Source: Nemertoderma westbladi
Lineage: Eukaryota; Animalia; Xenacoelomorpha
DNA length: 64,000 nucleotides
Direction of reading: 5' to 3'
Assembly (NCBI GenBank): GCA_032718475.1
Contig: JAUCBJ010000807.1
Span: 1,703 to 65,702 of the forward strand
The notes under the pieces were generated by a model. The model was not told the origin of the DNA. It searched no databases and saw only the letters and a list, made by a program, of their open reading frames with translations. Below, piece by piece: positions 1 to 64,000 of the stretch. The position numbers were made by a program, and so were the translations under genes. The first letter of the stretch is position 1. Every line of letters starts with the position of its first letter.

Positions 1-1
1 A

Positions 2-790
2 ATGCCGCCCCTGGAACAAATAAGGAGACCGGCACAAAGGGAGACGCGGTCTGCAGTCAGGAGACAGGTGGATCGCCGGGAAGAACCTACCATCCAAGAA
101 CAGCCGTTGCAGGCGGACGGACTTACGAAGGATCAGGGCGCATCAAACGTGGTGAGGGAGAGGAAACACGTTTACTACGTGAAACGTAGACCGATACAGG
201 ACAATGCTGGGTACGAATTTCAGCTACCGGCCTGTTATACCTGTGGAGCCCTGAGTCATATCCAGGACAGGTGTACGTTCGGCCCCCCGGACAAACTTCT
301 CGGGGATCCGTGCTCGTACTGCGGCGAACGGGGACACTTCCTGGCGGCCTGCCAGGTACTGCACCGACTGTGCGGACGGTGCGGCTTCCGGGGACACCGG
401 AACAGTGACTGTGACCAGAGGGAGCCGAGGGGGCGCTTAGAGCGATTCGAGTGCAACGCCAACATGGGGGTGGAGACCAGGCGTCGCCTCCTCAGGCGGG
501 GGATTGCCATGGGTTTCTTCCGCATGAAGCCGGATTTCGTGCTCGCGATATCGAGGCGCGAGGAAACCGTGCAATACACCCATATCCTGCACGTCGCCAT
601 GACAATAGGCATGCAGAGGATACAGGACACACTAGACGAGTGGCGGCCGGGACACCCGGGACACCTCGAAGGGTTCCTGGACCACTACACCGGGACCTAC
701 TACCTCGAACACGTGGTAAAATACCACAGGGAGGTGGAGGACCAGAAGGAGGAGGATATCAATGACCGTAAAAGACGGCGAATTAAGTAG
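2..790 (+). CDS. C-terminal part (probably 5'-incomplete) of a triple CCHC zinc-knuckle protein, probably retroelement-encoded
   Basis: Three CX2CX4HX4C knuckles (CYTCGALSHIQDRC, CSYCGERGHFLAAC, CGRCGFRGHRNSDC) and a basic C-terminus DRKRRRIK. No protease or RT follows. Confidence 0.7.
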   Translation: MPPLEQIRRPAQRETRSAVRRQVDRREEPTIQEQPLQADGLTKDQGASNVVRERKHVYYVKRRPIQDNAGYEFQLPACYTCGALSHIQDRCTFGPPDKLLGDPCSYCGERGHFLAACQVLHRLCGRCGFRGHRNSDCDQREPRGRLERFECNANMGVETRRRLLRRGIAMGFFRMKPDFVLAISRREETVQYTHILHVAMTIGMQRIQDTLDEWRPGHPGHLEGFLDHYTGTYYLEHVVKYHREVEDQKEEDINDRKRRRIK

Positions 791-975
791 GACTGCACGT
801 TACGAGACTTATCTGACTGCACCTTACGGGAGATTTAACTGCACGTTACGAGAGTTATTTGACTGCACCTCACGGGAGATTTAACTGCATTTTTACGAGA
901 GTTATCTGACTGCACCTTACGGGAGATTTAACTGTATTTTACGAGAGTTATTTGACTGCACCTTACGAGAGAACC
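791..975. repeat. Tandem repeat of ~46-bp units built from two ~23-bp subunits
   Basis: gactgcaccttacgggagatttaactgcacgttacgagagttat repeated about 4 times directly after the stop codon. Confidence 0.9.
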
Positions 976-3384
976 GAGACTATACGTCACGCTGTACATA
1001 TTTACAAGCCACACCTTGCAATGCCCGATGCAATACTTGCATTTTTTTGTTCCATTTGATCCATGTAGGTACGCACCACCGAATGATTACAATGTTTATG
1101 GAGTAAACCGTCTATAAGTATCCACCACTGGCTGTCTCGGGGAGCTCACGGGGGAGGGGGGGGGGGGGTGTGCGAGTGTGTATGCGTTATTACGGGTGGA
1201 TAGTTCAACACAGTTTACAGAGCGGTGTGATTTGGTTAACCTAGTATTTAGAGTGTATGTGTGTACGTACGTGTGTATGAAAGTTACGTATAACAGTCAC
1301 ACAGCAGTGGGTGAAGCAGAAGATGCCACCCACGAGTGGGGTTCGTCGCTGTGGACGCTCCCATTCACAACTTACGGTACCGAACAAGTAGGTACCACCA
1401 ATGGGGCCCACCTACCTTATCACAGGTACGTGCGCACATTGGGGGTGGCCCGATACGGACGGCCACAACAATTTGAGGTTGTTTGGAATGAGATAGCACC
1501 GTGTGCAGTGATTGCGACAGGAATGAGAATGTAAGTTGGAAGTTAACGAATGACACAGAGTAGCTGGTTGGAGCGCAGCTGGGCGGATGGGTAGCACCCT
1601 GGGTTGGCCAGGATGCAGGGGGTCGATCCCACATTTGGGGGCTCGCCGTGCCATAGAGCCGGACCTGGAGAAAGTAACCGATAGCGCGTTCGGAGAGATT
1701 ATAAATATTTAAATGGGTGCCCAAAGGATCGTAAAAAACGTCAGAGAGCGTAGCGATGTGGTGTCCATGGGTGTGCCCATCACCAATAAGTGGTGCAGGG
1801 GTCACCCAGAGTACATACGAGTGAATGAGTGTGTGTGTGCGTGGCACAACGAACAAAATGTGTTTTTTTTTTTAATTAATTTATTTACATTATTTCGTAT
1901 CATGAATCCTTTATGGTGTGATACCATTGCCTACATCCGAGAGTGGATGGCACTGAACAGCGCGTTACGGGGCTTAAACCGTTTCACGATATCAACACCC
2001 AGATGGGTGTTGATGTCAATCGTCTGTAGGGTCAGCGGAAACTCGTCTAGTGTGCTGACTCACGGCGAATTGGTAAAGGGACTATCAACTCCCGTTTTTT
2101 AAAACCATACTCCGGGTCAACAGTACCCACCATTATTTTTTTATCCTTTTTCTACCACAATTTTTTTTTACCGACAACCGATGGATTGTTTAGGAGTCGC
2201 CTACCTTTCCTGACGTTAACAGGGCGTCTACTGGCTCGTGCCTTTAGATATGGGAGTGTAAATCATTTACACTCCCAAGGGGGAGTGTGTCCGACAACCG
2301 GAACCTTACCCTTCCCAAATCCACACATTATATTATACGAGTACCACGGGTTTCCCACCCAAGCCTAATGTTTGTACTGTAGGGGTAATTACTGTAGCGT
2401 TTGTACTGTAGGTGTAGGTAGGACTACGGAACTGACTAGTTACAGGGCACACGGGGGGGGGGGGGGGACTGGGCTGCAGTGATTTCCAGGAATATTAGTA
2501 TTAGGTTACTACGTACGCCTTCCACCAAGTCAACTCTCAAGGTATCAATACAGACATGGGGCTAGGTGGATTACAAACGAGGTATACAAAGAGCACGTGA
2601 TCGGGAACAGGTTGGCCGCCAGGCCACACCTGTAGCAAGACAGAGGTAGCAGGGAGATGGGATATTAGCCTTGCCAGAGATAGGAATGTACAATTAGGCG
2701 GTCAATATGTACTACATTATGTAGTACGTATTTATTGTTATATTGGGGGGGTTTCAGTAGGTTTTAGTTTTAGGTAGTAGGATTATGTACTTAATTAGGG
2801 TTTTTGCTACGTACGGGTGCCAGGCTGGGGTCTTAAACCCCAGTCTGGCTCATTACTAGGGAATATTCATCCGCGCTACCGGGGTACATTAGACACAGAT
2901 TAGCAATATTGGTTCAGTTGGTTTGGTGACAAGAGTGGAAGGTGATATCGTTGTTTTATGGCACAGTTCTTTAGTAGTACAGATTCCTTATTCATTTTAC
3001 GTATTCACTTATATTATTTTATCTTTTGTAAATGCATCTGATTTATTGTTTGTTATCTGTTTATATTCTGTCTATATTCTGTATTACTATGGTGCTGTGT
3101 AGGGATCGGCCTGCACAGACACCACACTGGAGCGTTTAGTTATCAGTTTCCTTTCCACCGGACGGGCGGGTTACCTGATTTGGGCGGTTCAGTGGGGAAC
3201 TCATCATTACGTGATATTTACGCCACTACACCAACCCACCTATTAGTAGCAAATCATGGGATAAAATCGAGGATAAACTGAAAGTTTGAGCTCTTCATCT
3301 TATAATATGCGAACTAAATAATAAAGAGGAAATAAAGTTGATATATTGTCAGCCGTCGGCTTCTGGCTATCAAATACAACTTAC

Positions 3385-3478
3385 CTTCAGAATCAATAGC
3401 GGAGGCTTCTAACGATCGCCCAAATACGGCTGTCATTGTCACAAAGATTAGAAGCAGAATGAAGATCATTTTGTTCAT
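3385..3478 (-). CDS. Probable first coding exon (signal peptide) of a host secreted protein
   Basis: The minus strand reads MNKMIFILLLIFVTMTAVFG-RSLEASAIDSE followed by a consensus G|GTAAGT donor. The exon is 94 nt, phase 1, with start context caaaATGa. Confidence 0.65.
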
Positions 3479-3752
3479 TTTGGTAAAGAATAATAAATTA
3501 ACTTTACTTAGTTTCCTTGAAATTATCTATTTCTTATTACTGTTACTACTGTACTACCCGTAATTTAGTGTAATTTTCTGAGATGAATTTTTTTTTTACA
3601 AATCTTTATCATAATGCTTGAAATTTGAAACACAACTAGTTCCACTCACCGTCGTTCACCCCATGAAGCCGGGATTTTCGATTTTGAAGTTAAATTTTTT
3701 GAATACGCATTTACAAAAGTGTCTTTTACAAAATCGCACCCTCCGAACCATT

Positions 3753-4171
3753 GCTATTCTTCACATTAGTTGTAATTTTTGTCATATCATCAGAAAGCTT
3801 GCGTTGCAAGGATTCCAAATATGTAACAATATCTGAATTTCGTTGAGAAACAGCTGGGGAATAGGCGTTCAAAGATTGCAAGAATTATCGTTCGCTGCAG
3901 GCCATTTATTCTACTGTATAATAATAAAACAACGGTATGCCTATTCAGTCTATTCTATTATTGCGTAGCTACACATAGATAAAAATAATGTTCCAGAACA
4001 TTGTGTATTTATTAAATAGAATAAATGGCCTTCAGCGAACAATACTTACAATCTTTGAGCGCCTTTATCTCAGCTGTTTCTAAACGAAGTTCAAACATTG
4101 TTAGATATTAGGAATTCTTGCAATGCAAGCTTTCTAATGATATGAAAATTTACGACTAATGTGAAGAATAG
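3753..4171. repeat. Internal hairpin / MITE-like inverted repeat with ~155-bp arms, mirrored at ~18825-19243
   Basis: gctattcttcacattag...ggccatttattcta (3753-3913) is an imperfect reverse complement of tagaataaatggcc...ctaatgtgaagaatagc (4017-4171). Confidence 0.85.
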
Positions 4172-4369
4172 CCCCGATTCGGAAGCGCTTGCTATAAAAA
4201 TCCCCCTCCCCTTCCTGGGGGGGGGGGGGGGGGGGGGGTTATACTACGTTCATGGTGTATATAACTACAGTAGGCCTAGATGAAAAGTAAACTCACTAAA
4301 AACGCACGGTACACAGAGTTTCAGGTGAATTGCGACACCCCAAATTAGGCCCCCCTCACACACACGGAG

Positions 4370-4885
4370 CAACTTGTTTTGAAACTTGTTGCTGGACGCC
4401 TCGCACACAGAAACAAGTTGCTGTAACATGTTTCCGCATCTTGTTTCCGAAACTTGTTTCAGCAACTTGTTGCTGGACCCCCACACACACAGAAAATTGT
4501 TGCGCAAGAAAATAACAATTATTTCTAAATAAATAGCTAACATGTCCAGGCATTTCTATATAATATCATATCACTCAAATTATCGAATATTAGCTCTAAT
4601 ATAAAAATTTGGATGTAATAAAAGTTTAAAAAAAAAATTGCTGGGAATATAACTTCCAGCATCTTGTTGCTGGACCCCCTCACACACAGAAACAAGTTTC
4701 GGAAACAAGTTGCAGCAACTTGTTGCTGGACTCCTCACACACAGAAACAAGTTTTGGAAACAAGTTGCAGCAACTTGTTGCTGGACTCCCTCACACACAG
4801 AAAGAAGTTTCGGAAACAAGTTGCAGCAACATGTTTCTGTGTGTGAGGGGGTCCAGCAACAAGTTTCTGAAACAAGTTGCAGAAA
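4370..4885. repeat. ~55-bp minisatellite with a palindromic core, mirrored at ~18220-18660
   Basis: Unit aacaagtttcggaaacaagttgcagcaacttgttgctggactcctcacacacaga; orientation flips near 4830. Confidence 0.85.
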
Positions 4886-5608
4886 AAGTTTCTCCGTGTG
4901 AGGTGGGCATAAAATTGGATGAGAGTTTGTATTGAGTGTACTACAATATCAGTATACAGTAGGGCCATGTCAGAACCCCATATGTACCGCGTTACAGCCA
5001 TGTCGAAGTGCTACAGTAGTATAGAGCCAGGTCACAAACCGGAGCAGAGAGCCCAGGCAGAGGCCGCCTAGAACCAGAGCAATATCAATATAGAAGCCGT
5101 CCAGAACCAGAGCAATATCAGGGCTTAGGACGACTACTAGAACCAGAACAGTACCAGAGCGGAGTCAAGTGTGATCCATATAGCCAATGCAAGGGTGGAT
5201 CCTGGTCAAAGCTAGAGAATTTCCAGGGCTAGACCATGACCTACTATAACTACTATTATGACCTACTATTATAGAAGGTAGTGGCTAGACCAAAACCAGT
5301 TAGTGCCCGATATGACATCGTATGAACCCGAGTATTGCGCTATTCTGGACAAAACAACAGCAGTGCAACAGCGGAGGGAGTCCAGGTCAAAAACAGTCAC
5401 AAATATCATCAATCATGACTAGATCCAGCAAGAGAGCAGTAGTAGTGCACCGAAAAGTCCAGTGAATATGAGTAATGAGCTCTGTGGCTGTCGGAGCCAT
5501 GCCAGAAGCAGAAATGAGCAAGGTCAACACAACAGCAGTACCAGACAAGACCCCTGTTGGTCATGCCTGGCCAAGCCGGCAGATTTTAGAAGGTTACTTT
5601 CTAACATA

Positions 5609-7085
5609 GTAGACCATAGTAGACATGTACCGTACAACAAGAGTCCCACAAGAAATGAAAACAAATAAGTTGGTGCCAGTTCCCAAGAAGGGCAACCTAA
5701 CACTCTATGGTTCTTTTCGGGGAATCTCATTGATCTCGATTGCTGCAAAGCTATACAATACGATTCTATTAAATCGCATCAGGGATCCCATTGAGAGACT
5801 GCTCCGTGGAAATCAGAATGGGTTCCGTAAAGGTCGTGGGACCATGGAGCCCATTTTGGCACTTAGAAGGATAATTGAAGAATTATCAAAAAAGAAAGAC
5901 AGGCATCTGGCTGTTATCTTTGTTGACTTTTTCAAGGCCTTTGATTCAGTCTCTCGCTCACGTATGTTCAGCATACTTTCATTATATGGGATTCCTGATG
6001 AAATTATTGCAGCAATCAGATCAGTATACGATGGTTCGACAACATTTGTGTCTACTGTTGACGGTGACACAGAACCATTTGAAGTGTTATGGGGCGTCCT
6101 CCAAGGAGACACACTTGCACCATTCTTGTTCATTATCATTATTGTGGTTGACTATGTTCTACGCATGTCCTTAGATCATCATAATGATGATGGGGTGATG
6201 ATAACTCCACCTACTGGCTCCAGAAGTCGAGGAAATCCTGCCAAGTACCTAACTGATCTAGACTTTGCTGATGACTTAGGAGTACTCTCAGAATCATTAG
6301 AGGGAGCCCAACGGCTCCTCAGCTCATTAGAACATGCTGCTTCTAGTGTTGGTCTTTTTATTAACTCCAGAAAGACCAAAATTCTGACAGTTAACTTTGA
6401 AAGTCCTCAACAAGTCTCTGATCGGATGAGCATAAGCTCAAAGGATGGTATGCTTGAGCATGTGGACGACTTCTGTTACCTAGGATCATGGATCCGGACG
6501 TCAGGTGAGGACCTTCGAATACGTAAGGGAAAGGCATGGGCAGCCTTGAATAGGCTTTCCAGGATTTGGAAGTCACCGAGAATTAATCGGAAACTTAAGG
6601 TCCGATTATTTAGAGCAGCAGTAGTTCCAGTACTCCTCTACGGGAGTCCATGCTGGGCTCTAACTGCTGAGGACACCAAATCTCTGGATGGCACATTCAC
6701 AAGAATGCTACGCCGGGTTCATTGTGTCAAGTACAATGCACACATCTCCAACCAGACACTATATAACATTGGAGGTGTCTCATTGGTTCCCCCAAGCTTG
6801 ACACTAAAACAAAATCGCCTCCGCTTTGCAGGACATTGCTTTCGCCGTGAGGACCAGCCAGTGCATAATCTTGTACTTTGGCAGCCTCATGGAGTGAATA
6901 AGCATGGTGGACAGCCCATGACTTTCTTGAGACGCATCTTAAAGGACACTGGCCTTAAAGATGCGGATGATCTAGCAAATGTCATGGGTGATAGGGAGTT
7001 GTGGCGGTGCAATTTTGTTGACAAGCCGGCACAGCATTCTTAAAAATGCAGCGGCAATGCAGCATGCCGATCCTAGTAGTAGTAG
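5609..7085 (+). mobile_element. 5'-truncated RTE-clade non-LTR retrotransposon
   Basis: 10-bp TSD ttctaacata (5599-5608 and 7086-7095) and a (TAG)n tail. The empty site is present in the right arm near 17470. Confidence 0.95.
5625..7043 (+). CDS. RTE reverse transcriptase (N-terminally truncated ORF)
   Basis: Motifs RGISLIS, QNGFR, FVDFFKAFDSV, GVLQGDTLAPFLF, LDFADD, FCYLGS, RLRFAGHCFR. Confidence 0.93.
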   Translation: MYRTTRVPQEMKTNKLVPVPKKGNLTLYGSFRGISLISIAAKLYNTILLNRIRDPIERLLRGNQNGFRKGRGTMEPILALRRIIEELSKKKDRHLAVIFVDFFKAFDSVSRSRMFSILSLYGIPDEIIAAIRSVYDGSTTFVSTVDGDTEPFEVLWGVLQGDTLAPFLFIIIIVVDYVLRMSLDHHNDDGVMITPPTGSRSRGNPAKYLTDLDFADDLGVLSESLEGAQRLLSSLEHAASSVGLFINSRKTKILTVNFESPQQVSDRMSISSKDGMLEHVDDFCYLGSWIRTSGEDLRIRKGKAWAALNRLSRIWKSPRINRKLKVRLFRAAVVPVLLYGSPCWALTAEDTKSLDGTFTRMLRRVHCVKYNAHISNQTLYNIGGVSLVPPSLTLKQNRLRFAGHCFRREDQPVHNLVLWQPHGVNKHGGQPMTFLRRILKDTGLKDADDLANVMGDRELWRCNFVDKPAQHS

Positions 7086-7600
7086 TTCTAACATAAGTTT
7101 AGAAAGTAAATTGACTAGATACTGTGAAAAAAGCTACAATAATTCCTCCCAATTATATACTTTCGTCCAAGTACAATCAATTGCTTACTCAATTACTAGA
7201 CAGATAATCTGCTGGTGGCTGGCGTGAGCGCGCAACATAAATGCTTCTGTTTGCTTCATAGATGAGGCATGGATGATAAGTCAAAGCATAGCGCCGCACT
7301 AATATAGGCCTACTGTATATACTGTATATAACATTATGTACTAAACTTCAAACATAGTGCCGCACTAATGTTGGCATACACAGCATCAACATATCATGTC
7401 ATGGAACGACATGGTGTGGCATGCATTGCATATCACTGTACAGTATATAATCCTATAAAACATAATGACACAGAATAGCATAAAATAAAATAAATTCACT
7501 TTTTACTCTTCGTTCCATAAAGTAAGCAAAGGGAGAACTGAGTAGGACTAATAGCTGAACTAATGATTGTGGCTACTCTCTATGACGCGGTGCGGATGAG

Positions 7601-7741
7601 AAGGGATGGGAAGAGAGCGGGGATGGGAGGATGAGGGGATGGAAGGAGGCGGGGATGGGAGGAGGCGGAGATGGGAGGAGGTGGGGATGAGAGGAGGCGG
7701 GGATGGGAGGAGGCGGGGATGAGCGGAGGCGGGGATGAGGG
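7601..7741 (+). repeat. 16-bp G-rich minisatellite (G-quadruplex-prone), mirrored at 16806-16966
   Basis: (gggaggaggcggggat)n, about 8 copies. Confidence 0.85.
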
Positions 7742-8688
7742 TCGATCGTAAATTACGTTATAACACTAGGATGCGCGACCATCTGTCAATGACGTAACCA
7801 AATATGTGCGCACTAGCTAATGTGGGATAGAGTTTTTAGTAGAAGCGATATGAAATTGTACTTCTACTAGTTTTGTTAACTGTGTCATTGTGGAACCTCA
7901 TAGCATTGCAAAATGTCTTCTGCAGAATAGCATAGCACACTTGCTACTGCATGTTATGACACATGTTATAATAGAATGTAACTATTTATACATACTAGAG
8001 ACGGTCCCATGAAGCAAGTCGAGGATACAGTACGAGTCAAGTGAAAGCTTTTTGTTCTGTCTGATAAATTAGTGAGAGGGTAGTCCCGGTGTGTACGATT
8101 TATATTCTAGACAACTTCAAACTATAATTATTACAGTATGCTGTTGTTCTTGTTGCTGTTGTATGTTGTTCTAATGAATTATAAAAGCTGTTGTGATTAT
8201 AGAAGATAGATAGCAGTTAGTGAAATGATTATTTTGTTCTATCGGATAGAGCAGTCAGAGAGGAGTCGAGGTGTCAATTGATTAATAATAATAACAGCAG
8301 TTGTCATGAATTCAATACAATCGCGCACAAGAAGTGCTAATACAAATTCGTTATTATTTTTGTAATAAATTATAAAACAAGTTCAGAAGTTTCAATGTAA
8401 ACCGCTTTTACAATTTACACTGTTCAATGTAAACCACGATATTAATTAAATACAACAATTACATTATTATTACAGCAGAGTACAATCAGTATTAGTTCCC
8501 GTTGTTCCGAGTTCCGAGTTTTAGTATTAATTATATTAAATTTAATTATATTGTTATTGCTAAACTGTATAACTAAACTGTTTACCGTGGACCGGCGACA
8601 TACTTTTTATTTGATTTACCGGTACTACAAATTAATTTATATCTGGCACCCTTTGGGCCGATCTGGATTAGTATCTACTACTTTAAGA

Positions 8689-10008
8689 ATGTCGTCGCAG
8701 CGGAAAAGAAACAATAACAGCGATGACAACCATCGTCAAAGTATGTCCTTATCTTCTCGTCGTCTCAGCATTGGAGTTGCAGCTGGGAACCCCAATATAA
8801 ACGAGCCGAAATCTCAACTACACAAACAATCAAAAGAAGAAAACAAAAGGATAAGCGGGAAATCGTCAAATTTGGTCACAGCAACTACTAAATCGGTAGC
8901 GGATCCCACAGCAAATCGTGACGATGGACTAACTGAGATTGAGGTGAGTTGCTCTAGCTCCAATTGCGATGTATCGATGATTTGCATCGTAAAGATAGGG
9001 ACGGATTTTGGTCGCATCGACTTCTACTGCGGAAAATGTGTTGGTTGTCGTTTATCTAATTTATCAAAGGAAATGGAAGCCTTGGAACTGCGAGTAGACC
9101 ACAATATAACAAAACTCCATGGACAAGTAAATGACTTCGATTCTCGATCTATGATCTTGGAGGTACAGATCAAAGATAATAGACGAGCTATGGAGAATGC
9201 TTTCAAGAACCTTAGGGTTGAGACAGAAAGTAATATCGAAGAGCTACAAAAGAAACACGATGATATAGACCTAGAACTCGAAGATTTAAAATCCGCTGCC
9301 AGTAATCGCACGACTGAAAATACGACTACTAATGGTGATACAACAAGTAATGAAGCTTGGCCATGGAAAAACGTGTCATATTCCCGCTGCAAAAAACCAA
9401 ACAATACAACAAACCTCGCTATACTAACACGGCAACTAAAACACGAAGAATCTGAACAAAATAAACGCAGATCAAACATCGTTATATCCGGTTCCAGTCC
9501 GCAAGATAATGACAAAGATCTTATTATCGACATCGCCTCTACTCTCAATGTCACACTAGAAGAGAACGATATAAACTTTAAACGTGTGGGGAAACTACGA
9601 GAAAACAACTCGCAACCCGTAGTAGTTACATTACCCCCAGAAAAGCGGGCTAAACTACTACAGAAAGCTCGTGATTTACGTAAATCACAAAGATATAACC
9701 ACATATATATATCGTTAGATCTCACACCAGAAGAAAGTCGTCTGCAATATGACTTACGACAGGAAAGGCGTGCGATGCAATCTAGTCATCCAGATAAACG
9801 CTGGGTCATCTACCGAAACGAAGTGGTTGACTCGGCATCTATTAACAATCTAGGAAAAACCATGAACACAGCTGGGCTAACCAACGATCAATCTTTACAT
9901 AGACAACGAACATTCTACAGATCTGACTCATCTTCATTTAGTACCTCCTGTAATATATCCCCAACTACAACAAATCCATCTCAATCACAGGTAATAAATA
10001 TAGAATGA
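8689..10008 (+). CDS. LINE ORF1 protein (degenerate Cys-rich region, coiled coil, RRM/CTD-like region)
   Basis: First ATG at 8689. Contains FYCGKCVGC, a heptad region, RRSNIVISG, KRVGK, PVVVTL and IYISLDLT, as in CR1/L2 ORF1p. Confidence 0.85.
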   Translation: MSSQRKRNNNSDDNHRQSMSLSSRRLSIGVAAGNPNINEPKSQLHKQSKEENKRISGKSSNLVTATTKSVADPTANRDDGLTEIEVSCSSSNCDVSMICIVKIGTDFGRIDFYCGKCVGCRLSNLSKEMEALELRVDHNITKLHGQVNDFDSRSMILEVQIKDNRRAMENAFKNLRVETESNIEELQKKHDDIDLELEDLKSAASNRTTENTTTNGDTTSNEAWPWKNVSYSRCKKPNNTTNLAILTRQLKHEESEQNKRRSNIVISGSSPQDNDKDLIIDIASTLNVTLEENDINFKRVGKLRENNSQPVVVTLPPEKRAKLLQKARDLRKSQRYNHIYISLDLTPEESRLQYDLRQERRAMQSSHPDKRWVIYRNEVVDSASINNLGKTMNTAGLTNDQSLHRQRTFYRSDSSSFSTSCNISPTTTNPSQSQVINIE

Positions 10009-13000
10009 CTATATAATCCAATAACAAGACCCATTGCACCCAGCGGGTCTCCGGTTCCTGCATCCAGGCCCACGGCACCCAGCGGGTCTCCGTTCCCTGC
10101 GTGTAGACCCACGGCACCCGGCGGGTCTCCGTTCCCTGCATGCAGACCCACGGCACCCGGCGGGTCTCCGGTCCCTGCATGTAGACCCACGGCACCCAGC
10201 GAGTCTCCGTTCCCTGCGTGCAGACCCACGGCACCCGGCGGGTCTCCGGTCCCTGCGTGTAGACCCACGGCACCCAGCGAGTCTCCGTTCCCTGCGTGTA
10301 GACCCACGGCACCCAGGGGGTCTCCGTTACCTGCGTGTAGACCCACGGCACCCGGCGGGTCTCCGGTCCCTGCATGTAGACCCACGGCACCCAGCGGATC
10401 TCCGTTCCCTGCGTCTGGACCCACGGCACCCAGCGAGTCTCCGGTCCCTGCGTGTAGACCCACGGCACCCAGCGAGTCTCCGTTCCCTGCGTGTAGACCC
10501 ACGGCACCCAGGGGGTCTCCGTTCCCTGCGTGTAGACCCACGGCACCCGGCGGGTCTCCGGTCCCTGCATGTAGACCCACGGCACCCAGCGGGTCTCCGT
10601 TCCCTGCGTCCGGACCCATGGCACCCAGCGAGTCTCCGGTCCCTGCGTGTAGACCCACGGCACCCAGCGAGTCTCCGTTCCCTGCGTGTAGACCCACGGC
10701 ACCCGGCGGGTCTCCGGTCCCTGCGTGTAGACCCACGGCACCCAGCGAGTCTCCGTTCCCTGCGTGTAGACCCACGGCACCCAGGGGGTCTCCGTTCCCT
10801 GCGTGTAGACCCACGGCACCCGGCGGGTCTCCGGTCCCTGCATGTAGACCCACGGCACCCAGCGGATCTCCGTTCCCTGCGTCTGGACCCACGGCACCCA
10901 GCGAGTCTCCGGTCCCTGCGTGTAGACCCACGGCACCCAGCGAGTCTCCGTTCCCTGCGTGTAGACCCACGGCACCCAGGGGGTCTCCGTTCCCTGCGTG
11001 TAGACCCACGGCACCCGGCGGGTCTCCGGTCCCTGCATGTAGACCCACGGCACCCAGCGGGTCTCCGTTCCCTGCGTCCGGACCCATGGCACCCAGCGAG
11101 TCTCCGGTCCCTGCGTGTAGACCCACGGCACCCAGCGAGTCTCCGTTCCCTGCGTGTAGACCCACGGCACCCGGCGGGTCTCCGGTCCCTGCGTGTAGAC
11201 CCACGGCACCCAGCGAGTCTCCGTTCCCTGCGTGTAGACCCACGGCACCCAGGGGGTCTCCGTTCCCTGCGTGTAGACCCACGGCACCCGGCGGGTCTCC
11301 GGTCCCTGCATGTAGACCCACGGCACCCAGCGGGTCTCCGTTCCCTGCGTCCGGACCCATGGCACCCAGCGGGTCAAACTCAAACATGAACACCCATAGA
11401 TCGGACTTACTTATATATAACACACAAGGTATTATTCGGCTAGATAAACGAAAGAACCTCGCAAATACTCTACTCACGTTAGATTATAATTTCGTGTGTT
11501 TATGTGAAACATGGTTAACACCAGATTTTAATGATAGGGAACTTTTTCTCAGTAAATATAATTTAGTTCGTGCAGAACGACCAGGTAAACCCGATGGTGT
11601 ATCCTCACATGGTGGTGCTTTAATCGCTATCAAATCCGGTATACCATATACCACACTAAACATCAAGGATGAGCTATCCGATAATTTTAATCTCTTAACC
11701 AATGCCGTTTGTGCTTGTACTTGTATTTTAAACAATAGGAAAATAGGGCTTGTATGTATATACAATCCCCCAAGTGAAAGTATATATCGTATTCCAATAT
11801 CTAATTTTATTATTCTTTTTAACATAATCAAAAACTGGGAAATAAATCTAAATGATTTAATTATTTGCGGTGACTTGAATCTGCCTAATGTGCATTGGGA
11901 CTCATTCTTTTCTAGGGATCCATATGAAAGTGCATTTTTAAATATTTTTGATGAATTTAATTTTAAACAATACGTTACATTCCCCACGAGAGGTTCAAAT
12001 ACGCTAGACATATTGCTTTTGAACTCTAATAACCTAATTGTGGATGTAAATTCATTTTTCGAAGGCTATAATCATTTGAAAACTAATTGTAAATCCGACC
12101 ACCATCCAGTACAAGTCATACTAAATGCAGCACCAAAACGTGTTCCCACCATTAACTCAACTAATCGTCATACAGTAGTTTCTGTAAACTTGATGTGGGT
12201 GTTGCCACAACCATCTGCACAAAGAACCCCTTCAGCGTAACGGTTGGACCCCATACAATAGAAGACCTAGATAATTTACTCACAAGATGGTACGAATGGA
12301 TTGGAAAAATAATTGAAGCTAGCGTACCAAGACGAACTCTCCATCGCTCAGTCTTACCACCATGGGTTACCCAACACACCTCACACAAATTACACAAACT
12401 GGAAACATTGAAACGCAGAGTTAACAAATACCCCGAACACAAAAAGCCACCACCATCTCTATTGAATAAACTACGAAATATGGAACACGAAATAAATACA
12501 GATCTAGAAACTGACCAGGCTCAACATGAATGCAAACTAGCCAGTAGTCGCTCTATGCAACAACTCTATAAATACTTCAAATCTTTACGAAACACCAGTG
12601 CAATACCACCTCTTGTAACTTATAATGGGTATACCGCATGTACACCGGCAGAACAAGCTGACCTTTTTTCCGAATTCTTCCACTCAGTTTACAAAAAGCC
12701 AGTAATAAAAACAGCAGCAATTACTCCTCCAACATTATCCCCCACTGAGGATCCCTACCACGATAATTTTATTGACGACTACGATGTGTCTGTATCCACT
12801 GTACAACTACTCCTAACATCACTAAATGTTACCAAAGCCAGAGGCCCCGATAACTTACCATCACGTTTCCTCCAACAACTAAGCGTACAACTAGCACCAT
12901 CTTTATCTGCATTATTTTTGGTGTTTAAAGACAACTGTTACTTTCCACGAGAATGGAAACATGCATCAATATCACCACGACATAAGAAGGGCAATAGAAC

Positions 13001-14390
13001 TCCAGTACCGCTTTACCGTTCAATATCTCTACTTTCCATCCCCTCGAAAATTCTAGAACGATGTATCTACATGCCAATTTACAGCCATCTTCGTCCACTT
13101 TATCATCACGCTCAGTATGGTTTTAGAAAAGGCCGCTCACCTGTTCTTCAACTGCTTGTGGTTTTAGATAAAATATATCACGCTATAGAAAATAATGATT
13201 CAACAATAGAAATAATTTATCTAGACTTTCAAAAGGCTTTTGACTCAATATCTCATAGTTCGGTGCTACTAAAGTTATGGAAATTAGGAATTCGGGGTAA
13301 ACTATGGGAAATGATACGTAGCTATCTATCAGATAGAACTCAATCAGTGAAAGTTGTGGATGCAGTGTCAAAAACTAAAGATGTTGACAGCGGGACTCCG
13401 CAAGGAAGTATTCTAGCAACATTGTTATTCTTAGTAGAATCGAATGACCTACCGAACATTTGCACACAAACAGACCCTTATCTACTCGCTGACGATTGCA
13501 AACTTGTTTCCATATATCCGACAACCAATCCCCCACAAATACAAGACGATTTAAATAAATTATCAGTCTGGGGTCAAAGTAACGGTCTTGAATTTAATAT
13601 CAGCAAATGTAAACAACTTATTTTTCAAGGGCAGTCCAACGTAAAATTTATTAATAGCCATCCGATAGAACGAACCACCTCAGAAAAAGATCTGGGAGTC
13701 ACCTTCTCATCGAATATTACCTGGACCGCACACGTAACTGAAAAATGCAGTAAAGGAAACATGGCCTTCCAACTAATAAAACGTAACTGTGCATCAAATC
13801 TTACCGCTCTATCGAAATTAAATATGTACAAATCTATGATTCTACCGATAATAACCTATGCATCACCATGTTGGTCTCCAAATAAACACGACCTATCACG
13901 TATAGAGAGTCTACAACGACGTGCCACTATCTGGATACTACGAGATAATGAATCGACTTACACAGATCGGCTCAAATCACTCAACATACTCCCCCTTTCT
14001 CTCTACCTACAACTCCTAGATTTGATGACGCTGTCGAAGATTATCGCTGGAAAATGCGATATCAACTGGGAAGAACACCTCAAACTAAGCAGACCATCAA
14101 ACCAAAATACTCGTTCAAATGATCGGATTTTATTTAATGTTGTGCGGCCGAAGAAATGCAAGTCAGAACAAAACTTTTGGTTCCGAGTACCTTACATTGC
14201 AAATGTATTACCTAATCGAATCAATTTCACAAACCATGTAGGGCTTAAATCTCGTCTGATCGATTTATTTTGGAGGTACTTCATTAAACACTACTCAATT
14301 GATATTCCCTGTAGCTGGTCGGTGTGCTGCAGCTGCGTCTTGATGAACTGTAGAAATAATAACTCTCGTCTCGATGATTTATACCCGTAG
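10009..14390 (+). pseudogene. CR1 ORF2: repeat linker, APE endonuclease, reverse transcriptase and C-terminal Cys motif, with one frameshift near 12170
   Basis: APE motifs CLCETWL, GDLNLP, NTLDILL, SDHHPV. RT motifs DFQKAFD, GTPQGSIL, ADDCKL, EKDLGV. ORFs 10618-12240 and 12195-14390 overlap out of frame. Confidence 0.9.
10027..11373. repeat. 39-bp GC-rich tandem array (~35 units) encoding PACRPTAPxGSPx, with a 468-bp higher-order repeat
   Basis: Variant units recur 468 bp apart (atg at 10618 and 11086; gcgtctggac at 10411 and 10879). Confidence 0.97.
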
Positions 14391-15989
14391 ATAACGACTT
14401 ATATTCTATAATGCTTTATTTAATTAATACAAATTTTATTACATTTCACATCCACTCTGACCCTTTTAATACGTATTTACTGCATCTCATTTTAAATTTA
14501 TACGCATATATTTAATTTCATTTTTACGACATCAGAGACCGACCCTTTTATTAATACGTATATATATATTTCATCTTATTTTAATACAAATATTTATATC
14601 TAATTTCATATAACATCCAGTCTTCTGACCCTTTTAACTTCTTCGTTTAATCTCATAATTAGCACGGCCTTTTTAGACCAATTACATACAGTAATAATTT
14701 TAACTCGATGTATTTTAATGTACCTTAAATAATTATTAACTCATATTTTAAACTAAGTAATGTATGTAATGTATCTTTTATGGGGGAAACCCCATCACCA
14801 TATAATACTATAGTTAAATTGTCTATGCAGTCTTTGTTCAGTTCTAAGTTATGGTGTAAATTTATATTAATAATAATAATAATAATATCCGATAGTCAAC
14901 AGAAGAACTCTGTCAAACTAAAAGTCATTCAGCTGGCGTGACAGTGAGTAACCTTGTAGATATTCCCATACAGTGGGATTTATGGGAAGAGCTATAAGCT
15001 GGGGTAATACTGTACATAGGCTACATAATCGACCTAGTAAACACAACCTTACTAAACTTGGCAAGTAATATACTTCTCCGCAGTTTGGGCCTATTCAATA
15101 ATAGCATTCATTACTAGACCCTATTTATCATTTTTTTATGAGCACACCAGCGCAGCTGCCGATTCTATCATTGAGTCTATGAAAATTTTCGTGTTTTGGG
15201 GCAATTTTCGAAGTAGAACAACATGCACAATAAATGAGTTTTTATAACAATATTAATAAGCCTAAGGTACGAATTAGTTAATCAGTCAGAATACTTCAGT
15301 TAGATTTTAAACCCGTCTTAGGTTTTAGGTCTTTAGGTCTTAGGTTTGAAACCCGTCTATCCGGTCAGAATGTGTCCGTCATCTCATAAGTCAGTCGGTA
15401 GGCCGTCAAAGGACCGTCGGTAGTCCGACTGGTCTATCCCTTGCTTTGCCTAGTGTCACCGTAGCCCGAATCCTTTTCAGGCTCGTGCTACGCTAACCGG
15501 CTCCGCTCGACTGTCCGCTAACTTATCCACTAATTTAAAAATTATATATTTAGATTTTATAGATTTTACGTTATGCCCGTCATCCATATAGCACTACTTT
15601 ATCGCGACTACTGTTGTCAAAACTCTACGTGACCGTTGTTTAGCCCCATAAGGGGAGTCTGTAGAGCTGGTGGTGCCTAAATTCCGTCAATAATATTGGT
15701 CTTCGACTTGGTCATGTTGCTGACTAGAATTGTTCAACTTCACAGCTTTAAATCAACTACAGGTACAAATATTATTACTGTAGTTGCTATTATTGACCCA
15801 TCCCGCTAAAAGTCTCACGTCAAGTAGCAAAATGTTTTGCCTTCGTATGGCTTACCCCATTACTGTACCTTACAAATTTCTATAAATTACTAACAAGCTG
15901 ACATGCCGTCTTCAGGGAGTGGAGTTTCATAATGAATGTTATTGTAAATTCTGGGGTCTACGCTCCCTTGTACTAATAAAAACGCTTGG

Positions 15990-16031
15990 TTTCCGATCGA
16001 TTTCTGGCACTAAGGCCCTTCTTCAGGGAAA
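15990..16031 (-). ncRNA. Minimal type I hammerhead ribozyme motif, probably degenerate
   Basis: Minus strand: tttcc CTGAAGA ag ggc cttagt gcc a GAAA tcga TC ggaaa. Stem I is tttcc/ggaaa and stem III is the palindrome atcgat. The base of stem II is a G-A mismatch. Confidence 0.65.
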
Positions 16032-16210
16032 TAATATATTAAATGAAATATTACATAGTACTGCAATGAAAAGATAGACCTAATATTTAGAGTACTGATT
16101 TAAATTTCAGTCCTACGCGCTACGCTACGGTACATTGCACGTGCCGTGCACAGTTTGGAAGGTATAAAAACTGATAAATGAAATAATGGTACCGGTATAA
16201 TAGGCTAACG

Positions 16211-16241
<31 letters not shown>

Positions 16242-16393
16242 CACAAACACAAACAAAATCGAAAAATAGGATAAGGCGTAATAATTATTGTAGAGTAATA
16301 TATGAAAAAATTTTTTATTGAAATAAAAACTACTATAGTGAAAAACAAATAAACTCGGCGGATGGAACTGAATATTTTATCCAGTTCATCACT

Positions 16394-19300
16394 ATAATTA
16401 TAGTTTCAAGTTGTCTAGAATATTTATCGTACACCACCGGGACTACCCTCACACTAATTTATCAGACAGAACAAAAAGCTTTCACTTGACTCGTACTGTC
16501 TCCTACGACTTGCTTCATGGGACACATAGGCCCGTCTCTAGTAATATGTATAAATAGTTACAGTACATTCTATTATAATATGTGTCATAACATGCAGTAG
16601 TAAGTGTGCTATGCTGTATATTCTGCAGAAGACATTTGCAATGCTATGAGGTTCCACAATGACACAGTGAACAAACTAGTAGAAGTACAATTTCATATCG
16701 CTTCTACTAAAACCTCTATCCCACATTAGCTAGTGCGCACATATTTGGTTACGTCATTGACAGATGGTCGCGCATCCTAGTGTTATAACGTAATTTACGA
16801 TCGACCCTCATCCCCGCCTCCTCCCATCCCCGCCTCCTCCCATCCCCGCCTCCTCCCATCCCCGCCTCCTCTCATCCCCACCTCCTCCTATCTCCGCCTC
16901 CTCCCATCCCCGCCTCCTTCCATCCCCTCATCCTCCCATCCCCGCTCTCTTCCCATCCCTTCTCATCCGCACCGCGTCATAGAGAGTAGCCACAATCATT
17001 AGTTCAGCTATTAGTCCTACTCAGTTCTCCCTTTGCTTACTTTATGGAACGAAGAGTAAAAAGTGAATTTATTTTATTTTATGCTATTCTGTGTCATTAT
17101 GTTTTATAGGATTATATACTGTACAGTGATATGCAATACATGCCACACCATGTCGTTCCATGACATGATATGTTGATGCTGTGTATGCCAACATTAGTGC
17201 GGCACTATGTTTGAAGTTTAGTACATAAAGTTATATACAGTATATACAGTAGGCCTATATTAGTGCGGCGCTTTGCTTTGACTTATCATCCATGCCTCAT
17301 CTATGAAACAAACAGAAGCATTGATGTTGCGCGCTCACGCCAGCCACCAGCAGATTATCTGTCTAGTATAATTGAGTAAGCGATTGATTGTACTTGGACG
17401 AAAGTATATAATTGGGAGGAATTATTGTAGCTTTTTTCACAGTATCTAGTCAATTTACTTTCTAAACTTTTGTTAGAAAGTTACCTTCTAAAATCTGCCT
17501 GCTTGGCCTGGCATGACCAACAGGGGTCTTGTCTGGTACTGCTCTTGTGCTGGCCTGGCTCATCTCTGGTTCTGGCATGGCTCCGACAGCCACAGAGCTC
17601 ATTACTCATATTCACTGGACTTTTCGGTGCACTACTGCTCTCTTGCTGGATCTAATCATGATTGATCATATTTGTGACTGTTTTTGACCTGGACTCCATC
17701 CACTGTTGCACTGCTGTTGTTTTGTCCAGAATCGCGCAATACTCGGGTTCATACGATTTCATATCGGGCACTAACTGGTTTTGGTCTAGCCATGACCTTC
17801 TATAATAGTAGTTTATAATAGTAGTTATAGTAAGTAGGTCATGGTCTAGCCCTGGAAATTCTCTAGCTTTGACCAGGATCCACCCTTGCATTGGCTATAT
17901 GGATCACTATAGCGGAGTGTGATATGGATCACACTCCGTTCTGGTACTGTTCTGGTTCGAGTAGTCGTCCTGTGCCCTGATATTGCTCTGGTTATGGACG
18001 GCTTCTATAATGAAATTGCTCTGGTTCTAGGCGGCCTCTGCCTGGGCTCTCTATACTATACTACCTGCTGCTATACTACTGTAGCACTTCGACATGGCTG
18101 TAACGCGGTACATATGGGGTTCTGACATGGCCCTATACTGTAGTAGTATTGAGTATTGAGTGTAGTACACTCAATACAAACTCTCATCCAATTTTATGCC
18201 CACCTCACACGGAGAAACTTTTTCTGCAACTTGTTTCAGAAACTTGTTGCTGGACCCCCTCACACACAGAAACATGTTGCTGCAACTTGTTTCCGAAACT
18301 TGTTTCTGTGTGTGAGGAGTCCAGCAACAAGTTGCTGCAACTTGTTTCCAAAACTTGTTTCTGTGTGTGAGGAGTCCAGCAACAAGTTGCTGCAACTTGT
18401 TTCTGAAACTTGTTTCTGTGTGTGAGGGGGTCCAGCAACAAGATGCTGGAAGTTATATTCCCAGCAATTTTTTTTAAAAACTTTTATTACATCCAAATTT
18501 TTATATTAGAGCTAATATTCGATAATTTGAGTGATATGATATTATATATAAATGCCTGGACATGTTAGCTATTTATTTAGAAATAATTGTTATTTTCTTG
18601 AGCAACAAGTTTCTGTGTGTGTGGGGGTCCAGCAACAAGTTTCAAAACAAGTTGCTCCGTGTGAGGGGGGCCTAATTTGGGGTGTCGCAATTCACCTGAA
18701 ACTCTGTGTACCGTACGTTTTTAGTGAGTTTACTTTTCATCTAGGCCTAGTATAACCCCCCCCCCCCCCCCCCCCCCCCCAGGAAGGGGAGGGGGATTTT
18801 TATAGCAAGCGCTTCCGAATCGGGGCTATTCTTCACATTAGTCGTAAATTTTCATATCATTAGAAAGCTTGCATTGCAAGAATTCCTAATATCTAACAAT
18901 GTTTGAATTTCGTTTAGAAACAGCTGAGATAAAGGCGTTCAAAGATTGTAAGTATTGTTCGCTGAAGGCCATTTATTCTATTTAATAAATACACAATGTT
19001 CTGGAACATTTTTTTTATCTATGTGTAGCTACGCAATAATAGAATAGACTGAATAGGCATAACGTTGTTTTATTATTATACAGTAGAATAAATGGCCTGC
19101 AGCGAACGATAATTCTTGTAATCTTTGAACGCATATTCCTCAGCTGTTTCTCAACGAAATTCAGATATTGTTACATATTTGGAATCCTTGCAACGCAAGC
19201 TTTCTATTGATGTGAAAAAATTACAACTAATGTGAACAATAGCAATGGTTCGGAGGGTGCGATTTTGTAAAAGACACTTTTGTAAATGCGTATTCAAAAA

Positions 19301-19440
19301 ATTTTACTTCAAAATCGAAAATCCCGGCTTCATGGTGTCAACGTCGGTGAGTTGAACTAGTTGCGTTTCAAATTTCAAGCAATATGATAAAGATTTGTAA
19401 AAAAATTCATCTCAGAAAATTACACTAAATTACGGGTAGT
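16394..19440 (-). repeat. Right arm of the large inverted repeat
   Basis: Reverse complement of 3553-5608 plus 7096-8131. Confidence 0.95.
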
Positions 19441-19572
19441 CTTAAAGATGCGGATGATCTAGCAAATGTCATGGGTGATAGGGAGTTGTGGCGGTGCAAT
19501 TTTGTTGACAAGCCGGCACAGCATTCTTAAAAATGCAGCTGCAATGCAGCATGCCGATCCTAGTAGTAGTAG
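19441..19572 (+). mobile_element. Short 3' fragment of the same RTE family
   Basis: Near identical to 6954-7085, including the (TAG)n tail. Confidence 0.93.
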
Positions 19573-19990
19573 CCCACGCGCGTCCCTCGTGTAATAGTTT
19601 GATCCCCACTGCCCGGGGGCAATTGTCCGGGGGGGGCAATTGTCCTAGATCCGGACTACAGTACTTTATTTACTGTATACCTACTGTCATATCTACTGTA
19701 CTGTGCCAAACTTTTGTAAGGAGAACTTCAACTGGTATTACTGATATTTCTACATTAGATAATGTATTTTACATTCTTTTTAAAATCCTGGAAATATATA
19801 CAAGCAAATCTTGCTTCTGATCTGGAAAGGAGTAGATGAAACCAATCGTAAATAGAAGAACGTCAGCTAAATCCGTGTAGGCACACCCACACAATAACGA
19901 CAACTTCCTCCATATCTGTCATTTGTTCCGGACAATTGCCCCCTGGACAACTGCCCCCCGGACAATTGCCCTCCGGACAATTGCCTCCCT
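19573..19990. mobile_element. Two back-to-back DNA-transposon/MITE-like ends with (ggacaattgcccc)n subterminal repeats
   Basis: ggggcaattgtcc twice at 19615-19645, and ggacaattgccc about 4 times at 19929-19988 in the opposite orientation. 19573-19614 is one reverse unit of the 25318 array. Confidence 0.55.
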
Positions 19991-21166
19991 AAGAGAATAT
20001 TGTCAGAAAAAGAAAGTAATAAAATAAAATATACTCTCGTAAGCAACAACTACTGCGCAGTAATAAAAATAAGTTAATGTAAGTATGTTCATTTAATACA
20101 GTATATAAAATAAATATATTATAAATAATTATTAAATAATAATATTATTAAATATATTATATTTTATTTTATTTGTTTCTGTTTATATCATTGTTCCGCC
20201 GGCTGCTGTGCGCAGTCATATTTACATTTGTTCCATAATTAGGCCTACTGATTACTTGTTACATCATTATATAGAGGGGGTGGGGGGGGGGGGGGGGGGG
20301 TCGAATGTGTATCCACTGTATTTTTTAGAATTCGCGGTCATTATAAGTCGATCCATTACCCATTGTTTGTTAATTCTATTGCTTTCAGTCCCTTCTAACT
20401 CAAAGTATTGAGTTGTATAAGTATTTTTATAAATAACAACTTACTGAATATTACTAAGCAGTTTTTAAGAGTTGTGATTTTAGAATTGATCGTTGATCGT
20501 CAGACTTGTTAGACTTGTTTCGGGTCGTTTCAGGTACCGATGTGAGTTAGCTGCCTGTCTCCTTTGTTATGTTTGTTTGTTGTTTGTTATTTGACGAGTG
20601 TCGGGTATGTAAATAGGTTTTGTAATAGTCGATATCTGTGATTGCCTTACTGTACATTAAAGATACTGCCGAGACATAATGGCGCCAGTAGTCGCGTCAG
20701 CAGTCTGTCTATTACCGACTGTACTTACAGCTATTAATAATTACTGTACTATCCATAGTCCTATACTGTACTGTACTGTACATAGTCTTATACAGTAGAC
20801 ATCAGATTGTAATCTATGTTGATAATTAAAATACAATGATACGTACACTAAGGTACCGCAGCTCTCAAATAGTCCAATTATATGATATGATAATTGCTTT
20901 CTTTACTGCAGCCAGGGGCGGCTTGTGATTGTAGACAGATGGTTTACTGTTTATTGCAGTATACAGTATGTTGGTATTTGTTAACATAATTTGTATTGAA
21001 TTGGTGGAATGTAGGTATTTATCCTTTTGACACCACAACCCCCCCCCCCCCCCCCCACCCCCCAGCCATAATGTACATGAATGGTTTAAAGTCTACGCTT
21101 AAACTCAGTTAATATGAGAATATATAAAATAACACATAAGAATATATAAGAATAAATAATATAACA

Positions 21167-21890
21167 CAGGTTGTAAATTAGGTTCCCTACTGTTGAATCA
21201 TTTATTATAGTATGCTGATGAATTTGGTTATATTTTCTCCGAGCATTTTTGGTTTACGTCGGTTCTTGGGTCTGTGAACAGTGCGGAATTGAATTTGACA
21301 TAATTTTTAACCCTGTGTAATCACACTGTGTATATTTTTTTCCCAATAAATTTGGTAGGGCCGCTGATGTGTATTTAGGAGGTTTGCCTCTACTGTGTGT
21401 TATTAAGCAGGTACAATATTTAGGACACATTATCAGCTGTGATCTCTCTGACGAGGCTGACATGCAGCGTCAGAAATGTAATTTGTACTGTAGAGGAAAT
21501 CAGTTGGTAAGACGTTTTTCGAAGTGTTCAATATCAATTAAAATTTTGTTGTTTAAGACTTTCTGTTACAATATATATGGCTGTTCTCTGCGGTCGATAT
21601 TTAGAATGGAAAAGCGTATAATACTACTTTTCGACAGATTTTCGGTTATGGTCGCACAGAGGATGCAGACACTTTATTTGTCGCGAATAGGATTAATAAT
21701 TTCAAAGCTGTAATTCGTACTAATATGTTTTCGCTTTTATCGAGAGTTAGTAAATCAGCTAACAAATTTATTACTGTTTGTGTTTCTACCTGTAGAGAAT
21801 CCTCTGTATTGTTTCAGCGCTGGTATACTGCTCTTGGTGTATAATTATGTTAAATAATCTCGGTTTCGGTGTATATTAATTAATAAATAA
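21167..21890 (+). pseudogene. Decayed 3' end of an RTE-X-like LINE RT
   Basis: GCKLGSLLLNHLL..YADE, VQYLGHIISCDLSDEADMQRQ, LLFKTFCYNIYG; taataaataa tail; stops and frameshifts. Confidence 0.75.
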
Positions 21891-21946
21891 ATTGGAGTTT
21901 GAGCTGTTAATGCAACTGTAATTAAAGATGTAATATTATGGTTTTG

Positions 21947-22164
21947 TTCAGAAATGGAAAAAATGAGAAAGAGCGTCACCGGGGGTTGAACCAGCGCTAT
22001 ACGTACGTTTCACCCTATCAGGAGTGGATTAGGTGGGATAGTGAATGTCAGGGACAAGTGGCTGAACTAGTTAGCGCTACTGAAGAGGCCTGATAGGCTG
22101 AAACGTACGTATAGCGCTGGTTCAACCCCCGGTGACGCCCTTTCTCATTTTTTCCATTTCTGAA
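21947..22164. mobile_element. Penelope-like element terminus with 76-bp inverted arms
   Basis: 21947-22022 is a near-perfect reverse complement of 22089-22164, and the structure contains a hammerhead. Confidence 0.7.
22069..22122 (+). ncRNA. Minimal type I hammerhead ribozyme
   Basis: agttagcgcta CTGAAGA ggcct gat aggct GAAA cgtacg TA tagcgctggtt: intact core, stem I of 11 bp including G-U pairs, palindromic stem III, GUA cleavage triplet. Confidence 0.88.
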
Positions 22165-22475
22165 GACACGCATGAAGTATAGACTGAAGTAGAGTGTTGG
22201 GACACGATTGTATCCTGTGGATCATATTTGTGCCGGTTTTGAATATTTCTGCTGACAACGAATAACATCCGAGTAAAGAGTAGACTACAGCATTGCTCGC
22301 ATATGACCCGAGAAACAATAGACCCCGGAGGATCTTGCGATCGCATGTGTTTCACGTCGAAAGACGTTTTGCGAAGGCTGACAGTTATTAATAAAGTTTC
22401 GTTTCATCGTTTCACCAGATGTTAGTGATCCGTTGTTTAGACGAGATAATAATTCCTTCTTGCAGTATGAGAATG

Positions 22476-25300
22476 TTAGGATGGATAGGATATCTGGCAT
22501 TGGGAAGGAGTTGGAACATTGTCGGTAGGCCCCACTGAGACTTGCAGTATGATAATCGTTGTCCTGTTTGCTACTGTTAATGAAAAGTGATAATCTAAGG
22601 AACGCACATATGGATTCACATTATCCTTCAAATTCCGGAATAAACAGACGAATTCGACATAATCGAAGGCACCAGTCGCAGTCACATCCAACTGATATAG
22701 AAACACTGTGTTACCAGACCGACGCTTAGACTCCAAGAATTCTAACAAAGCACTTATAACCAAATCTGAGCCTATCTTCTTCTGATACGCAAATTGAGCG
22801 TTAGGAATCAAATCTTGTATCGGCAAAAATTCCAGAAGGACAATAGATTCAAATATTTTTCCGAACAGACTCACTGTGGCAATTTGTCTGAAAGATTTAT
22901 GATGTCACGTCCCTTTCCCTTATACAAACTTGTGAATATTGTTTCACCAAAAAACTAAGGTATATATATGTCCAGTTCTTAAACACACATTTATAATGTC
23001 TGCAAGAATTCTGCAAATAAAGTTAACGTCCAGGCTAAGCACATGTTCAATAACAAGGCCCATTGTATCTGGAGATTTGCCGGTGGATATAACCAAAATT
23101 GCTCGCTGTAGTGTTGTAGCAGAGACAGTAGGTACCACCGCGTCTGGGCAGCTATTCTGCAAGTCCGATTTCAGTTCATTGATGGAAGTGTAGAACTCTT
23201 TACCTGGAAAATTTCTCTCTTCTAGTGCGGACCTTATCTTTTCCTGGGCATTTGTTGGTATTGTTCCACTCGTAATTTTATTAGAAGCAATGCTCTGCCA
23301 GAATTTGCTCGGATTTGAGGTCATTGTGGCTGCAACCTTCCTGGCATTGACTGAAACTAGATTTCTAGCAAGGAAATTTTTGAGACGCCGAACTGATTTT
23401 TTGGACTCCTGATACGCTTTACCATAATTGCTATCCATACATTAGCCATCATGACACCACAGGTTATATAGATCCTTTGTAGTTTTTGCCATTATATGTA
23501 ACTTTGAAGATCTAATCCTTATGTTATTTGTCTTGCGTTTGTGTTTAATGGATGGCAGAAGTTTAGAAGCCGACTGACAAATTATCTGTTGGACCGATTT
23601 GGCTACTTATCTACTTCAGTATTTTTCCACCGAGATGGATGCAAGTTGATGGAGGTGTACAATTCTTTAATCTCATGCTCTACTTTTAGCCGATAGTTCA
23701 GTTGATGTTGTGTTGTTACCCGTTTCCAGTCAACCCTAATTGGGCTAGGCATAGTTTTACTGCAATGAATTTCCTCTTTACATTAAATAATTTCTCACGA
23801 TCAATCCAAAACAAAACAGGAACATGATCCGAGAAAATTCCAGGTTCACATTCTAGGATGGATCCCCACGTAGTAAAACCCATGACCATTTTAGAAGAAA
23901 TAATATGGTCTATGTATGAAGACCCATAGCCCTTAAAAGTGACAACTGGCCCAGTAAACATATCGTACGTATCCATCACAAGAAGCTCCTTGTTACTCAG
24001 GAATTCATTCAGACGACGTCCATGCCATGATGGTTTTTGTTTATTACACCTGGCCCCCTGCAACGATCCGATAACAGAATTGAGATCTCCTAAGATTATC
24101 GGCAGAGCGTAGTCCACTGAATCCAATACATTATTGAGCCTTCCCAAGAATATCTCAAATTTCTCTGTGGGTTTGGATGAGTCTGGTGCATAACATCATA
24201 ATATCATTATCGGTGTTGACGTTGAGGTTGACTGATCAGGTGTAGGGTAAGCTAATATTCCTACAATGTCATCGCCGCTAGAGATAGTACTTGTCTTTGA
24301 GAAAATCCCTTTGCGATGCCATAAGCAAACTCCTCCAGCTCCATGTGTACGAGTTGGATTCTTCATCTGTTCACTGATAAAATAATTGCATTCAAAATCA
24401 TTGTTTAGGCCCGGTAATAGTAAATTCGCTTCAGTTTCATCCAACCAGTGCTCTTGCACTGCTAGAACATCCAAATTATTTAACAAATCTACAATATAAT
24501 CTGAGTTTGAGTTATAACCATGACAGTTAATAGTTCCAAAGCGCACTGCATTTGAATTAGTGCATTGAGCTGAATGCTGGGCGGAGTCACTAAACTCGGT
24601 ACTGAAATTCTTTGGCCCCACTTGGACCTACTTTGTTCTCACTGGCTAAGGTTAATCCACCATTTCCAATCCCTTGTGGCCTATGGGGACTGGATCGTTG
24701 ATAGTTTATATGCTCGTGATGCCCTGGAGTTTGAGCTCTGTAACTACCGGATCCCTGCCATATATTACTCGGCTGTTTCCATGTGTACATACTTCTCTTA
24801 TGCTCGGATAATCTTCCACGATTATAAACCATACCAACCCTTGGAATTGCAGGCTGTTGATTCACTCGCCATTCGCGACATGAAATACCACATGGCCAGA
24901 AACTTGAACTGCAAACTCGCTCAAGGTTGTGTAAATCAATAACAATTCTCATGGATTTGTAAAGGTACCCTTGGCAAATTACTTGAATATTGTGAATCAT
25001 AATACCCCTACCAGAGAGGTATGATTGGACATCATCTTGATTAGTGCTGCAAGCTATCCGAGTCACGAATAAGTAGGCATAGTATAGTGAAACTGAGCCT
25101 ATATGACTACTATTATTAAGTTCACCAGTTGGTCGATTACCATATATATTCTTCTGTTCAGTACTTCGATTATTCTCAGCACTTTGTGGTCGATTACCGT
25201 ACTCATTATTCTGTTGATTGTGTTGCTTATGCTCCAAACTTTCTTGGCCAGAGGGTTGGTATCTAGAAGTAGGATTCCTCCTTTGATCCCCTCCTAGTTT
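22476..25300 (-). mobile_element. Decayed RTE-X-like LINE: ORF1 C-terminus, APE endonuclease and start of RT
   Basis: ORF1 LFVTRI...SSFWPCGISCREW; APE TINCHG, LAVQEHWL, GDLNS, SYIDHI, SDHVPV; RT KSPDTMGL, QFAYQKK, AFDYV; many disablements. Confidence 0.8.
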
Positions 25301-25317
25301 ATCCCTTAACTATTATA

Positions 25318-25722
25318 CGAGGGACACGCGTGGGCAGTGGGGATCAAACTATTACACTAGGGACGAGCGTGGGCAGTAGGGATCAAACTATTACACGAGG
25401 GACGCGAGTGGGCAGTGGGGATAAAACTATTACACGAGGGACGCGCGTGGGCAGTGGGGATCAAACTATTACACAGGGGACGCGCGTGGGCAGTGGGGAT
25501 AAAACTATTACACGAGGGATGCGTGTGGGCAGTGGGGATCAAACTATTACACAGGGGACGCGCGTGGGCAGTGGGGATCAAACTTGTACGGAGGGCGCGT
25601 GTGGGCAATGGGGATCAAACTATTACACGAGGGACGCGCGTGGGCAGTGGGGATCAAATTATTGCACGAGGGACTCGCGTGGGCAGAAGGGATCAAACTA
25701 TTACACGAGGAATACGCGTGGC
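25318..25722. repeat. 39-bp tandem array (~10 units)
   Basis: (gggcagtggggatcaaactattacacgagggacgcgcgt)n, with no unique spacers. Confidence 0.95.
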
Positions 25723-25768
25723 ACTCAAAGGGCCCTATGTCCTTTGATGTTGCAATACGTACACTGAG

Positions 25769-27200
25769 CTACGAAGCGACAGCAGGTGTAGAAAGTGTGT
25801 GACTGTGTTTGAGTTGTACGTGTGCGTCCAGTATCATAGCGCGCTGTAACTCATGGTGTTGCGGTATGATGATAGGATACCTAAAGTCTAGTGCAAAGTC
25901 AATGTTTTGGAGTCTGGACTTGTGACAAAGCAAGCCCTTGTAAATTATTGGACTCCAACTCAAGATCGGTGAAAACTTGATCTGTTTACCCTGATTGATT
26001 GCTGTGAACTCTCGTGGGAAATATCGCAATTGATAATGTTTAATAATATCAACTTCACAATTACCAATTTCATCCAAATTAAGTCTTCTTGGAAAGTCGC
26101 GTTTGCCTCTGGCATATTGTCTCAAACGTTTGAGCCATGCTAACTTGCGGCACGCGTCCGTCCATGATGTAGTTAGGTTAACTATCCTGTCAACGTAAGT
26201 GTTGGTGACATGGGCATCCTACAAAATCCGCAAGCAACTGTTGTCGTGGCTGTTTGGTGCCTATTGGCGTCAGAACCTTGGAAGTGTCCGTTGGGGTGGC
26301 ATAGATCACGGCTTTCGCGTTCGTTGGAAGTTGTTTGGTCCAAATCGGCGTAACTATAGCTATTCCTTCTGCCGCTATGTGGTGGTCTATATAGTTAGAC
26401 CTTGTCTCAACCACGGCCTCTCGCGAAATCAACTGGTAAATGTGGGTGAGTTTCAGTAGCCTGCCAGCCTCTTCACGCTGGTACTCTATCCATCGCCATT
26501 CTCAGCATAACCAATGATGAGTCTGCCAATGATCCTAATTAGAACTGTCGGCACATTGGCGTACTCGAGTTGACCGATGGACCGTAAAGTCCCTATAGCG
26601 TTTTTGATCTCATCCGCGAGTCGTAGAAGATCGATCAGTTTCGAAATAAGTCCGCCTCTACAGAGGTCTTCTATAATGCCTATAATGTCTTCTATTAGCC
26701 ATGACCACATTACTGCCGTATATGGAAAATAAATGGTCGTATGCCAACTCAAAGGCGTTCGGAACACCAATGAAGGTCTCTGCTAATCTCTTCGGCTCAC
26801 CGGATAGAACTTGGAGCAAGTAATTAAACTTCTCCGTCGAGGTGAAGGCACACATAGCGATCTAGGACTCTACATAGTTTACCAGTGTACGCCAGTGTTT
26901 CGCGTTGCCAGAGAACTTAGGCGGTTGTTGTGCTGGTAATCCGTGTCTGGCTGCAAACTTAGCAATCTTGTTGACTAAGTCCAACTGTCCGTGTCCCTTT
27001 TCGGTAATAGCGTCCAGTCGTTCCCGTCCACGCATTGTTCATCAGTATGAGATGTTAATGGGATCTTCTCCTCGATGGTTCGGAGTTTGTCTGGCCTCCG
27101 GTTCTCTATATGGTGGTCGATGTGGTCTAGGTCATTCCAATTCCATGCTGGTCCGTGATCTATCCGATGATGGGGCTTCGAGCTGCTCTTCGATCTTGAC
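25769..27200 (-). pseudogene. Heavily deleted BEL/Pao remnant (gag core joined to the pre-integrase region)
   Basis: Gag PPKFSGNAKHW...EKFNYLLQVLSGEP; pol RLQNIDFALDFRYPIIIPQHHELQRAMILDAHVQLKH. Confidence 0.75.
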
Positions 27201-30200
27201 GCAGGAGATCCCTTGTCGCAGGAGACCCCTTGTCGCAGGAAATCCCTTGTCGCAGGAAATCCCTTGTCGCAGGAGATTCTCTTGCTGCAGGAGATCCTTG
27301 TCGCAGGAGATCTCCTTGTTGCAGGAGATCCTTGTTTCAGAAGATCCCTTGTCGCAGGAGATCTCCTTGTCGCAGGAGATTCCTTGACGCAGGAGATTCC
27401 TTTGTCGCAGGAGATCCCTTGTCGCAGGAGATTCCTTGTCGCAGGAGATTATCTTGCTGAAGGAGATCCTTGTTGCATGAGATCCCTTGTTGCAGGAGAT
27501 CTCTTGACGTAGGAGATCTCCTTGTCGCAGTAGATCCCCTTGTTGCAGTAGATCTCCTTGCTTCAGGAGATCTACTGCAACAAGGGGATCTACTGCGACA
27601 AGGAGATCTCCTGCGTCAAGAGATCTCCTGCGACAAGGGATCTCATGCAACATGGATCTCCTTCAGCACATAATCTCCTGCGACAAGGGATCTCCTGCAA
27701 CAAGGGAATCCCCTACGCCAAGGGAATCTCCTGCGACAAGGGATCTCATGCAACAAGGATCTTCTTCAGCAAGAGAATCTCCTGCGACAAGGGATCTGCT
27801 ACGACAAGGGAATTTCCTGTTCCTGCGTCAAGAGATCTCCTGCGACAAGGGAATCTCCTGCGTCAAGAGATCTCCTGCGACAAGGGATCTCCTGCGACAA
27901 GGAGATCTACTGCGACAAGGAGATCTCCTGCGACAAGGAGATCTCCTGCGACAAGGAGATCTCCTGCGACAAGGAGATCTCCTGCGACAAGGGATCTTCT
28001 GCAACAAGGATCTCCTGCAACAAGCAGATCTACTGCGACAAGGGATCTCCTGCGTCAATGAGATATCCTGCAACAAGGAGATCTCCTGCGACAAGGGAAT
28101 CTCCTGCATCAAGGGATCTCCTGCGACAAGTAGATCTCCTGCGTCAATGAGATATCCTGCAACAAGGAGATCTCCTGTAACAAGGAGATCTCCTGCGATA
28201 AGGGAATCTCCTGCGTCAAGGGATCTCCTGCAACAAGGAGATCTCCTGCGACAAGGAGATCTACTGCGACAAGGGATCTTCTGCAACAAGGATATCCTGC
28301 AACAAGGATATCTCCTGCGATAAAGAGATCTACTGCGATAAGGGTATCTACTGCGACAAGGAGATCTCCTGCGACAAGAGATTTCCTGTGTCAAGGGGAT
28401 CTCTTGCGACAAGGGTTCTCCTGCGACAAGGATATCTACGGCGACAAGGGATCTCATGCGACAAGGAGATCTCCTGCGACAAGGGAATCTCCTACGACAA
28501 GGGAATCTCCTGCGACAAGGGATCACATGCAACTCAAGGAGATCTCCTGCGACAAGGGTTCTCATGCAACAAGTATATCCTGCAGCCACGGGATCTCCTG
28601 CGACAAAGAGTTCTACTGCGACAAGGGGATCTCCTGCGACAAAGAGATCTCCTGCGACAAGGGATCTCATGCAACAAGGATCTCCTGCAGCAAGAGAATC
28701 TTCGGAGACAAGGGATCTCCTGCGACAAGGGGTCTCCTGCGACAAGGGATCTCCTGCGTCAAGAGATCTCCTACGACAAGGGATCTCATGCAACAAGGAT
28801 CTCCTGCAGCAAGAGAATCGCCTGCGACAAGGAGATCTCCTGCGACAAGGGATCTCCTGCGATAAGGAGATCTTCTGCGACAAGGGAATCTCCTACGACA
28901 AGAGAATCTTCTGCGATAAGGAGATCTCCTGCAACAAGGAGATCTCCTGCGACAAGGAGATCTACTGCGACAAGGAGATATCCTGCAACAAGGAGATCTC
29001 CTGCAGCAAGGAGATCTCCTGCAACAAGGAGATCTACTGCGACAAGGGATCTTCTGCAACAAGGATCTCCTGCAACAAGGAGATCTACTGCGACAAGGAG
29101 ATCTCCTGCGACAAGGAGATCTCCTGCGACAAAGAGATCTCCTGCGACAAGGGATCTTCTGCAACAAGGATCTCCTGCAACAAGGAGATCTACTGCGACA
29201 AGGGATCTCCTGTGACAAGGGAATCTCCTGCGTCAAGGGATCTCCTGCGACAAGGAGATCTCCTGCGACAAGTAGATCTCCTGCGTCAAGAAGATCTACT
29301 GCGATAAGGGAATTTCCTGCGTTAAGGGATCTCATGCAACAAGGAGATCTCCTGCGACAAGGAGAACTCCTGCGACATGGAGATCTCCTGCGACAAGGGA
29401 TCTCATGCAACAAGGATCTCCTGCTGCAAGGGGATCTCCTGCGACAAGGAGTTCTACTGCGACAAGGGATTCTACTGCGACAAGGAGATCTCCTGCGACA
29501 AGGGATCTCATGCATCAAGGATCTCCTGCAGCAAGAGAATCTTCTGCGACATGGGATCTCCTGCGACAAGGGGTTCTCCTGCGACACGGAGATCTACGGC
29601 GACAAGGAGATCTCCTGTGACAAGGGGATCTCCTGCATCTTCTGCTCTAAGAGCATCTCCTGCGACAAGGGGTTCTCCTGAGACAAGGAGATCTACGGCG
29701 ACAAGGAGATTTCCTGTGACAAGCGGATCTCCTGCGTCTTCTGCTCCAAGAGGATCTCCTGCAACAAGGGATCTCCTGCAACAAGGGATCTCCTGCAACA
29801 AGGGAATCTCCTGCGTCAAGGGATCTCATGCAACAAGGAGATCTCCTGCGACAAGGAGATCTCATGCGACATAGAGATCTCCTGCGACAAGGAATCTCAT
29901 GCAACAAGGATCTCCTGCAGCAAGATAATCACCTGCGACAAGGGATCTCCTACAACAGGGGAATCTTCTGCGTCAAGGGATCTCATGCAACAAGGAGATC
30001 TCCTGCGACAAGGAGATCTCGTATGCCTCAAAGAGATCTCCTGCGACAAGGGATCTCATGCAACAAGTATATCCTGCAGCCACGGGATTTCCTGCGACAA
30101 GGAGTTCTACTGCGACAAGGGGATCTCCTGCGACAAAGAGATCTCCTGCGACAAGGGATCTCATGCAACAAGGATCTCCTGCAGCAAGAGAATCTTCGGC

Positions 30201-30637
30201 GACAAGGGATCTCCTGCGACAAGGGGTTCTCCTGCCACAAGGAAATCTACGGCGACAAGGAGATCTCCTGTGACAAGGGGATCTCCTGCTTCTTCTGCTC
30301 CAAGAGCATCTCCTGCGACAAGGAGATCTACGTCGACAAGGGAATCTTCTGCGTCAAGGGATCTCTTGCGACAAGGGATCTCATGCAACAAGGATCTCCT
30401 GCAGCAAGAGAATCTCCTGCAACAAGGGATCTCCTTTGACAATGGAATCTCATGCGACAAGGGATCTCATGCAACAAGGATCTCCTGCAGCAAGAGAAAC
30501 GCCTGCGACAAGGAGATCTCCTGCGACAAGGGATCTCCTGCGATAAGGAGATCTTCTGCGACAAGGGAATCTCCTACGACAAGGGAATCTCCTGCGTCAA
30601 GGGAATCTCCTACGACAAGAGAATCTCCTGCGACAAG
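27197..30637. repeat. ~18-bp satellite (caaggagatctcctgcga)n with an orientation switch at 27559-27564
   Basis: Units carry the 12-bp palindrome aggagatctcct. Orientation is reverse in 27197-27558 and forward in 27565-30637. Confidence 0.97.
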
Positions 30638-30787
30638 GATAGAGTAGGCCTACTATCCAACACATAAACGGACTCCCAGCATTAATTTAATCAATAAAAT
30701 GGCATCTAACTGAATAGAGTAGGCCTACTATCCAACATATAAACGGACTCCCAGCATTAATTTAATCAATAAAATGGCATCTAACTG
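30638..30787. repeat. 75-bp tandem duplication
   Basis: atagagtaggcctactatccaaca...aaatggcatctaactg occurs twice. Confidence 0.9.
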
Positions 30788-31544
30788 GTTACTCACTATG
30801 TGTTTGCAGTGCACTATAATTAACATATACATCGCTAATACAGAGTCATCAGAGGGTAGTGATGGTGAACAATTTATGTGTGCTTCTGGCATCATCGACG
30901 ATGGCGCTTTTGATTTCCATGTTTCATTCATTCCAATAGCATCTTTATGCGATGGTAAGAACGACTGCGATGATGGAGGTGATGAGTCTTGGGAAATTTG
31001 TCCATGTCCGGAAGATATGTTTCGGTGCGTCAATGGATCCAACGGATATTACCATTCTTGTATACCAGGGAGTTGGAGGTGTGATGGTTTGGATCATTGC
31101 TCGGATGGTACAGACGAATCCGGATGTGATGAAGGACCTCCCACTGCTTCATACAACGAAACATGTTCTGAGGACCAATTTCTGTGTAGCGGTGGATCAC
31201 CGGGACCGTTTGGAAATTGTATCCTGAGATCCTTTCAATGCGATGGTTTCAATGATTGTTTCGATGGTGCAGACGAATCCGGGTGTGATGCTGATGAAGG
31301 ATCCTCCACTGCTTTAAACAATCAAACATGTTCTGAGGATGAGTTAATATGTAGCAGTTATGGTTTACCCCCATATGGTAATTGTGTTGAAGATGAAGTC
31401 CATCAATGCCATACATGTCATGATGATATGTTCATGTGCCAAAAGGGATCCGACTTCACATCTATTAATCCCTGCATTTATGTTAGTTGGATATGTGATG
31501 GTTATAATGACTGTTCTGATGGAGAAGATGAAATATTTTGCTGA
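30774..31544 (+). CDS. LDL-receptor class A repeat protein, probably a terminal exon (acceptor at 30809 or 30843)
   Basis: Four CDGxxDCxDGxDE-type modules plus one truncated module; no transmembrane segment; stop followed by AATAAA at 31651. Confidence 0.85.
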   Translation: MASNWLLTMCLQCTIINIYIANTESSEGSDGEQFMCASGIIDDGAFDFHVSFIPIASLCDGKNDCDDGGDESWEICPCPEDMFRCVNGSNGYYHSCIPGSWRCDGLDHCSDGTDESGCDEGPPTASYNETCSEDQFLCSGGSPGPFGNCILRSFQCDGFNDCFDGADESGCDADEGSSTALNNQTCSEDELICSSYGLPPYGNCVEDEVHQCHTCHDDMFMCQKGSDFTSINPCIYVSWICDGYNDCSDGEDEIFC

Positions 31545-31845
31545 AATATGGTTTTGGTTCATATTTACTGTGGCTGTCCTATACGGATGTGGTGAGGGGA
31601 TTGTGCTAACTGTTTCCTATAATAAGAATCCATAAGAAGTCAAAAGTTTTAATAAAGAAAATATAAGTAAATAATAACAAAGATACACACCCAGGCGTGG
31701 TAAATTTGAAATGCAACCAGTAAAAACACAAGTGTATAATATTTAAGTAATAAGAGTTAATGATCAGTTGGCCTAGTTATCTAGAAGATGTTTTAGGCAA
31801 ATAGGGAGTAAATATGGTACATAAGTTGCTTAATTGGTGCTAAGA

Positions 31846-33041
31846 TTTAGTGTTCGCGCTTTTAGACCTTTAGCAGTTTAACCTGCCAATTTTAGGTGTC
31901 TTCTAGTTTATAAATCGACTTTAGCCTATAACAAGTATTTGATACACATAAAGTTACATTAGCCGAAGCCAGCCTAAGCGCGACCATTCACCCACGGTTA
32001 AGGGAGACTGGATTCGTATGCTCTGACCTTATTGCGATGTAGACTTACTGTACTATTCGATTGCTCGTTACTATAATATCTCTGACAAATATTATTCACT
32101 TTCGGGAAATATTAACAGTTCCTTTAGGACGTGGCGCTCTAAGTATGTAAACAGAGTTATGACTTACACTAAACACAACGGGATGGCTATTGATTTTCGT
32201 ATAAAGCGCATTCTTTAGGAAATGCTTTGTTATCTGTCACACTCATGCACACTACCGCACACTGCTGCACACTGATCTGCCGACCTTCACTAATTTTAAT
32301 CATATATAAGGAGAACAGCAACTGACACATGTAGGGTCTATGAAATAGCATTCAATTCACTCCAAAACCACTATAATGTAAGTCGCAATTGCTATATGTA
32401 ACGGGTCCCTCTTACCTTCAGTATATCAAGAAGATTGGGGTTTTATGATTATTTATCGATATTCTCCAAATATAACAACATATTCATCAACTGATAACAA
32501 TTAATAACCGACAGTAAATAGCAGTAAAATAATGCGGTGAAAGATTGAGTTGATTTGTTTGCTTGAGTTTGCGTGACTCGTTTGGTTTGAGATAACAGTT
32601 ATACGTTCCTATAATCAAAGCCTACAAAAGTTTTGCTAAAGTCTGAAACACAGAATAATTCCAAAGCCGATGTTCCAGGGCTCAGGAAAAGGTAAACAAA
32701 GACCGTAATGCATTGCGCGATCTTCCGTAGGCTTCTGTACAAGTTAAAATGAAAATCGCTCTGATTGGTCGAGCGAGCCGAACAAAGAAAGCCAAAAAGC
32801 TCCACATCGACATATCAGCTGGTAGATGTCGTCATCTGAACTACACTGTATTAAGAGTATTTTGACGCATTGCGGCATAAAATGGCTTGTTATGTCCGCT
32901 AAAGTACACATACAGAATAATGGCTTTTTATGTCCGCTAAAACACCTACACAGTAAGAAAAATGGCTTTTTATGTCCACTAAAATATCTACACAGTACTT
33001 TGCGGGGAAAATGACTAGCTATATCCGCAAAGGCTTTTACA
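31846..33041 (-). repeat. 3' LTR of element 1 (distal end uncertain)
   Basis: Starts TGTA after purine-rich gggagcgg; matches 47197-47915 and is a diverged inverse of ~59389-60622. Confidence 0.8.
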
Positions 33042-33119
33042 CCGCTCCCAGAAAATGGGATTTAATTCTATAAAATATAAAAAATCACAGTTTCTAAATA
33101 TAAAAAATACTCTAAACAG

Positions 33120-34590
33120 TTAGTCTTTCTTGCGCGGACGGCGTTTACGCAGTTTTTTGAGGCTAGTAAGATTCCTTTTCTCTTTGGGGCGAGCCACTTT
33201 ACTAGGAGGGCTATAACTCCTGGGTGAAGGGTGCAATACAATTGCATCGGAAGGTTTAGAATTACGGTCGGTGTATCCGCCGGTCAAGGTACCCGGTTGA
33301 TCGGTATCAACCTCAGTGGAACGAGGTCGAACAACCTTGAGAGCGCATTTTAAGACAGCAGCTCTTACTGGTCCCTGACGGGTCGTTTGCACGAAAGCGG
33401 TAGGTGGACCGTGTGTAGTGAGAAATTTCCTCGGTTTCATGATTCTTTTCAACTCGCATTCTCGGGCTCTATCGGAATCGATATGCTTCTCCTCGAGCTG
33501 ATTTTCCTCCGCTTGTCGTTGGAAGCATTCGTCTAAAACTCTTTTAGAGAGTAGGGTCGCCCAAGTTCGATATCTTCTTAGAGATTCTGGATTTCCTGAT
33601 CGAACTGAGATAAAGCTAATTCGTTTACCGCTTGGACTTGCTGCTGAAATTTACGTTTCTCTAAACAAATGTAGGTTCCTTTTCTGATCTTTTGACGAAT
33701 AGTGTCCAACGCGTTTCGTACAACTCTCTCCTCCTCCTCGGTGACAGGTTGTATCGGGTTAAACCGGGACGATGATACGGTTGAATGGCGATATTAGATG
33801 TCCGCGTCCCAATCCGGCTAGGTAAGATGGGCGAATATCTAGGGAGCCCACAACCGGAGTGCCACCGACTAACTGTTCGGGTAACACTAGATCTTTGAAC
33901 AGTGAGTACAGTTCGGGAGGATCCGTGATACTATTAGGATCAAGAGTCTGAGGTCTAACTAGGGAATGAGGAGGTCTGACCGAGTATTCCGGAACTCTGA
34001 TCATAGGTTTATTTAAGGATCATTTGAGTCGAGCGAGCGTAGGTGATACATCGAACAAGTTTCGCTCGAAACTCCCATAAATATAGCGAGTAAAACCGTG
34101 TTTAGAGCAACGTCTCCGCGGATGTTTATGTCTTTCCGTTTGTTGGTTGGGTCTTGGGCATTCATCGCAATAATACCAAAGACGCACGTCTTGTAGGGGA
34201 AACGCGGGTGATATTTATTCGGTTTTACAATGTTTCTCTCAAGAATTCCAAATATACGTTGGAATTACAGCGTTTATCCGGTTCTTTAACGTCTTCTCTT
34301 TCGAGTCGATTTCGAATAGAATTTTCGCATTCGATTTTCAGTTTATCGTTCCGACTCCGCATATTTAAATAGTACCATTTTCCTTTCGGTGTCGACATCG
34401 TCCGTATCGTGTAAATCGATAGGATGACCAGTAGTTAAGAAGTCCATATGCATAACATTACGATGCGTATAGCGAGTAGTGAATTTTCGATAGTCCAATT
34501 CACGAGTGAGTTGCTCCTGGGACATTGGCGGTTCGATATAACGACCATCGTCCTCCGTAGCAGTTGGACTAGCGTCGCCGCGTATTAAGC
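33120..34590 (-). pseudogene. Disrupted accessory ORF of unknown function in the env position of element 1
   Basis: Co-oriented fragments 34343-34525, 33759-34004 and 33120-33452; YYCDEC...RCSKH motif near 34100-34180; basic tail KKLRKRRPRKKD. Confidence 0.5.
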
Positions 34591-36380
34591 TATATCAACA
34601 AATGCTTGCAACGGTAGAGTATATCGCTCCCTGATACCAAGATCATCTTGTCATAGCTGCTATATGAGTTTATCAATATTATAATTAGTTATAATTAGGC
34701 TAGCGGGCGTCGCTGCCTACCCCTCATGGCCCCCGGACAGCGCAAGATCCTCAGCGCTGATGTACTGTCGCCGCTGTGCCTATCGCCAACATAGTAGCTG
34801 CACAACGACAACAACAACCAGCGCGAGTCACTCCACTGTCCGTCCCAAGGGCTTAGATTTACTTCAGGTTCTTACTGCAGAGGTAGAGCTACTTTCACAA
34901 CTGCGACTCGCTACTGTAAACACACTTTAGTAGTAACATTCACCTATAAACGCACAAATTCCACACAACTGTCACAAACCGCACACATTCGGGCCATTTG
35001 TCCATTAGTCAAGTGCCTTCCAGAATGCCACGTTATTATTAGGTATCCTTGGATACTAACAGTGTGCTATTTATTCCTTATGCTATTCAATGGGGCAAGC
35101 TATTATTGTTCTTTTAACTCGCTTCTAATTCTAGCATGGTTGTTGCTATGGTGACATTATGGAAAGCTAGCAGTAGAATTAGGGTAATTCTCATGCATAC
35201 AGATCTGGGATGCTATTTAATAGTAATTCTTTAATTGTCAATATTCCCCTTTATACATGATTTTATGAATTTTATCGGCTATTGACTATATATTGGAGAT
35301 TCTCGCACACTAATATACTTAATAGGGTGAATCTCCGCTCCCATGATCTATTAATTAATGGAATTTTGGGAATGTTATAAACGATTGACAATTTATGACA
35401 ATTATGACGTTATGACAATTTATCAAATTCATTAAAAGATATGAATTTAAATTTATTCCCATAAATTTTATTATTTAATATTAAATAGACACAATTTTAT
35501 TCCAGAGCATGTCTGGGGACTAGGATCCTAAATTCTGGGAAATTTGTCCTTTTAAGAGTATCGGTAAGTGCTACGATATCTTAATCGACTAGAATTTTAA
35601 AGGATCTGAAATTTAACAGATTTTAATTTATAGATTTTCTAGAGTTAACTTGTAAGTATTTACTCTATCGTATTTGTTTGACAAATTTTATAAATATTAA
35701 TAGTTAATATTTAAGATGGGCACCGGTTTATTCCAGAACATGTCTGGGGACGTTAACCACTGATTCTAGAATTTTGTCTTTCAAGTATATCGGTGGGTGC
35801 CGCGATATCTTAATCGACTAGAATTACAGATGGTCAAAGGGTTTAACAGATTTATTTTGCGTTTTACGCTACTGTTAAAAGGACATCACGCTACTATATG
35901 TATTATTTAATATACGGTATGAGAGCAATATTGCAAGAAGCAATGTCAGTGAGAAGAGGCAAGTCGTTTCCAAGGTCTACCCAGAGCTTGGTTTAGCCGA
36001 GACACGAGGATCTGAATTTTGCATTCCTAATACTCTACTTACCAATAATACTGGAATATAGTAGGAGCTTTATTGTACTTTAAGAAGTACAGACATTTCA
36101 TCTTACTGTAGTCACGCATTTATAATGTAATACGGACAGTAAGGAAAGAGAAAAATAATTATTTCTCGCCGTTGCACTAAATCTATATAATATAAGTAAT
36201 TAAGTAATAAACGCGAATATATATGGCACTAATTCTACTACATAATCGCTAAAATAACATTCTACTAAATAAAAATTAAAGAAAACGATTATTATAAAAT
36301 TACATAATAATATATACCTAAATATAAAAATAATAAAACGAATTTAAAATGATATAGTCACACACCCACTCCAGACGTCG

Positions 36381-39300
36381 TTACGTTGGGGAGTCCCTGG
36401 ATGTTTGTTGGATTAGGGAGGTGGTCGTGGGAAGAGTATCTTGCCTTCCATAGTTTCCGGAGAGTTCTCTGTCTCTTTCCAGTAAACATAAACGACCAAC
36501 TGGGCGATTGAGCTGCTGCATCTCGAAGACAATTCCCGGTTTCTTAAAGTTACGTCGCATGACGACGAGTTCTACCGATCGCACCAAACCATCATCAGAG
36601 ATGAGTCTCGATGATACGACCTGTCTGCCACCGCTTACGTGGAAGATCTGATTCCACAATAAGGACCATGTCTCCGGCGCTGACGTTTTCTTGCTGCGCA
36701 AACCACTTGGTTCGAAGTTGTAGCGTAGGCAGATAATGTTTTTCGAAATGGTCAGCGAAACGACGGGATAACAACTGCATAAGTTGCCAAGTTTGTCGGC
36801 AGTATTCGTCCCCGTCCGTGATTTCCGATCGTGGGAGCATGGCTACAGGTTTCTTCAGTAGGAAATGCGCGGGTGTTAGCGCTTCCAGGGAATCGGGACT
36901 CGATGAGACTGGCATAAGCGGTCTCTCGTTGAGATAGGCGGCGATTTCCTCCATTAACGTCCGCAAAAGTTCGTCGGTGAGATACGCTCGGCACGGCACT
37001 ATAAAGTGAAATGCGGTCTTCACGCTCCTGATTAATCTCTCCCAACTTCCTCCCCACCAAGGGGCGTCGGCGGCGTTAAAGGTCCAGCTAGACGCTGTTA
37101 CCCTTAGCTGATCGTCCACCTGTCTTTGGTTCCAATCTTGGATGTAAGCCTTGATTTCATTGTTGGCACCAATGAAGTTCGTTCCCTTATCAGATCTCAT
37201 CGTATTACTAGTTCCAAAGCGAGCGATCTGTCGGCGTAAGCTCAGTATGAAGCTGTTGGTAGACAGATCATTCACCATATCGAGATGGATAGCTCTACAA
37301 GTCATACAGACAAAGATAACACACCATCTCTTGACTATAGTCCTAGCACGATATACTTCAATAAGGCCAAATAAATCCACACCGGTATTTGTGAAGGGTG
37401 GTTCATAGAAGCTTACTCGTTCCCTAGGTAATTCTGCCTCTTGCTGTGTTAAAGGCCTACTGAATGCTTTCCTACAGGGTATACAGTTCCTAAGAACTTG
37501 GTTCAGAGCTCTACGGGGTTTATGAAAATAATAGCGAGTTCGAATTTCGCTAAGAACTCGTTCTCTACCAGCATGGTAAAGCTTACTGTGAACATCTACA
37601 ATCATCTTTGTATTTCAAGATTTCTAATGAGTATGGGAAACTTAGTGTCAAAGGATAATGGAGCATTAGTTAGTCTTCCTCCAACGCGTATTAACCCATC
37701 TATCATTGTGCTAGAGAAACGATCCCTTAAGCGCATCTGTGGATTTCTCAACAACAGGAAATACTTATCGGAATCCTCATAGCATTGCAGGAGTCTCAGT
37801 ATCTGCTTATTGGTTTCTTCATGCTCCTGGTAACTGATCTTCTCCTTCAGAAATCTTTCTGATATCTTGTATTTGGGAAGATCTTTAACAACATGGACCT
37901 GCGCAGATGTCAGTGGAGCGGTATCACTAGCGATCTCCGTCCTGGAGTAGTGAAGATGAAAACATCGCTTTAAATAAGCAACGGCCTTACAAAGCCGATT
38001 CCAGGAGCTATAGTGATGTATCGCTCTCTGCAGGAGAGGTGAGAGTCCTTGCGAGACGTCTGGTGTTCCAGATTTCCAATCTCTCTCTCTGATTTCCACA
38101 ACAGACTTATTTGTGGCTGGGGATTTTGGATCCAAAGCGTCGTCTCCGGAAGTGTGTAGTACAGACAGATCTATCACGGGTTTAAATAACTTCGATTTAC
38201 TCGCCCGGGTTTTAGGTTTGACTTTCTCCGCTCCCTTGGCTTGTCTAATCTCAGCCGTGGTAAGATGAGGAGGCCATTCATCCTCTTCCTTGCTTAGGAA
38301 GTCGGGTCCACCTAACCAGTCTGGAGTATCTATCAGTTCTTGTGGAGTGGCTCCTCTGGAGGCAATGTCGGCTGGATTAATCGTCCCAGGGCAATGTCTC
38401 CATTGGTCTATCTTCGTGCGACTAAGTATAATGGCTACTCTGTTGGTAACGAAGACGCTGAACTGACAAACTTCATTGGTTATATACTCCAACACGAGTA
38501 AAGCATCGGTCCAATAGATAGTTTTCTCCAGTGGATAGTCGATCTGTTCTGTTACATTCCGGCCGATGGCTGTAGCGTATAGAGCCGCTTTTAACTCCGC
38601 CCGAGGAACTTTCAACTTGTTGTTTATCAAGGCCTTAGAGGTAACCAAGGCGACCTTAATTCCATCCAGAGTTTCAACCCTCAGGTAGGCTACTATACCT
38701 ATTCCCATATCGCTGGCGTCTCCAAATACATGGAGTTGATAGGAATACGTGGGGAGAACGTGACCAAAATAAGAACGGGAAATCGTAAAATTCTTGATGG
38801 ATGGTAGAGAATCTTCCCATTTCATCCACTTCTTTAATAGTTCTCCCTTAAGTGGATCGTCCCATGAGTGGTTTTCAAGCCACATTTGTTGTACTAAACT
38901 CTGAGCAATCAATATAACTGGGCTAATAAATCCCAATGGATCGAAATAAGTGCTCAGGATACTTAGACAAATCCGTTTAGTCCGAACTGGATTATCTCGC
39001 TGCTTTAGCTGGAAAAACAGGATATCTCTCTCTGTGTCCCATTTCAAACCAAGCGTCTTGGTTTCTGGAAGATCGTCCTTGATAAGGTCTAGATCTTTAA
39101 CTCCTCAGTCTTCTACCGGGATCGATTCCAGAAACTCACGGGAGTTGCTGGTGAATTTAGTTAATCGAAATCCCCCTCTTTTCAAGCACTCTACCATTCC
39201 CTTGGCGACATCAATGGCTTCTTCCACCGATGGGAGGGACTTTAAATTGTCGTCCATATATATATCCCGTTTGATGTTGTCAATAACCTCTTTAGAGAAG

Positions 39301-41340
39301 GCGTCCCGGTTGTCATCAGCAGTGGTGCGCACTACTGAGCAGGCGTTTGAGGGGCTCGAGATGATCCCAAAAGCCTGGATGGTCATCCAGTACTCCACCG
39401 GTTTCTGGTTGAGGTCTCCTTCCAGCCACCACAGAAATTGTAGGCTGTCTCAATCCCTGTCCAGCGCTTTAACTTGTAAGAACATGCCTTCTATATCCGA
39501 GGCAAAGGCGATCGAATATTGTTGTAATCTTAAGAGTATTCCCAACAAGGATTGGAGTAAGTTGGGTCCCGGCAACAACTCCGAGTTAAGTGATTGGCCC
39601 ATGTAAAGGGCGGAGCCGTCAAATACTACCCGAACTTCGTTGGGTTTACCGGGTTTGGGAACGTAATGATGGGTTAAATAGTACGTTCTCTCAGTTATGG
39701 GTGTTTCTTCCGGTACTCGCTCCGCATATCCCTTATTTATGAATTTCTTCAGCTGTGTCTTGTACATCTCTTTAGCTGAAGCATTTGCCGTAAGGCGTCG
39801 ATGTAATTGCGCAATTCTTTTCTCCGCCAAGGGTCGGTTGTTTATAAAATTAGGTTCTCGCTTTCGAAATGGCAGACCAATTTCATACCTCCCTTGATCT
39901 CTAAGGAAACATGTAGTCGTTGCCTGGATCTGCTTGGCTCTTTCTTCTTCTACCGATAGGGCCTTATCGTAGGAATTGGGCTCTACAGCCTCTTGAGTAA
40001 AGAATCGTACGGCGTGTTCATCGCGAGTCTTCGCGTTGTAACGATCTATCACTTCATTCAGTTCGTCGTTGTAATCGACTTGTCCCGCTGGATGGATGAG
40101 GTGACATAGGTTCACTTGGTTTTGCCAAGTTTCATTTTCCGTAAGGAGGTCGATGGTATTCTCCTCGTCGAATAGTTGGTGGATATCGTCATTATCTGAG
40201 GAGTATGTTGTTCCCTCAGGTGTATCGTATCCCTCACTGATCTCCTCTTCCCATTCACTCACCTGGTAGACTCGATCTTTGGGTAGCCTTTCCATGAGAG
40301 TTCGACGGGAGGGTCCAGTAAAGTACCAACCCACTCTAGTTCTTCCCGCATAGGTTTGCAGTGGTTGCGGTTGAGCAGGCCGTTTCTCCAATGTCTCAAG
40401 CGCTTCATGCACATTTTGGCTGATGAGTATTTGTACTCCAGGGTAGTCTGTGTTGAATCTAGGTATCTCATGCTGCTGGGTGAAATCGTCCTCATCTGAG
40501 TTATAAGGTTCCACTTGGCTGGTAGCAAAGTTCTTTATCGCCACCATCTTTACTGACCTTATACTGTGTTCTCCTAGTTCATCCTGGGGGGTGGACAACG
40601 CGCCTACATAGTAGTCGGTAGTTACTGTAGATTTCCAAACCTGCATAATTCCTGAAAGGTTCAACTTAGTTCGGAACTTGGGTTGTCCAGCAAAGATGTC
40701 TTCGGCTAGTTCTTTGTCGATGAATGTTCCTGTGCTGCCGGAGTCAAGGAGGGCGTTCACTATATAGCTCTTTTCTGACCCGTGGACTCTCAACTGCACT
40801 ACGGGAAATTCTCGGATTCCTATGTTGGAAGTTGGTGCTTTCCAAGATGGTTGTCGGTCAGGAATAGTTAGGGGGAGCTCACTATCGGTTTCCTTCTCAT
40901 AAGTAAGTGCTCGATACACTGCGGTGTTTATTAGGTAACAGGATTCGTTTTCGTCGGAGAATTCATCCGTGTAGAATCCTTCCATCTCAGAACTTTGGTC
41001 AGTGTCGTTCACATCACTGAATTGGACATGTAGTTCGGACTCACTTACCTGACTCGGGCTGTTTCTTTCGAATTCAGTGTGCAACAAGACGAGATGTTTC
41101 GCGCCGCACTTAGCACACCTTGCATCGGAGTAACAGGTTCGCCGTTGGTGTCCTTGTCTGAGACAATTATAACACAACCGCTTATCCCACATGACTTCGC
41201 GTCTATCTATTTCTTTAAGAATTCCTCACACACACTTAAACGGTGGGGCCCGTCGCACAATGCACATTTTGGTTTGATGTTACTTACTTTACCTTGGGTA
41301 GTGTTGTGCACACTCGTTCTTTCCTCGGGCTTTCTTCCAT
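36381..41340 (-). pseudogene. BEL/Pao pol of element 1 (gag CCHC end, protease, RT, RNase H, integrase), frameshifted
   Basis: CYNCLRQGHQRRTC, ALLDSGS, VRVVFDGS, YMDD, LHVFGDAS, WTDA, HCPGTINPADIASRG, GVDLFG, SDKGTNF, WERLIRSVK. Confidence 0.93.
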
Positions 41341-41357
41341 GAATTCTCTTAGGAGAC

Positions 41358-41592
41358 GTAAAAAAAGCAAACAGTCGGCCGAAGCCGGAGGCGACCCGAA
41401 GGCTCCTCTTTCGATAGCTGCTACCCGAGGGTAGGGGTGGGCGCTACTCCTATCCCAAGATTTGCTCGCAGTTATTTAACTGGTACTCATTTCATCGACC
41501 CCAATGGATGAAAGGCTGAGTGGACCCTGGCGGGGCTGAACCTACAACCAATAGATTGCAGGCCCGGCGCTCAACCAACTGAGCTACCCCGC
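41358..41592 (-). mobile_element. tRNA-derived SINE with a Nin/Deu-domain-like core, inserted in gag
   Basis: 10-bp TSD cttaggagac (41348-41357 and 41593-41602); A box tagctcagttgg; degenerate B box ggttcagccc; core ctcagcctttcatcc...ggtcgatgaaatgagtaccag. Confidence 0.88.
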
Positions 41593-41602
41593 CTTAGGAG
41601 AC

Positions 41603-44600
41603 ATAGGAGGAGTTTTTGTTATCTGTTCTCTCCTGTCACTAGTTCGAGACTTAAATTTACTTACGTCCTTAGGCGCTTTGTTGACATAGTAAGATCTTTC
41701 GGTGTCTTGCCCGTTGTTCTCCTCTTGAGAGGCCTGGCTTTCGCCATCGTCTGTATAACACACTGATGTTACCTTTCTCCTAGAAACGGGTTTCTCACTT
41801 ACCTTATTTTCCGGTGTCTTCTCTCTGGACTGCTTTAGGAGCTGTAATTTTACCTCTCCATCCAAGAATGACATGAGATCAGCCATGGTAGGGTCTCTTC
41901 GTTGTTGTTCCATCATATATAGAACTCTTTTGTCCCAACGAGTACCCACTCCACCCTTTGGTAAGGTAGATGCTACAGCTCCAATAACCATAGAACTCTG
42001 ATATTCATGAGACTTACCTAGCCAATCTAATTGTCTACAAATCTCCTGGATCTCATCGGAAAATTCTATAATCCCGCTGCTAATGAACTTTCGGGGCGCT
42101 ACCAATTTTGCATACAAATACCTAGCTATGTTATTCCTATTACCATACCTGATGTTTAGTGTATCCCAAACTTGTCTTAATCCATCTGGATGTCAAATAA
42201 ACTTTAACGCCATTAACTTGGGAGATCCTTCCAAGCACTCGATGAGGCATCTAAGTTTCTCTCCATTAGATAGCACATAGTTTTGTATGTTATCTTTATA
42301 ATATTCATTAAAAGGTAACCATTTCATCTCATCTCCGTTAAACTTGACGATCTCTCCCACCTTTACCGCTTGACGGGCTTCGGTTCTAGCCATTTGACGT
42401 GTAAAACTTTCTTGGGCCATCGTATTATTTAATATCGAGTTATCGGTATATAAATTTCTCGGATTATTATCAGGTCTATATGAAATACCATTATCAACAG
42501 GTTTATCGCGACCCTTAATAGGGTATACTATAGGAGTTTCTACTTCACTAGCAGTATAGATGCGTGTAGGCTCCACACCTTGCGCATGAAATACTTCAGA
42601 CCTAACAGGTTGACACATTGTTACAGAGGGTGGTGGTATACCCTTTTGTAGATTTACTAACTTATCGCGTTCTAACGCGATACTCTGCTGCACTTCCTGC
42701 AATTCTAACCTACTCTCTCTTACTGTTCCCCTTAACTGTTGAACAGTCCCCTCCAACTCTCGGACCTGCTGGGAGGAGCGTGCTTGATTCTCCTCCATCT
42801 GCCCGAGGAGAATATCCATCCCCAGCCGTCGCTCATCCACCCACTCTACCGCCAAAGCGGGAGCCGCCAACATAGTAGCGGGTAGACGAGGGACGACGGG
42901 CGATAAATCGTTAATGTCTCGCTCGGCGTCCAGGACTGGAATTGACTCTGAAACATTCCTACTGGTTACAGGTAGTTTAGTACTGTGCAAAGGGAATTTG
43001 GAGTTAGGTTCTGGAAGTACAGGGGTCTCTATCACAGAAGGGGTGGCTTCGAGAACAGGCCTAATTATTTCAGGCTCATCTTCTATAGTAGGGAGTCTTT
43101 TTACTCTAATAATTTGGTCTGTGGGTTCTGTACTACCTAAGTCTGTGCTAGCTAGTTGCCTTCTCACAGCTGGGGGCAAATTAGGCAATTTCTGACGGTG
43201 GGGCGTTCTTCTACGCCTGCTGAGACGAGATCTATTTCCTCCGCCTTCAGGATCTGTTGTATCGCCTTCATCAGATGATGTAAATCCCTGTCTCTTGGGA
43301 GTAGATCAACTTATCATCTGCCACTGACTAGCTGTTCTCTGTTTATCTATGTAGTCTTGCTTCTCTTGAAGATTTTCCAACTCTAGTTGGGTGGTCTCTT
43401 CAGACGCCCTCCGTTCTGCTTCTGCCACTGCCTCTGCCGCTTTTCTTTCCGCTTCTGCAGCTGCTCGCTTGCGTCCTTCTGGGCTCCTCCCCGAGGCGCA
43501 CCCACGAGGCGGATGCTGTCCCACCACCCCTGGGGCCAGTCTGACTCCATTTTTATCAGACCGGGCCGGAGGGTAGCCCGATGCTTCCCGGGTTCAATTT
43601 TCAATCCCCCGATCACACCGGCACAGCTCGTCGGTGTAGCCAGATGGTCGGCTACTGTCAACTTACTGTGGCCTGACTGTACATTGAGCCAACTCAGAGA
43701 GTCAACCGGCGGGTGGACCAGTCGATAGCGATCGAGCATCAAGGTCGCCCTTGAGCCAAACCGACGGTCTTGTCCCAAGTGGGCTTGCGCTACCCACATG
43801 GAATATTGACACGTTTTCACCCGCCTCGCCGACAGTATTGAGGGGAAGTTGGTTGTGCAAACAATACTGACTAGCTCGAAAGCTAGGACACAAGCTAACC
43901 ACTTACCAGTCACTGTACACGTGTACTCAACAGATGCTCACAAAATCAAGTACACAACGGTAAACACAAAATCGGACACATACCATGCACACACAGAGGA
44001 CATAATCGGGAAAGACAAATCGGTGACAAAATTAGAGGGGACAAAATTGTATCGACTGATAAAAAGTCGAGAGTACCTTATTTTGCCATCAGGGCAAAAT
44101 AACTTTGTGTGCACAAAGTATGCTGGGGCGCAGTAAAGATATGGTCCTACTAATAACCAGCGGCGTCTAGACCAACCGGCAAGGTTTCCCACACTCACTC
44201 GCAGTGGCCATACACACACTCACGTATACCACGTACCCACAGCAACAGAAAGCTCAAGCAAACTGCCACTGATCGTCCACACACAAACCACAGATTCCAG
44301 AGTATCTTTCACTCGGACCACACTACCACCATCCCCTCCTTGCAGCGGATATTCCGGGTGCTACCTCCATTCCAATAGTAGTACCAACAGAATCCTGAAG
44401 CCAGAATCAGAATCCTGCCCATTCCGATGCAACACCTCCATTCCAATAGTGCTACCCTGGGAAAAGACACGTTTCGGCAACCGATCGGAGACAGCAAAGA
44501 GTCTGGTCAACTCATACATACCAAACATAGACCTACCACATAAACCACAGATCACACTAAGCCACCACCCCTACTGTGTACAGGACTGGCAGTACGGCAA

Positions 44601-46124
44601 CAGGCCGACTAGACGGTACCACGGCACCATGATGATTCATGGTTCGTAAGACACGAGGGCCTTCAGTAACTCCCTTGCACTATAGAAAGGATTTAACGTG
44701 CCCCCAGACCCTCACGAGTCCGCCGCCGCCTGTTAAAGGCACCCCTATAGAGACCTCACCTCTTTAGGTACCTTTCTTTCCGCTTCTGCCTCTTTTCTTT
44801 CCGCTTCTGCTGCTGCCATTGCCGCTTTCCTTTCCACTTCTGCCGCTTTTCTTTCCGCTTCTGCCGCTTTTCTTTCAGCCTCTGCCTCTGCCGCTGCCGG
44901 TGCCGCTTTTCTTTCAACTTCTGCCGCTGCCGCTGCTGCTATCTTTCTGTCTTCTATATGTTTTTTCTTTACCTGTTCTTCTTGCACCCTAGCGATGCGG
45001 ATGCTTTCATCAAATTTAGCTTGGTTCGCAGCTAACATTTCCGCATCTATTGCGTCCAACACAAACTTGGCTCCTTCACTATTAGGACGAAGTCCAGCCA
45101 GCCGTCTCCTCAACTCTTAGTCACCTAGAAATCGTTGATAGTCCGACAGATAGATGTCAATAGCGTCCTTCTTCTGAGGTTTCTCTGCTGTCGCTTCGCT
45201 TTCCACTTGAGAAGAGGTAGCGTCTGTTGATTCTCCGTGGGTTGAGCGCTCAGCCAGCTGAAATTTCCACTGGGCCGTTCCTTGAACTTTGAGACCCACC
45301 CGCTGGAACCAAGTCTTTACGGCAACTTGCAACGACGTGTCTTGGCTTCTTTTCGAAGCTTCCTCAAAGGCCGATAGGATTAGTCTGATTCTTAGAATTC
45401 TTTCTCGAACTTGATAAAGCAGCTCTCCCTGCTCTTGAGGTCCTTTGGGTTGTTGAAACAGTTGTTCCTCTAATCGCTCCAGAGAGCTGAAGAATCCCTG
45501 TACATATCCTGCTGCCGACCTCTTCCACACAGCTGGATCTCTAGTGTCCCTTACCACTCCCATCCTGTATAAGTCCTCCCAGGCAGCTTCCGATAAGTTA
45601 AACGGGAGTCCGGGTCCGGGGAAATTCCATTGCGTCTCGACAATAGACTTCAGTTCCTCCTTCGTGTATCCCGCATAACTGTCCTTGGTCGATCGCTTAC
45701 TTCTCGCCCAATCCATTTGATGTTCCTCCATCGCAATCAATACTCTAGTGAGTACGGCTTCAGGAAGAATGAGAAGTGGATCCGAATAAACTGCATCTGC
45801 CATCTTTGCTACGCGCTCGGGTGTCAACTCTACAGTATCTGAACTACTGGAGCTATCGGGCCGCTGAGAAATAAGTTCTCGGCTCGGGTGTTGCTGCTGT
45901 TTAACAGCTGCTTCTTGGTCCCGCTTGACTTGAGCCCGAGTGCCTATGATAGACCTACGGTGTTTGACTAGCCTAGGATCTGATACTACTACTACTGGAG
46001 GGATGACCTTTCTTACAGTAGGAGGTGAGTTGAACTTCGGTCTCAAACGTTCCGCACTCCTATCTGGATCACAGATGGTTGTATCTAGGAGACTGTCTGA
46101 CAGGTTTTGCTTTGTGTCAGACAT
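41603..46124 (-). pseudogene. BEL/Pao gag of element 1, interrupted
   Basis: KFNGDEMKWLPF...EKLRCLIECLEG core, AAEAERK coiled-coil repeats, premature stops; homologous to 62767-64000. Confidence 0.85.
43465..44771. mobile_element. Unclassified ~1.3 kb insertion in the gag AAEAERK repeat
   Basis: Absent from the sister gag at ~63100-63250; no recognisable protein. Confidence 0.7.
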
Positions 46125-47196
46125 GTTTGTTTGTACAGTTGAATGCCTACTGCTATAACTACAGTTAAAGCAAGTCTAGTAATTCAGTATCAACTGTTAG
46201 CCTAGTAATTAATTACCGATATCGTTACTCTAAGTAACGTGATATATATACAATATATTAAAATACCGGTATACACTTATAGTATATATATAAGTATTAT
46301 TACAGACTAGGTTTGTCACAGAATACCGGTATATAATTTCAGCGCAAATATATATAAATATATAATAAGCCTACTGTGAATACCAGTATACAGTTCCACT
46401 TATAGTATATATAAGTATAATTATAGACTAAAATTAATTACAGAATACCGGTATATAATTTCAGCTTAAATTTATAGAAATAAATATAATAAGCCTATCG
46501 TAAATACCGGTATGTCAATTATTTTATAATAACTGAATTTCTGAATTTTAGGGTTACTTTACGTTACTTTATTACCGTTATTTAAGCAGTAGTCCAACTG
46601 ATATTAAGACCTAATTGATGAATGACAGGCCTACTATTTTATAAATCGGTTTGAGTTGATTTATAATATATATACCCGTATAATGGGTTTTTGTCAATGT
46701 TTGAAATAAATGTTATTATTTCTAGGTAAGGAGTCACTACACAGAAGCTAGACGCTCTCAGTGGAGTGCTACTTATTGTATTGGACACTAAAACAAATAA
46801 TTCTAATTTACTAAGTTACTTATTACTACAAATTACGTACAATTACGGGGTGAGATTACAATCTCTAAATAAACACAAAAGTTACACGTACAAATTTTAG
46901 GGTAACTTTACAAGAAATCTGCAAACCAGCCTAACAAGGGGTTAGAATTTCTGGTTATTACAAACGGACAGGATACTACGGTATTTGAAAATAATAAAGC
47001 AGTAGTAAATATATTGCGTTGTCCAGATAGGAAAATACCACCGTCTGACGACTTATAGTCTCTAGCTTTACAGCTCTATAAGTACTACGTTATGTACCCG
47101 GAGTGTTCCTACCTAGAAGTTAATTACCGCAGCCAACCATAGCTAATGTGCCTATTAACCACTTTACAACACAAATATACTGCCTACACACTAATT

Positions 47197-47915
47197 ACAG
47201 CAACTGACACATGTAGGGTCTATGAAATAGCATTCATTTCACTCCAAAACCACTATAATGTAAGTCGCAATTGTTATATATAACGGGTCCCTCTTACCTT
47301 CAGTATATCAAGAAGATTGGGGTTTTATGATTATTTATCGATATTCTCCAAATATAACAACATATTCATCAACTGATAACAATTAATAACCGACAGTAAA
47401 TAGCAGTAAAATAATGCGGTGAAAGGTATATATAGTATGATTATTGAGTGTTGCGTTTTGGTTTGATAACAGTTATACGTTCCTATAATCAAAGCCTACT
47501 AATGTTTGGCTAAAGTCTGAAACACAGAATAATTCCAAAGCCGATGTTCCAGGGCTCAGGAAAAGGTAAACAAAGACCGTAATGCATTGCGCGATCTTCC
47601 GTAGGCTTCTGTACAAGATAAAATGAAAATCGCTCTGATTGGTCGAGCGAGCCGAACAAAGAAAGCCAAAAAGCTCCACATCGACATATCAGCTGGTAGA
47701 TGTCGTCATCTGAACTACACTGTATTAAGAGTATTTTGACGCATTGCGGCATAAAATGGCTTGTTATGTCCGCTAAAGTACACATACAGAATAATGGCTT
47801 TTTATGTCCGCTAAAACACCTACACAGTAAGAAAAATGGCTTTTTATGTCCACTAAAATACCTACACAGTACTTTGCGGGGAAAATGACTAGCTATATCC
47901 GCAAAAGCTTTTACA
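47197..47915 (-). repeat. 5' LTR segment of element 1
   Basis: Near identical to 32315-33041 apart from a short block near 47425-47470. Confidence 0.88.
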
Positions 47916-49365
47916 TTTCGTGGTAGGATATTCTTGTACATAGCTCATCATAGATGGGATTAACATACGTTATTTTATTATTCACCTAAGTAGCTTGTTG
48001 ATTATTGTTTTTAGTGGTATCAAGGAACTATAATAATTGACGTTTCCCCAAAGAAAAAATCCATATTTAATTTTTATTGATTGTGTTTGGAGGGAGCTTT
48101 CATAGTTTATAATCTAAGAGAAGGATGAGTAGACTGTTTTTTTTAGATCAAGTGACAGACGATTATCTGATAACCAGCTGATAACCTTTGTTTCAGCTCT
48201 AACATTGAAAATAAAGAGTTGAGGTGGGATTAGAAAGGTAGAGAGGGTTGTACCGTCAGTGAAACCCCACGCTCGTGTACCCCGATTCTGGGGCTTCGGG
48301 CATCACGAAGTCTGTCTAGATGGGCGATTGCGAAGCACTCACTAGCAGCAGACAGAGGAACTATAGAAAGGGGTGTTTCTCTGTGAAGAATTTATAAATT
48401 TTTGATAAACTAGAGGTGTACACCAAGTTTGGTTCTGTTTTATCAAAGCTTGATGTTCCAGAATAATTTAATAAACTGCACAATATGCTGCAATTGAACG
48501 GAGAATGAATAAAATTGACACTGGCCTGTCTGTTACACGTAAATTAACTCGGTAACTATAAGTCGCATACGATTTTTAAATAATTATAGTTGATATAATT
48601 ATTAAGGTAAATGATGCCAAAATATTATAAAATTTCACTACAAGGAAATTTAATAAGTAATTTACAATAAATTGATATGGCTGCAAAATCCCCATATGGA
48701 ATAACAAGGTATACTTCAGTCAAGCAGACGTAATGTCAGGGGCGTCACAGCCACCCTTGTGACCCCTGCGCTCCAGGGGTGGCGCAAGACCGGTGGGTGG
48801 GGGCTCAGCCGTTTTTTACAAGGACATCTTTTTACATGTTCAGTAAAAAAATAAACGAAAAATATAATAATTAAATAGAAGGTTAATAATTTCGACAATT
48901 AATTTTTTTACAACTGTGAACATGATAATATTATGTACTGTAGCATCCTATGTGCATGGGCACATGGTTTTGAACCACAGTAATAACCCCCCCCCCCCCC
49001 CCCAGATCTATATTATTAACGATAACAGTTTAGACCAGGTAACAGGTAAGGTTAATGTTATCCCAACCCTGGCCATGGGTGGCCAAACGAATGTAAAACG
49101 AACGGATGAAGTGGTAGGCATTCACAAGCGGTAACATAGTGTAAAGATGATAGAAAAAATATAAAGTATTGATTGAGGGTCTTTAGCTGGTTATATTATA
49201 TTAAATAAAGTACAATAGACCATTTAAGGTTGTAGCCCCAAGGTCAAGCCAACATTACCAATAATGCCCCCCCCCCCCCCCCCTTCCCCTCCCCCTCCCG
49301 CTCTCCGGCAGATCCCTTTTTCTCCATCCCATGATATGAATCGACAGCCTTATCCTTATCACTCA

Positions 49366-50091
49366 CTACCACAGTAGTCTGTAAAATATTACCGACTCGC
49401 CCTTCAGCCCCGTGTGGTCTACCAAACCCTCGAAAGTTACTTTGAAGGCTCTTCTGTAGTTCAGGGGTGATCCCGATAGCAGAAATGCCGTTGGTTCTCT
49501 TTCGATAACCAAGGTCATGAATAGGTTTAGCAAACCTATCATTATCCAGTCCTCCTGCAGGATATATCGCTTCTGATATATCTTTATCGCTCCTCTCCGG
49601 AATTGATACACCTCTTGCTTCCCCGGTCTCGCTCCCCACTTCAGCGAGTTCGCCAACTCCGCTCCGTACTCCTCCCTGAATTTACCCCAGTCCATTGGCT
49701 TGTGGCATACGAGCCCCATTAACTGGCCCATCGCCACCGCTCCACAATGACCCGCGTTCTCCACTAGTCCCAACCCGGCTGGCGCTGTCATAGCCATGTA
49801 GACCGTTTGCATGTCCAGAAGTTTGGGGGTCTCCGGACCGATGATCCTCTCCGCATCGTCGCGGATCGCCGATCCCACCTTTATCGTCGACTTCTCTCTT
49901 ACTAGGCTCTGCACCGCCTTTGGCAACCGGTTTAACTTCGGCCCGTTCTTCTTCCCATACGTTCCCAGATCGAACAGGAATATATCCCCATTTGGCGCGG
50001 CCAAATGTAGGAGTATGGTTCTGGCCGACCCCGCCGACCCTCTTCTCGAACCTTCCTCGTCTTCCACGGTCCCCTCATCGTCTGGGACCAT
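49366..50091 (-). CDS. DnaQ/DEDDy 3'-5' exonuclease-like protein (WRN/EXD2/Mut-7 type)
   Basis: ExoI-like MVPDDEG; LLHLAAPNGDIFLFDL; LPKAVQSLVREKSTIKVGSAIRDD (ExoII); LLDMQ; ExoIII-like QKRYILQED. Confidence 0.7.
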   Translation of the reverse strand: MVPDDEGTVEDEEGSRRGSAGSARTILLHLAAPNGDIFLFDLGTYGKKNGPKLNRLPKAVQSLVREKSTIKVGSAIRDDAERIIGPETPKLLDMQTVYMAMTAPAGLGLVENAGHCGAVAMGQLMGLVCHKPMDWGKFREEYGAELANSLKWGARPGKQEVYQFRRGAIKIYQKRYILQEDWIMIGLLNLFMTLVIEREPTAFLLSGSPLNYRRAFKVTFEGLVDHTGLKGESVIFYRLLW

Positions 50092-50379
50092 GTATCCTCC
50101 TCTTTATTTCCTAAAGTGCCAAATTTCCTAAATTCTCTAATTTTGTCAGTTACTTTAATTATGTTCTGGAATATCCTGCCTACTGTTACCATAATTTGTC
50201 TAATTTTGATTTTAATATTTAATTTTAATCCTACAACTGGGCTATCAGTGTCTACTAATGGATTATTTATTCTTGTAATCCATATTCTGGCCTACTCTAT
50301 GGGCTGTGCAGTACAGCAGTATGTCTCATGCGGCCTACACGATCTGTCCTGCCGTACCCACGTGCCCCCCTCTCACTAC

Positions 50380-50935
50380 TCACTACTAACTCTACTAACT
50401 TTTACTAACACACTAACTCTTACTAACATTCTAACTGGCTTCTACTAACGGTACTACGCGTACCCTCTTTCTAACTCTTCTACTAATGGTACTATGTACC
50501 CTCTTACTAACTAACTCCACTAACTCTTACTAACGGTACTACGTACCCTCTTACTAACTAACCCCACTAACTCTTACTAACGGTTCTACATACCCTCTTA
50601 CTAACTCTTCTACTAACGGTACTACATACCCTCTTACTAACTAACTCCACCAACTCTTACTAACAGTACTACGTACCCCCTTACTAACTCTTCTACTAAC
50701 GGTACTACGTACCCTCTTACTAACTAACTCCCCCAACTCTTACTAACGGTACTACGTACCCTCTTACTAACTAACTCCACCAACTCTTACTAACGGTACT
50801 GCGTACCCTCTTACTAACTAACTCCACTGACTCTTACTAACGGTACTACGTACCCTCTTACTAACTAACTAGCTCTCTAACTAATGGTACTACGTATCCT
50901 CTTACTAACTTCTATCTGCCTACTTACTTACTACG
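50380..50935. repeat. ~40-50-bp tandem repeat between integrase and the exonuclease ORF
   Basis: (taacggtactacgtaccctcttactaactaactccaccaactcttac)n, about 11 variable units. Confidence 0.92.
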
Positions 50936-51073
50936 TACCTACTATGTACTATTACTTTCCTTTCTCTTATTCTCTATCTCTATTATTTTTAAAAAAAAAT
51001 TTATATTTTGTGTGGGAAGGGTGTCTCGCCCTCAATCCCACCCCCCTTAGTCCAACACTTGGATGACTAAACT

Positions 51074-53850
51074 CTATGGTGCCCCTTCTAGCAGGCAACA
51101 TTTGCCTACAGCCCTCCTGTAGGTCTTTCTGTCTTTCGCTCCTATCTTGCAACCTATCCGCACCTCCACCGATCGGACTCTTCCGTCCTCGTCGGAGTAA
51201 GTGTCCACTACTCTTGCTAGTCTCCATTGATTGTTGATAATGGTGTCATCCGTGACGATCACCAAATCACCCTTCTTTAACTCCCTAGTGGTATTTCTCC
51301 ACTTGCTCCTCCTATGTAGCGTGGGTAGGTATTCCTCAACCCACCTCCTCCAGTACTCTGCACTTATCGCCTTAGCGACTTTCCAACTCTGTCGGGAGTG
51401 TATGTCGTCTGGGTCTACACCCCGCATGTCGATGGTCGCTGGCCTCTCCATTAGAAAGTGACTGGGTGTCAGCACATCTAATGATTCTGGGTCGTCATTC
51501 TCTGCGTATAGCGGTCTGCTATTGATGATACCTTCGCACTTGGCTAGTACTGTCCTTAGTATATCTTCTGTCACCATGTGGGTGTTCATCAACTTCGTCA
51601 TCAGATGCTTGGAACTACCCACGAGTCTCTCGACGCATCCTAAAGTATGCGGGGCATACGTCCTCCCTATTTGCGACGAATATAGGGTATCTCGTCTTCT
51701 CATTGTGTAGCCAACCAAGCACTACCATGGAGTCCGTCCAGTAGTGTGTTTCCACTATGTTGGGAATAGTGTCCATCAAGTAGGCTGTGGCCCTTACTCC
51801 TAACCTCGCAGCTGTCAACTCGAGTTTCGGGACCGATGCTGAATCTGGCGGCGTCGACTTTGCTTTGCTGAATGCAAGTCGGGCTTATGAGCCCCCTCTC
51901 GTTGTACTAGGTAGAGTGCCGCTCCGTATGCTTCAAATGACGCATCGGAGAACATGTGTAGATCCAGATCCGTCTTGTTCCCATCCGGAAATTACACGCG
52001 TGGCATGCTGTATGTCCCCATCCGTTCTAAACTCTCCATCCACTTGCTCCATTGCTTGCTGATCTCTTCCGGGACCTCTGTATCCCATTCGTCCTTTAGC
52101 TTATATACTTTCTTAAGTATCTGTTTCCCCGTGACTAATAGTGGGGATGCTAGGCCTAGGGGATCGTATATCCTTGCTATGTATGATACATAGCCCCTCT
52201 TTGCGTGGATGTCTGCGCCCTCCTGTCTCAGCTGGTATTTGAACTCGTCTGTCTCTCGATTCCACACGATCCCTAATGCCTTCTGCTGGGATTCTACCCT
52301 CTTGTTCGCCATGTCCTGTCCCTTGGCTGTCGTGGGGTTATCCATGGTCAACTCTGGCCTCCTGTCCTCTATGGCTTTCATAAACTCTTCTGAGCTGGAT
52401 TGGAACTTGGTCAGGTTGAACCCGGATCCTTTTAGGATGTCGTGAACCTTGCGCCCTGTATCCAGTAGTTCTTTAACCGTATTTCCAGATTCCATTCCGT
52501 CGTCTACATAGAAGCCGCGTCGAATCATATCGACGGCTTTGGTGCTATATTTTTCCTCTTTCCCCTCCACTGTATCCCTCACGTCCACAGTCGTCGTAAA
52601 TGAGGACGACTTGGCCCCCATATTCTGCACCACCATCTTGTACACTGGTATTGTCGATGGTTCCTCGTCGCCGTTATACCATAGGAAGCGCTGGCTGTCA
52701 CTATCCTCCTCCGTCACGCGGACTTGGTTGAACATGCCTTCAATGTCGCAGGTGAAGGTGTGCCTCCCGTTTCTGAATCTGAGTAGGACCTCGATCCCTG
52801 AGTTATAGATATTGGGACCCTCCAGCAGATAATCGTTTAGGCATTTGCCGTTGGTCTTAGCCGATGCGTCAACTACCATCCGCAGTTTACCTTTCTTCGG
52901 GTCTAGAGCCACGTGAAGTGGCAGGTAATAGGTCCTATCCGTGTTCGGTCTGTCGACCGGTAACTCCACGGCCCATCCTTTCTCGACATACTTTGTTATC
53001 ATTCTATGAATGTACTCATTCTTTTCGGGGCTCCGTTTTAGCGTTTGCTTCAGTTTACGAAGCCTCGTGAGTACCATCCCCTTGTTGTCCGGTAGCGGTA
53101 ATTTTGGTTGTTTCCATACCATCCCTATGGTGTACCGCCCCTCGTCGCATCTCATCGACTCCTTTACACTTTGTATTGCCTGTTTATCTTCCACCGAGGT
53201 TCCGACCCCGGTCTCTTTCAATCCCTCAAAATCCTGCCTAAGCAGTCTCCTGAGCTGCTCCTCCGCTCCTTCATCTTCCATCTCCCTCATAGTTCCCGCG
53301 AACATGCACCCTGATGTCTCCGACATCCTAAACGGAATCCTGGTTCTAATTGGGCCGCTTAGCGTCCACCCAAATGGTGTTAAAATTGCCACCCGGTCAT
53401 GCTGCCTGTCTTCGGCGAAGACCGTCTGCATTCTCTCATGGGCTGTCGGGAAGTCCATTCCTACTATAATGGATACCTTCCTAACTTCCACCTCTGGTAT
53501 TGAGAAGTCGATAGTGTCCAGGAATCTATATTGTTTGACCTCGATGTTGTTTGGTCGCCTGGCGTTGATATTTATCGATTCTATCACCTGAATGGGGTCG
53601 ATCGTCGCCCCATAATCGCATCCCAGTGCTATCGCTGCTATCCCGCACCGTCCGGTCCTCATCTCCAGGACCTCATCTTTGCTGGAGATGGTTGTTACCG
53701 CCATTCTACTTGGCCTTGTCTTTAGTCCTATCTCTTCGGCTACCCAATCCTCGACCAATGTGAAGGCTGCTCCACTGTCGACCAGCATTAGCGTGGTTAC
53801 TGATCGATCGCCTTCTCCGATCACCCTCACTGGTACTACCCCGAGTCGTA
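51074..53850 (-). pseudogene. BEL/Pao pol of element 2 with the integrase N-terminus deleted
   Basis: LVDSGA, LRMVVDAS, FYVDDG, YDPLGL, WTDSMVVLGWL. VANR joins directly to APHTLGCVERLV near 51660. Confidence 0.9.
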
Positions 53851-53859
53851 CCGTTCCTC

Positions 53860-56800
53860 TCTTCTACGGTGCTTGTCGCCATTGTCTATCCTTTGCCTTG
53901 CATGAACTTAATTGGTGTTTCCTTGCATTGGTTAGCTCTATGTCCACCCATCACACATCGAGGACAGACTTCGCTCCTCCTTGCGTATTCTATCTGATCT
54001 TCTCTGGGCAGCGCTTGCCAATATCTGCAGTTCATGGTCTGATGAAGTGCGTTCGTGTGTAATTGGCATTTGTTGTTTGGGTTATAGCCATCCTTATATA
54101 GTGCGCTCCGTATCGCACTTGCGTTCGTACCTAGATCTCTACTATTCTTATTGTTTGGGTTCGGCCTACTGGGCGTGTTGGGGTTATGTTTATTTGTGTT
54201 GTTATTTTTACCCTGTCCGCTCCATGGTGTAGCCCTACCCCCGGCTACATGTGGACTAGCAGTCCCCTGCGTTGCCGTGTATGGCAGCAATTGTCTGAGC
54301 TTTGGCAATGCATTCGCCGTGTTGTGTTCTGGTTTCGGCCTATTGTATTCGGTCTTTGGCCCCTTTCCCAGACTATCCTCGCTATAGACTGGGTCGGTGA
54401 TTAATTCGGCTTCATAGTTGAGGAAGCTCGACATTTCTTCTAGGCCTGGTTCCGTACCCGTCTTCTCCCTGGTGAAGAAAGCGATTTTCCTCCATTTATT
54501 GCGCAGCCAGATCGGCAGTGCCTGCGCTATCGTGGTGATGTTATTAGATGCGTTGAGTTCGTATGGCGCATCTAGCGTCTTCAATATGATTAGCGCCTTC
54601 TCGACTTGACTCTCGACTTATGCTAACGGGGTTATCCTGTAGGCCACCCGATCTTATACCTCTTAGGGTTTGCCGGATGATCTTGGCCGGGTGCCTGTAC
54701 TCCCTGTCTAGCGCCCGCCATGCTGTCGTGAAGCCACCCTCGATGCCCTGGTACTGCCTCACGATGTCGTATGCTGGGCATCCTGTATACACCTGTAGAT
54801 ATTTTAGGCACTCCGCCTGCATCAGGTTCTTTGTCAATATTTCATTGCTGTACATGCGCCTAAAATGGAGGTATTCTTCCGGCCTACTTCCATCGAATTT
54901 AAATGGTTCTACAGGTGGTAACTCGATTCTGGTCTTCAATGCATCGATTAATGTAGCCATTCCCATCGCCTGTGCTTCCAATGGGTTCGATGGATGCTGT
55001 ACAGATTCTCCCGTTGGGTGCGGTCCGCTCGTCCTGTCTGTTGCGCTCCTTTGCGTCGGGTATATCATTGGGGGTAATGGCCCCCTCCATATTTCCGTGT
55101 CGCATGATCTGTTCTCGTCCAGGGGGTTCGATGCTTATTCCTGTTTGAGTATATTGTTGATATTGTGATGGGGGAATGTCACCCTGCCCCCCCCCCCCCC
55201 CCCCCCACCGGTATATTTGGTACTGGGGTTGATGTTAATATACATATCCATACACCTATCCGCAATAACTCTCCCCTCCCCTGGATATATGTTATGTCCC
55301 TGCATGCTATAGTCATACTGTTGTGCTGGGACCGGTATAGGCCTATCCACTTCTGGCCTACCTACCGGTATGTACTCCGCGACTTCCTGGCTTAATCCCG
55401 TCGTCCGCGCTACCCTATCGCATACATTATCTCTCCCAGCATGGCCTATAGTATGTGCAGTAAGGCCTACAGTATGTCCTGCAGTCTGTATGTGTCCCTC
55501 CGGACCGAAGTTTAACCTTCTCGAATAATCCAAGAAGTCCTCCCCGCGACTACTGTATCCTCGATCGGCAGCTATATCCCGTCGGGAAGTTTCTCTTCGA
55601 TCCCCTCTGCTATTCTCGTCCTCGTACCGTCCTCGTCCTATACCCCTCTCTCGGCGTATAGTACACCTCGCCAGGTCGCGTCTCTCCGGGACGATGGCAA
55701 TCTCCCGGAGTTCGACCCCACCGACTCTCCAACTCCATCTCTACTACCGACAGCTCGCTATCCGTCCTCGCTCTCCTGTCGCTCGCAATGACACTTCTTC
55801 TACACTCTTCTCTTCTTCTTTCTGCAGTGTAGCGTCCCCGCTCGTGGGATCTCTCGTCGACCTCCCGGTTAAACTCCACTGTTCTTCTTCCCTCTTCTGA
55901 CTGGGCTCGACGTCTCGTCGCTCACCCTCTCGCGACGCCAACCTCTCTCTCTCTACCCGGTAGCATGCCGCTGGGGACATTCGTAATCCCCCTACTATTC
56001 TCCATCACCGGGTGCTGCAGTTCACCTAATTCGCCCCGCGCATTATCCGCCGACGCCTGTGGGGCACTCTCTGCCCCCCCCCCCCCTCTCGCCCTCTAAT
56101 CTCTCGTTGTGGGGCTCCTGTAGCCCCCCCCCCCCCCCCCACTCGCCACCTATCACTTCACTATCTCTCACTTCACCTCTACGCCCCTCTCTAGTCGACA
56201 CACTATCTCTACTGCGGCTGGGTCTATTCACACCCGCCTCTCCCTCTATTGCTGCGTTGCCTGGCAGGCTCCCGTCGGGTTGACTCAACCCCGCCACTCC
56301 CTGCGCACTAACTACGTGGCCTACAAGGCCCCCTTCGGGGTCTCTCACCCCCGCTACTTCCTGCGTACTGATTACGTGGCCTACCAGGCTCTCGTTTGCC
56401 GGGCCACCTACATTTGCTGTGTTTACATTAATAGCACCATTATTAATATTATTTTCTGAATTATTTAAATTATTAGAATTACTCTGTGCTGAATTCGGAT
56501 TATTATTTAAATTATTTTGTATATTTGAATTATTTTGGATTCGGATTATTTTGTTCGTTTGAATTAAAATTATTATTTAGATTATTTTGCGTATTTAAAT
56601 TATTTGAATTATGTAGTATATTCGAATCTAGATTATTATTTGAATTATCTGTATATTTAAATTAGGATCGTTCGGATTTAAATTACTATTATCGGGCAAA
56701 ATATTATTTCCTGCAATGAAAGTTTGATTAGGGTTATCTACTACGGTATTATTAATATTAATGTTCTCTAAAGTATTATTATTACCCCCCCCCCCCCCCC

Positions 56801-57640
56801 CCTCCGCCCGTATGGTTACACCAGTCTTGGGTCTGTCGTCCGGTCCCTGTAAGTGGGGTATTAACAAACGTTTCCATAACTTCTGGCTCCTCGTAAACAC
56901 TACCTGAGCCAGCCTCGCTCTCTGATAGCCCCAACTGCGCCAGTTCTAGTCGGCGCTTCTGCTTGGCCTGATACTGCATAAGCCCCCTTAGCCGGGCGTG
57001 CATATCATCCCGCATACGCTTTCCCGCTCTCTCTCTCTCCCTATCCTCCCTTAAACTTTGGTCCGCAAATTCTACCTCTCTCGCCTCCCGCTCTCTACGT
57101 TCATTCATTTCTCTCACTTCCCATTCTTTGCGCTCCGCTTTCTCCCTCATCTCTCGTTCCTCGCGCTCTTTCTCTACTCTCGTCTCTCGTTCCTCGCGCT
57201 CTTTGCGCTCGCTCATCTCTCTTTCTTCCCGCTCCCTACAGTTTCTCGCCACCCTCTCGGCCCTCTCTCTACACTCCTTCGCCAGTTCCCTCTCCTTTTC
57301 TAACAACGCAGTCCCCTCGTCCAACTGCCTCTCTAACTCTTTCTGGTCTAGCGCCACCATGTCCAACTGACACGCCAGATCTATCTCCAACACCCTTCTT
57401 GCTTTCGCGGAGGATGAAGCGGACTTATCGGTCACAACGGACTCCCGTCGCCTCTCTGTCCTACTAATTTTCCCCCGCTTTCTGGGGTTCTCGCTAACCA
57501 ACGAGACCGAATCCTCGGGGTTAACCTCGGATTCGCCCACGTGCGGGTTTGCCCAACCCACTAACTTAATTCCCCTAGCATCAACTAAATACGCCCTATG
57601 TACACTATCTGGGGCTCCATAATCCCGGATCGCCACAGTT
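53860..57640 (-). pseudogene. BEL/Pao gag of element 2 (charged coiled coil, Asn-rich tract, gag core, Cys/His knuckles)
   Basis: ELPPVEPFKFDGSRPEEY, LPIWLRNKW, CQLHTNALHQTMNC, CPRCVMGGHRANQC; frameshifts, several at G homopolymers. Confidence 0.82.
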
Positions 57641-60600
57641 CAAATAGTTCGGTGGTGACCCCCCTCGCTCTCTCACTCGCTAGTTCTCCCTGCCCGAAGT
57701 GAACTAGGTACCTAAAGTGTTTGTTCGACACAGCTAGTCGCTGGTTTAATTTCTTACCTTAAATCTTACCTTAAATTTCTACCTTTGCTCCTTGTTTGGC
57801 CTCTTTGAGCTGCTTCTTCGTCGTGTTGTAGGCTCGTCGGAGCCGGTCACTGGTTCCGACGTCCTCGTCGTCGACCTCTCCTCCTCCCCCTCCTGGTTCG
57901 GCATCGTACCGGCGGCCCCACCGTCGCCATTCCGGTGGGCTGTCCGTCGCCCTCGGCCTGTGGCTGGCCGGCGACATCGGTACTACGACCGCCGTCGTGC
58001 GTCGACTCCTCCTCCCGTTGTGGTAGACGGCCGCCCTCCGCTTGGGCTGCCGGATTGTCTCTGTCCGGCGAGTCCGGCGTTGCGGGTCGATACCGTCGCG
58101 TCGCGCCCTCACGGATCGTCTCGTTCGTATCGTCCGGGGTCCGTGGCGGTGTCGTCTCTCCCTCTAGATCTTGGGGTTGCGTACTCATCTTTTAACGCTT
58201 TCTTTGGTGGCTGGCAGTCACAGTTTTAACAGTAGTACTCTGGATTTTTGTTCTGTGACGGGATCAGAGGATCCCGACCAGTGAATTTGTTACGCGTCGC
58301 CGTGCCGTTAGGGAAAAGATAGTTTGTTGTTGTTATCTTTGATGTTGATATAAACGGTAATATAATATAATTAATGTGAATATAATAGCACAGTTGTCCA
58401 GGATGAGATAACGAATAATATGATATGCTAATAAGATAATACACTGAATAGGATACCGGTAACGGTGGTAACACGACGGTACAAAAATGTCACTGGTCCC
58501 CACTGTGTGACTGAGATAACTGAATAGGATACAAACACTAACCGGTAATATATATTCACCTCTACTCTACTTGTGGCCTTGTTACTTAGCGGATGCATTT
58601 TCCTTGTCCCCGATTGGCCAATAACCTAATTCTCGGCTCCCACCTCTGTGGGAGTGTTCCCCCCCCCCCCCCCCCCCCCCGCTGCTGTCACTTTCCCTCT
58701 CCAAGAGGTTTGACCTCTAACCTCTTTTGTGTGTGGCTCTTTGGGGCCGTGTGTTGTCCCCATTTATTGGGGGTGATACGAGGTTGATTGTAATCCACCT
58801 CGTACTCCCCAATATTGCTTAAAACGTCACTTCTCAACTTTATGGGGTTGGTGGAGCGGAATTGAATCCGCTCACAATATGTGTCAGAGGACGTTGGCCT
58901 GACCCAGGCCCAAATGTGCTCTGATTGGACACAACTTGTTTAAGTCTTAAGTGGCTAGGTTAACGATTTGATATTGTCGTCATAATCATATTGTTTTTAC
59001 TTATTATATTATTACATTACATATTGTAAATATTTACAATTACACTTTTTCTTTATATTTTATTTATCATTATGTATTTAAAGGGGGACTTCGGAGCAAT
59101 AAAAATTCATCCCTCTTCAGAGGAAATTCGACGCAAATAAATAACTACTCGCAAAAATAAAACTGTAACCTGTCTTAGTATGGCCGAGTTTCGTTTTTTG
59201 TTTTGGTTAGAAAATACGTGTCACTGTAACCTGCTCCTTTCCATAAATTGAGCATTTAACATTGATGCGAAATATTAATTGAAAAGATGGATTTATTTGC
59301 GTCCAATCCTACCCCCCCCCCCCACCCCCCCCCCCCCCCCCTGTCTCATTATTTATTATAAGGGTGGGCGGGAAAAGTGTGGTGTGTGTGTAAAAGCTTT
59401 TACTGAATTGTCCGGTTATTTTTCCTTATTTTTCCCGTAAAGTACTCTGTAGTTGGTTTACCAGGCATAAAAAGGCCGTGTCCTTGCTGTACTGGTGTTT
59501 TAGCGGACATAAGAGCTATTTCTTCTGTATTTGTACTTTAGAGGACATAATCCGTAATTCCGTGACGTAAAAGCACGATACTCTTGAAAACAGTGTCGCT
59601 ACCATGACGACGGCTAGCAGCTGATATTGCCACGTCGACGTTTCTTTGTTTCTCTGTTCTCTCGTTGTTCAGGTTGACCAATCAGAGCGTTTGTTATCTC
59701 TGTGTTGGAGGTATATACAGAAACTCAGTAGTTCAGTGTTATTGTTTTTGTCCAGAGCCTAAGAACCGGCTTTGGCACCTCCGTGTTTTAGTTTTTAGTC
59801 TTACACTAGTAGGTTTAATTATAAAGGGCATATATCCTTTAACGCACCTACCTGACTCATGGAATCACTGCATACTGATGACTGATGTCTGCATACTGCA
59901 GTACTGCATACACTGCATACTGTGTAACATTGTGCATACCTTTATATTGTTATACTGCTATTTACCGTCAGTTCTTCATAATATGGTTGATGAATAATTA
60001 TATTTGGAATAACGATAAACAACCCCGAAACCCAATGTTCTTGATATACCGAAGGTAAGAGAGAAGGGTTACAGATAAACGATTGTGACTTATGTTAAAG
60101 TGGTTTGAAGTGAATCTAATGTTATTTGATAGACCCTACATGAGCCAGTCTGTGTTCCTTATATATGTGACTAAAATCAGTGAAGATCGGCAGATTAGTG
60201 TGCAGTATTGTGCAGCATTGTGTATGAGTGAGTCTGTTAAAGAAGCATTCCTAAAGAATGCGCCATATATGTGAATTATAATTAAGCCATATCGTTGTGA
60301 GTGGTTTAAGTCATAACTCTGTTTATATAGATAAAGCGCCACGTCCTAAAGGAACTGTTAATATTCCCGAAGGTGAATAATATTGTCAGAGATTATATAA
60401 TACTGTCAGTCGAATAATACATTAGGCTTACATAGCAATAAAATTAAACCGTCGAACCCAATCTCCCGGGAATTTCCAGCGGGTGAATGGTCGCGCACGG
60501 ATTGGTTTCGACTAGTGTAGTGAATCAAATACTTGTCATAGACTAAAAACTGATTTAATATCTAGAAGACATCTTAATTTGGTGGGTTAAACTGCCAAAG

Positions 60601-60953
60601 GTCTGAAAGCGCGAACATTAAAGGATATAGCTTCTTTATTGCAGTAAGCAATAAAGTCGAAAGTACCGGTCGACCGGTAACCAGTAGGCCTGACTGCCTG
60701 ATCATCCGGACCGGTACCTACAGCAGTATTATTCGATTTGATTGTATATACCGGTAGGTCTTAATAATTAATCGGGGACGCCTGGTTTTTATTGAGATTT
60801 TACTTGGCCTATTTCTGTCAAGTTTTATTTATTTGTAGGCCAGTATTGAACAGAAGGCGTGTAAGCCTGATCAGATTGTACAGACAATTTGTAGGCTGAG
60901 CTGTTGTCTGATTGCTGTTAAGTCCGAACGAATTGCAGTGTGTGTAGAGCACT

Positions 60954-61460
60954 TGTCCGATTAAGTACGGTTAGGAAGTAGGGGCAGCAACGCTGTAAGG
61001 TAATCCCCCAGACTAAAGAATAAGTCGCACTACTGGGTTAGAGCGCATACTCCCTAATCATTTCGGAGTCTGCATGTCCTGTAGTTTATTTAGGCTTGAG
61101 AGTAGTCTGCCATCGTTTAGTCTGTACTTTGTTTGTGTAAGTCTGTACGGGTAGCGTATAATTTTATTTAGATAATTTGTAGGCTGGATAGTTGTCTGGC
61201 TGTTATTAGGTCTGAACGGATTGCCGCGTGTGTAGATCATCTGTCCGATTAAGTACGATTAGGCAGTAGGGGCAGTGAACACTGTAAGGTAAACCCCCAA
61301 CTAAAGAATAAGTCGCACTACTGGGTTAGAGCGCATACTCCCTAATCATTTCGGAGTCTGCATATACCGTAGTTTGTTTAGGCTTGATAGTAGTCTGTCA
61401 GTGTTCGGTCTGTATTTTGTTTGAGTAGTTTGTACGCGTAGCGTAATATTTATTATTCAG
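60954..61460. repeat. ~287-bp-period direct duplication in the LTR/leader of element 3
   Basis: tgtccgattaagtacg...aagaataagtcgcactactgggttagagcgcatactccc at ~60955 and ~61242. Confidence 0.88.
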
Positions 61461-62766
61461 AGTTTATGCGATTATTCGCAACATTCAAGTCCCCAAGTTT
61501 GTTCCTACAGTAATTGTGTTTGTTATACATACCGCTATAGTTAAATTAACCTCGGTACTACACGGGCTGCTCGGCGTAGGTAAAGACTGGTGATTTTGTG
61601 CATCGGTCACTCCAGCAGATGCCGTGGTTCTTTTAGCTGTTCAAGTATATTTAATTACTGATTAACTGTTGTGCAAGTACTCGTACCTAATTTAGGGTTT
61701 AGTGTACAGTGCTTTCCGAGAAGTAATTATTGTAGACATTATATTTGTGTTGTAAAGTGGTTGATAGGCACATTCGATTAGCTCTATTAACTTCTAGGTA
61801 GGAACACTCCGTGATACATAACGTAGAACCTATAGCGATACGGCTATAGGTCGTCAGGCGGTGGCATTTTCCTATCTAGACAACGCAGTGTATTTACTAC
61901 TACTTATTATTTCAAATACCGTAGTACCCTGTCCGCTGTAATAACCGGTTTTCTAACCCTTTGTTAGGCTGGTTTGTAGAATTCTTGTAAAATTACCCTA
62001 AAAATTCGTATTTTGCGTTTTTGTAAAATTTTGTGTTTATTTAGAGATTGTAATCTCACCCGAATTGTACGTAATTTGTAGTATTAAGTAACTTAGGTAA
62101 ATTAGAATTATTTGTTTTAGTGTCTCATAAGTAACACTTCACTGAAAGCGCACCGCTTTGTGTAGTGATTACTCCCCAGAAATAATAACATTTATTTCAA
62201 ACATTGACAAAACCCATTAAAACGGGTATATATATATTATAAATCAAATCTAACGATTTATAAATCGTAGGCCTACAATACAAACATTAGGTCTCAATAT
62301 AAGTTGGACTACTGCTCAAATAACGGTAATAAAGTAAGTAAGTAACCAAGTAACCCTAAAGTTCAGAAATTCAGTTATTTTAAAATAATTGATATACCGG
62401 TATTTACGATAGGCCTATTATCTTTATTCCTATAAATCTAGGCTGAAATTATACCGGTACGTGTAATTAATTCTATTTCAGAATTATATATCCTACAGAC
62501 TGTAAGCTGTATACCGGTATTCCAGATAGGCCTATTATATATTTATATATATTTGTGCTAAAATTATACCGGTATTCGGTGATAAACCTAGTCTGTAATA
62601 ATAGTTATATATACTATAAGCATACCGGTATTCTAATATATTATATATATCACGCTACACTGAGTAGCAGTACCGGTGATTAATTACTAGGCTAGCAGTT
62701 AATACTGAGTTACTAGACTTGCTCAGACTGTAATACGGCAGTAGACATTCAACTGTACACATAAGC

Positions 62767-64000
62767 ATGTCTGACGCAAAGCAGAACCTGTCAGACAGTC
62801 TACTAGATACAACCGAGAGTGAAGTGACAGCAGAGAAACCGCATAAGAGGGATGCCATTGACATCTATCTGTCAGACTATCAGCGTTTTTTGGGAGATGA
62901 AGAGTTGAGGAGAAGGCTAGAGGGACTTAGCCCTAATAGCGAAGGAGCCAAACTCGTGTTAGATGCGATTGATGTGGATAGGTTAGCGGCGAACCAAGCT
63001 AAATTCGATGAACAACTCCGCATCGCTAGAGAACAAGAAGAACAAGTAAAGAAAAAACGTATAGAAGACAGAAAGATAGCAGCAGTGGCAGAGGCGGAAA
63101 GAAAAGCGACCTTGGCAGAAGCAGCGGCAGAGGCAAAAGCGGCAGCAGCAGAAGCAGAGGCAAAGGCAACAAAAGCAGCAGCAGAAGCAAAGGCAGAGGC
63201 AAAAGCGGCAGCGGCAGAGGTAAAAGCGGCAGCGGTGGCGGAAGCAGAACGGAGAGCATCTGAAGAGGCAACCCAACTAGAGTTGGAAAATCTTCAAGAG
63301 AGGCAAGACAACTTCAATAAACAGTTAACAGCTAGTAATATGCAGATGATGAGTCGATCTACTCCCAAAAGACAGGGATATACATCATCGGAGGAAGGCG
63401 ATACCACCGATACTGAAGGCAAAGGAAATAGATCTCGTCTAAGCAGACGTAAAAGAACATTCCACCGTCAGAAATTGCCTGATTTGCCTCCAGCTGTTAG
63501 AAGGCAGCTAAATAACACCAACTTAGGTAGTACAGAGCCCACAGACCAAATAATTACAATAGAAAGACTCCCTACTATAGTGGATGAGCCTGAAATAAGT
63601 AGGCCTGTTCTTGAAATCACCCCTTCGGTAATAGATACACCTGTCCTCCCTGAAGCTACCTATAAATTCCCTCTGCATAGCACTAAGCTACCTGTGCCCC
63701 GTATAACTGCCCAGGAGACAGTTCAGGTCCCGGACCCCGAGCGAAATATTCCAAATTTGTCGCCCGTTGTCCCTCGTCTGCCCGCTACGACGTTGGCGGA
63801 TCCCGTTTCGGCGGTTGATTGGGTAGACGAGAGACGGCGGGGGATGGATATTCTCCTCGGAGAGATGAAGGAGAATCGGAGACTCTCCTCCCAACAGGTC
63901 CGAGAGTTGGAAGGGACTGTCCAACATTTAAAGGGAACAGTGAGGGAAAGTAAGTTAGAGTTGCAAGAAGTGCAACAAAGTATCGCGTTAGAACGTGATA
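62767..64000 (+). CDS. Gag N-terminus of element 3 (open to the window end, missing from the ORF track)
   Basis: MSDAKQNLSDSLLDTTESEVTAEKPHKRDAIDIYLSDYQRFLGDEELRRR...QSIALERD, 411 codons with no stop. Confidence 0.9.
   Translation, partial: MSDAKQNLSDSLLDTTESEVTAEKPHKRDAIDIYLSDYQRFLGDEELRRRLEGLSPNSEGAKLVLDAIDVDRLAANQAKFDEQLRIAREQEEQVKKKRIEDRKIAAVAEAERKATLAEAAAEAKAAAAEAEAKATKAAAEAKAEAKAAAAEVKAAAVAEAERRASEEATQLELENLQERQDNFNKQLTASNMQMMSRSTPKRQGYTSSEEGDTTDTEGKGNRSRLSRRKRTFHRQKLPDLPPAVRRQLNNTNLGSTEPTDQIITIERLPTIVDEPEISRPVLEITPSVIDTPVLPEATYKFPLHSTKLPVPRITAQETVQVPDPERNIPNLSPVVPRLPATTLADPVSAVDWVDERRRGMDILLGEMKENRRLSSQQVRELEGTVQHLKGTVRESKLELQEVQQSIALERD

What the first reader, a model, noticed from the sequence alone, without database searches (positions are those of the whole stretch)
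49366..50091. BEL/Pao retrotransposon carrying a DEDDy 3'-5' exonuclease ORF in the env position
Seen: a 241-aa ORF co-oriented with pol, ~1 kb downstream of the integrase stop and behind a tandem-repeat spacer. Its motif order matches WRN/EXD2/Mut-7-type exonucleases (PDDEG; LLHLAA..IFLFDL; LPKAVQSLV..IKVGSAIRDD; QKRYILQED, one residue off the canonical YxxxD). Known: the usual extra ORFs of BEL/Pao elements are env-like glycoproteins, and DEDDy relatives (Mut-7/Nibbler, EXD1) act in small-RNA pathways. Inference: a captured nuclease used for cDNA/RNA end processing or for interfering with piRNA silencing. I do not know of this as a standard BEL module. The 3' LTR was not found, so membership of the element is not proven.
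Basis: partly seen in the sequence, partly recalled or inferred. Interest (0 to 1): 0.85.

Follow-up and report, generated by a model that had tools for sequence, protein, structure and literature searches.

The report
BEL retrotransposon carries exonuclease-like extra gene
Just after the polymerase gene of a highly repeated BEL/Pao jumping gene lies an extra gene, kept by selection, that likely belongs to the element and likely encodes an RNA-trimming (DEDDy) nuclease fold, a kind of cargo already described in rotifer elements of another superfamily; its activity and job are untested.

Summary
The 241-codon ORF is real, co-oriented with a BEL/Pao pol, 983 bp past the integrase stop and behind a 47-bp tandem spacer. 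In contigs of public DNA runs it is repeated about as often as pol: roughly a thousandfold in three runs, near single copy in a fourth. 21 of 29 listed differences among copies are synonymous (9 expected), so it is a selected gene of a repeat family, most likely this element's ORF3. Homology to WRN/EXD2/Mut-7-type DEDDy exonucleases is probable but weak. Pfam, PDB and 1.8 billion protein representatives give no hit. A WRN-type profile ranks it above 2000 shuffles and 1433 natural decoys (P 2e-5). Exo II is clear; Exo I and Exo III are atypical and their register is ambiguous, so activity is open. The window copy is defective: pol is deleted, no LTR pair was found, the last ~8 codons are private to this copy, and the N-terminus may be clipped. 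DEDDy ORF3s are known from bdelloid Gypsy-type elements (Rodriguez 2017); I found no report for BEL/Pao. Verdict: new variant of a known kind, moderate interest.

The parts
49366..50091 (-). ORF3, 241 aa in this copy; likely WRN/EXD-type DEDDy domain in residues ~1-196; family-shared part 49391-50097
49300..49390 (.). DNA private to this copy; holds the ORF's last codons and its stop
   Evidence: bin 49302-49387 depth 57/30 in X1/X2; single-copy contig 49267-49428
49267..49300 (-). G-rich purine tract; PPT-like, but poly-C/G runs are common in this window
49092..49260 (.). short dispersed repeat with a sharp outer end at ~49096; candidate 3' LTR or unrelated repeat; no partner copy in the window
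   Evidence: loose ends of 25, 14 and 2 contigs, agreement 0.49-0.65
50098..50383 (-). non-coding leader of the ORF; possible break at 50097-50103 where relatives diverge
50384..50939 (.). tandem spacer, 47-bp unit, about 10 copies; multi-copy and length-variable in other copies
51074..51655 (-). integrase C-terminal part (PF18701, E 1e-25)
51666..53863 (-). protease, RT and RNase H (PF13650, PF00078 weak, PF05380), broken; ~400 codons missing at ~51660
53886..55134 (-). gag pieces (DUF1759, zinc knuckle)
55135..58150 (-). 5' part of the repeat family with ORF pieces, including a 285-aa Glu/Arg-rich frame at 56782-57639; multi-copy depth falls near 58150

Best explanation
The ORF is a selected, multi-copy gene that is likely the third gene of a high-copy BEL/Pao retrotransposon family and likely folds as a WRN/EXD2/Mut-7-type DEDDy 3'-5' exonuclease with a variant active site. 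Shown: position, repetition on the scale of pol, purifying selection, and the defective state of this copy. Inferred: in intact members it would be made from a subgenomic RNA, as ORF3s usually are, would engage RNA 3' ends, and would most likely help the element against host RNA silencing by trimming or degrading guide or target RNA ends. It is unlikely to be a core step of reverse transcription or integration, because BEL/Pao elements are described without it. My odds: belongs to the element 0.85; DEDDy fold 0.85; active enzyme in intact members, given the fold, 0.55; anti-silencing role rather than processing of the element's own RNA or cDNA, about 0.5 and untested.
For: Linkage: summed contig depth over the ORF bin 49736-50202 is 22,948/24,002/11,147/26 in X1/X2/X3/X5, against 33,373-50,562 / 20,425-34,704 / 18,925-30,124 / 8-92 over the five pol bins, while flank contigs have depth 15-27. 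No bin between 49388 and 51250 falls below 4,578 (X1) or 2,432 (X2). Contigs of other copies join 49851 to 50111, 50199 to 50276, 50436 to 50899 and 51055 to 51096. None of the 15 joints shown (of 48) skips the ORF. Selection: 21 of 29 listed ORF differences are synonymous against 9.1 expected, 20 of 29 are at third positions, and 14 of 15 in residues 13-187 are synonymous. Fold: an HMM of 92 bacterial WRN-type exonucleases scores the ORF 9.8 bits, P 2.2e-5; 0 of 2000 shuffles (max 3.1) and 0 of 1433 other natural ORFs (max 4.3) reach it. The two tiles holding the ORF are the top two of 852 window tiles. hhalign scores 26.2 against a maximum of 23.5 in 150 shuffles, colinear over 136 columns. 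K71, G73, D79, G108, W152, Q173 and Y176 fall on invariant columns. The ten best named ESM Atlas hits share the PF01612 family or clan (lead only). It is not env-like: highest 19-residue hydropathy 1.44, no NxS/T, two Cys. Precedent: PMC5408684.
Against: No hit in Pfam or NCBIfam at E 10, PDB sequences, 1.84 billion representatives or the 90% collection. The HMM match covers only residues 55-98 and would not be significant in a library-wide scan; hhalign probability is 10%. Atlas scores are 0.77-0.80, which a third of shuffled proteins reach. Exo I and Exo III registers differ between aligners and neither is canonical. With the family alignment supplied, AlphaFold leaves residues 1-20 (both Exo I candidates) unformed at pLDDT 35-38. 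No contig spans ORF and integrase, and summed depth is not a copy number. Two relatives stop matching at 50097 and one X5 contig stops at 50103 from the other side, which a separate insertion could also give. No LTR pair was found. The variant rows are 40 of 290, chosen by the tool. There is no evidence on mechanism beyond analogy.
Confidence: 0.55

Rival explanations
1. The ORF is the element's ORF3 and has the DEDDy fold, but it is a pseudo-nuclease that works by binding RNA, for example to localise or protect the element's RNA or to sequester small-RNA factors, as Egalitarian, Exuperantia and Exd1 do.
For: Exo I lacks the hydrophobic residue before Asp and the small residue after it found in 92 of 92 family members (FDT, IDS, FDS, VDT, LDR). 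The Exo III Asp column holds Glu, or Arg in the other register. Residues 21-196 are basic, pI 9.5. Egl binds I-factor RNA signals and does not need its catalytic residues (bioRxiv 10.1101/2025.08.03.668247, passages).
Against: D79 is kept at Exo II, acids are present near all three motifs, and the one listed difference at E13 is synonymous. Rotifer ORF3s keep a variant but intact tetrad, DEED. This copy is decayed, so odd residues may be private to it.
Confidence: 0.25
2. The ORF belongs to a different repeat (another transposon's gene) that lies beside or inside this BEL copy and merely has a similar copy number.
For: No LTR pair; no single contig spans ORF and integrase; matches break at 50097/50103 and depth falls to 2,400-12,000 over 50076-50419. 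DEDDy domains occur in Dada DNA transposons and Terminons. None of 80 other BEL loci carries a homolog.
Against: Depth of ORF and pol rises and falls together between X1-X3 and X5. Contigs of other copies join the ORF interior to the leader and the leader to the integrase side. No transposase or terminal repeat was found around the ORF. Most of the 80 loci end within 1.5 kb of integrase or lack it.
Confidence: 0.1
3. The ORF is a real accessory gene of the element but not a DEDDy protein; the motif likeness is chance.
For: All library searches are blank. The single-sequence model has pLDDT 31. The profile signal rests mostly on one 44-residue stretch.
Against: The hypothesis was named before the test and the ORF beat all 3433 decoys. 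Five motif blocks are in order, and the Atlas lead is separate evidence.
Confidence: 0.1

Closest known systems
DEDDy ORF3 of bdelloid rotifer LTR retrotransposons Juno and Vesta (Rodriguez, Kenefick, Arkhipova 2017, PMC5408684; main text read)
   Same: Separate ORF downstream of pol, in the env position, no TM segment, DEDDy-like with an altered tetrad, function untested.
   Different: Those elements are described as gypsy-like lineages with dUTPase; this one is BEL/Pao. Their ORFs had strong HHpred homology, an intact DEED tetrad and proven LTR pairs. Here homology is weak, Exo I and III are atypical and no LTR pair was found. Common ancestry was not tested.
DEDDy ORFs of Terminons and the DEDDy domain of Dada DNA transposons (PMC6431247 and PMC3706591, passages)
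   Same: A DEDDy domain carried by a eukaryotic mobile element.
   Different: Other element classes; in Dada the domain is inserted within the transposase and keeps all four acids.
WRN exonuclease, EXD2, Mut-7/Nibbler, and their bacterial PF01612 relatives
   Same: Motif order: LH/LQ strand, FLF strand, KVG..D (Exo II), W, QxxY..acid.
   Different: 16-27% identity, atypical Exo I and III, insertions, no helicase or other domain.
Egalitarian, Exd1, Exuperantia (bioRxiv 10.1101/2025.08.03.668247, passages)
   Same: DEDD-fold proteins that act by binding RNA; a model for the pseudo-enzyme rival.
   Different: Host genes with extra domains; no sequence relationship was shown here.
Belpaoviridae with an env-like third gene (ICTV profile PMC8742986, whole text)
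   Same: gag, pol (PR-RT-RH-IN) and a third gene before the 3' end.
   Different: The third gene here has no envelope features.

Membership tests
BEL/Pao (Belpaoviridae) | Pol order PR-RT-RH-IN with BEL-type domains | tested here: met
   PF13650, PF05380 (E 1e-16), PF18701 (E 1e-25) and PF03564 in that layout; colinear with BEL polyproteins
BEL/Pao (Belpaoviridae) | Paired LTRs flanking the genes, enclosing the ORF | tested here: inconclusive
   No pair in the window. The repeat at 49092-49260 has a sharp end, but loose-end letters do not show a shared TG terminus. The copy is defective and no genome is held
BEL/Pao (Belpaoviridae) | PBS for tRNA-Arg or tRNA-Gly; polypurine tract | tested here: inconclusive
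   Purine tract at 49267-49300 and a TGG at 58280 seen by eye; not compared with a tRNA set
DEDDy 3'-5' exonuclease (WRN/EXD/RNase D) | Detectable homology to the family | tested here: met
   Weakly: P 2.2e-5, above all 3433 decoys; below the Pfam cut-off
DEDDy 3'-5' exonuclease (WRN/EXD/RNase D) | Exo I D-x-E on the first beta strand | tested here: inconclusive
   Two candidates, D4/E6 and D11/E13, both with atypical flanks; strand unformed in the model
DEDDy 3'-5' exonuclease (WRN/EXD/RNase D) | Exo II Asp after KVG | tested here: met
   K71, G73 and D79 align in HMMER, hhalign and MAFFT
DEDDy 3'-5' exonuclease (WRN/EXD/RNase D) | Exo III YxxxD | tested here: not met
   The strict motif is absent in this copy: Y176xxxE180 (MAFFT) or Y162xxxR (hhalign)
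DEDDy 3'-5' exonuclease (WRN/EXD/RNase D) | DnaQ-like fold | tested here: inconclusive
   Single-sequence model unusable. The model built on a family alignment matches DEDD folds at Z up to 7.7, rmsd 3.8, 142 aligned, but this is circular
DEDDy 3'-5' exonuclease (WRN/EXD/RNase D) | Metal-dependent 3'-5' nuclease activity | not testable with these tools
   needs a bench assay
Juno/Vesta-type DEDDy ORF3 | Separate co-oriented ORF downstream of pol, without TM segment | tested here: met
Juno/Vesta-type DEDDy ORF3 | Host element of the rotifer gypsy-like, dUTPase-bearing clades | tested here: not met
   pol is BEL/Pao
Juno/Vesta-type DEDDy ORF3 | Groups with rotifer retroelement DEDDy ORFs in a tree | not testable with these tools
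env-like third gene | TM anchor, glycosylation sites, Cys pattern | tested here: not met
   highest 19-residue hydropathy 1.44, no NxS/T, two Cys

The most novel reading that the evidence does not exclude
A BEL/Pao family carries its own deeply diverged DEDDy protein, with no detectable relative among 1.8 billion representatives and a remodelled active site. It acts as an element-encoded suppressor of piRNA/siRNA silencing, which let the family expand to the order of a thousand copies while a relative in another sample stayed near single copy. This would extend the shared retroelement DEDDy pool to a third retroelement group and give a direct test of what such ORF3s do.
Probability: 0.2. Interest if true: 0.8.

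Novelty: new variant of a known kind. Interest (0 to 1): 0.5.

Why it matters
The function of enzymatic ORF3s in LTR retrotransposons has been open since 2017. A case in BEL/Pao would show that DEDDy cargo recurs across superfamilies. A high-copy family under selection would allow residue-level conservation analysis and a clean nuclease or anti-silencing assay. It also warns against labelling every BEL third ORF as env.

Tried and rejected
Blank searches with the ORF: Pfam, NCBIfam, PDB sequences, 5.8-billion collection at near lengths, 1.84-billion representatives, metagenome and viral contigs, phages and plasmids (34; two weak unrelated hits, E 2 and 7). Single-sequence AlphaFold gave pLDDT 31. 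Foldseek on the alignment-guided model gave no match at E 0.001; the top rows were EXD2. No whole genome is held. No RNA holder was listed, which says nothing on expression. A frameshifted N-terminal extension from the leader was tested with X at the break and did not raise the profile score (9.5 against 9.8 bits), and a common difference among copies is a stop in the one open upstream frame, so it was rejected. An LTR partner was sought between 47900-49400 and 56500-59500 and in the whole window; none was found. The 96% repeat pair 32315-33041 / 47197-47915 belongs to the neighbouring BEL element. 80 BEL loci from metagenomes (the best 80 of 184) gave no ORF homolog and no PF01612 hit in 60 of 102 downstream ORFs scanned; the 42 left out were mostly in tandem or permuted gag-pol stretches, antisense, or far downstream. 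All 1247 ORFs of these loci were also scored with the WRN-type HMM, none above 4.3 bits. Most of these contigs are too short to test the point. The neighbouring element's 3' region shows no DEDDy signal. Pairwise BLAST to E. coli RNase D and to a Mollivirus-record exonuclease was not informative. An env reading was rejected. No tree against host EXD/WRN/Mut-7 was built, because no eukaryotic reference sequences were obtained.

Full report
Observation. The minus strand has an open frame at 49366-50103 with an ATG at 50091, giving 241 aa. It lies 983 bp past the integrase stop at 51074, behind a leader of about 290 bp and a tandem array at 50384-50939 with a 47-bp unit. Upstream are BEL/Pao domains in the order gag (DUF1759, zinc knuckle), protease, RT, PF05380 and PF18701. 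The integrase piece finds 17 BEL-type polyproteins at 32-39% identity. This copy is defective: against three intact polyproteins about 400 codons are missing near 51660, and gag and pol are in several frames. No LTR pair was found. The host is probably an animal, since BEL/Pao is described from metazoans.

Is the ORF part of the element? No genome is held, so I laid contigs of public DNA runs on the window. In X1, X2 and X3 (X1 and X3 are one sample), flank contigs have depth 15-27. The ORF bin 49736-50202 sums to 22,948, 24,002 and 11,147, and the five pol bins to 33,373-50,562, 20,425-34,704 and 18,925-30,124. In X5 the ORF bin is 26 and the pol bins 8-92. So ORF and pol are both repeated on the order of a thousandfold in two samples and near single copy in a third. 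The tool warns that summed depth is not a copy number. At finer scale, no bin from 49388 to 51250 falls below 4,578 (X1) or 2,432 (X2). Contigs from other copies join 49851 to 50111, 50199 to 50276, 50436 to 50899 and 51055 to 51096, and none of the 15 joints shown (of 48) skips the ORF. Against this, no contig spans ORF and integrase, depth is lower over 50076-50419, and two diverged relatives (X1 record 7, X5 record 21) stop matching at 50097 while X5 record 22 stops at 50103 from the other side. I read that break as a probable loss of sequence in this copy just upstream of the ATG, so the family gene may start further upstream. A separate insertion is the less likely alternative. At the other end, 49302-49387 is single copy in X1 and X2, so the last 8-10 codons and the stop are private to this copy. 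A short repeat at 49092-49260 has a sharp outer end with mixed flanks; it may be the 3' LTR, but it has no partner in the window and the loose-end letters do not show a shared TG terminus. I put membership at about 0.85.

Is it a gene? One search lists 40 of 290 differences, chosen by the tool; 29 fall in the ORF. Of these, 21 are synonymous against 9.1 expected for the same change types, 20 are at third positions, and 14 of 15 in residues 13-187 are synonymous. Sites are not independent and two codons have several changes, so the P values (1e-4 and 7e-6) are indicative only. The direction is clear: purifying selection in this frame.

What does it encode? All library searches are blank (one search gave two weak unrelated hits), and the single-sequence model is unusable. 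The ESM Atlas lists PF01612 clusters first, at scores of 0.77-0.78, which is a lead only. A Bacteroides-type exonuclease whose best solved relatives are WRN (E 4e-17), EXD2 and Mut-7 seeded a set of 92 bacterial WRN-type proteins. Their HMM scores the ORF 9.8 bits, P 2.2e-5; none of 2000 shuffles (max 3.1) or 1433 other natural ORFs (max 4.3) reaches it, and the two tiles holding it are the top two of 852 window tiles. The reported match is only residues 55-98 and would not pass a library-wide threshold. hhalign gives 26.2 against a maximum of 23.5 in 150 shuffles, colinear over 136 columns, but a probability of 10%. MAFFT with 40 of these relatives (33 loci, 7 proteins) puts K71, G73, D79, G108, W152, Q173 and Y176 on invariant columns. 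AlphaFold given that alignment builds a model of mean pLDDT 63, with 64-87 over residues 21-100 and 35-38 over residues 1-20. Its best structural matches are DEDD domains at Z up to 7.7, which is circular and counts only as compatibility. DEDDy fold: about 0.85.

Active site. Exo II (KVG..D79) is agreed by all three methods. Exo I has two candidates in a 7-residue repeat, D4-x-E6-G and D11-x-E13-G. The aligners prefer D11/E13 by spacing (18 residues to H29, against 19-20 in 91 of 92 family members), but neither has the hydrophobic residue before Asp or the small residue after it. The match of relatives up to 50097 leaves D4/E6 possible. For Exo III, MAFFT gives Y176xxxE180 followed by D-W in the family's A-W/Y columns, while hhalign uses Y162 with no acid. 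The strict DEDDy tetrad is therefore not met in this copy. Whether intact members are active cannot be told from the 29 listed sites; none falls on D4, E6, D11, D79, Y176 or E180, and the one at E13 is synonymous.

How it likely works. Shown: a selected extra gene that tracks a BEL/Pao family. Inferred: expression from a subgenomic RNA (ORF3s are described as separate, spliced units in PMC5408684), binding of RNA 3' ends by the DEDDy fold, and an accessory role. I favour action against RNA silencing over cDNA processing, because BEL/Pao elements are described with gag, pol and at most env, integrase trims its own ends (recalled), and the nearest subgroup includes Mut-7/Nibbler and Exd1. This step rests on analogy only. 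The main rival is a pseudo-nuclease that binds RNA, as Egalitarian does without needing its catalytic residues.

Comparison with what is known. Rodriguez, Kenefick and Arkhipova 2017 (PMC5408684; parts 1-3 of 5 read, all main text; supplement not read) describe DEDDy ORF3s, with DEED, in Juno and Vesta elements and Terminons, and discuss 3'-end processing and a mut-7-like role. DEDDy domains also occur in Dada transposons (PMC3706591, passages). Reviews cite only these cases (PMC5718144, PMC6338049, PMC6431247; passages). For BEL/Pao, the ICTV profile (whole text) names only env-like third genes. The word 'exonuclease' does not occur in the main text of PMC3118150, PMC8556966 or PMC8220671. 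Nine literature searches (listings and abstract starts only, apart from the papers named) showed no BEL/Pao case. The library omits most subscription papers and Repbase records, and supplements were not read, so a prior annotation is possible. Unchecked notes of this scan report DEDD-type ORF3s, some dead, in Gypsy elements of other genomes (8 of 26 shown) and none for BEL/Pao. They are leads, not support, but they lower the surprise. Among 80 other BEL loci none carries a homolog, though most are too short to tell.

Verdict. A real, selected gene, probably ORF3 of a high-copy BEL/Pao family and probably a diverged DEDDy protein, seen here in a broken copy. New variant of a known kind; interest 0.5.

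Noticed in passing
window 32315-47915: A second, different BEL/Pao element with 728-bp direct repeats of 96% identity and about 3.4 kb between its integrase end and the 3' repeat. This stretch holds ORF pieces (33120-33650, 33578-33793, 33759-34019, 34343-34594) with no convincing Pfam or DEDDy hit; it may be another decayed accessory gene.
   Followed up: partly
window 59946-64000: A third BEL-type copy on the + strand, about 83% like the element at 32315-47915, running off the window end.
   Followed up: no
window 3591-7873 and 16673-19405: Long inverted repeat arms of 94-99% identity around LINE-like ORFs (endonuclease and RT at 10009-14390; a further RT at 5613-7043).
   Followed up: no
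window 10027-11375: A 39-bp tandem array of about 35 copies, in frame within a 743-aa frame that ends in an endonuclease domain.
   Followed up: no
window 27195-30638: A 17-18-bp satellite array that switches orientation at about 27560.
   Followed up: no
window 30723-31544: A 273-aa frame with four LDL-receptor class A repeats, just outside the second BEL element.
   Followed up: no
window 56782-58280: The 5' part of the finding's element holds a 285-aa Glu/Arg-rich frame with no Pfam hit. At 58260-58280 a TGG is followed on the element strand by a short inverted repeat, a possible priming site; multi-copy depth falls near 58150.
   Followed up: partly
window 49096-49156: This 61-bp stretch is tandemly duplicated in many other copies (joint depth 1,183 in X1 and 4,481 in X2), and the repeat around it is about tenfold deeper than the ORF in X5.
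   Followed up: partly
window 25800-26215: An isolated BEL pol fragment.
   Followed up: no
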